DNA from: Octopus sinensis
Taxonomy: Eukaryota
NCBI RefSeq assembly: GCF_006345805.1
Contig: NW_021833453.1
Span: forward strand, 1 to 64,000
Direction of reading: 5' to 3'
Length of the DNA stretch: 64,000 nt
Shown: in pieces, positions 1 through 64,000 of the stretch
Layout: each line of letters begins with the position of its first letter
Position numbering within the stretch: the first letter of the stretch is position 1
Notes under the pieces: generated by a model
What the model saw: only the letters and a program-made list of their open reading frames with translations
Told to the model about the DNA's origin: nothing
The model's database searches: none
Made by a program: the position numbers and the translations under genes

Positions 1-39
1 ATGTTTTTTTATGTTTTGATACAGGTAATACGCTTCCTC

Positions 40-141
40 TAACTCACACCAAATCTTGTAGACAAAAGATCTTGCAACTTTCAGAAAACAAGAAATTTCT
101 AAATCACCATGTTTAGCCTCCAAAGCCACCATCACAGCTTG
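40..141 (-). mobile_element. Short N-terminal fragment of a second Tc1/mariner-like transposase (HTH region)
   Basis: Minus strand reads AVMVALEAKHGDLEISCFLKVARSFVYKIWCELE. This resembles the N-terminal HTH of invertebrate Tc1-like transposases (recalled pattern, not searched). Confidence 0.5.
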
Positions 142-637
142 CCATGATTGTTTTCGATTGATCTTATTGTAGACAATCCATTTTTCATCACCTGTGATGA
201 TTTGTTTCAAAAACAGGTCGATTTCATTGTGTTTTAAATACATATCGCAAATGTTGATTCATTGTGTTGAGTGAATCTCATTCAATTTCTGTGGAACCCA
301 AATGTCAAGCTTCTTAACAAGTCCGAGACATTTTAAATGATTTTCAATTGTTATGTATGATACATTTAACCTCTCTGCAATCTCTCACACAGTTATATGG
401 CAATTAAATTAAATTATAGCTTTGATACGGTCATCATCAACTTCTGTAGGTTGACCAAAACATTGGTTACCTTTGAGTGAAAAATCTCCAGAATGGAATT
501 TTTAAAACCATTTCTGACATCTGCATTCTGTTAAGCAATCAACACCATAAACTTCACATATCTCTTTGTGAACCTCAGCAACTTTCTTGCCTTTACCAAA
601 ATAATAAGAAAGCAAAATATGTCAAAAATGTTCATTA
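142..637 (-). pseudogene. Decayed mariner transposase, N-terminal half
   Basis: Minus strand reads NEHF*HILLSYYFGKGKKVAEVHKEICEVYGVDCLTECRCQKWF*KFHSGDFSLKG...EVDDDRIKAII...ITV*EIAERLNVSYITIENHLKCLGLVKKLDIWVPQKL...FLKQIITGDEKWIVYNKINRKQSW. It contains the mariner WVPHEL-like and ITGDEKW motifs and in-frame stops. Confidence 0.92.
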
Positions 638-1975
638 TCATCATCATTCAACATCCACTCTCCATGCTGGCATCGTTTAGACCGTTTGACTGGAACTGAT
701 GAGCTGGAGAGCTGCACCAAGTTCCAGTCTGATTTGGCTTGGTTTCTACTGTTGGATGCCCTTCCCAACATGAGCCACTCCAGGAGTGTAATGGATACTT
801 TTACGTGCAACCATGACTACAATTCATGGGTGCCGTTTGCATGGCACCAGTAACGAAAACTCACAGGTGCCATTTACATGGCACTGCCAATGAGAACGAT
901 TCCTGGATACCAATTTTCAGGACTTAATCAATGACCATGACTATGATACACAGATGCCATGAATGACCATGACCTCAATGCATTGGGTGTTATTTACATG
1001 GCACTAGCATGGCCACAACTATGATTTTATTTCGCCTGACGAGTCCTCTTACACACAGCATATTGCCAGAGGTCTCAGTCACTTGTCATCATCTCCATGA
1101 AGCCCAACATTTGAAGACCATGCTTCACCACCTCATTCCATGTCTTCCTGGTCTACCTCTTCCACAGGTTCCCTTCACAGTTAGAGATTGGCACTTCTTT
1201 ACACAGTTGTCCTCATCCAGATGCATCATATGACCATATAAATGCAGTTGTCTCCCTTGCACATCACATCTGATGCCTCTTATGCCCAGCTTTTCTCTCA
1301 AGATGCTTACACTCTGTCATACATGCACACTGACTTTGCACATCCAGCAAAGCATACTCTGCTTCATTTCTTTCAAGATTACACATGTCCTTGGTAGTCA
1401 TAGCCTGTGTTTTACTGCCATGTAGCACAACTGTTCAAACACAGACATCATACAGTCTGCCTTTCACTCTGAGGGAGAGGCCCTTTGGTACCAACAGAGA
1501 TAGGAACACTCTGAACTTTGCCCATCCTATTGTTATTCTTACAGCTATACTCTCGGAGCATCCACCTCCACTTACCTGCCTGGCATTTGATGGCATCTAT
1601 TTTCTGTGCATTTGTGGTGTTTATTGTACCCGTACACCTTACACACACAAAAACTATTTTCCAAGTTAACTTCCTCTGATATTGCTGCACCTCTTATGTA
1701 TCTATAGCTCACACTGGGTACATCTTATTGAGTTTCTACCTATGCCTTTTCTACAGATTGAGCAGGGCTATCTACCTTAGGGGATTTGTGATTTGTCTGC
1801 TTTCTGGTGAGAATGTAGTCAATCTGGCTTTATAGGTTATCAAGTGACTTGCTGGCTTTCTGATGTTGCAGATCATTAGGTCATTTGTGTGACAGAATTT
1901 CAGCAGCTTTATATACTTCTCATTTTGGGAACCAATTCCATGTCCCTCATGCACCCCATGGAGGATATCTGGGTG
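638..1975 (-). mobile_element. Old degraded RTE-clade LINE with internal deletion
   Basis: (CAT)n tail and 3'UTR at 638-900. The ORF C-terminus and PHD region at ~1030-1800 match the other RTE copies. The endonuclease-end peptide KLLKFCHTNDLMICNIRKPASHLITYK lies at ~1830-1920. Confidence 0.85.
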
Positions 1976-2073
1976 CCGCTTATGTGTGTGTATATATATA
2001 TATATATTGGTAAAAACGGTAAGATAACAAAAGAAAGAAAGAGACCTCAATATTATGTAAATAGAGGAAATTT

Positions 2074-2283
2074 ATCTGTAAAATAATATGTGACAATTAT
2101 TCAATAGCCAAGATAAAACTCTGAGTTTCGGATGCAGAGGTGGAAATCCACACCACCATCTCTTCGGTTATCTGGAGATGGCCAGATAACCGAAGAGATG
2201 GTGGTGTGGATTTCCACCTCGGCATCCGAAACTCAGAGTTTTATCTTGGCTACCGAATAATTGTCACATATTATTTTACAGAT
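2074..2283. repeat. Palindrome 1 (102-bp arms, 6-nt loop); probable inverted Penelope pLTR remnant
   Basis: Arms 2074-2175 and 2182-2283 are reverse complements with 3 mismatches seen. The element is flanked by (TA)n. Confidence 0.95.
2184..2246 (+). ncRNA. Variant type I hammerhead ribozyme (mirror copy on - strand at 2111-2173)
   Basis: Stem I AGAUAA/UUAUCU; core CCGAAGA (U4C variant); stem II GAUG/CAUC plus GUGGA/UCCAC with one extra C; GAAA at 2228-2231; self-complementary stem III ACUC-A-GAGU; GUU triplet at 2238-2240. Confidence 0.55.
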
Positions 2284-2284
2284 A

Positions 2285-3077
2285 TATATATATACACACA
2301 CACACACACACGCGTGTGCGCAAACATGGCTACATGGTTAAGAATCTTGCTTCCTAAACATGTGGTCTTATCTAGGGTTCAGTCCCACTGTGCAGCACCT
2401 TGAGCAAGTATCTCTTATTATAGCTAAACCCTTGTGAATGGATTTGATATATGGAAACTGAAAGTAGCCTGCTGTATATATGTATGTATTTGTGTATGTG
2501 ACATCATGTGATGGTTGTGAACCAACGTCTATAAAACATATGCCTGGCCATGGGTAAACATCATGCTAGAAAACAAGTGAGTGTTGATAACAGGAAAGGT
2601 ATCGAGCCATAGAAAATCTGCCCCAACAAATTCTGTCTAACCAATGCAAGCATGGAAAAGTGGACATTAAATGACAATGAAGATGCTAATGATGGGATAA
2701 ATATATATATATTATCATCGTGTCATTGTCATTTAATGTCCACTTTCCATGCTGGCATGGGTTGGATGGTTTGACTGGAACTGGTAAGCTGGAGAGCTGT
2801 ACCAGGCTCCAGTTTGGTTTTGACTTGGCTTCTATGCCCTTCCTAACATCCAACCACTCCAAGCAGGATAATGTTTACTCATGGCCAGGCATGAAAAATA
2901 TCACACATATATACAGCAGGCTTCTATCAGTTTCCATACATCAAATCCACTCACAAGGGTTTGGCTATAGCAGGGGACACTTGCTCAAGGTGCTACTCAG
3001 TGAGACTGAACACTAGACAAGACCACATGTTTGGGAAGCAAGCCTCTTAAACATATAGCCATGTTTGTTTGTGTGTG

Positions 3078-3108
<31 letters not shown>

Positions 3109-3865
3109 GCGTGTGCGCAAACATGGCTACATGGTTAAGAATCTTGCTTCCTAAACGTGTGGTCTTATCTAGGGTTCAGTCCCACTGTGCAGCACCTTGA
3201 GCAAGTATCTCTTATTATAGCTAAACCCTTGTGAATGGATTTGATATATGGAAACTGAAAGTAGCCTGCTGTATATATGTATGTATTTGTGTATGTGACA
3301 TCATGTGATGGTTGTGAACCAACGTCTATAAAACATATGCCTGGCCATGGGTAAACATCATGCTAGAAAACAAGTGAGTGTTGATAACAGGAAAGGTATC
3401 GAGCCATAGAAAATCTGCCCCAACAAATTCTGTCTAACCAATGCAAGCATGGAAAAGTGGACATTAAATGACAATGAAGATGCTAATGATGGGATAAATA
3501 TATATATATTATCATCGTGTCATTGTCATTTAATGTCCACTTTCCATGCTGGCATGGGTTGGATGGTTTGACTGGAACTGGTAAGCTGGAGAGCTGTACC
3601 AGGCTCCAGTTTGGTTTTGACTTGGCTTCTATGCCCTTCCTAACATCCAACCACTCCAAGCAGGATAATGTTTACTCATGGCCAGGCATGAAAAATATCA
3701 CACATATATACAGCAGGCTTCTATCAGTTTCCATACAGCAAATCCACTCACAAGGGTTTGGCTATAGCAGGGGACACTTGCTCAAGGTGCTACTCAGTGA
3801 GACTGAACACTAGACAAGACCACATGTTTGGAAGCAAGCCTCTTAAACATATAGCCATGTTTGTT

Positions 3866-3878
<13 letters not shown>
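2285..3878 (+). repeat. Near-identical 797-bp tandem duplication
   Basis: Identical 98-aa ORFs except one residue at 2720 and 3517 (offset 797). Boundaries lie in (TA)n(CA)n tracts. Confidence 0.95.
2325..2694 (+). mobile_element. tRNA-derived SINE with RTE-type 3' tail (duplicate at 3122-3491; minus-strand heads at ~2915-3065 and ~3712-3860)
   Basis: B-box-like GGGTTCAGTCCC followed by CCTTGAGCAAGT. The tail GCAAGCATGGAAAAGTGGACATTAAATGA resembles the RTE 3' end at 6380-6423. Confidence 0.75.
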
Positions 3879-3906
<28 letters not shown>

Positions 3907-3985
3907 ATAATATTAGGGAATATATCCAAATTTACAGGGAAAAAAAATCAGATTTAGGATTAAATCCAATTTTATAGTAAAATAT

Positions 3986-4289
3986 TATAAAATATTATTT
4001 GAGACAAAACCACTATTTTGCAAAACAAACAAGGAAAGACTTAATCAATACATAAAATTAATAAATAGTCAAAAAAACCGCCACTACAATCGTTCTTGTC
4101 TTGATCGACAATCTTCAGGTGGACTTCCAATAATTCAGTTGTAACTGAATTATTGGAAGTCCACCTGAAGATTGTCGATCAAGACAAGAAACGATTGTAG
4201 TGGCGGTTTTTTTGACTATTTATTAAATTTTATGTATTGATTAAGTCTTTCCTTGTTTGTTTTGCAAAATAGTGGTTTTGTCTCAAATA

Positions 4290-4299
<10 letters not shown>
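3986..4299. repeat. Palindrome 2 (~155-bp arms, 2-nt loop); probable inverted Penelope pLTR remnant
   Basis: Arms 3986-4140 and 4143-4299 are reverse complements with small indels. The element is flanked by (TA)n. Confidence 0.95.
4161..4203 (+). ncRNA. Type I hammerhead ribozyme (mirror copy on - strand at 4081-4122 lacks one A of GAAA)
   Basis: CCAC-CUGAAGA-UUGUC(GAUCAA)GACAA-GAAA-C(GAUU)G-UA^GUGG: complete core, 4-bp stem I, 5-bp stem II, short quasi-palindromic stem III, GUA cleavage triplet. Confidence 0.85.
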
Positions 4300-4320
<21 letters not shown>

Positions 4321-6423
4321 TTGGTAGATAAAGCAATTAAGAGTATGAAGACAGCGAAAGCCCCAGGCCCATCAGGAACCACTGCAGAGATGCTCAAAAT
4401 ATCTGGTCATGTCGGCTATAGCCTGGTCACCCTATTGTTAACCAGGTGATACACGAAGGCGTCAGACCCAATGACTGGTGTAGCAGCATAATAGTCAACT
4501 GCTACAAAGGAAAAGGTGACGCTTTAGATACAAATAATTACAGAGGTATCAAGTTGTTAGATCAGGTAATGAAAGTTACGGAGAGGGTCATAGCCCAACT
4601 AATTAGGAAGAGAGTCAGTATAGATGAGATGCAGTTTGGTTTCGTGCCAGGGAAAAGTACCACTGATGCTATATTCCTGGTAAGACAGCTGCTGGAGAAA
4701 TACCTAACCAAAGATAAGCTCCTGTACCTGGCTTTCGTTGACATGGAGAAAACCTTTGATAGGGTCTCCCGATCCCTTAGCTGGTGGTCAATGAGGAAAC
4801 TAGGGATAAGATGAATCGTTAGTGAGAGCTATGCGAGCCATGTATAGGGATGCTGTCAGTAAGGTGAGGATTGGCATTGAATACAGTGAAGAATTCCAGG
4901 TAGAGGTAGGGGTCCACCAAGGTTCAGTACTCAGCCCCCTCCTATTTATCATAGACCTCCAGGCAATAACAGAGGAATTCAAGACAGGCTGCCCATGGGA
5001 GCTACTCTATGCTGACGACCTTGCTCTAATTGCTGTGTCATTATCAGAACTAGAGAAGTTTCAGGTGTGGAAGCAAGGATTAGCGATCGAAGGGCCTTAG
5101 AGTCAACCTAGCTAAAACAAAAGTCCTAATAAGTAGGAAGGCAGACAAACCACAAATCCCTTCAGGTAGATAGCCCTGCTCGATCTGTAGGAAATGTGTA
5201 GGTAGAAATTCTATAAGATGTACCCAGTGTAAGCTATGGATACATAAGAGGTGCAGCAATATCAAAGGAAGGCTAGCTAGGAAGATAATTTTGTATATGG
5301 CAGATGCTCAGGAGCAATAAACACTGAAAATGTGCAGGGAACATCTGCCAGATTCCAGAGAGAAAAACTAGAAGTAGTTGATAGCTTCCGTTACCTAGGT
5401 GACCAAGTCAGTAACTGGAGTAGCTGTTAGAATAAGAATAACCTGGGCTAAGTTCAGAGAGCTCCTACCTCTGCTGGTGACAAAAGGCCTCTTGCTCAGA
5501 GTAAAAGATAGACTGTATGACGCATGTGTACAAACAGCCATGATACATGGCAGTGAAACATGGCTGTGACTGCTGAGGATATGCGTAAGCTCGCAAGGAA
5601 TGAAGCCAGTATGCTCTGATGGATGTGTAACGTCAGTGTTCATACTCGACAGAGTGTAAGTACCTTGAGAGAAAAGTTGAACCTAAGAAGCATTAGATGT
5701 AGTGTGCAAGAGAGACGACTATGTTGGTATGGTCATGTGGTGTGAAAGGATGAGGACAGCTGTGTGAAAAAGTGTCACGAGGGAACCTGTGGAAGAGGTA
5801 GACCCAGGAAAACCTGGGATGAGGTATTGAAGCACGACCTTCGAACATTAGGCCTCAGTGAGGCAATGACTAGTGACCGAGGCCTTTGGAAATATGCTGT
5901 GCTTGAGAACACCCGGCAGGACAAGTGAGTCCATAACCCGTAGCCTATGCCAGTAGTGTAACCAGCCCACTTAGGCGTACCTTTCTTTCATTGGACACTA
6001 AACTCTGCTTGCGAAGACCTGTTGAGACAAGTGAAATCAAAATCAAATTCAATGACAGCATCATCCAAGTGTGATCATTACCAGCGTTGCCTTACTGGCA
6101 TTTGTGCTGGTGGTACGTGAAAACAACATTTGAGCGAGGACGTTGCCTGTGCCTTTCGACTGGCTCCTGCGCAGGTGACACGTAAAAAACATGATTTGAA
6201 CATGGCCATTGCCAGTACCGCCTGACTGGCCCTTGTGCCGGTGGCATGTAAAAGCATCCACTACACTCACGGAGTGGTTGGCCTTAGGAAGGGCATCCAG
6301 CTGTAGAAACTCTGCCAGATCAGATTGGAGCCTGGAGCAGCCATCTGGCTCACCAGTTCCCAGTCAAACTGTCCAACCCATGACAGCATGGAAAGCAGAC
6401 ATTAAACGATGATGATGATGATG
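4321..6423 (+). mobile_element. 5'-truncated RTE-clade LINE (RT, PHD finger, C-terminus, 3'UTR, (GAT)n tail), disrupted
   Basis: ORFs 4446-4814 and 4822-5100 encode RT (QFGFVPGKSTTDAIF, VHQGSVLSPLLF, LLYADDL). The ORF stop is at ~5928 and the tail ends ...attaaacgatgatgatgatg. Confidence 0.95.
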
Positions 6424-6684
6424 ATATATATAAAGTGGGAAATTCATGGCAGAGTATTAGTACAGAAGCGAAAAATTATGTGACATGGAATTCAACTCTA
6501 AGCGTCCTACACTCTGCATTGGGAGGTTAAAGGCAGGAAAAATATACATATATTGATAACTGAATGTTTATAATTGATGGTGCTATGGACACTGGACTTG
6601 TGACTGCTGAAGAAGTGCAGTGATTGTTGTATTGTTGACACAGAAACTTCATGTTCTGTATGTGAGTGTCCATAACTCTATTAT

Positions 6685-6717
<33 letters not shown>

Positions 6718-9700
6718 CATCATCGTCATCGTTTAATGTCCGTTCTCCATGCTAGCATGGGTTGGACGGTTTGAACGGGATCTGGGAAGCCCGAAGGCTG
6801 CACCAGGTTCCAGTCTGATCTGGCAGTGTTTCTGCAGCTGGATGTCCTTCCTAACACCAACCATTCCGTGAGTGTAGTGGGTGCTTTTTACGTGCTACCG
6901 GCACAGCTGCCAGGCGAGGCTGGCAATGGCCACAATCGGATTGGTGCTTTTTATGTGCCACCGGCACAAAAGCCAGTCAAGGCGGCACTGGCATCGGCCA
7001 CGTTTGAATGGTGCTTTTTACGTGCCACCGGCACAGGGATCACAACTACAATTTCCATTGATTTTTGATGCTGGTGTACTTGACTCAATAGGTCTCTTCA
7101 AGCACAGGGTCAAAACGGTGTTTCTTTACTTGCCACCTGCACAGGAGTCAGTCCAGCGGTACTGGCAAGTGCTGGGTACCAATCATAGGATTGGTTCAAT
7201 TTCGATTTCGATTTCGATTCCGATTTCACTTGCCCCAACAGATCTTCACAAGCAGAGTTTAGTGTCCAATGAAGGGAGGTTGGCATGGGTGCCAGTCGTC
7301 GGATGAGGTTCGATTTCGAATTCAATTTCGACTTCACTTGCCTCAACAGGTCTTCGCATGTCCAAGGAAGGAAAGGCATGCACAAATGAGCTGGCAAGGG
7401 ACACAGGATGGACTCACTTGTCCTGCTGGATCTTCTCACGCACAGCATATTTCCAAATGTCTTGGTCACTAGTCATTGCCTCACTGAGGCCTAATGTTTG
7501 AAGGTCGTGCTTCACCACCTCGTCCCAGGTTTTCCTGGGTCTACCTCTTCCACAAGTTCCCTCAACTACTAGGGATTGGCACTTTCTCACACACCTATCT
7601 TCATCCATTCTCGCCACATGACCATACCAGCGCAAACGTCTCTCTTGCACACCACAACTGATGCTTCTTAGGTCCAACTTTTCTCTCAAGGTACTTACAC
7701 TCTGTCGAGTATGAACACTGATATTACACCTCCATCGGAGCATACTTGCTTCATTCCTCATGAGCTTACGCATATCCTCAGCAGTCACGGCCCATGTTTC
7801 ACTGCCATGTAGCATGGCTGTTCATACACATGCGTCATACAGTCTATCTTTTACTCTGAGCGAGAGGCCTTTTGTCACCAGCAGAGGTAAGAGCTCTCTG
7901 AACTTTGCCCGGGCTATTCTTACTCTAGCAGTTACACTTTTAACACACCCGCCCCCGCTACTGACTTGGTCACCTAGGTAACGGAAGCTATCAACAATTT
8001 ATAGTTTTTCTCCCTGGAATGTGGCGGAAGTTGGTCTCTGTGCATTTTCAGTGTTTATTGTTCCTGAGCATCTGCCACATACAAAAACTATCTTCCTAGT
8101 TAGCCTTCCTTTGACATTGCTGCACCTCTTATGTGTCCATAGCTTACACTTGGTGCATCTTATAGAGTTTCTACTTATGCCTTTTCTACAGATCGAGCAG
8201 GGCCATCTACCTGAAGGCGTTTGTGGTTTGTCTACCTTCCTACTTATTAGGACTTTTGTTTTAGCTAGGTTGACTCTAAGGCCCTTCGATTCTAATCCTT
8301 GCTTCCACACCTGAAACTTCTCTTCCAGTGCTGATAGCGACTCAGCAATTAGAGCAAGGTCGTCAGCATAGAGGAGCTCCCAGGGGCATCCTGTCTTGCA
8401 TTCCTCTGTTATTGCCTGGAGGACTATGATAAATAGGAGGGGGCTGAGGATTGAACCTTGGTGGACTCTTACCTCTACCCGGAATTCTTTAGTATACTCG
8501 TTGCCAATCCTCACCTTACTAACCACATCCCTGTACATGGCTTTCACAGCTCTCACTAATCATTCATCTATCCCTAGTTTCCTCATTGACCACCAGATAA
8601 GGGATTGGGGGACTCTGTCAAAGGCTTTCTCCATGTCAACGAAAGCCAGGTACAGGAGCTTATCTTTGGTTAGGTATTTCTCCTGCAGCTGTCTTACCAG
8701 GAATATAGCATCAGTGGTACTTTTCCCTGGCACGAAACCAAACTGCATCTCATCTAAACTGACTCTCTCTCTAATCAGTTGGGCTATGACCCTCTCCGTA
8801 ACCTTCATTACCTGATCCAACAGCTTGATACCTCTGTAATTATTTGTATCTAAAGTGTCACCTTTACCTTTGTAGCAGTTGACTATTATGCTGCTACACC
8901 AGTCATTGGGTCTGACTCCTTCGTGTATCACCTGGTTAACTATACTGGTGACTAGGCTATAGCCGACACTACTAGATATTTTAAGCATCTCTGCAGTAAT
9001 TCCTGGTGGGCCTGGGGCTTTCCTTGTCTACATGCTTCTAATTGCCTTAACTACTATGGAACTGTCAACTTGGATAGCTGGTCCCTCTCTTTATCCCATT
9101 CATTTTCTTTATTCAGCAACCTTTCATTGTGGTGTCTCCAAACCTCTCTCTTTGCATCCTCATTTAGCGCAAGTGAACCATCATCCATGCGAACACATTT
9201 CTCTCCTACCACATCACGATTCTCTCTCACACACTGTCTTGCAACACGAAATACCTCAAGTCTTTCATCCTCACGGTGCAGGACATTGGCAAATTTTTCC
9301 TTATCTGGCTAAATAAACCTGTCTCCTAGCTTCCCTTTTGGCTGTCTGATACAATTCCCTGCTACCTCCGTTCTTCCAGTCCTTCCAAGCCTGTTTCTAT
9401 TGTCTAATAGCCCTGTCAACCACATTGTTCCACCACCACGTTACCTTGGGTCGAGAGGGGACTTTGCACCAGCCACAGATCTGGTCAGTGGCTCTCAGCA
9501 GGTTGTCCCGTAGAAACCTCCAATTGTCTTCCACATTATGTGATGCTATATCCCCTTCTATTTCATCGAGGGCTTCGAGTAATACGTTTCTAAATCTCTG
9601 CTCATTTGCAGGATCTTTAAGTCTCCAGACCCTTCTCCTCCAGGCTGGTCTTCTTCTGGGCATCCATTCAGCCCCGTTCCTGAAGTCACTAACTACTAAT

Positions 9701-9993
9701 CTATGTTGAGTGGTACATTCTTCGCCTGGGAAGGTTTTGGCATTTATAAGCAGCCCTCTTTCCCTTTTTCTGGCAAGGATATAGTCAATTTGGCTGGTGT
9801 GTCTGCTAGAACGATAGGTGACTAGGTGACAGGCAGGTTCCTGAAGTTGGTATTGCAAACCATAAGGTCATTTGCATCGCAGAACTCCAGCAGTCCGGTT
9901 CCCTCCTCATTGCGGAAGCCCCCTGCACGTTGTCCAACATGTCCATTGAAATCACCAGCCACAAAGAGAAGGTCTCTGTCGTTCATCAACGAC
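6718..9993 (-). mobile_element. ~3.3-kb RTE-clade LINE copy (end of APE endonuclease, RT, PHD finger, 3'UTR), frameshifted
   Basis: ORFs 9397-9858 (SQIDYIL, GEECTTQHRLVVSD), 8560-8988, 7999-8556 (YADD) and 7414-7815. A (CAT)n tail is at 6718 and the 5' end is truncated into (TA)n. Confidence 0.96.
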
Positions 9994-10013
9994 ATATATA
10001 TATATATATATCG

Positions 10014-10046
<33 letters not shown>

Positions 10047-10084
10047 ATATACTTTATTTTAAGCAGCAAAAAATTCAACAAAAT

Positions 10085-10122
10085 CTGTTACTCTGAGTTT
10101 CTCGTTGCCGTTCATCAGACAG
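10085..10122 (-). ncRNA. Minimal type I hammerhead ribozyme in an ~80-bp insert within (TA)n
   Basis: Minus strand reads CUGU-CUGAUGA-ACG(GCAA)CGA-GAAA-CUCAGAG-UA^ACAG: canonical core, 2-bp stem II with a GNRA loop and an A.A closing mismatch, palindromic stem III, and stem I CUGU/ACAG. Confidence 0.78.
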
Positions 10123-10236
10123 TTTTTGCTAGAATATATATATATATATAGATATATATATATATATCGTCAACAATATATATATATATATATATGATGA
10201 TGATATATATATATATATATTTATATAAATATATAA

Positions 10237-10642
10237 CTAGCAGTATCGCCTGGCGTTGCTCGGGTTTGTAAGGGGAATAACTATATGAGCATATTTAGAG
10301 TATAAATGTAAAGTATAATAGCCATCACAATATGGCTAACCACAAAGGGGGGGGGGGTGTTACTGTAGCTTTTTACATTCTGAGATTTAATAATACATTT
10401 TTAGAGAGTTACTTCCCTTATATAAACTGAGCGAAAATGCATTAAAAATACGGAAAAATTATGGTAAATTTTTTTTTAAATCGTAGACTCATCGTAGACG
10501 CGTACTAATACCCAGAAGGGCTCGATATGAATCACGACTATAAGATACCCGCTTTTGGTTAAACTGCACCGCAAAATGTGGGAGTAGTTAGGAAACTAAA
10601 TCGTAGGAGACAGACACACAACTTGACTTTTATATATAAAGA
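10237..10642 (-). mobile_element. Non-autonomous Helitron-like element (406 bp)
   Basis: The minus strand begins A|TC (10642) and ends CTAG|T (10237). A GC-rich hairpin-forming segment (cccgagcaacgccaggcg) precedes CTAG. No TSD is seen. Confidence 0.7.
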
Positions 10643-11093
10643 TATCTAGTCTAGTTGTCATTGTTATTGTTTCACATATCTTTTTCCATGCTGTCATGGG
10701 TTTGACTGGAACTGATGATCCAAAAGGCTGCACTGAAGTCTAATGTTTGTTTTGGCAAGGTTTCTACAGTTGCATGTTACACTTCACATAGTATACTGGC
10801 TGCTTTTTCTGTGTCACCTGCACTAGTTAGGCTAGAAAGTATTTGCAAGACAAGGCCTCTCAACTCTGTGGGTTATATTACTATGAAAGTATGAGAGACA
10901 GGACAGGTGTCTTGCTGAAGAGGTGACTACATAGTCTCCCCTACTGGGAAGATTTTGTGTGTATATGTGTGTACACATATACATAGGTGCACACACACTA
11001 CCTGAAGGAAGTGCTCCATCATAACTGTAATTCAAAGCCTGGATCCATTACAAGGATAAAGGAATAAGAGAATCTGTCTTTTTAATTTTTCAG

Positions 11094-11208
11094 GTTGCTG
11101 ACTGCTATGATGGAGATGAAGAGACTGACAACAGAATCCATCACATTTTTAATGATGAAAGAGAAAAGCAAATACAGCTACTCCAAAGAAAAACCTATGT
11201 TTAATGTT
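11094..11208 (+). CDS. MAN2A1: Alpha-mannosidase II, first coding exon visible in the window (upstream exons not found)
   Basis: ttttcag|G acceptor and |gtgagt donor. It encodes (R)LLTAMMEMKRLTTESITFLMMKEKSKYSYSKEKPMFNV, which aligns by eye to the MAN2A1 segment after VVVDYGTR. Phase is compatible with the next exon. Confidence 0.8.
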
Positions 11209-11679
11209 GTGAGTTGAATGACTGCTTTTGATTTTCTTTCCTTCCTAAGCACTTCCATGACTGAAAAGAAATCTGGCATGAAAGTAATTACAAAAGATTG
11301 TTGATTCAGGATACTGAATGGGAAATAGAGAGTCTGATGCAGTAAATAATAATTGAGGCTACTCCTTTATAAGTATTCATTGGGGGATATTCTTCAATAA
11401 ATGTTTGGTCAGATCACTTTAAAACAGGAAGTTTGTATCTCAGGAGAAGTGGGAGCTGTGTCAAATTGGTTGATATCAAAAAGAGACTTTGCTTGAAATT
11501 TGTTTTTGTCCCTTGCGACACAGTAAAATTTTCGATGCATCATTTTAGGAAAATTGTTGTTTTAAATACTTCTGTGTCATGCATTTTAAAGTGTGATTTG
11601 AGGAAGATTTGGTTGCTATTCTCACAAATGTAAATGCTGAGAGTAAATTACAATCTATTTCTTTTTTTTTTTAATACAG

Positions 11680-11747
11680 GATGAAAAAAGGGAGAAGCAT
11701 TTTTCTATACCAGAACGTTCTGTTTTGAAAATAAGTGATACTCCTCA
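11680..11747 (+). CDS. MAN2A1: Alpha-mannosidase II, second visible exon (68 bp)
   Basis: Polypyrimidine tract and acag| acceptor, |gtaagt donor. It encodes DEKREKHFSIPERSVLKISDTP(Q). The phase-2 end joins 18669 in frame. Confidence 0.82.
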
Positions 11748-12257
11748 GTAAGTAACAATTGGTAATACACCTCTATAAATTATAATTGCAGGTACTCTGT
11801 AAGGACTGTGTACACTTTGGACAAGTGTCTCCTATTATAGTTTCTGGTTGTCTGAAATGCTTTTGTGAGTAGAATTTGTGTGTCTCTGTGGAAACCTGTA
11901 TTGTTATAGGTATGTGTATCCACACACACACACTACATACATACACTATACTTGTTAGTGATAATATATGCTTGTATAATATTTACCTGTAATTATGAGC
12001 AATGAAATCTCGATAAAAAAGTATCTCTTGCTTATAATAAACACTGCCTTTTATTGTTATTGTCTTTTAATTTTTACATGTTTCAGTGATTAGAATGCTG
12101 AGACACCACCTTGAAGAATTTTAGTAGAATTTTTATTTAGCCTAGTACTTGTTCTATCAGTATCTTTTGTTGAACTGCTAAGTTAGAGGGGTGTAAGCAT
12201 ACCAAGCAGTAGTGAGGGACAAACACAAAGACACAAACATATATGCATATATTCATA

Positions 12258-12851
12258 CATCATCATCATCGTTTAACGTCCGCTTTCCATGCTGGCATGG
12301 GTTGGACGGTTCGACTGGGGTCTGGGAAGCCAGGAGGCTGCACCAGGCCCAGTCTGATCTGGCAGAGTTTCTACAGCTGGATGCCCTTCCTAATGCCAAC
12401 CACTCCGGGAGTGTAGTGAGTGATTTTATGTGCCACCGACACAGGTGCCAGATGAGGCTGGCGAACGGCCACGCTTGGATGGTGCTTTTTATGCGCCACC
12501 GGCACGGAGGCCAGGCGAGGCTGGCAATGGCCACAATCGGATGGTGTTTGTCACATGCCACCGGCATGGAGGCCAGTCAATGCGGCGCTGGCTACAGCCA
12601 CGTTTGGATGGCTCTCTTACGTGCCACCAGCACTGGTATCACAACTACAAATTCCATTGATGTTGAGCGATTTCGAATTTCACTTGCCTCAACAGGTCTT
12701 CACAAGTAGAATTTTGTGTCCCAAGAAGGAAGGTATGCACAGGTGGACTGACTACATCCCAGGTAGAGGCCATGGGTTATGGCCTCACTTGTCCTGCTGG
12801 GTCTTCTCACGCACAGCATACTTCCAAAGGTCTCGGTCTCTGGTCATTTCC
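12258..12851 (-). mobile_element. Severely 5'-truncated RTE LINE (3'UTR and last codons)
   Basis: (CAT)n tail at 12258. The sequence matches the 3'UTR of the copy at 6718-7480 and ends in (TA)n. Confidence 0.9.
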
Positions 12852-12959
12852 TATATATATTTATATAATCCAAATAAGAAGACTTCAACACATCTTTAAT
12901 GGTCAGTTGTAGTTGTTTTTGTTCGAGCTCAGCTTTTAATGTAAGCTCACACAAAAGTT

Positions 12960-13350
12960 CCGAATGAAAATTGACATATTTGCAATCACAAAACCGTTAT
13001 AGATATGATACTCCCTACATTGAGGAACCTTATTAAACTAGATCTTTGGTCAGACACAACTGATGTTATTGACTGGTTTAAGAATTTACTTTACAAAATA
13101 CAAAAAAATTCATACAGATAGATATCAACTTGTACTACTCATCTATTAAACTTGTACTTCTCAGTGAGGCTATAATCTTTGCCATCAGGAACACCTCTTT
13201 ATTTAAGGACACCAAACCAATTGTAGCAGCTAGGAAAACAATATTTACTTTGAATGACAGCCTCATAAGGACAGACTAGAATATTTCAATGTAACTATGG
13301 GTGCAAGCAACTCAGCCCAAGTTACCAATTTGGTAGGGTGAAACTTATTG
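12960..13350 (+). pseudogene. Decayed Penelope-like element reverse transcriptase fragment
   Basis: With frameshifts it reads IDMILPTLRNLIKLDLWSDTTDVIDWFKNL / KFIQIDINLYYSSIKLVLLSEAIIFA...IVAARKTIF / FNVTMGASNSAQVTNLVG. This matches the PLE RT motifs KFIQFDIxxFYPSI and FDVTMGxxDxAxxxxLVG. Confidence 0.8.
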
Positions 13351-13409
13351 CTGCAAATATCTTTGTGTGTGTGTATATATATATATATATATTATATATA
13401 TATATATAT

Positions 13410-13448
<39 letters not shown>

Positions 13449-13529
13449 ATAAGATTAGATCGTATACGAGTGGGTATATATTTGTAAAAAAGAAGTTTGA
13501 AAATGCCACTATATTAGATAAATTTTAAT

Positions 13530-13572
13530 TTTTACATGTTTCGGTTCTTGAAGTAACGAACCTTATCAAAAA
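13530..13572 (-). ncRNA. Degenerate hammerhead ribozyme
   Basis: Minus strand reads UUU-UUGAUAA-GGUUC(10 nt)GAACC-GAAAC-AU-GUA^AAA. Stem II is perfect and stem III is the palindromic ACAUGU, but the core has two substitutions relative to CUGAUGA. Confidence 0.5.
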
Positions 13573-13791
13573 GAATTTTTTTATAATAAAGATTATAATG
13601 GAATAGTTCATAATTGTTTCATACATTCAATAGAGTCCATGCTATATACATTCAATAGAATCCATGTTCTTGAAAAGGCGAAAAATATATTATAAGGTGT
13701 AAGTCGTTCTTTACTGTTTTGTCAAGTGTAGTGCAGGAGTTCATTATAGATTTTACCTTGTGTTCCGATGGGAGCAACAGTAGTGATTCTA

Positions 13792-15496
13792 CTACCAGGC
13801 CCAGTCTGATCTGGCAATGTTTCTACGGCTGGATGCCCATCCTAACGCCAACCACTCCATGAGTGTAGTGGGTGCTTTTTACGTGCCACCAGCACAGGGG
13901 CCAGGCGAGGCTGGCAATGGCCATGACCGGATGGTGCTTTTTACGTGCCACTGGCACGGGGGCCATGTGAGGCTGGCAACGGCCATGATTGGATGGTGCT
14001 TTTTACATGCCACCGGCATGGAGGCTCGTCAGGGCGGCACTGGCAATGGCCACGTTCGGATGGTTCCCTTACGTGCTGCTAGCACTGGTATCACAGCTGC
14101 AATTTCCATTGATGTTGATCGATTTCGAGTCTGATTCTCACTTGCCTCAACAGGTCTTCACAAGTAGAGTTTTGTGTCCCTAGAAGGAAGGTATGCATAA
14201 GTGGGCTGGCTACATCCCAGGTAGAGGCCATGGGTTATGGTCTCACTTGTCCTGCCAGGTCTTCTCACGCACAGCATACTTCCATAGGTCTCAGTCTCTG
14301 GTCATTTCCTCAGTGAGACCTAAAGTTCGAAGGTCGTGCTTCACCACCACATCCCAGGTTTTCCTGGGTCTACCTCTTTCACAGGTTCCCTCAACCGCTA
14401 GGGTGTGGAACTTTTTCACACAACTATCTTCATCCATTCTCGCCACATGACCATACCAGCGCAAACGTCTCTCTTGCACACCACAACTGATGCTTCTTAG
14501 GTCCAACTTCTCTCTCAAGGTACTTACACTCTGTCGAGTATGAACACTGACATTACACATCCATCGGAGCATACTGGCTTCATTTCTTGCAAGCTTACGC
14601 ATATCCTCAGCTGTCATGGCCCATGTTTCACTGCCATGTAGCATGGCTGTTCGCACACATGCGTCATACAGTCTGCCTTTTGTCACCAGCAGAAGTAAGA
14701 GCTCTCTGAACTTTTCCCAGGCTATTCTTACTCTAGCAGTTACGCTTTTAACACACCCGCCCCCGCTACTGACTTGGTCACCTAGGTAACGGAAGCTATC
14801 AACTATTTCTAGTTTTTCTCCCTGGAATGTGGCGGAAGTTGGTCTCTGCGCATTTTCAGTGTTTATTGCTCCTGAGCATCTGCCACATACAAAAACTATT
14901 TTCCTAGTTAGCCTTCCCTTGACGTTGCTGCACCCCTTATGTGTCCATAGCTTACACTTGGTGCATCTTATAGAGTTTCTACCTACGCCTTTTCTACAGA
15001 TCGAGCAGGGCCATCTACCTGAAGGCGTTTGTGATTTGTCTACGTTCCTACTTATTAGGACTTTGGTTTTAGCTAGGTTGACTCTAAGGCCCTTCGATTC
15101 TAATCCTTGCTTCCACACCTGAAACTTCTCCTCCAGTTCTGATAGTGACTCAGCAATTAGAGCAAGGTTATCAGCGTAGAGGAGCTCCCAGGGGCATCCT
15201 GTCTTGAATTCCTCTGTTATTGCCTGGAGGACTATGATAAATAGGAGGGAGCTGAGGACTGAACCTTGGTGGACCCCTATCTCTACCCGGAATTCTTCAC
15301 TGTACTCATTGCCAACCCTCACCTTACTAGCAGCGTCCCTGTACATGGCTTGCACAGCTCTCACTAACCATTCATCTATCCCTAGTTTTCTCATTGACCA
15401 CCAGATAAGGGATTGGGGGACCCTGTCGAAGGCTTTCTCCATGTCAACAAAAGCCAGGTACAGGGGCTTATCTTTGGCTAGATATTTCTCCTGCAA
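13792..15496 (-). mobile_element. 5'-truncated RTE LINE with a 401-codon open frame (RT C-half, PHD finger, C-terminus)
   Basis: ORF 14291-15496. The catalytic motif reads YADN rather than YADD. The 3'UTR lies at 13792-14290 and lacks the extreme tail. Confidence 0.95.
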
Positions 15497-17439
15497 TGCT
15501 GAAGCAAAGTAACACCAAATATATAGTGCGTGTGTTTTTATTGGCTAAACTGGCAAAATGACCATTCCTAAATACAATAATATCTGTTTCAACACACGAT
15601 TTCACATCAAAAATCTTGCAAAGCAATAAACGTAATTATCTTTATTACTATTAATAATAGTAGTAGTAGTAGTATTGCTATCATTATTTTCTTCTCATTA
15701 TTCTTGCTGTCTTTGTTGATATTGTTTTACAATTAGCCTTCCTTTTTTTATTTGTTATTTTCTTTATTTTATCACTCTATATTTATGATTCTACACCAAA
15801 ATTACTTTTCACTTTTCCATTATAATTTGATTCTGGTAATTCTGGCATCACAATCCACATCACTCCTCTTCTTCCTTTCAACTATTCACTTTCGCTTTCT
15901 TCTCTTCTTTCTCCTCCCACTTCTTCCACTTCTACCTCATTTTTTTGTCCTCTTCCTCTTTTACTACTTATTCATCCCCTAACCATATTTTTACTTACTT
16001 TGGTATTAACAATGTTCTTGTCCTGTCCATTTTTCACAGTCAGTTTACATTTTTATCTTTATTCTGTTTACTTTTTTGTTTTCTCCTGATGTAAGCAAAA
16101 CACACAGCCTGGCAGATGCACAATGTAAGTGCGTACTTTTGTCGTAGGTCTGAAGAAATGCCACTCTAACTCTTCACAAAATCCATACAACGGTTTTACC
16201 TTTGTGAAGCCTAGATTTTCTACACCTGAAGAATTTTGATATTAGTCTGAAATCTGACAGTGTAGATAGCCTAAAATTCAGGTTGAGTGCTGCATAGGAT
16301 ATATCCTATCTTTCTACCATCCCAGGACCTTATATACAACAGGCTTCTTTCAGTTTCCATCTAATAAATCCACTCACAAAGACACTTTCCAATGTGCCAT
16401 GCAGTGGGACTGAACTAGGAACTAGGTGGTTGGGAAGCTTTCTTGACACACAATTGTAATTTCTATATAAAATATATTGAAAATATTCACATATCTTAAA
16501 TGAAACAAAATACAAATTTAAAGTTGATCTTTGAGCTTCACTGGTGTTTTCCATGAAAGTGCAAATGGATGTTAGGAGGAGAACTCCTCTAACAACATTT
16601 GTCTCATTTAATGCCTCCTTAAGCAAGGTACATAACTCCTTATACCATTTGCTTGTTTGGCTTCTGCTTATAAGTCTTTTGATACTGACTGGTCTGAACT
16701 CATCCTGGTGCAACTATACAAAACCTAATTTTTAAAAGTTTTCATGTGTAAATAATTTATTATAATTATTATAATAATAAGCTTGTTTGTAAGTTTGTCC
16801 AAAATCATGCAATAAGGAAGTAGCAATGTAAGTAAGAGTAAAAAAGAGAAGAGACAAAATGGTGATAACAATGAGAGAGGGAGTCAAACAGTGCCTCTTG
16901 CCTTCTCTCTCAACAAAACCCTTTTCCCTTTATTGATGAATGCTGCCTCTCTCTTTCTCTCACTGTCTCTCTCTATCTACAGATGCACACACTCTCTCAT
17001 TCTCTCTCTCTCTCTCTCTCTCTCAACAACAATATTTTCAGTTTTTATTCAATGAACGCTGATTTTTTTCTGGTAAACATTAATAACAATATATAAGACA
17101 AGTACTTAGGATTACCTAACTCAGGTGGTTATATAGAATTGAATTTCTTTTTCCTATGGCTTTCATTACATCATCATTGCCCACTGTAGTTCACTCTTTT
17201 ATATTTGGTTATATAGAGGTCTGTGTAACCAAAATTGTTGGATATTGTTGGTTCCCTCTCTCCTATTCCCCAGAATGTGTGACTGTGCCTATTTTAGGAA
17301 CCATTACTATCATCATCATCATTATCCATTTTCCTTTGCTGGAAAGGTTCCGATGGATTTCTTTGCATCATTCCATGTACAAAGTAGCATGTAAGTGTGA
17401 TTGACTGATTCCTTCCTTGTTGCTGTTGCCTTTCTTAGA

Positions 17440-18290
17440 ATTATTGGCAGAATCCTTACCACAGTGAGCAAAATGCTTAGCATTTCGTCCACCTTTACAT
17501 CCTAAGTTCAAATTCCGCCTAGGTCAATTTTGCTTTTCATCCTTTTGGTCTCAGTAAATTAAGTACCAGTAAACATTGGGGTCAATGTAATCAACTAGTA
17601 CCCTCCTGCCAAATTCAGGTCTTGTGCCTATAGTAGAAAGGATTTTTTCTTCTAGCAGAATCGTTAGCACTCTGGGCAAAATGCTCAACAGCATTTCATC
17701 CAACTTCACGTTCTGAGTTCAAATTCTACCACAGTCGACTTTGCATTTCATCCCTTCGGGCCAGTAAAATTAGAAACCAGTTAAACACTGGAAGTGGTGT
17801 AATTGACTTAACCCCTTCCCCCAAATTTCAGGCCTTGTGCCAAAATTTGAAATCAATATTTAAGGTGGTGAGCTGGCAGAATTGTTAGCACACCAGGGAA
17901 AAATGTCTCTCTTTATGTTCTGAGTTCAAATGCCTCCAAAATCACCTTTGCCTTTCATCCTTTTGAAGTTAAAATAAGCTGTAGTCGATATAATCAACTT
18001 AACCCCTCCCCCAAAATTGCTAACCTTGTGCCAAAATTTGAAACCATTGTTGTTGTTAAAGCAGTAGATTGTCAGAACTGTTATAAGCACTGGACAAGAA
18101 ACTTTCTTGCTCTATTTGTTCTGGCTTTTTACATTTTGAGTTCAAATTCTGCATTAGTCAACTTTATGTTACATTCCTTTTCAGTCAATAAAGTGAAATA
18201 CTAGTCATATACTGGATTAATTGTAATTGACAAACACCCTTTTCCCCAAATTGCTGGCCTTATCACCTAAATTAGAAACAATTCTCATTA
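17440..18290 (+). mobile_element. Four head-to-tail diverged ~200-bp tRNA-derived SINE copies
   Basis: Repeated GGCAGAA...GAGTTCAAAT (B-box)...TTTGCCTTTCATCCTTT (CORE-like)...CCCCAAATT...CTTGTGCC units start near 17446, 17654, 17862 and 18059. Confidence 0.75.
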
Positions 18291-18668
18291 GTTCAGTAAT
18301 ATAATTGTTACGATATATTTTCACTACACAGCTCTGTCTACCCCAGGGATAGACCATGTTTTGCTTTGTTTTTCTTTCTTTATATATTATGATTACAATA
18401 ATTTAATTATGGAAGAAGGAAAAGGAAAGAAAAAATTAAGCTTCTAACAATGCCAAAAGTTTTATAAAATCCTTGATATTTAAGGCACAAAAGTCCATCC
18501 TCAGAAGGAAACAGTCTGGGAAATGTCCAGTTATATCTGGTGTGACTGAACATTTCCTACACTGTTTCCTTCTGAGGATCGGCCTTTGCACTTTCCCTTC
18601 TTCTACAATGCTTCAAGCAAACTACAACACTCTTATTGATTTAATTATATTTTATTGTAATTTTCTAG

Positions 18669-19716
18669 GTCTGTTATATTTTACAACTCATTGGCGCATA
18701 AGCGAGATACTGTGGTGAGTGTCTATGTTGACTCCCCATTTGTTATTGTCAGAGATCCTAGGGGAAAGATCATTCCTTCACAGATTGACTTGTTCTGGAC
18801 TGACCGGGATTCTGTCTCCACAGACGTCTACAAGGTGTCATTTGTGATGGCCATCCAAGCATTGGGCATTTGCCAATACACAATCGAGAAAACACACAAA
18901 CTGTCCACAAAAAAAGCTGTGCCATCGGAGATAACATTTTACAACTCAAACATGAACATGGAACATTCCAGTTCAGTGTTCACAATAAAGAAGTCCCCAT
19001 CAAAGCCGTTCAGTCTTGAGAACTATTACATGAAGGCTGGCTTCAGCCAGGCAACAGGGCTGTTACAAAACATCACATTTAAAGCAGAGGGTATTACACA
19101 CCCAGTCAGCATCAAATTTGTAACATATGGCACTCGAAAATCTTCTGAAAAGAGTGGTGCTTATCTATTCCTGCCAGATGGTGAAGGTCGAGAAGTAACA
19201 ATTGTCGACCCATTCATTCGTGTCATTCAAGGCACTGTTGTATCTGAAGTGAGTGTCTTTGTGGAAAATGTAGAGCATGTTGTGAGGTTATATAATTCAC
19301 CAGGTGCAGACAGTTTGTCACTGGACATCTACAATATAGTGGACATTAGAGACAAGCTGAACTTTGAGATGGCCATGAGGGTGTGTAGTGATATTAAGAG
19401 TGAGGACAACTCTTTCCACACTGACCTAAATGGTTTCCAGATGCACCGGCGTAAAACATACAGCAAGTTGCCTTTGCAGGCCAACTACTATCCCATGCCA
19501 ACTGCTATGTTTGTGGAGAATTCCCAGAAACAATTAAACATCCTGTCTGGTCAGTCACTTGGAGCTGCCTATCTGAAGCCTGGTGAGATGGAAGTGATGT
19601 TGGACCGTCGCCTCAACCAAGATGATAGCCGAGGTCTGGGCCAGGGTGTGCTTGATAACAAACAGACCCCTAACAAATTCTGGCTTCTTCTTGAAATAAG
19701 AAAGATTTCCCCTCTT
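18669..19716 (+). CDS. MAN2A1: Alpha-mannosidase II, large 1048-bp exon (GH38 C-terminal beta domain)
   Basis: tttctag|G acceptor. It encodes SVIFYNSLAHKR...KSGAYLFLPDG...FHTDLNGFQM...KLPLQANYYPMP...EVMLDRRLNQDDSRGLGQGVLDNK, diagnostic of Golgi mannosidase II. The in-frame donor CTT|gtgaat at 19717 is inferred. Confidence 0.95.
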
Positions 19717-19859
19717 GTGAATAATTTTGTGTTGAGTCTGAATATTTTGACAAATGAATGAGTGAGTGAATGAGGGCATATCACCTCTTTGTACTACATG
19801 ACTGACTACACAAGTGACTAGCACTATCCCTACTTTGATTTTCACCACTTCATTGACTA

Positions 19860-20730
19860 TCCTTGACAGGCCACCTGCCTTCCCTCCTTTGACTCTACAG
19901 GTGTCATCTTCTTAACTCATCCTTCTGTTGGCTTTATATAGAGAAGGCTTCTCTTTCCCACACTTTCTCTATATTCATCAACTTTTCATAGCAGCATTTC
20001 CAAGAATTTCTTCTCAGCATGGTAATGGAGAGTGTACTATTGTCACTCTAGATATACTTTTCCTGAATGATGTATTGATTCACATACTGACACACTGCGT
20101 TGCAATTTAAAACACTTTACCCCTCTCATCATAGTACATTGACAAACCTCTTATTTTCTGCTTCTTTCTTTGCTTTATGTTGTCTAGCTTTTCATCTAGT
20201 TTCTTGATGTTCTTCCCTACTCTCATCTTATCAGTCATATAGCTTTGATGGGTCTGTCTCTTGTACCATTCCCCCATCATATCATCATGTTTGGTTGAAA
20301 CTTTGCTGCAGCAGGCTGTCTTGTATATTTATACTCTTTGTCTTAGGTCATTTTTCCTTCTCAACATATTCCTCATCTGAAATCTCTTTGAATCAGTGTT
20401 TTATAGAGATCTTTCAGTTTCCACACCTTTCTCCAGATTGTCTCATCTCTGAGTCTGTCTAATTCTTGTTTTTCAAGTTACTAATCATCAAACTATGTTG
20501 AATGCTACATTCTTCACCCGTGAAAAACTTAGCTTTCATAATTAGCTGGCCGTCCTGTTTCCTAGTGAGTGTGTAATTTTTTTGGCATACATGTTCACAT
20601 GAGCAGCAGATGGTCATGTGACTGGGTTTTTTTCTGGAAGATAACGTTGCAAATGTCTTGGTCATTTGTGCTACAAAACACTGAGCCTTCATTCCTTTTA
20701 CTATATCTATAGCTTCCATGTGTGCATGAG
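19860..20730 (-). mobile_element. Very old degraded RTE-like LINE fragments
   Basis: ORF 20459-20719 ends KAKFFTGEECSIQHSLMISNL, homologous to NAKTFPGEECTTQHRLVVSDF of the younger copies. Confidence 0.6.
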
Positions 20731-21501
20731 TAGGTATCTATGTGTAGCCTAACATATCCATTTAAGTCATCAGCCATGATAATAAGGTTGCTGTTTATTC
20801 ATTATCAAAATGGTCTATAATAGAGCCACATTATAGGAATACAGTGGGTGTAAGACAGACCCCCAAATGTTTGTATTATTCATCCTACCACTACTACCAT
20901 TACCATCACCATCCTCAGTTTTCTGTCCATTTTTTTCTCCCCATTCCTTCAAGCTTTCACCATTTCTTCCCATGTCATCCTTGGTCTCTTCCTTTCACAA
21001 ATTCCATCACTTGGACTGCTCAACAGTTTTGGCATGACTGAAATTTTCCATAGACATTACTTACCTATGTCTTCCCTCTTATGCATTATGTACAATTCTT
21101 CTCAACCACAGTAATTTGTGCATAGTATTGCATTTTTTGTTTGGTTTTTAAGCCTAAATATTAGAGAATATTACAAGAGAAGTAATTGTTAATCTTTTTT
21201 TTTATTCACTTCGGTGCATTGCCATTTTTGGGATTGCATGACTAGAGGAAGTTAAATGATGTGTCATGAAGAGTTTAAAATCTCAATAATAGAAGAATGT
21301 ATTCTTCTATGTTGATGTTAATTTGGCACAACTTACATGTCCTAATTAGTAGTGAAGTAGAGCTTTTGAAAGTATAGCAACTTGTTAAATCAGATTCCTT
21401 TTTAATTATTGTTAAAATTTTTCTTTGAAATTATAAAGCTCTAACAAACTATATCACATACATTATATTTCAACTATCTCCCCCAAATATATTTTTTGCA
21501 G

Positions 21502-21834
21502 CTTGAAATGAAGAACCAAGTAAAACCTCTCTCATTGCTGGCCCATCTTACTTCATTGCACCTCATCCACCCACTGTATGTGTCACCAAGGAATCCCGAC
21601 AGTAGTAATATTGATCTTGAGCTGTTACCTTCCTTCTCTTCTACCCTTGATGGCAGTAGCAGTGGTCTGACATGTGATGTGCATCTGTTGAACCTACGCA
21701 CTTTGCAGAACAAGGATGATGACCCCAGCCTAAAATTTGTGCCACAGAACAGTGCTGCACTCATCTTGCACCGCTTCTCATTTGACTGTGATTTCCCCAA
21801 CCTGGGACTCAGTTGCACAATTGGAAATGGAAAG
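21502..21834 (+). CDS. MAN2A1: Alpha-mannosidase II, penultimate coding exon
   Basis: ttttttgcag| acceptor and AAG|gtaaga donor; 111 codons. It includes SLLAHLTSLHLIHP, LTCDVHLLNLRTLQ and AALILHRFSFDC, matching MAN2A1 LPCDIHLVNLRTIQ and AALILHRKGFDC. Confidence 0.95.
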
Positions 21835-22239
21835 GTAAGAATCTTATAGCTACCTTTTGCAACACCTGTCACTACCACCACCATCCTACTAACACTGTTA
21901 CTATAACAACACAGAGACAACGGAGCCTCTGTATCGTTACTTGATCTGTTAGAAATATCAGTTAGCTCTCCCTCAAATCCAGTCTTTGGATCAAGAGTAA
22001 CTTTCTTTTATCTCTCACCCAGGGGAAAAAGGAAGAAAACACACACTCAGGTGCTCACAGACACACACACAAGGCTACTGCCCTACCCTCTCTGAAAGTA
22101 AAAAAAAAAATTATTTTGTTAATTTTCACTTGCATATCCCTCATCGTTTTTAATTGAATGATTTTTTTGATTTTTTTTTAACTGTCTTTAAATGAAATTA
22201 TCTAATTAGTTAATTTGTTTCTTTTTATTTTGTTACTAG

Positions 22240-22392
22240 GTGGACTTGAACTCTTTATTCAAAGATATAAAACTGAAGGACATTCGCAGCACATCTCTGT
22301 CTTTGCTGTATGAGAGTAACTCCTCTCTCTCTCAGTCTCACCTCTTCATCAAACCAAATGACATAAGTGCCTTCAAGATCACACCATATTAA
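22240..22392 (+). CDS. MAN2A1: Alpha-mannosidase II, last coding exon
   Basis: ttttgttactag| acceptor. It encodes VDLNSLFKDIKLKDIRSTSLSLLYESNSSLSQSHLFIKPNDISAFKITPY* (TAA at 22390-22392), matching the MAN2A C-terminal SLSL...PMEISTF pattern. Confidence 0.92.
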   Translation: MDLNSLFKDIKLKDIRSTSLSLLYESNSSLSQSHLFIKPNDISAFKITPY

Positions 22393-22499
22393 GCTGATCA
22401 ATCGATTCACTGCACTGACACACTGATTCTCTGGCCAAAGGAATTGATCCACTTACTGAATGGAATCAACAACAGAACTGTTATTCTGGAATGACCATG

Positions 22500-24952
22500 T
22501 GGTTGCTCATCTTACTAGAAATAACAGTGAAATTCCCTGTTTCTCCTGTAAATATTACACTGTACCATCCGTAAACTAAAAGATAAAAACAATATGCCTA
22601 GAATTTTAAAAAATGGGATGGTCATGACTGGAATACCTTTGAATAGGTTGGACCTTAGGGTTTAAGCAATAACTAGAATGACTGACTGTCTGACCATCAT
22701 TGTTGAAGTAGTTTAAATAATGGTGTCAGTAGTGGTGGAGGTTTCGACTGCTACTGGCTCTGCAACCACCACCACCACCACTATGACCACAACCACTGCT
22801 GTCACTGTGTCCATCCCTCCCAGTGCCACCTGGTGACAAGAGAGCCTCTATGTGATCACCCGACATGCTAGAAATAGCAGCAAAAAAGTGAAAGACAAAT
22901 TGGATAATGCAGTCCACAGGACATAGTGCCTAGAAAATGAATAAATGGGATGGTTGTAGCCGGAAACTAATGAATGGGATGGTTATAGCCTTTAATCCTG
23001 AATAGATATGCTCAATCAAAGCTGACATTGGGCTAAAACCATTACAGCAACAACAACAACTAAAACTACTACTACTAACTATCATTGTTGATGGTCGTGG
23101 TTGGGAAGGTGAGAATAATGTTGTTGATTGTGATGGTAACTGATGATGACAGTATTAAGGATAAAAGATGGTGATGATGGGGATAGAGTATTAAGGATGC
23201 TGGATGGTAGTGATGATGATGTTTCTGATGACAACAGTTGATGGTACAGTACGGATGAAAGATGTACAACTATGCTTGCTCATACAGGTGATGATGATGA
23301 TGATGATGATGATGAGAATAAGGGATTACTGATGTTAACAATGATGGTGGTAATGATGACTGGCTGAGATGGTGATGGTGGAGCCTGTTACTCCCTCCCT
23401 TTCTCCATGCATTTGTTTCCTTCTTGCTCCACACCTCCATCACCCTCCATCCACTCAATCACCCAACCACAAACTGAGAACACTTCACCTGTCCCTTTCA
23501 ATTGGTGCCACTGTCACCACCATTACCACCACCACCTTTCAACACTATATAAGTCAACGGGAGTGGGAGGGGGACATACTTCCCTATGCTACATTTTGGC
23601 TTGTTAGAAATAGAAGTCAAATTGCCCTTGAATCACAACTTGTCTTTAAAAAAAGTGACCACCACCACCACTATGAGACAAAACAATGTATGTCTTTAGA
23701 TATTACGCTCTATTGCTTGAAATAGCAGCCAAATTTCCCTTAAATCACAATCCTAGTTTTAAAAAAGAGACTTCAACTTTGAATCATAGCCTGCCAGGAC
23801 CATTAAATAAGTCATATTTCACTTAGATTTAAAAAACAAATGAAGACAATTGTGTTACTGTTATTTATTGCTGCTGCTGCTGTTGAGTATGTGATGATTG
23901 TGAAGGTCAAAGTTTGAGATTCTATGGTGGTGGTGGTGGTGGTGGTGGTGGTTGTGGTGGTGGTGGTGGTGGTGGCGGTGGTGGTGGTGGCTAAAAGAGA
24001 ATTTTCTTTGATTGTCACAAATGTTTACTTGGTTTTTTTTTAAACCATATATTTGAATTTGAATATTTTCACGTGTATGTATCTGTGCATGTAATCAGAG
24101 GTGTATATGATGCCACATGCTTCATACTGCTAGTGTTTAATGCAGTTCTATGTGATTGGTAATAAAATAAAAAAATTTCTCTTGTGTATGAATGTGTGTG
24201 TGCATGCGTATAATATATAAATATGTATGTATGTGTATATATGTATGGATGAATGTATATATGTGCATGTACGTCTATATATATATTATGTAAACAGATA
24301 TATTTGTATATATGTATTTACCTGTATGAGTATCTATCTGTTTATATATGTACACACATGTATATTTGTGTGCGACTCACACAAGTACATGTATTTGTAT
24401 ACACATATACATACATATAACTACACTCAACAAACATATATATACATTTGTTCGCAGATTTAATGTTTGGTCCCCCCCCCTTTAGTATAGGTTAGACAAA
24501 CGCTTTTTATTGAAGCGTTCCACTCTGCTGCTCTTCCTCTTGCTGACTCTTTTTTCAAGTTAGTGATTTTTATTCTGCTTGTCTTTGAAGGAGGATTTCT
24601 TGACTGGCAGTTGTCAGCATAATGTCACTGCTTTTGTCTTTCAAGCAAAAACATTACTAAAACAAAAACACAGAGAGAGAGAGAGAGAGATTCCATCTAT
24701 CAATTTCTCTCACAAAGCTATAGTAGAAGATGCTGGCCCAACATGCTGCACAGGGGTATTGAATCCGAAAATCATGTGGTTGCAAATAAAATTTCTTAAT
24801 CATATAGCCATGCCTGTGTGTGTGTGTGTGTGTGTGTGTGCACATACATACACCTGTATATACACACAGATATTATGTATAAAACTATAACAGATGAAGC
24901 AATTTACATTTCTTGAGAGCCAAAGCACATACCATTCACTCTAGAATTGAAA

Positions 24953-24990
<38 letters not shown>

Positions 24991-25000
24991 AACGTATTGA
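22500..25000. repeat. Simple-repeat-rich region ((GAT)n, (CAC)n, (GGT)n, (TA)n, (GA)n, (TG)n) with several copies of a short dispersed repeat
   Basis: Microsatellites are read directly. The motif ...tagaaatagcagccaaat... recurs near 22510, 22865, 23600 and 23715, and tgggatggt recurs near 22615, 22946 and 22975. Confidence 0.8.
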
Positions 25001-25514
25001 ATGACTTCCAATTTCTTAGTGTCTTGCTACAGACCAAATATCACTCAGTGGAGCCAGGACTACAGCTAATAATGTTTTCTTTGTCTGAAGAACATTTTAT
25101 GTAGTTATAGTCATGACTCCATTGATTGTTCTAGTGTTGTATTTCCCTGAATCAGCTAAGACATGCTCACAGGTACACACACACATACACACACCTACTT
25201 ACCTACACCTATTTTGGCTTAATTTGGGCAGAGGGAATGACAGGTGCTCTATGATGTAATCATTAACAGGATCACCTTGAACTGACCTCTTAGACTGTAA
25301 ATATCTTACATTATTTATGTGTGTGTGTATATAAATATATATATATGTATATAGACATATATGCATTTTTTAAATCATCTGTATTAAATTTTTAAATATT
25401 TCTTTTTCATAAAGATTTTGTTGTTCCTTTTTTCTTGTTGAGAAGAGAAAAATAATTCCAGATATTGTATACTGTTCTGTTTGTAATTCCATACATTCAT
25501 ATATCTGTCTGTTT

Positions 25515-26284
25515 TGTTACGACCTGGTGGCCATAACCCGAATTTACAGATTCAACAAAGATAGGATGAACCCAAATCAACAACACCATGAAATTATTAA
25601 CAATTGTCAGCATGGAAAAAGCAGCCTACATACAAAAACAAATATATACATTAACAAAAAACCAATGCCACACAATACATGCAGTCAAAATATTTACAAA
25701 GGTAACATAAATACAGTTCAGAAATTCAGACTCAGAATCACAGCTTCACCAACTTGATTTCACAAACTTGGATCTGTAACTCTGGATTCACAATTTTTGG
25801 TTTCACCAAAATTGGCCTCACACAAACCCTGGCCATACAAATTTGCTTTTTCAAAAAGATGGATTCCAAACATTTAGATTTCATAAAATCTGGACTTCCA
25901 TTTTAGTACAAATTCAATTTTTGAACCTTAGACCCAGATGTGACACAGAAATTTTTTAAAATCTGACGGCAGTTCTGGCGAATTCCTGGAGCATAAAATA
26001 AATCCCTAAATACCTAACACAAAGCACAGAGTGCGTAAACTAAGCAGACAATCACAGCTTCCAAAATCCAATTGAACAACTTTGTCTCACAGAAAAAACT
26101 GTCAGAAAAACTGCGGGGTATAATTATCTTTGCTTATAAAGGTTTGCCAAGGTCTAGCCAATATGTTATAGTTTCACAGTTTTGGCTAATAATACCTAGC
26201 TTCCCCCATTTTGACAATGGACAGTGCAGCATGAAAAACTGTTTACCTGTTTAACTTAACATTAGGATTTAATATTTCCTAACA
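25515..26284 (-). mobile_element. 3' LTR (770 bp) of a Gypsy-type retrotransposon
   Basis: The minus strand starts TGTTAGGA (26284) and ends TCGTAACA (25515), a 7/8 terminal inverted match. The polypurine tract AAGGGGAAAGGAA at 26285-26297 directly precedes it. Confidence 0.8.
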
Positions 26285-26297
26285 TTCCTTTCCCCTT

Positions 26298-26806
26298 AAA
26301 AGGGAAAATTTTTATGCGCAATAAACAATTTTCAAAAAGATACAAATATCATCCAGAAAATGTAGAAGTCAAATATGTACTTGTACATAAAATATATACA
26401 TGGTAAGTGCTAACACCTGGATAGTGCAAGTAAATTAGCATTTCCTGCAATATGACAAATATTCAAACTAAATTGTGTTGCAGGTACAAGCTCCACCTCA
26501 GAATCCTCTGATTAGTGCCTTTCACTTTATTAATGAAAAGTAAGGGATTGTGATCTGCTTCACCAAAGCATCAGCTACAGTAGTTGCAGAAACTTCTTTC
26601 AACGGAATTGTCTCTGGTGATCCAATACAGTTAATAAGTAGTGATATCCTGCCTTTGTTCTGGGCAATGGACCAACCACATCAATAATAATCTTGGAAAA
26701 GGATTCTTTTACAGCCAGAATGGGCTTTAAGGGTGCCTTGTCCATGGTTGCATTGGGTTTTCCCACTAACTGACGTGTTACAAGTTCTACAATCACAGAC
26801 AACATT
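26298..26806 (-). mobile_element. Internally deleted Gypsy pol remnant: integrase N-part fused to the RNase H C-terminus
   Basis: CRTCNT/QLVGKPNATMDKAPLKPILAVKESFSKIIIDVVGPLPRTKAGYHYLLTVLD / PETIPLKEVSATTVADALVK (integrase), then DHNPLLFINKVKGTNQRILRWSLYLQ / FSLNICHIAGNANLLALSRC* (RNase H end). Confidence 0.85.
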
Positions 26807-28133
26807 GAATGTACCCCACAACATAGACTAATAGTTAGTGACTTCAGGATCAGGTCTAAGAGACGACCAACATGGAGAAGAAGGATCTGGAAGCTTAAAG
26901 ATCCTGCGAATGGACAGAGACTTAGGGACATATTACTTGAAGCCGTTGACGAAGTAGTAGGAGATATAGCTTCACATAGGGTAGAAGACTACTGGAGGTC
27001 TCTAAGGGACAACCTGCCACGGACCAGATCTGTGGATGGTGTAAAGTACCCTCTCGACTCAAAATAACGTGGTGGTGGAACAATGTTGTAGACAGGGCTA
27101 TTAGAGAAAAGAGACAGGCTTGGAAGGACTGGAAAAATGGTGGTAGCAGGGAATTGTATCAGACTGCCAAAAGAGAAGCTAGGAGACAGGTTTATTTAGC
27201 CAGAGGGGAAGCAGATAAGAAAAAATTTGCCAATGTTCTGCGCCGTGAGGACCAAAGGCTGGAGGTATTCTGTGTTGCAAGACAGTGTGTGAGAGAGAAT
27301 CGTGATGTTGTAGGAGAGAAATGTGTTCGCATAGATGATGGTTCATTAACACTGAATGAGGCTGCAAAGAGAGAGGTTTGGAGACACCACTATGAAAGGT
27401 TGCTGAATAAAAAAAATGAATGGGATAAAAAGAGTCTGCCGAATGTCGACCCAACAGAGGGACCAGCTATCTGAGTTGACAGTTCCTTAGTAGTTAAGGC
27501 AATTAGTGGAATGAAGACAGGGAAAGCCCCAGGCCCATCAGGAATTACTGCAGAGATGCTTAAAATATCTGGTAGTGTCGGCTATAGTCTAGTCACCCAT
27601 ATAGTTAACCAGGTGATACATGAAGGAGTCATACCCAATGACTGGTGTAGCAGCATAATAGTCAATTGCTACAAAGGTAAAGGTCACGCTTTTAGATACA
27701 AATAATTACAGAGGTATCAAGCTGTTGGATTAGGTAATGAAGGTTACGGAGAGGGTCATAGCCCAACTGATTAGGGTGAGTGTCAGCTTGGATGAGATGC
27801 AGTTTGGTTTAGTGCCAGGGAAAAGCACCACTGATGCTATATTCCTGGTAAGACAGCTGCAGGAGAAATATCTAGCCAAAGATAAGCCCCTGTACCTGGC
27901 TTTCGTTGACATGCAGAAAGCCTTTGATAGAGTCCCCCGATCCCTTATCAATGAGGAAACTAGGGATAGATGAATGGTTAGTGAGAGCTGTACAAGCCAT
28001 GTACACGCTGTCAGTAAGGTGAGGGTTGGCAACGAGTATACTAAAGAATTCAGGGTAGAGGTAGGGGTCCACCAAGGTTCTGTCCTCACCCCCCTCCTAT
28101 TTATCATAGTCCTCCAGGCAATAACTCCTTCTG
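26807..28133 (+). mobile_element. RTE LINE fragment (endonuclease end to mid-RT), truncated at both ends
   Basis: It starts at ECTPQHRLIVSDFR and includes ORFs 27154-27474, 27511-27705 and 27737-27973. It stops after VHQGSVLTPLLFIIVLQAIT, before YADD. Confidence 0.93.
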
Positions 28134-28146
28134 AGTCGACTTCACT

Positions 28147-28210
28147 GTCCATACCCTTCGGTCCATACCCTTCCGTCCATACCCTTCCGTCCATACCCTT
28201 CCGTCCATAC
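28147..28210 (+). repeat. 14-bp C-rich minisatellite (GTCCATACCCTTCC) x4.5
   Basis: Read directly; one unit carries a C>G variant. Confidence 0.95.
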
Positions 28211-28287
28211 ATTATACCTGCCAAATTTAAGACACATTTACAATATTTCAAATCTCACTTAAAAATTAAAAAATATAAATCCTATTG

Positions 28288-29920
28288 TAAGGGTTAGGGT
28301 TAGGGATAGGGGTAGGGTTAGGGTTAGGGTTAGGGTTAGAGTTAGGGAAAGGGTTAGGGTTAGGGTTAAGTGTAGGGTTAGGGATAGGGTTACGGTTTGG
28401 ATTAGGGTTTGGATTAGGGTTACGGTAAGGTCTAGGGTCAGGGTTAGGGTAAGGGGTAGAGTTAGGGTTAGGGTTAGGGTTAAGTGTAGGATTAGGGTTA
28501 GGGTTATGGTTTGGATTAGGCTAAGGTAAGGAATTAGAGTCAGGGTTAGGGTTAGGGTAAGGGGTAGAGTTAGGGTTAGGGTTAGGGGTTAGAGTAAGGG
28601 TTAGGGTTAAGTGTAGGTTAGGGTTAGGGTTAGAGTTAGGTTAGGGTTAGGGTAAGGGTTAGGGTTAGGGTTAGGGTAAGGGATAGAGTTAGTGTTAGGG
28701 TTAGGGTTAGGGTTAAGTGTAGGGTTGGGGTTAGGGTTAGGGTTAGCATTAGGGTTAGGGTTAGGGTTATGGTTTGGATTAGGCTAAGGTAAGGGATTAG
28801 AGTCAGGGTTAGGGTAAGGGGTAGATTTAGGGTTAGGGTTAGGTTGTGGGTTAAGTGTAGGGTTAGGTTAGGGTTAGGGTAAGGGATAGAGTTAGTGTTA
28901 GGGTTAGGGTTAGAGTTAGGGTTAGGGTTAGGGTTAGGTTGTGGGTTAAGTGTAGGGTTAGGGTTAGGGATAGGGTTAAGGTTAGGGTTAGGGTTAGGGC
29001 GAGGTTCAGGGATTAGGGTTAGGGTTAGGGTAGGGTTAAGTTTAGGGTTAGCGTTAGGATTAGGATTAGGGTTAGGGTTAGGGTTAGTGTTAGGGTTAGA
29101 GTTAGGGTTAGGGTTATGGTTTGGATTAGGGTTACGGTTAGGGCTAGGGTCAGGGATTAGAGTCAGGGTTAGGGTAAGGGGTAGAGTTAGTGTTAGGGTT
29201 AGGGTTAGGGTAAGGGTTAGGGTTAAGGAAAGGGTTGGGGTTAGGGTTATGGTTTGGATTAGGGTTACGGTTAGGGCTAGGGTCAGGGATTAGATTCAGG
29301 GTTAGGGTAAGGGGTAGAGTTTGTGTTATGGTTAGGGTTAAGGTTAGGGTTAGGGTTAGGGTTAGGGTTGGGTTTTGGGTTAGGGATAGGGTTAGGGTTA
29401 GGGTTACGGTTACGGTCAGGGATTAGAGTCAGGGTAAGGGGTAGAGTTAGGGTTAGGGTTAGGGTTAGGGTTAGGGTTAGAGTTAGGTTAGGGTTAGGGT
29501 TAGGGTTAATGTTAGGGTTAGGGTTAGCTGTAGAGTTAGTGTAAGGGATAGGGTTAGGGTTAGGTGTAGAGTTAGTTTTAGGGTTAGGGTTAAGTTTAGG
29601 GCTAGGGTCAGGGGTTAGAGTCAGGGTTAGGGTTAGGGTTAGGGGTAGAATTAGGGTTAGGATTAGGTTAGGGTTTGATTAATTTTAAGGTTAGTGTTAG
29701 GGTTAGGGTTAGCGTTTGGAGTAGGTTTACGGTTAGGGCTAGTGGTTAGAGTCAGGTTAGGGTTAGTTTTAGGGTGAGGGGTTAGGGTTAGGGTTGGGGT
29801 TAGAGTTTGGCTTAGGGTTAGGGTTAGTGTTGGGGTTAGGGTTAAGGTTAGGGTTGGGGGTTAGGGTTGGAGTTAGGTTGGGGTTAGGTTTATGGTTAGC
29901 ATTAGGGTTTGAGTTAGTGT
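28288..29920 (+). repeat. Degenerate telomeric (TTAGGG)n array, interstitial in this assembly
   Basis: ~1.6 kb of TTAGGG mixed with variants (TAAGGG, TTAGAG, TTAAGTGTAGG, TTTGGATTAGG). A further 34 kb of non-telomeric sequence follows. Confidence 0.97.
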
Positions 29921-30398
29921 CAAATATAAGTTAATTGATAGAAAATAAGCTTACGTTGATTGTAAGAGTTCACTGAAATCAGAAAAAGTTTTCAGAAAAG
30001 TATTGCAAATGCACACACAAAACTCACATAAAACACAGAAAACATCGACAAAACACACGCAAAATGCACACAATACACACAAAACAAATAAAACACACAC
30101 CAAAGGCACAAAAAACACGAAAAACTACAAAACAAACAATACGCACACACTAAACTCACACAAAACAGACAAAATATACACAGAAGACAAACAAAATACA
30201 ACTAACAGGAACGCAAAACACAAAAAACAGCAACAAAACAAACAAGACATAAGAAATATGCAAAACACACCTGAAATCACACAACCCACACAACACAACT
30301 ACTACTACTATTACTAATACTACTACTACTATTACTAATATTATTACGTCTACTATGACAACTACTTCTACTACTACTAATATTACTACTACTATTTT

Positions 30399-30433
<35 letters not shown>

Positions 30434-32560
30434 ATTCTACTAGTACTACTATTTGTACTACTACTACTAGTATTGCAAATAAGCATGAAAAAGTCAACAA
30501 AATTGCAAATGAGAAATTGTTGCTTCTTAGTGGACATTTAACACATTTGTGACATCACTTTTCTGACTCACTTAATGTTGTTTTGGAACTATGTATTAGC
30601 TGGTCGATAATAAGATTGTATGTAATAAAATATTTTATTACAATCACTAAAGTCATTCATAGAAATCTAAATGTATCAAAATAATGCAAATATGTAAGAA
30701 TGATAATAATATTAATAATTATAATGATAATAACAAAGTGTTTGTCAGAAAAATGACATCTAACAAATGTGTAACGAGTGCACTGAAAAAACAAATTTAA
30801 ATTTGCAATTTTGTTCACATTTACTTGCTTATTTGCAATACTTAGAATTTTGTTTTCTGAAAACTTTTCTGATTTCAGTGAACTCTTAAATCAATGCAAG
30901 TTTATTTTCAAACCAACCCCAACACTAACCCTAACAAAAACCCTAAAATTTACCCTAACTGTATCCCAAACCCCAAAAACCTAACCTTAAACATAACCCT
31001 AATTCCAACAGTATCGGTAACCCAACCCCTGAACACTAACCCTATCCCTAAACGTAACCCTAACCATTTTCTACTAATACTACTACTATTTGTACTACTA
31101 CTACTACTAATAATAATACTTACTATAACTACTACTACTATAACTACTACTACTACTACTAATACTACTAATACTAGTACTACTACTTCGACTACTACTA
31201 CTACTAATACTTCTACTATTTGAACTACTACTAATTCTACTAATGCTACACAAAACAAACGAAAAAACACGCCTCACGCACAAAACACCCGCGAAACAGA
31301 CGCAAAGCACACAAAACAAACAAAAAACACAGACAAAACAAATACAAAACACACAAAACACAAAAAGCACAAAAAACACAGAAAAAACACCATAAGGCAA
31401 AACTAACACACTAAAAACAAGCATTACCCAAAAAACACAAAAAGCACAAAAAACAAGCAAAACTCACATAAAACAAAAACAAAAGACTTTTCAAATGCAT
31501 AAAAAAGATGCATAAAAAAGACAAAACACAAAAAGTCTTGTGTTTACAAGACACTCTCAAAACACACTCAAAACACACTCAAAACACACAAAAACTACAC
31601 ACAAAACAAGCACTAAAGACTCTTAAAAGACACAAAACACTCTTGAAAGCACAAATAAAACACACAAAATACACACAAGAAACATAGTAAAAAAAATCAA
31701 AATACTCAAAAGTCACAAAAAACAGACACAAAAACACACAAAACAAACACAAAAACTCTTCAAAGACACTAAAAAGACACAAAAAACACTTTTTTGACTT
31801 GAGTGATCTCTTCGGTAAATATAAGTTAACTGATTGATAAAAAGCTTATATTTATCCAAGAGGTCACTGAAGTCTCGAAAGTTTTCAGGCATATGTCTTT
31901 TGGATCAGTTTTTTGTGACTTTTTTGTTTTGAGTGTCTTTTGAGTGTTTTCGGTTGTTTTCTGTGTATTTTTTGTGTGTTTTCAAAATTGCTAATTTAAA
32001 TTTGCAATATTGGATCCTTCGGGATACAATATTGCAAATTTAAATTAGCAATTTTGATAAATTTTGATAAATTTAATTTTTTTATCAATCAGCTAACTTG
32101 TATTTACCCAAAGAGATCACTCAATTCATAAAAGCTTTCAGAAAAGAAAACCTGTCAAATAAGCATAACAAATTGAACAAAATTGCTAATTCAAATTTGT
32201 TGTTTTTTAGTACTTATTTGCAATATTTTCATGTATTTTTTTAATCTGAAAACTTTTGACACTTTAGTGATCTCTTTGATAAATATAAATCCAAGAGTTC
32301 ACTCAATTCATAAAACTTTTCAGAAAATAAAATGTGTCAAAATATTGCAAATAAGTATTAAAAAAAAAAAGTGTCAAAAGTTTCCAAGATACATGTGTCA
32401 ATGTATTGCAAATGCGTATTTAAAAAACAACAAATATGAATTAGCAAATTTTGTTCATTTTTTATGCTTATTTGCAATATTTTGACACATTTTATACCCT
32501 GAAAACATTTGAGACTTCAGTGATTTCTTGAGTAATTATAAGATCAAAAGTTTTCAAGAT
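29921..32560. repeat. Scrambled low-complexity zone: (ACT)n tracts, CA/A-rich runs and diverged fragments of the 141-bp satellite in both orientations
   Basis: (ACT)n at ~30295-30475 and ~31070-31250. Satellite motifs (aatattgcaaat, gagatcact, aaaagttttcag) occur on both strands. Confidence 0.8.
30911..31066 (-). repeat. Short degenerate (CCCTAA)n block (telomeric repeat in inverted orientation)
   Basis: aacactaaccctaac...aaaccctaa...taaccctaa...aaccctatccctaaacgtaaccctaacc. Confidence 0.85.
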
Positions 32561-32569
32561 ACAGAATAT

Positions 32570-33079
32570 GTCAGTGCCTCTGACTCACCAAAGATTATGT
32601 CAAACCTCTGGAGATCGTTTATCATGTTCAGTCATCTGGTGCAGGGCTTGCCATGGGGACCTTCCAGCTTATGGCTGAATGGTCTTAGGGAGGTCATCGT
32701 GCATATAGCTGACCAGGTAAAATGATGCTTTGCATCCCTGGCAACCCTGTAACAGTGCCTCTGCATCACCCAAGATTATATCAAAACTCTGGAGATCATC
32801 GTTTATCATGTTCAATCATCTGGTGCAGCGTTTCCCATGGGGTCCCTTTCAGCCTCTAGCTGAATGGTCTTAGGGAGGTCATCGTGCATAGAGCTGACCA
32901 AGTCCAAAAATGCTTCCAATCCCTGGCAACCCTGCACCAGTGCTTCTGCATCACCCAAGATTATATAAAACCTCTGAAGATCATTCTTTATCATGTTCAG
33001 ACATCTGGTGCAAGGCTTGCCATGGGGTCCCTTCCAGCCTGTAGCTGAATGGTCTTGGGGAGTTCATCGGGCATAGAGC
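32570..33079 (-). repeat. 185-bp satellite, block 1 (~3 monomers, inverted)
   Basis: Reverse complement of the monomer of the 33089-36797 block. Confidence 0.92.
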
Positions 33080-33088
33080 AGAGTCCAA

Positions 33089-36000
33089 TATGCACGATGA
33101 CCTCCCTAAGACCATTCAGCTACAGGCTGGAAGGGAACCCTGCACCAGATGACTGAACATGATAAACGAAAATCTCCAGAAATTTGATATAATCTTGGGT
33201 GATTTAGAGGCACTGGTACAGGGTTGGCAGGGATGGGAAGCATTATTGGACTTGGTCAGCTCTATGCACGATGACCTCCCCAAGACCATTCAGCTACAGG
33301 CTGGAAGGGACCCCATGACAAGCCCTGCACCAGATGGCTGAACGTGATAAACGATGATCTCAAGAGGTTTGATATAATCTTGGGTGATACAGATGCACTA
33401 GTACAGGGTTGCCAGGGATGGGAAGAATTATTGGACTTGGTCAGCTCTACGCCCGATGACCTCCCCAAGACCATTCAGCTACAGGCTTGAAGGGACCCCA
33501 TGGCAAGCCCTGCACCAGATGTCTGAACATGATAAAGAATGATCTTCAGAGGTTTGATATAATCTTGGGTGATGCAGAGGCACTGGTGCAGGGTTGCCAG
33601 GGATGGGAAGCATTATTGGACTTGGTCAGCTCTGTGCACGATGACCTCCCTAAGACCATTCAGCTACAGGCTGGAAGGGTCCCCAAGGCAAGCCCTGCAC
33701 CAGATGGCTAAACATGATAAACGATGATCTCAAGAGGTTTGATATAATCTTGGGTGATACAGATGCACTGGTACAGGGTTGCCAGGGATGGGAAGCATTG
33801 TTGGACTTGGTCAGCTATATGCACGATGACCTCCCTAAGACCATTCAGCTACAGGCTGGAAGGGACCCCATGGCAAGCCCTGCACCAGATGTCTGAACAT
33901 GATAAAGAATGATCTTCAGAGGTTTGATATAATCTTGGGTGATGCAGAGGCATTGGTGCAGGGTTGCCAGAGATGGGAAGCGTCATTGGACTTGGTCAGC
34001 TATATGCACGATGACCTCCCTAAGACCATTCAGCTACAGGCTTGAAGGGACCCAATGGCAAGCCCTGCACCAGATGGCTGAACTTGATAAACGATGATCT
34101 CAAGAGGTTTGATATAATCTTGGGTGATGCAGGGGCACTGGTACAGGGTTGGCAGGGATGGGAAGCATTATTGGACTTGGTCAGCTCTATGCACGATGAC
34201 CTCCGCAAGACCATTCAGCTACAGGCTTGAAGGGACCCCAAGGATAGCCCTGCACCAGATGACTGAACATGATAAATGAACATCTCCAGATGTTTGATAT
34301 AATCTTTGGTGATGCAGGGGCACTGGTACAGGGTTGCCAGGGATGGGAAGAATTATTGGACTTGGTCAGCTCTATGCACGATGACCTCCCTAAGACCATT
34401 CAGCTACAGGCTGGAAGGGACCCCATGGCAAGCCCTGCACCAGATGGCTAAACATGATAAACGATGATCTCCAGAGGTTTGATATAATCTTGGGTGATGC
34501 AGAGGCACTGGTACAGGGTTGCAAGGGATGGGAAGCATTATTGGACTTGGTCAGCTATATGCACGATGACTTCCCTAACACCATTCAGCTACAGGCTTGA
34601 AGGGACCCCATGGCAAGCCCTGCACCAGATGTCTGAACATGATAAACGATGATCTTAAGAGTTTGATATAATCTTGGGTGATACAGAGGCATTGGTACAG
34701 GGTTGCCAGGGATGGGAAGAATTATTAGACTTGGTCAGCTCTATGCCCGATGACCTCCCCAAGACCATTCAGCTACAGTCTGGAAGGGACCCCATGGCAA
34801 GCCCTGCACCAGATGGCTAAACATGATAAACGATGATCTCAAGAGGTTTGATATAATCTTGGGTGATACAGAGGCATTGGTACAGGGTTGCCAGGGATGG
34901 GAAGAATTATTGGACTTGGTCAGCTCTATGCACGATGACCTCCCTAAGACCATTCAGCTACAGTCTGGAAGGGACCCCATGGCAAGCCCTGCACCAGATG
35001 GCTAAACATGATAAACGATGATCTCCAGAGGTTTGATATAATCTTGGGTGATGCAGAGGCACTGGTACAGGGTTGCAAGGGATGGGAAGCATTATTGGAC
35101 TTGGTCAGCTATATGCACGATGACTTCCCTAACACCATTCAGCTACAGGCTTGAAGGGACCCCATGGCAAGCCCTGCACCAGATGGCTGAACATGATAAA
35201 CGATGATCTTAAGAGGTTTGATATAATCTTGGGTGATACAGAGGCATTGGTACAGGGTTGCCAGGGATGGGAAGAATTATTAGACTTGGTCAGCTCTATG
35301 CCCGATGACCTCCCCAAGACCATTCAGCTACAGGCTGGAAGGGACCCCATGGACAGCCCTGCACCAGATGGCTAAACATGATAAACGATGATCTCAAGAG
35401 GTTTGATATAATCTTGGGTGATACAGAGGCATTGGTACAGGGTTGCAAGGGATGGGAAGCATTATTGGACTTGGTCAGCTATATGCACGATGACTTCCCT
35501 AACACCATTCAGCTACAGGCTTGAAGGGACCCCATGGCAAGCCCTGCACCAGATGGCTGAACATGATAAACGATGATCTCCAGAGGTTTGATATAATCTT
35601 GGGTGATGCAGAGGCACTGGTACAGGGTTGCAAGGGATGGGAAGCATTATTGGACTTGGTCAGCTCTATGCACGATGACCTCCCTAAGACCATTCAGCTA
35701 CAGGCTGGAAGGGTCCCCATGGCAAGCCCTGCACCAGATGGCTAAACATGATAAACGATGATCTCAAGAGGTTTGATATAATCTTGGGTGATGCAGAGGC
35801 ACTGATGCAGGGTTGCCAGAGATGGGAAGCATCATTGGACTTGGTCAGCTATATGCACGATGACCTCCCTAAGACCATTCAGCTACAGGCTTGAAGGGAC
35901 CCCATGGCAAGCCCTGCACCAGATGTCTGAACATGATAAAGAATGATCTCAAGAGGTTTTATATAATCTTGTGAGATGCAGAGGCACTGGTACAGGGTTG

Positions 36001-36797
36001 CCTAGGGATGGGAAGAATTATTGGACTTGGTCAGCTCTATGCCCGATGACCTCCCCAAGACCATTCAGCTACAGGCTTGAAGGGACCCCATGGCAAGCCC
36101 TGCACCAGATGTCTGAACATGATAAAGAATGATCTTCCGAGGTTTTATATAATCTTGGGTGATGCAGAGGCACTGGTACAGGGTTGCCTAGGGATGGGAA
36201 GAATTATTGGACTTGGTCAGCTCTATGCCCGATGACCTCACCAAGACCATTCAGCTACAGGCTTGAAGGGACCCCATGGCAAGCCCTGCACCAGATGTAT
36301 GAATATGATAAAGAATGATCTTCAGAGGTTGATATAATCTCTGGTGATGCAGAGGCACTGGTGCAGGGTTGCCAGAGATGGGAAGCGTCATTGGACTTGG
36401 TCATCTATATGCACGATGACCTCCCTAAGACCATTCAGCTACAGGCTGGAAGGGACCCCATGGCAAGCCCTGCACCAGATGGCTGAACTTGATAAACGAT
36501 GATCTCAAGAGGTTTGATATAATCTTGGTGATACAGAGGCATTGGTACAGGGATGCCAGGAATGGGAAGCATTATTGGACCTGGTCAGCTCTATGCACGA
36601 TGACCTCCCTAACACCATTCAGCTACAGGCTGGAAGGGACCCCAAGGATAGCCCTGCACCAGATGACTGAACATGATAAATGAACATCTCCAGATGTTTG
36701 ATATAATCTTTGGTGATGCAGGGGCACTGGTACAGGGTTGGCAGGGATGGGAAGCATTATTGGACTTGGTCATCTCTATGCACGATGACCTCCCTAA
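33089..36797 (+). repeat. 185-bp GC-richer satellite, block 2 (~20 monomers)
   Basis: Period 185 (e.g. 33159, 33344, 33529, 33714, 33899). Variants recur at 370 bp and at ~2404 bp (34241/36645). Confidence 0.98.
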
Positions 36798-38700
36798 GAC
36801 AGACACAAAAGACTCTTAAAAGACATTTAAAAAGACATAAAAAATATTTTTGTTTTCTCTGTGTTTTATAAGAACTTATAAAACACAGACAAAACAAAAA
36901 TAAGAAAACAAAAATAAGAAAAAAAATAAGAAAAAAATATGCAAAAATAACACAAAAAACACAAAACAATACCAAAATGTCACTAAAGTGTTAAAAGTTT
37001 TCAGGTTAGAAAATGTCAAAATATTGCAAATATGTACTAAATTAAAACAAATTTCAATTGGCAATTTTGATCACTGTGTTATGCTTATTTGCAATACTTT
37101 GACACATTCTGAAAACTTCTGAGATATGAATAAAACGTGTCTAAATATTGCAAATAATTTCTAAACAATCAGAAAATTGAATTAGCAATTTTGGTCACTT
37201 TTTTATGCTTCTTTGCAATATTTTGATACATTTTGTTTTCTGAAACTTTTGTGAATTGTATGATCTCTCGTTAACTGGTTGATTATAAGATTATATTTAT
37301 CCAAGAGATCACTGAATTCTCGAACGTTCTCAGGCTACAAAATGTGAACAAAATTGCAAATTGAAATTTGTTGTCTTTTAGTACATATTTGCAATAATTT
37401 GACACATTTTGTATCCTAAAAAATTTTGACATTTTTTTATCTATTTCATAAATATAATCAGCTAACTTGTATTTACACTAGAGATCACACAAGTTTGTTG
37501 TTTTTTCGCACTTATTCACAATATTTTGACATATTTTGTATCCTGGAAACTTTTCACAATTTGGTGATCTCTTTGATAAATATAATCTTATTATTTACCG
37601 AAGAGATCACAGTTTTTGTGCTTAGTTTGTGTGAGTTTTGTTTTATTTTGTTTCACATGTCTTTTGTGTCAGTTTTTTGTGACTTTTGTGTTTTAAGTGT
37701 CTTTTGAGTGTTTTTATTTGTTTTCTGTGTATTTTGTGTGTGTTTTCAAAATTGCTAATTTAAATTTGCAATATTGTATCCTGAAAACTTTTGATAAATT
37801 TAATTTTTTTATACACAAGAGATCACTGAATTCATAAAAGCTTTCAGAAAAATAAAACCTGTCAAATAAGCATAACAAATTGAACAAAATTGCTATTTCA
37901 AATTTGTTGTTTTTTAGTACTTATTTGCAATATTTTAACGTATTTTTTTAATCTGAAAACTTTTGACAATTTAGTGATCTCTTTGATAAATCTAATCTTA
38001 TCAATCAGCTGTTACATTTATCCATGAGTTCACTCAATTCATAAAAACTTTTCAGAAAATAAAATGTGCCAAAATATTGGAAATAAGCAAAAAAATCTGA
38101 ACAAAATTGCAAATTTAAATTAAACTTTTGATACTTCTGTGATCTCTGATAAATATAATCAGTTTTACCAAATAGAGAAAACAAAATGTGTCAAAATATT
38201 GCAAATAAGCATAAAAAAGTGAACCACGTTGCTAATTCAAATTTGTACTTCTTTAGTATATGCAATATTTTAAAACATTTTGTATCCTGAAATCTTTTGA
38301 TACTTTAATGATCTCTTTGATAGATATAATCTCTAAGAAACAAATTTGAATTAGCAACTTTGTTCACTGCTTAGTGTTTGGGTAATAAAATTATATTTAT
38401 CACAGAGATCACTAAGGTTTTCAGAATAGAAAATGTGTCGAGATATTGCATAAAAAAAACAAATTTAAATTAGCAAACTTTTGTGATTTCAGTGATCTCT
38501 TGGGAAAATCTTTAATAAGATTATAATAAGATTACATTTATATAAGTATTCACTAAACTTTTCAGAATACAAAATGGGTCAAATATTGCAAATGGGTATT
38601 AAAAAAACAACAAATTTGAATTAGCAAATTTTGTTCATTTTTTATGCTTATTTGCAATATTTTGACACGTTTTGTATCCTGAAAAGTTTTCAAGATACAC
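36798..38700. repeat. AT-rich spacer of diverged 141-bp-satellite fragments in mixed orientation
   Basis: For example aaaagttttcaggttagaaaatgtcaaaatattgcaaat at ~36990-37030, with inverse motifs (ttttgacacattttgtatcctgaaa) further on. Confidence 0.8.
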
Positions 38701-38704
38701 AATG

Positions 38705-39686
38705 TATCAGTGCCTCTGATTCACCCAAGATTATATCAAACTTCTGGAGATCATTGTTTATCATGTTTAGTCATCTGGTGCAGAGCTTGCCGTGGCGTCC
38801 CTTCGAGCTTATAGCTGAATGGTCTTAGGGATGTCATCGTGAACAGAGCATACCAGGTCAAATAATGGTGCCCATCCCTGGCAAACCTGCACCAGTGCCT
38901 CTGCATAACCGAAGATTATATCAAACCTCTGTAGATCATTGTTTATCATGTTCAGACATCCGGTGCAGGGCTTGCCATGGAGCCCCTTCCAGCCTGTAGG
39001 TGAATGGTTTAGGGAGGTCATCGTGAACAAAGATGACCAGGTCCAATGATGCTCCCAATCCCTGGCAAAACTGCACCAGTAGCTCTGCATCACCCAAGAT
39101 TATATCAAACCTCTGAAGATCATTCTTCATCATGTTCAGACATCTGGTGCAGGGCTTGTCATTGGGTCCCTTCCAGCCTGTAGCTGAATAGTCTTAGGGA
39201 GGTCATCGTGCACAGAGCTGACCAGGTCCAATGATGCTTCCCAACTCTGAATAAAACCAGACCAGTACCTCTGCATCATCCAAGATTATATTAAACATCT
39301 GGAGATCATCGTTTATCATGTTCAGTAATCAGGTGCAGGGCTTGCCATGGGATCCTTTCAGCCTGTAGCTGAATGGTCTTAGGGAGGTCATCGTGCACAG
39401 AGCTGACCAGGTCCAATGATGCTTCCCATCCCTGGCAACACTGCACCAGTGCCTCTGCATCATCCAAGATTATATCAAACCTCTGAAGATCATTGTTTAC
39501 CATGTCCAGACATCTGGTGTAGGGCATGCCATGGGGTCCCTTCCAGCCTGTAGGTGAATGGTCTTAGGGAGGTCATCGGGCACAGATTTGACCAAGTCCA
39601 ATAATGCGTCCCATCCCTGGCAACACTGTAACAGTGCCTGTAAGTCACCTGAGATTATATCAAACCTCTGGAGATCATAGTTTATC
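38705..39686 (-). repeat. 185-bp satellite, block 3 (~5 more diverged monomers, inverted)
   Basis: Same monomer on the minus strand, with an abrupt junction to the 141-bp array at ~39687. Confidence 0.93.
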
Positions 39687-42600
39687 AAGTTTTCAGGTTA
39701 GAAAATGTCAAAATATTGCATGTGTACTTGAAAAAACAACAAAAAATTTAGTGATCTCTTAGCTAAATATGAATTAACTGATTGATAAACAGCTTATATT
39801 TATCCAAGAGATCACTAAAATCTCAAAAGTTTTCAGGTCAGAAAATGTCAAAATATTGCATATGTGTACTTGAAAAACAAAAAAAAATTTAGTGATCTCT
39901 TAGCTAAATATAAGTAAACTGAATGATAAAAAGCTTATATTTACCCAAGAGATCACTAAAATCGCTAAAGTTTTCAGGTTAGAAAATGTCAAAATATTGC
40001 ATATGTGTACTTAAAAAACAAAAAAAATTTAGTGATCTCTTCGCTAAATATAAGTTAACTGATGATAAAAAGCTTATATTTATCCAACAGATCACTAAAA
40101 TCTCAAAAGTTTTCAGGTTAGAAAATGTCAAAATATTGCATATGTGTACTTGAAAAACAACAAAAAATTTAGTGATCTCTTAGCTAAATATAAGTTAAAT
40201 GATTGATAAAAAGCTTTTATTTATCCAAGAGATCACTAAATTCGCAAAAGTTTTCAGGTTAGAAAATGTCAAAATATTGCATATGTGTACTTGAAAAACA
40301 ACAAAAAATTTAGTGATCTCTTAGCTAAATATATGTTAACTGATTGATAAAAAGCTTATATTTATCCAAGAGATCACTAAAATCTCAAAAGTTTTCAGGT
40401 TAGAAAATGTCAAAATATTGCATATGTGTACTTGAAAAACAACAAAAAATTTTGTGATCTCTTAGCTAAATATAAGTTAACTGATTGATAAAAAGCTTAT
40501 ATTTATCCAAGAGATCACTAAAATCGCAAAAGTTTTCAGGTTAGAAAATGTCAAAATATTGCATATGTGTACTTGAAAAACAACAAAAAATTTAGTGATC
40601 TCTTAGCTAAATATAAGTTAACTGATTGATAAAAAGCTTATATTTATCCAAGAGATCACTAAAATCGCAAAAGTTTTCAGGTTAGAAAATGTCAAAATAT
40701 TGCATATGTGTACTTGAAAAACAACAAAAAATTTAAAGCTAAATATAAGGTAACTGATTGATAAAAAGCTTATATTCATCCAAGAGATCACTAAAATCTC
40801 AAAAGTTTTCAAGTTAGAAAATGTCAAAATATTACATATGTGAACTTGAAAACAACAAAAAATTTAATGATCTCTTAGCTAAATATAAGTAAACTGAATG
40901 ATGAAAAGCTTATATTTACCCAAGAGATCACTAACGCAAAAGTTTTCAGGTTAGAAAATGTCAAAATATTGCATAAGTGTACTTGAAAAACAACAAAAAA
41001 TTTAGAGATCTAATAGCTAAATATAAGGTAACTGATTGATAAAAAGCTTATATTTATCCAAGAGATCACTAAAATCTCAAAAGTTTTCAGGTTAGAAGAT
41101 ATCAAAATATTGCATATGTGTACTTGAAAAACAACAAAAAATTTAGTGATCTCTTCGCTAAATATAAGTTAACTGATTGATAAAAACCTTATATGTATCC
41201 AATATATCACTAAAGTCTCAAACGTTTTCAGGTTGGAAAATGCCAAAATATTGCATATGTGTTCTTGAAAAACAACAAAAAATTTAATGATCTCTTAGCT
41301 AAATATAAGTTAGCTGATTGATAAAAAGCTTAACCAAGAGATCACTAAAATCGCAAAAGTTTTCAGGTTAGAAAATGTCAAAATATTGCATATGTGTACT
41401 TGAAAAACAACAAAAAATTTAGAGCTAAATATAAGTTAACTGATTGATAAAAAGCTTAGATTCATCCAAGAGATCACTAAAATCTCAAAAGTTTTCAGGT
41501 TAGAAAATGTCAAAATATTGCATATGTGAACTTGAAAAACAACAAAAAATTTAGTGATCTCTTAGCTAAATATAAGTTAACTGAATGATAAAAAGCTTAT
41601 ATTTACCCAAGAGATCACTAACGCAAAAGTTTTCTGGTTACAAAATGTCAAAATATTGCATATGTGTACTTGAAAAACAACAAAAATTTAGTGATCTAAT
41701 AGCTAAATATAAGGTAACTGTTGATAAAAAGCTGATATTTATCCAACAGATCACTAAAATCTCAAAAGTTTTCAGGTTAGAAAATGTCAAAATATTGCAT
41801 ATGTGTACTTGAAAAACAACAAAAATTTAGAGCTAAATATAAGTTAACTGATTGATAAAAAGCTTATATTTATCTAAGAGATCACTAAAATCTCAAAAGT
41901 TTTCAGTTAGAAAATGTCAAAATATTGCATATGTGTACTTGAAAAACAACAAAAAATTTAGTGATCTAATAGCTAAATATAAGCTAACTGATTGATAAAA
42001 AGCTTATATTTATCCAAGAGATCACTAAAATCTCAAAAGTTTTCAGGTTAGAAGATATCAAAATATTGCATATGTGTACTTGAAAAACAACAAAAAATTT
42101 AGTGATCTCATAGCTAAATATAAGTTAACTGATTGATAAAAACCTTATATGTATCCAATATATCACTAAAGTCTCAAACGTTTTCAGGTTAGAAAATGCC
42201 AAAATATTGCATATGTGTTCTTGAAAAACAACAAAAAATTTAATGATCTCTTAGCTAAATATAAGTTAGCTGATTGATAAAAAGCTTAACCAGAGATCAC
42301 TAAAATCGCAAAAGTTTTCACGTTACAAAATGTCAAAATTTGCATATGTGTACTTAAAAAACAACAAAAATTTAGAGCTAAATATAAGTTAACTGATTGA
42401 TAAAAAGCTTATATTCATCCAAGAGATCACTAAAATCTCAAAAGTTTTCAGGTTAGAAAATGTCAAAATATTGCATATGTGAACTTGAAAAACAACAAAA
42501 AATTTAGTGATCTCTTAGCTAAATATAAGTTAACTGAATGAAAAAAAGCTTATATTTACCCAAGAGATCACTAACGCAAAAGTTTTCTGGTTACAAAATG

Positions 42601-45600
42601 TCAAAATATTGCATATGTGTACTTGAAAAACAACAAAAAATTTAGTGATCTAATAGCTAAATATAAGGTAACTGGTTGATAAAAAGCTGATATTTATCCA
42701 ACAGATCACTAAAATCTCAAAAGTTTTCAGGTTACAAAATGTCAAAATATTGCATATGTGTACTTGAAAAACAACAAAAAATTTAGAGCTAAATATAAGT
42801 TAACTGATTGATAAAAAGCTTATATTTATCCAAGAGATCACTAAAATCTCAAAAGTTTTCAGGTTAGAAAATGTCAAAATATTGCATATGTGTACTTGAA
42901 AAACAACAAAAAATTTAGTGATCTAATAGCTAAATATAAGCTAACTGATTGATAAAAAGCTTATATTTATCCAAGAGATCACTAAAATCTCAAAAGTTTT
43001 CAGGTTAGAAGATATCAAAATATTGCATATGTGTACTTGAAAAACAACAAAAAATTTAGTGATCTCATAGCTAAATATAAGTTAACTGATTGATAAAAAC
43101 CTTATATGTATCCAATATATCACTAAAGTCTCAAACGTTTTCAGGTTGGAAAATGCCAAAATATTGCATATGTGTACTTGAAAAACAACAAAAAATTTAA
43201 TGATCTCTTAGCTAAATATAAGTTAGCTGATTGATAAAAAGCTTAACCAAGAGATCACTAAAATCGCAAAAGTTTTCAGGTTAGAAAATGTCAAAATATT
43301 GCATATGTGTACTTGAAAAACAACAAAAAATTTAGAGCTAAATATAAGTTAACTGATTGATAAAAAGCTTATATTCATCCAAGAGATCACTAAAATCTCA
43401 AAAGTTTTCAGGTTGGAAAATGTCAAAATATTGCATATGTGAACTTGAAAAACAACAAAAAATTTAGTGATCTCTTAGCTAAATATAAGTTAACTGAATG
43501 ATAAAAAGCTTATATTTACCCAAGAGATCACTAACGCAAAAGTTTTCAGGTTAGAAAATGTCAAAATATTGCATATGTGTACTTGAAAAACAACAAAAAA
43601 TTTAGTGATCTCTTAGCTAAATATAAGTTAGCTGATTGATAAAAAGCTTAACCAAGAGATCACTAAAATCGCAAAAGTTTTCAGGTTAGAAAATGTCAAA
43701 ATATTGCATATGTGTACTTGAAAAACAACAAAAAATTTAGTGATCTCTTAGCTAAATATAAGTTAACTGATTGATAAAAGCTCATATTTATCCAAGAGAT
43801 CACTAAAATCGCGAAAGTTTCAGGTTAGAAAATGTCAAAATATTGCATATGTGTACTTGAAAAACAACAAAAGATTTAGTGATCTCTTGGCTAAATATAA
43901 GTTAGCTGATTGATAAAAAGCTTATATTTATCCAAGAGATCACTAAAATCTCAAAAGTTTTCAGGTTAAAAAATGTCAAAATATTGCATATGTGAACTTG
44001 AAAAACAACAAAAAATTTAGTGATCTCTTGGCTAAATATAAGTTAGCTGATTGATAAAAAGCTTATATTTATCCAAGAGATCACTAAAATCTCAAAAGTT
44101 TTCAGGTTAGAAAATGTCAAAATATTGCATATGTGTACTTGAAAAACAACAAAAAATTTAGAGCTAAATATAAGTTAACTGATTGAAAAAAAGCTTATAT
44201 TCATCCAAGAGATCACTAAAATCTCAAAAGTTTTCAGGTTAGAAAATGTCAAAATATTGCATATGTGAACTTGAAAAACAACAAAAAATTTAGTGATCTC
44301 TTAGCTAAATATAAGTAAACTGAATGATAAAAAGCTTATATTTACCCAAGAGATCACTAACGCAAAAGTTTTCAGGTTACAAAATGTCAAAATATTGCAT
44401 ATGTGTACTTGAAAAACAACAAAACATTTAGTGATCTAATAGCTAAATATAAGGTAACTGATTGATAAAAAGCTGATATTTATCAAGAGATCACGAAAAT
44501 CTCAAAAGTTTTCAGGTTAGAAAATGTCAAAATATTGCATATGTGTACTTGAAAAACAACAAAAAATTTAGAGCTAATATAAGTTAACTGATTGATAAAA
44601 AGCTTACATTTATCCAAGAGATCACTAAAATCTCAAAAGTTTTCAGGTTAGAAAATGTCAAAATATTGCATATGTGTACTTGAAAGACAACAAAAAATTT
44701 AGTGATCTAATAGCTAAATATAAGGTAACTGATTGATAAAAAGCTTATATTATCCAAGAGATCACTAAAATCTCAAATGTTTTCGGTTAGAAGATATCAA
44801 AATATTGCATATGTGTACTTGAAAAACAACAAAAAATTTAGTGATCTCTTAGCTAAATATAAGTTAACTGATTGATAAAAGCTCATATTTATCCAAGAGA
44901 TCACTAAAATCGCGAAAGTTTTCAGGTTAGAAAATGTCAAAATATTGCATATGTGTACTTGAAAAACAACAAAAGATTTAGTGATCTCTTGGCTAAATAT
45001 AAGTTAACTGATTGATAAAAAGCTTATATTTATCCAAGAGATCACTAAAATCACAAAAGTTTTCAGGTTAGAAAATGTCAAAATATTGCATATGTGTACT
45101 TGAAAAACAACAAAAAATTTAGTGATCTCTTGGCTAAATATAAGTTAACTGATTGATAAAAAGCTTATATTTATCCAAGAGATCACTAAAATCGCAAAAG
45201 TTTTCAGGTTAGAAAATGTCAAAATATTGCATATGTGTACTTGAAAAACAACAAAAAATTAGAGCTAAATATAAGTTACTGATTGATAAAAAGCTTATAT
45301 TCATCCAAGAGATCACTAAAATCTCAAAAGTTTTCAGGTTAGAAAATGTCAAAATATTGCATATGTGAACTTGAAAAACAACAAAAAATTTAGTGATCTC
45401 TTAGCTAAATATAAGTAAACTGAATGATAAAAAGCTTATATTTACCCAAGAGATCACTAACGCAAAAGTTTTCAGGTTACAAAATGTCAAAATATTGCAT
45501 ATGTGTACTTGAAAAACAACAAAACATTTAGTGATCTAATAGCTAAATATAAGGTAACTGATTGATAAAAAGCTGATATTTATCCAAGAGATCACGAAAA

Positions 45601-48600
45601 TCTCAAAAGTTTTCAGGTTAGAAAATGTCAAAATATTGCATATGTGTACTTGAAAAACAACAAAAAATTTAGAGCTAAATATAAGTTAACTGATTGATAA
45701 AAAGCTTACATTTATCCAAGAGATCACTAAAACTCAAAAGTTTTCAGGTTAGAAAATGTCAAAATATTGCATATGTGTACTTGAAAGACAACAAAAAATT
45801 AGTGATCTCATAGCTAAATATAAGGTAACTGATTGATGAAAAGCTTATATTTATCCAAGAGATCACTAAAATCTCAAATGTTTTCGGTTAGAAGATATCA
45901 AAATATTGCATATGTGTACTTGAAAAACAACAAAAAATTTAGAGCTAAATATAGTTAACTGATTGATAAAAAGCTTATATTTATCCAAGAGATCACTAAA
46001 ATATTAAAAGTTTTAAGGTTAGAAAATGTCAAAATATTGCATATGTGTACTTGAAAAACAACAAAAAATTTAGTGATCTAATAGCTAAATATAAGTTAAC
46101 TGATTGATAAAAAGCTTATATGTATCCAATATATCACTAAAGTCTCAAACGTTTTCAGGTTGGAAAATGCCAAAATATTGCATATGTGTACTTGAAAAAC
46201 AACAAAAAATTTAGTGATCTCTTAGCTAAATATAAGTTAGCTGATTGATAAAAACTTATATTTATCCTAGAGATCACTAAAATCTCAAAAGTTTTCAGGT
46301 TAGAAAATGTCAAAATATTGCATATGAGTACATGAAAAACAACAGAAAATTTAGTGATCTCTTAGCTAAATATAAGTTAGCTGATGATAAAAAGCTTAAC
46401 CAGAGATCACTAAAATCGCAAAAGTTTTCAGGTTAGAAAATGTCAAAATATTGCATATGTGTACTTGAAAAACAACAAAAAATTTAGTGATCTCTTAGCT
46501 AATATAAGTTAACTGATGATAAAAGCTCATATTTATCCAAGAGATCACTAAAATCTTAAAAGCTTTCAGGTTAGAAAATGTCAAAATATTGCATATGTGT
46601 ACTTGAAAAACAACAAAAAATTTAGAGCTAAATATAAGTTAACTGATTGATAAAAAGCTTATTTATCCAAGAGATCACTAACGCAAAAGTTTTCAGGTTA
46701 CAAAATGTCAAAATATTGCATATGTGTACTTGAAAAACAACAAAAAATTTAGTGATCTAAAAGCTAAATATAAGGTTACTGGTTGATAAAAAGCTGATAT
46801 TTATCCAAGAGATCACTAAAATCTCAAAAGTTTTCAGGTTAGAAAATGTTAACTGTCAAATATAGCATATATGTACTTGAAAAACAACAAAAAATTTAGA
46901 GCTAAACATAAGTGAACTGATTGATAAAAACTTATATTTATCCTAGAGATCACTAAAATCTCAAAAGTTTTCAGGTTAGAAAATGTCAAAATATTGCATA
47001 TGTGTACTTCAAAAACAACAAAAACTTTAGTGATCTAATAGCTAAATATAAGGTAACTGATTGTTAAAAAGCTTATATTTATCCAAGAGATCACTAAAAT
47101 CGAAAAAGTTTTCAGGTTAGAAAATGTCAAAATATTGCAAATGTGTACTTGAAAAACAACAAAAAATTTAGTGATCTAATAGCTAAATAAGTTAACTGAT
47201 TGATAATGAGCTTAATATATCCAATATATCACTAAAGTCTCAACGTTTTCAGGTTGGAAAATGCCAAAATATTGCATATGTGTACATGAAAAACAACAAA
47301 AAAATTTAGTGATCTCTTAGCTAAATATCAGTTAGCTGATTGATAAAAAGCTTAACCAGAGATCACTAAAATCGCAAAAGTTTTCAGGTTAGAAAATGTC
47401 AAAATATTGCATATGTGTACTTGAAAAACAACAAAAAATTTAGTGATCTCTTTGCTAAATATAAGTTAGCTGATTGATAAAAAGCTTATATTTATCCTAG
47501 AGATCACTAAAATCTCAAAAGTTTTAAGGTTAGAAAATGTCAAATTATTGCATATGGTGTACTTGAAAAACAACAAAAAATTTAGACCTAAATATAAGTT
47601 AAATGATTGATAAAAAGCTTATATTTATCCAATATATCACTAAAATCTCAAAAGTTTTCAGGTTAGAAAATGTCAAAATATTGCATATGTGTACTTGAAA
47701 GACAACAAAAAATTTAGAGATAAATATAAGTTAACTGATTGATAAGAAGCTTATATTTATCCAAGAGATCACTAAAATCTCAAAAGTTTTCAGGTTAGAA
47801 AATGTTAAAATATTGCATATGTGTACTTGAAAAACAACAAAAAATTTAGAGCTAAATATAATTTAACTGATTGATAATAAGCTTATATTTATCCAAGAGA
47901 ACACTAAAATCTCAAAAGTTTTCAGGTTAGAAAATGTCAAAATATTGCAAATGTGTACTTGAAAAACAACAAAAAATTTAGTGATCTAATAGCTAAATAT
48001 AAAGTAACTGATTGATAAAAAGCTTATATTTATCCAAGAGATCACTAAAATCGAAAAAGTTTTCAGGTTAGAAAATGTCAAAATATATAGTGATCTCTTA
48101 GCTAAATAAAAGTTAACTGATTGATAAAAACTTATATTTATCGAAGTGATCTCTTAGCTAAATAAAAGTTAACTGATTGATAAAAACTTATATTTATCGA
48201 AGAGATCACTAAAATCTTAAAAGTTGTCAGGTTAGAAGATATCAAAATATTGCATATGTGTACTTGAAAAACAACAAAAAATTTAGTGATCAAATAGCTA
48301 AATATAAGTTAACTGATTGATAAAAAGCTTAAATGTATCCAATATATCATTGAAGTCTCAAACGTTTTCAGGTTGGAAAATGCCAAAATATTGCATATGT
48401 GTACTTGAAAAACATCAAAAAATTTAGTTATCTCTTAGCTAAATATAAGTTAGCTGATTGATAAAAAGCTTAACCAAGAGATCACTAAAATCGCAAAAGT
48501 TTTCAGGTTAGAAAATGTCAAAATATTGCATATGTGTACTTGAAAAACAACAAAAAATTTAGAGCTAAATATAAGTTAACTGATTGATAAAAAGCTGATA

Positions 48601-51600
48601 TTTATCCAAGAGATCACTAAAATCCAAAAAAGTTTTCAGGTTAGAAATTTTCAAAATATTGCATATGTGTACTTGAAAAACAACAAAAAATTTAGTGATC
48701 ACATAGCTAAATATAAGTTAACTGTTTGATAAAAACTTATATTATCCTAGAGATCACTAAAATCTCAAAAGTTTTCAGGTAGAAAATGTCAAAATATTGC
48801 ATATGTGTCCTTGAAAGACAACAAAAAATTTAGAGCTAAATAAAGTTAATTGATTGATAAAAAGCTTATATTTATCCAAGAGATCACTAAAATCTCAAAA
48901 GCTTTCAGGTTAGAAAATGTCAAAAAATTGCATATGTGTACTTGAAAAAAAACAAAAAATTTAGAGCTAAATAAAAGTTAACTGATTGATAAAAAGCGTA
49001 TATTTATCCAAGAGATCACTAAAATCTCAAAAGTTTTCAGGTTAGAAAATGTCAAAATATTGCAAATGTATACATGAAAAACAACAAAAAATTTAGTGAT
49101 CTAATAGCTAAATATAAGGTAACTGATTGATAAAAAGCTTATATTTATCCAAGAGATCACTAAAATCTCAAAAGTTTTCAGGTTAGAAAATGTAAAAATA
49201 TTGCATATGTGAACTTGAAAAACAACAAAAAATTTAGTGATCTCTTAGCTAAATATAAGTAAACTGAATGATGAAAAGCTTATATTTACCCAAGAGATCA
49301 GTAACGCAAAATTTTTCAGGTGACAAAATGTCAAAATATTGCATATGTGTATTTGAAAAACAACAAAAAATTTAGAGCTAAATATAAGTTAACTGATTGA
49401 TAAAAAGCTTATATTTATCCAAGAGATCACCAAAATCTCAAAAGTTTTCAGGTTAAAAAATATCAAAATATTGCATATGTGTACTTGAAAAACAACAAAG
49501 AATTTAGTGATCTCTTAGCTAAATATAAGTGAACTGATTGATAAAAACTTATATTTATCCTAGAGATCACTGAAATCTCAATAGTTTTCAGTTAGAAAAT
49601 ATCAAAATTATTGCATATGTTTACTTGAAAACAACAAAAATTTAGTGATCTCTTAGCTAAATATAAGTAGCTGATTGATAAAAAGCTTATATTATCCCAG
49701 AGATCACTAACGCAAAAGTTTTCAGGTTACAAAATGTCAAAATATTGCATATGTGTACTTGAAATAAGACAAAAATTTAGTGATCTAATAGCTAAATATA
49801 AGTTAACTGATTGATAAAAAGCTGCTATTTATCCAAGAATCACTAAAATCTCAAAAGTTTTCAGGTTAGAAAATGTCAAAATATTGCATATGTGTACTTG
49901 AAAACAACAAGAGATCACTAACTCAAAAGTTTCCAGGTTAAGAATGTCAAAATGTGCAAATATGTACTTGAAAAACAACAAAAATTTAGTGATCTAATAA
50001 CTAAATGTAAGTTAACTGATTGATAAAAAGCTTATATTTCTCCAAGAGATCACTAAAATCGCAAAAGTTTTCAGGTTAGAAAATGTCAAAATTTTTGCAT
50101 ATGTGTACTTGAAAAACAACAAAATGTATAGCTAAATATAAGTTAACTGATTGATAAAAGCTTATATTTATCCAAGTGATCACTAAAATCTCAAAAGTTT
50201 TCAGGTTAGAAAATGTAAAAATATTGGATATGTTACTTGAAAAACACAAAAATTTAGTGATCTCTTAGCTAAATATAAGTAAACTGATGATAAAAAGCTT
50301 ATATTTACCCAAGAGATCAGTAACGCAAAAGTTTTCAGGTTGACAAAATGTCAAAATATTGCATATGTGTATTGAAAAACAACCAAAAATTTAGCTAAAT
50401 ATAAGTTAACTGATTGATACAAAGCTTATATTTATCCAAGAGATCACTAAAATCTCAAAAGTTTTCAGGTTAAAAAATATCAAAATATTGCATATGTGTA
50501 CTTGAAAAAAAAAAAAAAAATTTAGTGATCTCTTAGCTAAATATAAGTGAACTGATTGATAAAACTATATTTATCCAAGTGATCACTAAAATCAATAGTT
50601 TCTCAGGTTAAAAAATATCAAAATATTGCATATGTGTACTTGAAATAAAACAAAAATTTAGTGATCTAATAGCTAAATAAAGGAACTGATTGATAAAAAG
50701 CGCATTTATCAAGAGATCACTAAAATCTCAAAAGTTTTCAGGTTAAAATACAAAAACATATTGCATATGTGTACTTGAAAAACAACAAAAATTTACAGCT
50801 AAATTAAATTAACTGATTGATAAAAAGCTGATATTCATCCAAGAGATCACTAAAATCTCAAAGTTTTCAGGTTAAAAATATCAAAGTTGCATAGGTGTAC
50901 TTGAAAACAACAAAAATTTAGTGATCTCATAGCTAAATATAAGTGAACTGATTGATAAAAACTTATATTTATCCTAGAGATCACTAAATCTCAAAAGTTT
51001 TCAGGTTAGAAAATGTCAAATATTGCATATGTTTACTTGAAAAACACAAAAATTTAGTGATCTCTTAGCTAAATACAATTCATCTGATTGATAAAAAGCT
51101 TTACCAAGAAATCACTAAAATCTCAAAAGTTTTAGGTAGAAAATGTCAAAATATTGCATATGTGTACTTGAAAACAACAAAAAATTTAGTGATCTCTCAG
51201 CTAATACAAGTTAGCTGATGATAAAAAGCTTATATTTAATCCAAGAGATCACTGAACGCAAAGTTTTCAGGTTACAAAATGTCAAAATATGCATATCTGT
51301 ACTTGAAATAAAACAAAAAATTTAGTGATCTAATAGCTAAATATAAGGTAACTGATTGATAAAACGATATATTTATCCAGAGATCACTAAATCTCAAAAG
51401 TTTTCAGGTTAGAAAATGACAAAATATTGCATATGTACTTGAAAAACAACAAAAAATTTACAGCTAATATAAGTAACTGTTTGATAAAAAGCTGATATTT
51501 ATCCAGAGATCACACAAAATCGCAAATGTTTTCAGGTTAAAAAAAATCAAAATATTGCATATGGTTACTTGAAAAACAACAAAAATTTAGTGATCTCATA

Positions 51601-54600
51601 GCTAAATACAAGTTAACTGATTGATAAAACGCTTAACCAAGAGATCACTAAAATCTCAAAATTTTCAGGTTAGAACAACGTCAAAATATTGGCATATGTG
51701 TACTTGAAAAGCACAAGAGATCACTAACGCAAAGTTTCCAGGTTAGAAAATGTCAAAATATTGCAATGTGTACTTGAAAAACAACAAAAAATTTAGTGAT
51801 CTCTTACTAAATAATTTAACTGATTGATAAAAAGCTTATATTTATCGAAGAGATCACTAAAATCTCAAAAGTTTTTCAGGTCAAAAAATGTCAAAATATG
51901 GCATATGTGTACTTGAAAACAACAATAAATTTAGTGATCTCTTAGCTAAATATAAGTTAACTGATTGATTCAAAGCTTATATTTATCCAGAGATCACTAA
52001 AATGGCAAAAGTTTTCAGGTTAGAAAATGTCAAATATTGCATATGTGTACTTGAAAAACAACAAAAATTTAGTGATCTCTAACCTAAATATGAATTACTG
52101 ATTGATAAACAGCTTATATTATCCAAAGATCACTAAAATCTCAAAAGTTTTCAGGTAAAAATGTCAAATTATTGCATATGTGTACTTGAAAAACAACAAA
52201 AATTTAGTGATCTCTTAGCTAAATATAATTTAACAGATTGATAAAAGCTTATATTTATCCAAGAGATCACTAAAATCTCAAAAGTTTTCAGGTTAGAAAA
52301 TGTCAAAATATTGCATATGTGAACTTGAAAACAACAAAAAATTAAGTGATCTCTTAGCTAAATATAAGTAACCTGAATGATGAAAAGCTTATATTTACCC
52401 AAGAGATCACTATCGCAAAATTTTCAGGTTACGAAATGTCAAATATTGCATATGTGTACTTGAAAATCAACAAAAAATTTAGTGATCTAATAGCTAAATA
52501 TAAGGTAACTGATTGATATAAAGCTGATATTATCCAAGAGATCACTAAAATCTCAAAAGTTTTCAGGTGAGAAAATGTCAAATATTGCATATGTGTACTT
52601 GAAAAACACAAGAAATTTAGTGATCTCTTAGCTAATATTAGTAAACTGAATGATAAAAAGCTTATATTTACCCAAGTGATCACTAACGCAAAGGTTTCAG
52701 GTTATAAAATGTCAAAATATTGCATACGTTTACTTGAAAAACAACAAAAAATTTAATGATCTAATTGCTAATATAAGTTAACTGATTGATAAAAGCTTAT
52801 AGTTATCCAAGAGATCACTAAATCTCAAAAGTTTTTCAGGTTACAAAATGTCAAAAATTGCCTATGTGTACTTGAAAAACAACAAAAAATTTAGTGATCT
52901 CTTAGCTAAATATGAATTAACTGATTGATAAACAGCTTATATTTATCCAACAGATCACTAAATTCTCAAAAGTTTTGAGGTCAGAATATGTCAAAATTGC
53001 ATATGTGTACTTGAAAACAACAAAAAATTTAGTGATCTCTTAGATAAATATAAGTTAGCTGAATGATAAAAAGCTTAACCAAGAGATCACTAAGATAGCA
53101 AAAGTTTTCAGGTTAGAAACTGTCAAAATATTGCATATGTGTACTTGAAAAACACAAAAATTTAGTGATCTCTTAGCTAAATAATGTTAACTGATAAATA
53201 AATAACTTATTTTTATCCAAGAGATCACTAAAATCTCAAAAGTTTTCAGGTTAGAAAATGTCAAAATATTGCATATGTGTCTTTGAAACAACAAAAAATT
53301 AAGTGATCTCTTAGCTAAAAATATGTTAACTGATTGAAAAAAAATTATATTTATCCAAGAGATCACTAAAATCGCAAAGGTTTCAGGTTAGAAAATTTGA
53401 AAATATTGCATATGTGTACATGAAAAACACAAAAATTTAGTGATCTCTTAGCTAAATATATCTTAACTGATTGATAAAAAGCTTATATTTATCCAAGAGA
53501 TCACTAAAATCGCAAAAGTTTTCAGGTTAGAAAATGTCAAAATATTGCATATGTGTTCTTGAAAAACAACAAGAAATTTAGTGATCTCTTAGCGAAAAAT
53601 AAATAAACTGAATGATAACAAGCTTATATTTATCGAAGAGATCACTAAAATCTCAAAAGTTTTTCAGGTTAGAAAATGTCAAAATATTGCATATGTGTAC
53701 GTGAAAAACAACAAAATTTTAGAACTAAATATAAGTTAACTGATTGATAAAAAGCTTATACATATCCAAGACATCACTAAAATGTCAAAAGTTTACAGGT
53801 TAGATAATGTCAAAATATTGCATATGTGTACTTGAAAAACAACAAAGAATTTAGTGATCTCTTAGCTAAATATAAGTTAACTGATTGATAAAAACTTATA
53901 TTTATCCAAGTGATCACTAAAATATCAATAGTTTTCAGGTTAGAAGATGTCAAAATATTGCATATGTGTACTTGAAAAACAACAAAAAATTTAGTGATCT
54001 CATAGCTAAATATAAGTGAACTGATTGATAAAATTTATATTTATCCTAGAGATCACTGAAATCTCAATAGTTTTCAGGTTAGAAAATGTCAAATTATTGC
54101 ATATGTTTACTTGAAAAACAACAAAATTTAGTGATCTCTCAGCTAAATACAAGTTAGCTGATTGATAAATAGCTTATATTTATCCAAGAGATCACTAACG
54201 CAAAAGTTTTCAGGTTACAAAATGTCAAAATATTGCATATGTGTACTTGAAATAAAGCAAAAAATTTAGTGATCTAATAGCTAAATATAAGGTAACTGAT
54301 TGATAAAAGCTGATATTTATCCAAGAGATCACTAAAATCTCAATAGTTTTCAGGTTAGAAAATGACAAAATATTGCATATATGTACTTGAAAAACAACAA
54401 AAATTTACAGCTAAATATAAGTTAACTGATTGATAAAAAGCTGATATTTATCCAAGAGATCACTAAAATCACAAATGTTTTCAGTTAAAAAACATCAAAA
54501 TATTGCATAGGTGTACTTGAAAAACAAAAATTTAGTGATCTCTTAGCTAAATATAAGTTAGCTGAGTGATAAAAGCTTAACTAAGTGATCACAAAAATCG

Positions 54601-57600
54601 CAAAAGTTTTCAGGTTAGGAAATGTCAAAATATTGCATATGTGTACTTGAAAAACAACAAAAATTTAGTGATCTAATAGCTAAATATAAGGTACTGATTG
54701 ATAAAAAGCTTATATTTATCCAAGAGATCACTAAAATCGCAAAAGTTTTCAGGCTAGAAATGTCAAAATATTGCATATGTGTACTTGAAAACAACAAAAA
54801 TTTCGAGCTAAATGTAAGTTAACTGATTGATAAAAAGCTTATATTGATCCAAGAGAGATCACTAAAATCGCAAAAGTTTTCAGGTTAGAATATGTCAAAA
54901 TATTGCATAGGTGTACTTGAAAACAACAAAAATTTATAGCTAAATATAAGTTAACTAATTGATAAAAGCTTATATTCATACAAGAGATCACTAAAATCTC
55001 AAAAGTTTTCACGTTAGAAAATGTAAAAATATTGCAAATGTGTACTTGAAAAACAACAAAAAATTTAGAAGATCTAATAGCTAAATGTAAGTTAACTGAT
55101 TGATAAAAAGCTTATATTTATCCAAGAAATCACTAAAATCGCAAAAGTTTACAGGTTAGAAAATGTCAAAATATTGCATGTGTACTTGAAAAACAACAAA
55201 AATTTAGTGATCTCTTATCTAAATATAAGTAAACTGAATGATGAAAAGCTTATATTTACCCAAGAGATCACTAAGGCAAAAGTTTTCAGGACACAAAATG
55301 TCAACATATTGCATATGTGTACTTGATAAACACAAAAATTTAGTGATCTCTTAGCTAAATATAAGTTAGCTGATTGATAAAAAGCTTTACCAAAGATCAC
55401 TAAAATCAAAAGTTTTCAGGTTAAAAATATCAAAATATTGCATATGTGTACTTGAAAAACAACAAAGAATTTAGTGATCTCTTAGCTAAATATAAGTTAC
55501 TGATTGATAAAAACTTATATTTATCCAAGTGATCACTAAAACATCAATGGTTTTCAGGTTAGAAGATGTCAAAATATTGCATATGTGTACTTGAAAAACA
55601 ACAAAATTTAGTGATCTCATAGCTAAATATAAGTGAACTGATTGATAAAACTTATATTTATCCTAGAGATCACTGAAATCTCAATAGTTTTCAGGTTAGA
55701 AAATGTCAAATTATTGCATATGTTTACTTGAAAAACAACAAAAAATTTAGTGATCTCTTAGCTAAAGACAAGTTATATGATTGATAAAAAGCTTTACCAA
55801 GAAATCACTAAAATCGCAAAAGTTTTTATGTTAGAAAATGTCAAAATATTGCATATGTGTACTTGAAAAACAACAAAAAATTTAGTGATCTCTTAGCTAA
55901 ATACAAGTTAGCTGATTGATAAAAAGCTTATATTTATCCAAGAGATCACTAACGCAAAAGTTTTCAGGTTACAAAATGTCAAAATATTGCATATGTGTAC
56001 TTGAAATAAAACAAAAATTTAGTGATCTAATAGCTAAATATAAGTTAACTGATTGATAAAAAGCTGATATTTATCCAAGAGATCACTAAATCTCAAACGT
56101 TTGCAGGTAAGGAAATGTCAAATATTGCATATGTGTACTTGAAAAACACAAAAATTTAGCGATCTCTTAGCTAAATATAAGTTAGCTGATTGATAAAAAG
56201 CTTAACCAAGAGATCACTAAATCGCCAAAGTTTTCAAGTTAGAAAATCTCAAATATTGCTTATGTGTACTTGAAAAACAACCAAAATTTAGTTATCTCTT
56301 AGCTAAATTTAAGTAAACTGAATGATAAAAAGCTTATATTCACCCAAGAGATCACTAACGCAAAAGTTTTCAGGTTAGAAAATGTCAAAATTTGCATGTG
56401 TACTTGAAAAACAACAAAAAATTTAGTGATCTATTAGCTAAATATAAGTTAACTGATTGATAAAAAGCTTATATTTATCCAAGAGATCACTAAAATCTCA
56501 AAAGATTTCAGGTAAGAAAATTCAAAATATTGCATATGTGTACTTGAAAAACAACAGAAATTTAAAGCGAAATAAGTTACTGATTGATAAAAAGCTAATA
56601 TTTATCCAAGAGATCACTAAACTCTCAAAAGTTTTCAGGTTAGAAAATGTCAAAATATTGCAAATGTGTACTTGAAAAACAACAAAAAATTTAGTGATCT
56701 AATAGCTAAATATATGTTAACTGATTGATAAAAAGATTATATTTATCCAAGAGATCACTAAAATCTCATAAGTGTTCAGGTTAGAAAATGTCAAAATATT
56801 GCATATGTGTACTTGAAAAACAACAAAAAATTTAGTGATCTCTTAGCTAAATATAAGTTAGCTGAGTGATAAAAAGCTTAACCAAGTGATCACAAAAATC
56901 GCAAAAGTTTTCAGGTTAGAAAATGTCAAAATATTGCATATGTGTACTTGAAAAACAACAAAAAATTTAGTGATCTAATAGCTAAATATAAGGTAACTGA
57001 TTGATAAAAAGCTTATATTTATCCAAGAGATCACTAAAATCGCAAAAGTTTTCAGGCTAGAAATCAAAATATTGCATATGTGTTCTTGAAAACAACAAAA
57101 AATTTCGAGCTAAATGTAAGTTAACTGATTGATAAAAAGCTTATATTCATCCAAGAGATCACTAAAATCTCAATTTTCAGGTGAGAAAATGTCAAATATT
57201 GCATATGTGAACTTGAAAAACAACAAAAAATTTAGTGATCTTTTACCTAATATCAGTAAACTGAATGATGAAAAGCTTATATTTACCCAAGAGATCACTA
57301 ACGCAAAAGTTTTCAGGTTACAAAATGTCAAATATTGCATATGTGTACTTGAAATACACAAAAATTTAGTGATCTAATAGCTAAATATAAGTTAACTGAT
57401 TGATAAAACTTATATTTATCCAAGAGAACATTAAAATCTCAAAAGTTTTCAGGTTAGAAGATGTCAAAATATTGCATGTGTGTACTTGAAAAACAACAAA
57501 AAATTTAGTGATCTCATAGCTATATATAAGTGAAATGATTGATAAAAACTTATATTTATCCTAGAGATCACTAAAATCTCAAAAGTTTTCAGGTTAGAAG

Positions 57601-60600
57601 ATGTCAATATATTGCATATGTGTACTTGAAAAACAACAAAAATTTTAGTGATCTCTTAGCTAAATATAAGTTAACTGATTGATAAAAGCTTATATTGATC
57701 CAAGAGATCACTAAAATCGCAAAGTTTTCAGGTTAGAATATGTCACAATATTGCATAGGTGTACTTGAAAAACAACAAAAAAATTTATAGCTAAATATAA
57801 GTTAACTAATTGATAAAAAGCTTATATTCATCCAAGAGATCACTAAAATCTCAAAAGTTTTCACGTTAGAAAATGTAAAAATATTGCAAATGTGTACTTG
57901 AAAAACAACAAAAATTTTAGTGATCTAATAGCTAAATGTAAGTTAACTGATTGATAAAAGCTTATATTTATCCAGAGATCACTAAAATCGCAAAAGTTTA
58001 CAGGTTAGAAAATGTCAAAATATTGCAGATGTGTACTTGAAAACAACAAAAATTTAGTGATCTCTTATCTAATATAAGTAACTGAATGATGAAAAGCTTA
58101 TATTTACCCAAGAGATCACTAAGGCAAAAGTTTTCAGGTCACAAAATGTCAACATATTGCATATGTGTACTTGATAAACAACAAAAATTTAGTGATCTCT
58201 TAGCTAAATATAAGTTAGCTGATTGATAAAAAGCTTTACCAAGAGATCACTAAAATCTCAAAAGTTTTCAGGTTAAAAATATCAAAATATTGCATATGTG
58301 TACTTGAAAAACAACAAAGAATTTAGTGATCTCTTAGCTAAATATAAGTTAACTGATTGATAAAACTTATATTTATCCAAGTGATCACTAAAACATCATT
58401 TTTTTTTCAGGTTAGAAGATGTCAAAATGTTGCATATGTGTACTTGAAAAACAAAAATTTAGTGATCTCATAGCTAAATATAAGAACTGATTGATAAAAA
58501 CTTATATTTATCCTAGAGATCACTGAAATCTCAATAGTTTTCAGATTAGAAAATGTCAAATTATTGCATATGTTTACTTGAAAAACAACAAAAAATTTAG
58601 TGATCTCTTAGCTAAATACAAGTTATATGATTGATAAAAAGCTTTACCAAGACCTAAAATCGCAAAAGTTTTTATGTTAGAAAATGTCAAAATTTGCATA
58701 AGTGTACTTGAAAAACAACAAAAAATTAGTGATCTCTTAGCTAATACAAGTTAGCTGATTGATAAAAAGCTTATATTTATCCACTAACGCAAAAGTTTTC
58801 AGGTTACAAATGTCAAAATATTGCATATGTGTACTTGAAATAAAACAAAAATTTAGTGACTAATAGCTAAATATAAGGTAAGTGATTGATAAAAAGCTGA
58901 TATTTATACCAAGAGATCACTAAAATCTCAATAGTTTTTTCAGGTTAGAAAATGACAAAATATTGCATATATGTACTTGAAAAACAACAAAAATTTACAG
59001 CTAATATAAGTTAACTGATTGATAAAAGCTGATATTTATCCAAGAGATCACTAAAATCACAAATGTTTTCAAGGTTAAAAATATCAAAATATTGCATAGG
59101 TGTACTTGAAAAACACAAAAATTTAGTGATCTCATAGCTAAATACATTAGCTGATTGATAAAACGCTTAACAAGAGATCACTAAAATCGCAAAAGTTTTC
59201 AGGTTAAAAATGTCAAAATATTGCATATGTGTACTTGAAAAACAACAAGAGATCACTAACGCAAAAGTTTTCCAGGTTAGAAAATGTCAAAATATTCAAA
59301 TATGTACTTGAAAAACACAAAAATTTAGTGATCTAATAACTAAATGTAAGTTAACTGATTGATAAAAAGCTTATATTTTCCCAGAATCACTAAAATCGCA
59401 AAAGTTTTCAGGTTAGAAAATGTCCAAAAATAGGCATATGTGTACTTGAAAAACAACAATAAATTTCGTGATCTCTTAGCTAATATAGTTAACTGATTGA
59501 TAAAAAGCTATATTTATCCAAAGATCACTAAATGCAAAAATTTTCAGGTTAGAAAATGTCAAAATATTGCATATGTGTACTTGAAAAACAACAAAAATTT
59601 AGTGATCTCTACCTAAATCTGAATTACTGATTGATAACAGCTTATATTATCCAAGAGATCACTAAAATCTCAAAAGTTTTCAGGTAAGAAAATGTCAAAA
59701 TATTGCATATGTGTACTTGAAAATCAACAAAAATTTAGTGATCTCTTAGCTAAATATAATTTAACAGATTGATAAAAAGCTTATTTTATCCAAGAGATCA
59801 CGAAAATCTCAAAAGTTTTCAGGTGGAGAAATTCAAATATTGCATATGTGAACTTGAAAAACACAAAAAATTAAGTGATCTCTTAGCTAAATATAAGTAA
59901 CCTGAATGATGAAAACTTATATTTACCCAGAGATCACTATCGCAAAATTTTCAGGTTACAAATGTCAAAATATTGCATGTTGTACTTGAAAATCAACAAA
60001 AAATTTAGTGATCTAATAGCTAAATTAAGGTAACTGATTGATATAAAGCTGATATTTATCCAAGAGATCACTAAAATCTCAAAAGTTTTCAGGTGAGAAA
60101 ATGTCAAAATATTGCCTATGTGTACTTTGAAAAAACAGAAATTTAGTGATCTCTTAGCTAAATATTAGTAAACTGAATGATAAAAGCTTATATTTACCCA
60201 AGTGATCACTAACGCAAAGGTTTTCAGTTATAAATGTCAAAATATTGCATACGTTTACTTGACATACAACAAAAATTTAATGATCTAATGCTAAATATAT
60301 TAACTGATTGATAAAAAGCTTATAGTTATCCAAAGATCACTAAAATCTCAAAAGTTTTCAGGTAGAAAATGTCAAATATTGCCTGTGTACTTGAAAACAA
60401 CAAAAATTTAGTGATCTCTTAGCTAAATATGAATTAACGGATTGATAAAAGCTTATATTTATCCAACAGATCACTAAATTCTCAAAAGTTTTGAGGTCAG
60501 AAAATGTCAAAATATTGCATATGTGTACTTGAAAACAACAAAAATTTAGTGATCTCTTAGCTAAATATAAGTTAGCTGATTGATAAAAAGCTTAACCAAG

Positions 60601-63600
60601 AGATCACTAAGTTAGCAAAAGTTTTCAGGTTAGAAAATGTCAAAATATTGCATATGTGTACTTGAAAAACAACAAAAAATTTAGTGATCTCTAACCTAAA
60701 TATGAATTAACTGATTGATAAACAGCTTATATTTATCCAAGAGATCACTAAAATCTCAAAAGTTTTCAGGTAAGAAAATGTCAAATTATTGCATATGTGT
60801 ACTTGAAAAACAACAAAAAATTTAGTGATCTCTTAGCTAAATATAATTTAACAGATTGATAAAAAGCTTATATTTATCCAAGAGATCACTAAAATCTCAA
60901 AAGTTTTCAGGTTAGAAAATGTCAAAATATTGCATATGTGAACTTGAAAACAACAAAAAATTAGTGATCTCTTAGCTAAATATAAGTAACCTGAATGATG
61001 AAAAGCTTATATTTACCCAAGAGATCACTATCGCAAAATTTTCAGGTTACGAAATGTCAAAATATTGCATATGTGTACTTGAAAATCAACAAAAAATTTA
61101 GTGATCTAATAGCTAAATATAAGGTAACTGATTGATATAAAGCTGATATTTATCCAAGAGATCACTAAAATCTCAAAAGTTTTCAGGTGAGAAAATGTCA
61201 AAATATTGCATATGTGTACTTGAAAAACAACAAGAAATTTAGTGATCTCTTAGCTAAATATTAGTAAACTGAATGATAAAAAGCTTATATTTACCCAAGT
61301 GATCACTAACGCAAAGGTTTTCAGGTTATAAAATGTCAAAATATTGCATACGTTTACTTGAAAAACAACAAAAAATTTAATGATCTAATTGCTAAATATA
61401 AGTTAACTGATTGATAAAAAGCTTATAGTTATCCAAGAGATCACTAAAATCTCAAAAGTTTTTCAGGTTACAAAATGTCAAAAAATTGCCTATGTGTACT
61501 TGAAAAACAACAAAAAATTTAGTGATCTCTTAGCTAAATATGAATTAACTGATTGATAAACAGCTTATATTTATCCAACAGATCACTAAATTCTCAAAAG
61601 TTTTGAGGTCAGAATATGTCAAAATATTGCATATGTGTACTTGAAAAACAACAAAAAATTTAGTGATCTCTTAGATAAATATAAGTTAGCTGAATGATAA
61701 AAAGCTTAACCAAGAGATCACTAAGATAGCAAAAGTTTTCAGGTTAGAAACTGTCAAAATATTGCATATGTGTACTTGAAAAACAACAAAAAATTTAGTG
61801 ATCTCTTAGCTAAATATATGTTAACTGATTAATAAATAACTTATATTTATCCAAGAGATCACTAAAATCTCAAAAGTTTTCAGGTTAGAAAATGTCAAAA
61901 TATTGCATATGTGTCTTTGAAAAACAACAAAAAATTAAGTGATCTCTTAGCTAAAAATATGTTAACTGATTGAAAAAAAATCTTATATTTATCCAAGAGA
62001 TCACTAAAATCGCAAAGGTTTCAGGTTAGAAAATTTGAAAATATTGCATATGTGTACATGAAAAACAACAAAAAATTTAGTGATCTCTTAGCTAAATATA
62101 TCTTAACTGATTGATAAAAAGCTTATATTTATCCAAGAGATCACTAAAATCGCAAAAGTTTTCAGGTTAGAAAATGTCAAAATATTGCATATGTGTTCTT
62201 GAAAAACAACAAGAAATTTAGTGATCTCTTAGCGAAAAATAAATAAACTGAATGATAACAAGCTTATATTTATCGAAGAGATCACTAAAATCTCAAAAGT
62301 TTTTCAGGTTAGAAAATGTCAAAATATTGCATATGTGTACGTGAAAAACAACAAAATTTTAGAACTAAATATAAGTTAACTGATTGATAAAAGCTTATAC
62401 ATATCCAAGACATCACTAAAATGTCAAAAGTTTACAGGTTAGATAATGTCAAATATTGCATATGTGTACTTGAAAAACAACAAAGAATTTAGTGATCTCT
62501 TAGCTAAATATAAGTTAACTGATTGATAAAAACTTATATTTATCCAAGTGATCACTAAAATATCAATAGTTTTCAGGTTAGAAGATGTCAAAATATTGCA
62601 TATGTGTACTTGAAAAACAACAAAAAATTTAGTGATCTCATAGCTAAATATAAGTGAACTGATTGATAAAAACTTATATTTATCCTAGAGATCACTGAAA
62701 TCTCAATAGTTTTCAGGTTAGAAAATGTCAAATTATTGCATATGTTTACTTGAAAAACAACAAAAAATTTAGTGATCTCTCAGCTAAATACAAGTTAGCT
62801 GATTGATAAATAGCTTATATTTATCCAAGAGATCACTAACGCAAAAGTTTTCAGGTTACAAAATGTCAAAATATTGCATATGTGTACTTGAAATAAAGCA
62901 AAAAATTTAGTGATCTAATAGCTAAATATAAGGTAACTGATTGATAAAAAGCTGATATTTATCCAAGAGATCACTAAAATCTCAATAGTTTTCAGGTTAG
63001 AAAATGACAAAATATTGCATATATGTACTTGAAAAACAACAAAAAATTTACAGCTAAATATAAGTTAACTGATTGATAAAAAGCTGATATTTATCCAAGA
63101 GATCACTAAAATCACAAATGTTTTCAGGTTAAAAAACATCAAAATATTGCATAGGTGTACTTGAAAAACAACAAAAAATTTAGTGATCTCTTAGCTAAAT
63201 ATAAGTTAGCTGAGTGATAAAAAGCTTAACTAAGTGATCACAAAAATCGCAAAAGTTTTCAGGTTAGGAAATGTCAAAATATTGCATATGTGTACTTGAA
63301 AAACAACAAAAAATTTAGTGATCTAATAGCTAAATATAAGGTAACTGATTGATAAAAAGCTTATATTTATCCAAGAGATCACTAAAATCGCAAAAGTTTT
63401 CAGGCTAGAAAATGTCAAAATATTGCATATGTGTACTTGAAAAACAACAAAAAATTTCGAGCTAAATGTAAGTTAACTGATTGATAAAAAGCTTATATTG
63501 ATCCAAGAGATCACTAAAATCGCAAAAGTTTTCAGGTTAGAATATGTCAAAATATTGCATAGGTGTACTTGAAAAACAACAAAAAATTTATAGCTAAATA

Positions 63601-64000
63601 TAAGTTAACTAATTGATAAAAAGCTTATATTCATACAAGAGATCACTAAAATCTCAAAAGTTTTCACGTTAGAAAATGTAAAAATATTGCAAATGTGTAC
63701 TTGAAAAACAACAAAAAATTTAGAGATCTAATAGCTAAATGTAAGTTAACTGATTGATAAAAAGCTTATATTTATCCAAGAAATCACTAAAATCGCAAAA
63801 GTTTACAGGTTAGAAAATGTCAAAATATTGCAGATGTGTACTTGAAAAACAACAAAAAATTTAGTGATCTCTTATCTAAATATAAGTAAACTGAATGATG
63901 AAAAGCTTATATTTACCCAAGAGATCACTAAGGCAAAAGTTTTCAGGACAAAAATGTCAACATATTGCATATGTGTACTTGATAAACAAAAAATTTAGTG
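39687..64000 (+). repeat. 141-bp AT-rich satellite array (>24 kb, continues past the window end), with 132/134/138-bp deletion variants and higher-order repeats
   Basis: GTTTTCAGG recurs at 40109, 40250 and 40391. Consensus: gttttcaggttagaaaatgtcaaaatattgcatatgtgtacttgaaaaacaacaaaaaatttagtgatctcttagctaaatataagttaactgattgataaaaagcttatatttatccaagagatcactaaaatctcaaaa. Confidence 0.99.

What the first reader, a model, noticed from the sequence alone, without database searches (positions are those of the whole stretch)
32570..39686. 185-bp satellite appears to be the amplified C-terminus of an RTE-like LINE ORF
With one frameshift the monomer reads MPDDLPKTIQLQ / GWKGPHGKPCTRWLNMINDDLKRFDIILGDAEALVQGCQGWEALLDLVSSMH. 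This follows the RTE-type ORF2 C-terminal pattern (M.ED..K...G.R.RGRP..RW.D.I..DL...A..L.QDR..W..LV). The in-window RTE has MDEDSCVKK...GTCERGRPRKTWDVVVKHDLRTLG...D...W. Expected Arg codons appear as CAT and TGC, the products of CpG deamination of CGT and CGC. The unit closes where ...TCT ATG CAC overlaps ATG CCC/CAC GAT GAC, a microhomology that could have seeded the repeat. The source family differs from the local RTE. A LINE-coding-derived satellite between an ex-telomere and a large satellite array is likely undescribed for this lineage. The homology is by eye.
Basis: partly seen in the sequence, partly recalled or inferred. Interest (0 to 1): 0.85.

Follow-up and report, generated by a model that had tools for sequence, protein, structure and literature searches.

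The report
LINE-derived 185-bp satellite DNA
A 185-bp tandem repeat, in what is probably a cephalopod genome, is a decayed and amplified copy of the last ~60 codons of a LINE retrotransposon's ORF2; it is real, but it belongs to an already known kind of transposon-derived satellite.

Summary
The 185-bp satellite is real. It has about 28 monomers in three blocks: 32572-33090 (-), 33091-36800 (+, 20 copies, about 92% alike) and 38703-39691 (-). There are no copies elsewhere in the window.

Its open frame (DHSATGWKGPHGKPCTRWLNMINDDL..DAEALVQGCQGWEALLDLVSSMHDDLP) matches the extreme C-termini of LINE ORF2 fragments. A profile search of 1.84 billion proteins gave E = 3e-9 to 1e-3. Nucleotide identity to the best copies is about 70% over 154-170 bp. 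In one teleost copy the matched segment lies directly downstream of an endonuclease and a reverse transcriptase. That endonuclease's homologues are named "craniofacial development protein 2-like", which points to an RTE-type element.

Supported: the LINE origin, the CpG-decayed Arg codons (CAT and TGC against CGT/CGA and CGC in relatives), and a parent family distinct from the local LINE.

Not supported:
- No frameshift is needed.
- "MHDD" is the parent's own C-terminal tail, not the upstream "RM.ED" motif.
- ATGCAC is contiguous parental sequence, not the repeat junction. The junction lies about 15-20 bp further on.

The monomers show no coding constraint. LINE-ORF2-derived satellites are already known in hamster, seal and chicken, so this is a new member of a known kind.

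The parts
32572..33090 (-). Left inverted block of the 185-bp satellite (about 2.8 monomers). It is truncated at consensus position ~131 at its left edge.
   Evidence: Monomers are 88-93% identical to the consensus.
33086..33096 (.). Head-to-head inversion junction between the - block and the + block (..GTCCAAT|ATGCACGATGAC..).
   Evidence: Read directly from the sequence against the monomer alignment.
33091..36800 (+). Main array: 20 monomers of 184-186 bp (one carries an 11-bp deletion). Mean pairwise identity is 92%. It ends at consensus position 17.
34380..35488 (+). Recent 3-monomer (555 bp) duplication inside the main array. 34380-34933 matches 34934-35488 at 97-99% per monomer.
   Evidence: identity matrix, offset 3.
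36801..38702 (.). Spacer that is not 185-bp satellite: A-rich low complexity, then degenerate 141-bp-satellite-like units in both orientations.
38703..39691 (-). Right inverted block of the 185-bp satellite (about 5.3 monomers, the most diverged). It abuts the 141-bp array directly.
   Evidence: Monomers are 82-92% identical to the consensus.
31890..32571 (.). Flank of the left block. Together with that block it is paralogous to 37654-39690. This is an old segmental duplication of [flank + (-) array], 78-88% identical, with the same truncated terminal monomer.
39687..64000 (+). Neighbouring 141-bp AT-rich satellite (context only, not LINE-derived).
28290..29917 (+). Degenerate interstitial (TTAGGG)n on the other side (context only).

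Best explanation
The 185-bp unit is one contiguous piece of a LINE: roughly the last 61 codons of ORF2. It runs from a few codons before the conserved G-W-(K/R)-R-P-R-G-(R/K)-P-R-T-R-W motif to a few codons before the stop codon. The parent is an APE-type, probably RTE-clade, element.

Shown:
- The piece was joined head-to-tail and amplified into an array.
- It is now non-coding heterochromatic DNA. CpG sites have decayed, stops and frame slippage are present, and there is no codon-position constraint.
- The array was remodelled by an inversion and by an older segmental duplication. This gave the present (-)(+)(-) arrangement between an interstitial telomere-repeat tract and a large AT-rich satellite.

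Inferred:
- The start was a short 5'-truncated or fragmentary LINE copy that underwent an initial tandem duplication. This could have been replication slippage or unequal exchange, or circularisation followed by rolling-circle copying.
- The array then grew by unequal exchange of one to several monomers.

No cellular function is required by anything seen.
For: Database-scale similarity:
- A profile of 12 window peptides searched against 1.84e9 proteins gives 10 eukaryotic hits at E 3e-9 to 1e-3. The two remaining hits are bacterial cadherin-repeat proteins; P0001 has 9 short stretches summed and scans as Cadherin_4, P0007 was judged from its search row only. Both are treated as spurious.
- Hit P0005 carries RVT_1 (E 2e-9) directly upstream of the matched segment.
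- Hit P0006 is the last ORF of a teleost element ordered EN - RT - C-terminus.

Pairwise and nucleotide similarity:
- BLASTP to the best relative (L010) gives 44% identity over 57 aa with no gaps, E 3e-19.
- BLASTN gives 71% over 154 bp, E 7e-17. Local alignments span 154-170 bp.

Codon-level evidence:
- An ungapped codon table shows satellite CAT and TGC at positions where relatives keep CGT/CGA and CGC.
- The consensus has 1 CpG in 185 bp at 51% GC. Array CpG observed/expected is 0.18.

Evidence that it no longer codes:
- Substitutions by codon position are 126/96/120, p = 0.09.
- 185 is not a multiple of 3.

Parent clade:
- Endonuclease homologues of the teleost relative are named 'craniofacial development protein 2-like'.
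- Bovine CFDP2 contains the RTE-1 endonuclease domain (Iwashita 2003, cited in PMC4613681).

Array dynamics.
Against: - No dispersed copy of the parent family is present in the 64-kb window. Whether it exists in this genome is unknown.
- The closest relatives are only about 70% identical in nucleotides and come from unnamed sequencing runs and from teleosts.
- RTE-clade membership rests on database names and element size, not on a phylogeny.
- The head-to-tail junction is placed only to about +/-5 bp (consensus positions ~13-23), so the seeding mechanism cannot be read from it.
- Only 10 true hits passed E 1e-3 in a very large database.
Confidence: 0.85

Rival explanations
1. The immediate source was not the LINE itself. 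It was a SINE or other non-autonomous element whose 3' module was copied from the LINE's 3' end, and the resemblance to ORF2 is therefore second-hand.
For: From established knowledge: RTE-mobilised SINEs carry the partner LINE's 3' end, and because RTE 3' UTRs are short this often includes coding sequence. No dispersed parent LINE is seen in the window.
Against: The monomer covers about 185 bp of coding sequence but apparently stops before the stop codon and 3' UTR. That 3' end is the very part a SINE must keep. No tRNA- or 5S-like head adjoins the arrays, and Rfam gave no hit.
Confidence: 0.1
2. The resemblance to LINE ORF2 termini is chance. The open frame is an accident of a GC-balanced repeat.
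For: The top-scoring hit in the profile search is a spurious bacterial repeat protein. Pfam has no model for this segment.
Against: There are ten independent eukaryotic hits with whole-database E-values down to 3e-9. The alignment is ungapped for 55-60 aa. Nucleotide identity is 70% over more than 150 bp. The matches sit at the same place, the ORF2 terminus after RT. The Arg-to-His/Cys changes fall exactly at CpG codons.
Confidence: 0.02
3. The satellite derives from the LINE family that is present in the window (copies at 4446-4814, 7414-9858 and 14291-15496).
For: Both C-termini share the generic G..RGRP..(T/R)W....DL pattern. P0005 and P0006 match window 7438-7644 at E ~4e-6.
Against: The direct comparison gives only 31% identity over 29 aa, E 0.055, against 43-49% over 55-60 aa for the other family. 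No nucleotide similarity was found. The local family carries a PHD-like finger and 62-bp 3' repeats that the relatives lack.
Confidence: 0.02
4. The repeat is still functional as coding sequence, either as a repetitive protein or as a domesticated LINE C-terminal domain.
For: Open frames of 68-84 aa recur along the array.
Against: The period is 185 bp, so the frame slips by one base per monomer. The consensus carries TAA and TGA in the relevant frames. There is no third-position excess of substitutions. Conserved Arg residues have decayed to His, Cys and Gly.
Confidence: 0.01

Closest known systems
PROsat of Phodopus roborovskii and Pvc20 of the harbour seal (satellites derived from LINE-1 ORF2; listed in PMC9659126)
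   Same: The satellite monomer is derived from the ORF2 coding sequence of an autonomous LINE. It was amplified in tandem and no longer codes.
   Different: Those parents are mammalian L1. Here the parent is an APE-type, apparently RTE-clade element in an invertebrate (probably a cephalopod). The piece is the extreme C-terminal ~61 codons, and only about 70% nucleotide identity to any relative could be recovered.
Chicken HinfI repeat / CR1 (partial ORF2 plus 3' UTR of CR1 embedded in a tandem repeat; PMC9659126)
   Same: The 3' end of a LINE, including the end of ORF2, forms part of a tandem repeat unit.
   Different: In the chicken repeat the CR1 piece, with its 3' UTR, is embedded in a larger unit. 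Here the whole 185-bp unit is accounted for by coding sequence, and the stop codon and 3' UTR appear to be excluded.
Common cetacean satellite (L1 3' end) and Drosophila 18HT (HeT-A/TART) (PMC9659126)
   Same: LINE 3' regions seed satellites located in heterochromatin or next to telomere-related sequence.
   Different: Those derive mainly from non-coding 3' regions. 18HT is centromeric on the Y chromosome, and its parents are telomere-specialised elements.
RTE clade of non-LTR retrotransposons (e.g. BovB/RTE-1, the source of the bovine CFDP2 endonuclease domain)
   Same: The relatives of the monomer belong to a compact EN-RT element. Its endonuclease homologues are auto-named CFDP2-like in fish, shrimp and amphioxus. 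The C-terminal G.R.RGRP..RW...DL....A.DR..W pattern is present.
   Different: Clade membership was not tested by phylogeny. The satellite itself is only a 185-bp fragment.

Membership tests
Satellite DNA | Head-to-tail tandem monomers of constant length in arrays of many copies | tested here: met
   Period 185 bp, about 28 monomers, 20 of them in one uninterrupted array.
Satellite DNA | Genome-wide abundance and long arrays at heterochromatic sites | not testable with these tools
   Only one 64-kb window is available. Locally the satellite lies between an interstitial telomere tract and a satellite array of more than 24 kb.
LINE-ORF2-derived satellite | Statistically significant similarity of the monomer to LINE ORF2 protein and DNA | tested here: met
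   hmmsearch E 3e-9 to 1e-3 against 1.84e9 proteins. BLASTP E 3e-19 pairwise. BLASTN 71% over 154 bp.
LINE-ORF2-derived satellite | The matched segment belongs to an element with endonuclease and reverse transcriptase | tested here: met
   P0005 has RVT_1 upstream of the match. L006 reads EN ORF 5804-6610, RT pieces 6749-7942, then C-terminus 8001-8336.
LINE-ORF2-derived satellite | Parent element present as dispersed copies in the same genome | not testable with these tools
   None is present in the window outside the arrays. No eukaryotic genome collection can be searched here.
RTE clade (parent element) | N-terminal APE-type endonuclease most similar to RTE endonucleases | tested here: inconclusive
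   Homologues are named 'craniofacial development protein 2-like' and some carry PF03372. The name reflects the best curated match, not a phylogeny.
RTE clade (parent element) | Single ORF of ~1000 aa, element of ~3.2 kb, no ORF1 | tested here: inconclusive
   In L006, EN through the C-terminus spans about 2.9 kb. The copy is broken by stops, and an unrelated ORF lies upstream.
RTE clade (parent element) | RT domain groups with RTE reference elements in a phylogeny | not tested
   No labelled reference LINE sequences could be fetched.
Local in-window LINE family as parent | The monomer is more similar to the local LINE C-terminus than to other families | tested here: not met
   E 0.055 with 31% identity over 29 aa, against 43-49% over 55-60 aa for the other family.

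The most novel reading that the evidence does not exclude
The (-)(+)(-) arrangement of LINE-coding-derived repeats may act as a natural hairpin locus. Read-through transcripts would form double-stranded RNA and feed siRNA or piRNA production against the 3' end of the parental RTE-type ORF2. The satellite would then be a domesticated 'trap' rather than inert heterochromatin. A related possibility is that it is the only surviving trace of a horizontally acquired RTE family whose nearest relatives are now seen in fishes, amphioxus and shrimp.
Probability: 0.07. Interest if true: 0.6.

Novelty: new member of a known kind. Interest (0 to 1): 0.3.

Why it matters
The array adds a clean invertebrate example, probably cephalopod, to the short list of satellites derived from LINE coding sequence. 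The whole monomer maps to one contiguous stretch of ORF2, and the CpG-decay signature is readable codon by codon.

It can serve three practical purposes:
- As a marker for repeat annotation. Such arrays are easily mis-called as LINE fragments or as spurious genes.
- As a marker for dating the parent family's activity.
- As a way into studying the subtelomere-like or fusion-like region it sits in.

It does not open a new mechanism or answer a long-standing question.

Tried and rejected
Searches that found nothing:
- Pfam scan of the satellite peptide: no family, because no model covers this LINE C-terminal segment.
- Rfam scan of the whole window: no hits.
- Full-text paper search for six sequence strings of the two satellites and for the run accession SRR11869384: no paper.
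- Literature searches for cephalopod or octopus satellites derived from LINEs: nothing relevant.
- Metagenome scan for a degenerate monomer pattern: no match.
- Search for higher-order repeat structure: none beyond a local 3-monomer duplication.
- Search for DNA secondary structure in the 185-mer: none, z = -0.47.

Organism identification:
- The GH38 ORF was uninformative. The tool's length filter hides full-length proteins, and the best hit is 48% to an oyster fragment.
- The local LINE ORF gave 82-84% identity to Octopus proteins instead.

Other attempts:
- Pinning down the head-to-tail junction from relatives resolved it only to consensus positions ~13-23. The 5' extension (DHSAT against D(A/P)..A(A/T)) and the 3' extension (DDLPKT against DD(I/V)(S/P)GT) overlap on the same bases.
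- Direct derivation from the in-window LINE is rejected.
- The top hmmsearch hit P0001 and hit P0007 are set aside as spurious, being summed short matches to long repeat proteins. P0001 scans as a bacterial cadherin-like repeat protein. P0007 was not fetched or scanned; it is judged from its row (3959 aa, 3 stretches).
Full report
**1. Observation**

Tandem Repeats Finder reports three period-185 arrays at 32572-33079, 33138-36800 and 38708-39691. I cut the monomers on a conserved anchor and aligned them.

- The main array (33091-36800, + strand) holds 20 monomers of 184-186 bp. One carries an 11-bp deletion. They are 89-98% identical to the consensus, and their mean pairwise identity is 92%.
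- The left block (32572-33090) has about 2.8 monomers in the opposite orientation.
- The right block (38703-39691) has about 5.3 monomers, also in the opposite orientation. The two flanking blocks are more diverged, at 81-88% pairwise.
- BLASTN of the consensus finds 29 hits in the window. All lie inside 32572-39691.
- The 1.9 kb between the main array and the right block (36801-38702) is not this satellite. It is A-rich low complexity followed by degenerate 141-bp-satellite-like units.

**2. The reading frame**

The consensus (185 bp, 51% GC, a single CpG) has one frame that reads DHSATGWKGPHGKPCTRWLNMINDDLQRFDIILGDAEALVQGCQGWEALLDLVSSMHDDLPKTIQLQA. Open stretches of 68-84 aa in this frame recur along the array. 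Because 185 = 3 x 62 - 1, the frame slips by one base at each monomer.

**3. Is it LINE-derived?**

I built a profile from 12 window peptides (A1) and searched it against 1.84 billion representative proteins. Twelve proteins passed E 1e-3.

- Two are long repeat proteins whose scores are sums of short partial matches. P0001, with 9 stretches, scans as Cadherin_4. P0007 (3959 aa, 3 stretches) was not fetched or scanned. I treat both as spurious.
- The other ten (E 3e-9 to 1e-3) are short eukaryotic predictions that align without gaps over about 50-60 residues. An example is ..GWRRPRGKPRTRWLDVLAGDLQQQGVAIEDAEQLAQDHQCWKQLVHLVGS...
- Three come from teleost genome annotations (Tachysurus ichikawai, Pampus argenteus). 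The rest come from Logan assemblies of sequencing runs.
- P0005 carries an RVT_1 match (E 2e-9) directly upstream of the aligned segment.
- P0006 is the last ORF of a Tachysurus element ordered as follows: endonuclease ORF at 5804-6610, RT pieces at 6749-7942, C-terminal ORF at 8001-8336.

Fetching the encoding contigs allowed nucleotide comparison.

- The consensus is 71% identical to L001 over 154 bp (E 7e-17 in that small database).
- Local alignments to five further copies span 154-170 bp.
- The best protein relative is L010, which reads ..GHVLRLLPEHPTRALLKFNAAVAGWWKCRGRPCTRWMDMVEEDLQKLILTQEDVEGLAQDRQQWKALVDMVSSMHNDDVPV*. It gives 44% identity over 57 ungapped residues, pairwise E 3e-19.

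The refutation criterion named in the finding was "no significant similarity to any non-LTR C-terminus". That criterion is not met, so the core interpretation stands.

**4. Which part of the parent, and where is the junction?**

The relatives show that ..LVD(L/M)VSS(M/V)H(D/N)D.. is contiguous at the very end of ORF2, followed within 3-18 codons by the stop.

- The satellite's ..DLVSSMHDDLP.. is therefore the parent's own tail. At nucleotide level, L004 aligns straight across TCTATGCAC|GATGACCTCCCT.
- Upstream, the alignment runs ungapped to the codons before G-W: GCT ACA GGC TGG in the satellite against GCT GCA GGC TGG in L007.
- The two ends meet somewhere in consensus positions ~13-23 (AAGACCATTCA). 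There the 5' and 3' extensions overlap, and the distant relatives available cannot separate them.
- The whole monomer thus equals one contiguous parental stretch of about 61 codons. In L004, G-W to the stop is 62 codons, or 186 bp.
This is not the homologous segment. In alignment A2 the local LINE's RMDEDSCVKK pairs with the parent's RLLPEHPTRALL, which lies outside the monomer.
- The proposed ATGCAC microhomology is therefore not at the junction.
- The main array's right edge stops at consensus position 17 (36800), inside the inferred junction zone. This may or may not be meaningful.

**5. CpG decay and loss of coding**

In the ungapped codon table:

- The satellite's CAT (His) faces CGT in L010 and CGA in L005, L006 and L007.
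- The first TGC (Cys) faces CGC in L007.
- The second TGC faces CGC in L010 and CGT in L006.
- Other decayed copies show TGT, CAC or CAT at the same sites.

CpG observed/expected is 0.18 in the array and 0.32 in the unique part of the window. Substitutions among monomers fall 126/96/120 on codon positions 1/2/3 (p = 0.09), so there is no coding constraint. The 185-mer has no unusual DNA fold (z = -0.47).

**6. Parent clade**

- The endonuclease ORF of the Tachysurus relative has homologues named "craniofacial development protein 2-like" in Tachysurus, Penaeus japonicus (53% identity) and Branchiostoma lanceolatum (62%). Some carry PF03372.
[quoted passage not shown] 2003, cited in PMC4613681).
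- From EN to the C-terminus the element spans about 2.9 kb. From general knowledge, this fits the compact single-ORF RTE design.

This makes "RTE-like" the best label, but I could not run a phylogeny with labelled references.

The family is distinct from the LINE present in the window.

- The direct comparison gives 31% over 29 aa, E 0.055.
- The RT pieces are only 30-40% identical.
- The local element has a PHD-like finger and 62-bp tandem repeats at its 3' end.

**7. Array history**

- A 555-bp (3-monomer) segment, 34380-34933, is repeated at 34934-35488 with 97-99% identity. This shows growth by multi-monomer unequal exchange.
- The left flank plus the left block (31890-33079) is paralogous to 37654-39690 at 78-88%. 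Both share the same truncated terminal monomer, and the two terminal monomers are each other's best match at 88%. This is an older segmental duplication of [flank + (-) array].
- The homogeneous (+) array meets the left block head-to-head at about 33086-33096.
- How the first duplication arose is inference. Candidates are slippage or unequal exchange after a short truncated insertion, or rolling-circle copying of a circularised fragment.

**8. Host**

The local LINE ORF (14291-15496) is 82-84% identical to predicted proteins of Octopus bimaculoides and O. vulgaris. The next named hits, cnidarian, amphioxus and bivalve, are 46-56% identical. The window is therefore probably from a cephalopod, likely an octopod. 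This rests on a transposon, so it is not proof. I found no paper describing this satellite or any LINE-derived satellite in cephalopods.

**9. Comparison and verdict**

Satellites derived from LINE sequence, including ORF2, are already catalogued: PROsat (Phodopus, L1 ORF2), Pvc20 (seal, L1 ORF2), the chicken HinfI repeat (CR1 partial ORF2 plus 3' UTR), the common cetacean satellite and Drosophila 18HT (PMC9659126). The present case is a new member of that kind. It is notable mainly for its clean one-piece mapping to the ORF2 terminus, its apparently RTE-type parent, and its probable cephalopod host.

Interest is modest at 0.3. The hairpin or small-RNA idea raised by the inverted blocks is not excluded, but nothing here supports it.

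Noticed in passing
window 28290-29917 and 30915-31065: A degenerate (TTAGGG)n tract of ~271 units on the + strand (GC skew +0.73) is followed about 1 kb later by a short degenerate (CCCTAA)n tract. This head-to-head arrangement looks like a telomere-telomere fusion scar. (ACT)n/(CTA)n and (ACACAAAAC)n low-complexity runs lie between and beside the two tracts.
   Followed up: no
window 39687-64000: The 141-bp AT-rich satellite (26% GC) also shows 273- and 411-bp periodicities. Each monomer contains an imperfect dyad with arms of ~27 bp (TTTAGTGATCTCTTAGCTAAATAT..ATATTTATCCAAGAGATCACTAAA). The DNA fold z-score is -3.85, with 0 of 200 shuffles as stable. It could be MITE-like or a hairpin-forming centromere-type repeat.
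   Followed up: partly
window 6880-7034, 12424-12533, 13871-14018: A GC-rich 62-bp unit is tandemly repeated about 2.5 times. Two of the three sites lie immediately 3' of the in-window LINE copies at 7414-9858 and 14291-15496 (- strand). The local LINE's 3' region therefore itself carries a short tandem repeat.
   Followed up: partly
window 14291-15496 (-), also 7999-8556 (-): The local LINE ORF has a PHD/C1-like zinc finger (CSICRKG..CTKCKLWTHK.C) between the RT and the C-terminal motif. It hits Pfam PHD at E 2.6e-4, below the gathering score. Relatives are widespread in marine invertebrates and amphioxus, and are 82-84% identical in Octopus.
   Followed up: partly
window 18691-19761 (+): An uninterrupted 356-aa ORF carries a GH38 C-terminal domain (alpha-mannosidase II-like, E 2e-29). 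It is only 45-48% identical to the best listed fragments. It could be an unusually long exon or a retrocopy.
   Followed up: partly
window 1-28000: CpG observed/expected is only 0.32 at 40% GC in the non-satellite part of the window. I would not have expected so low a value in a cephalopod, but this rests on my impression and was not checked.
   Followed up: no
L006 5804-6610 and its homologues: The endonuclease of the satellite's parental-type family is 53-62% identical between a catfish, a penaeid shrimp and amphioxus. That similarity looks high to me for such distant hosts and may hint at horizontal spread of this RTE-type family; I ran no comparison to test this.
   Followed up: no
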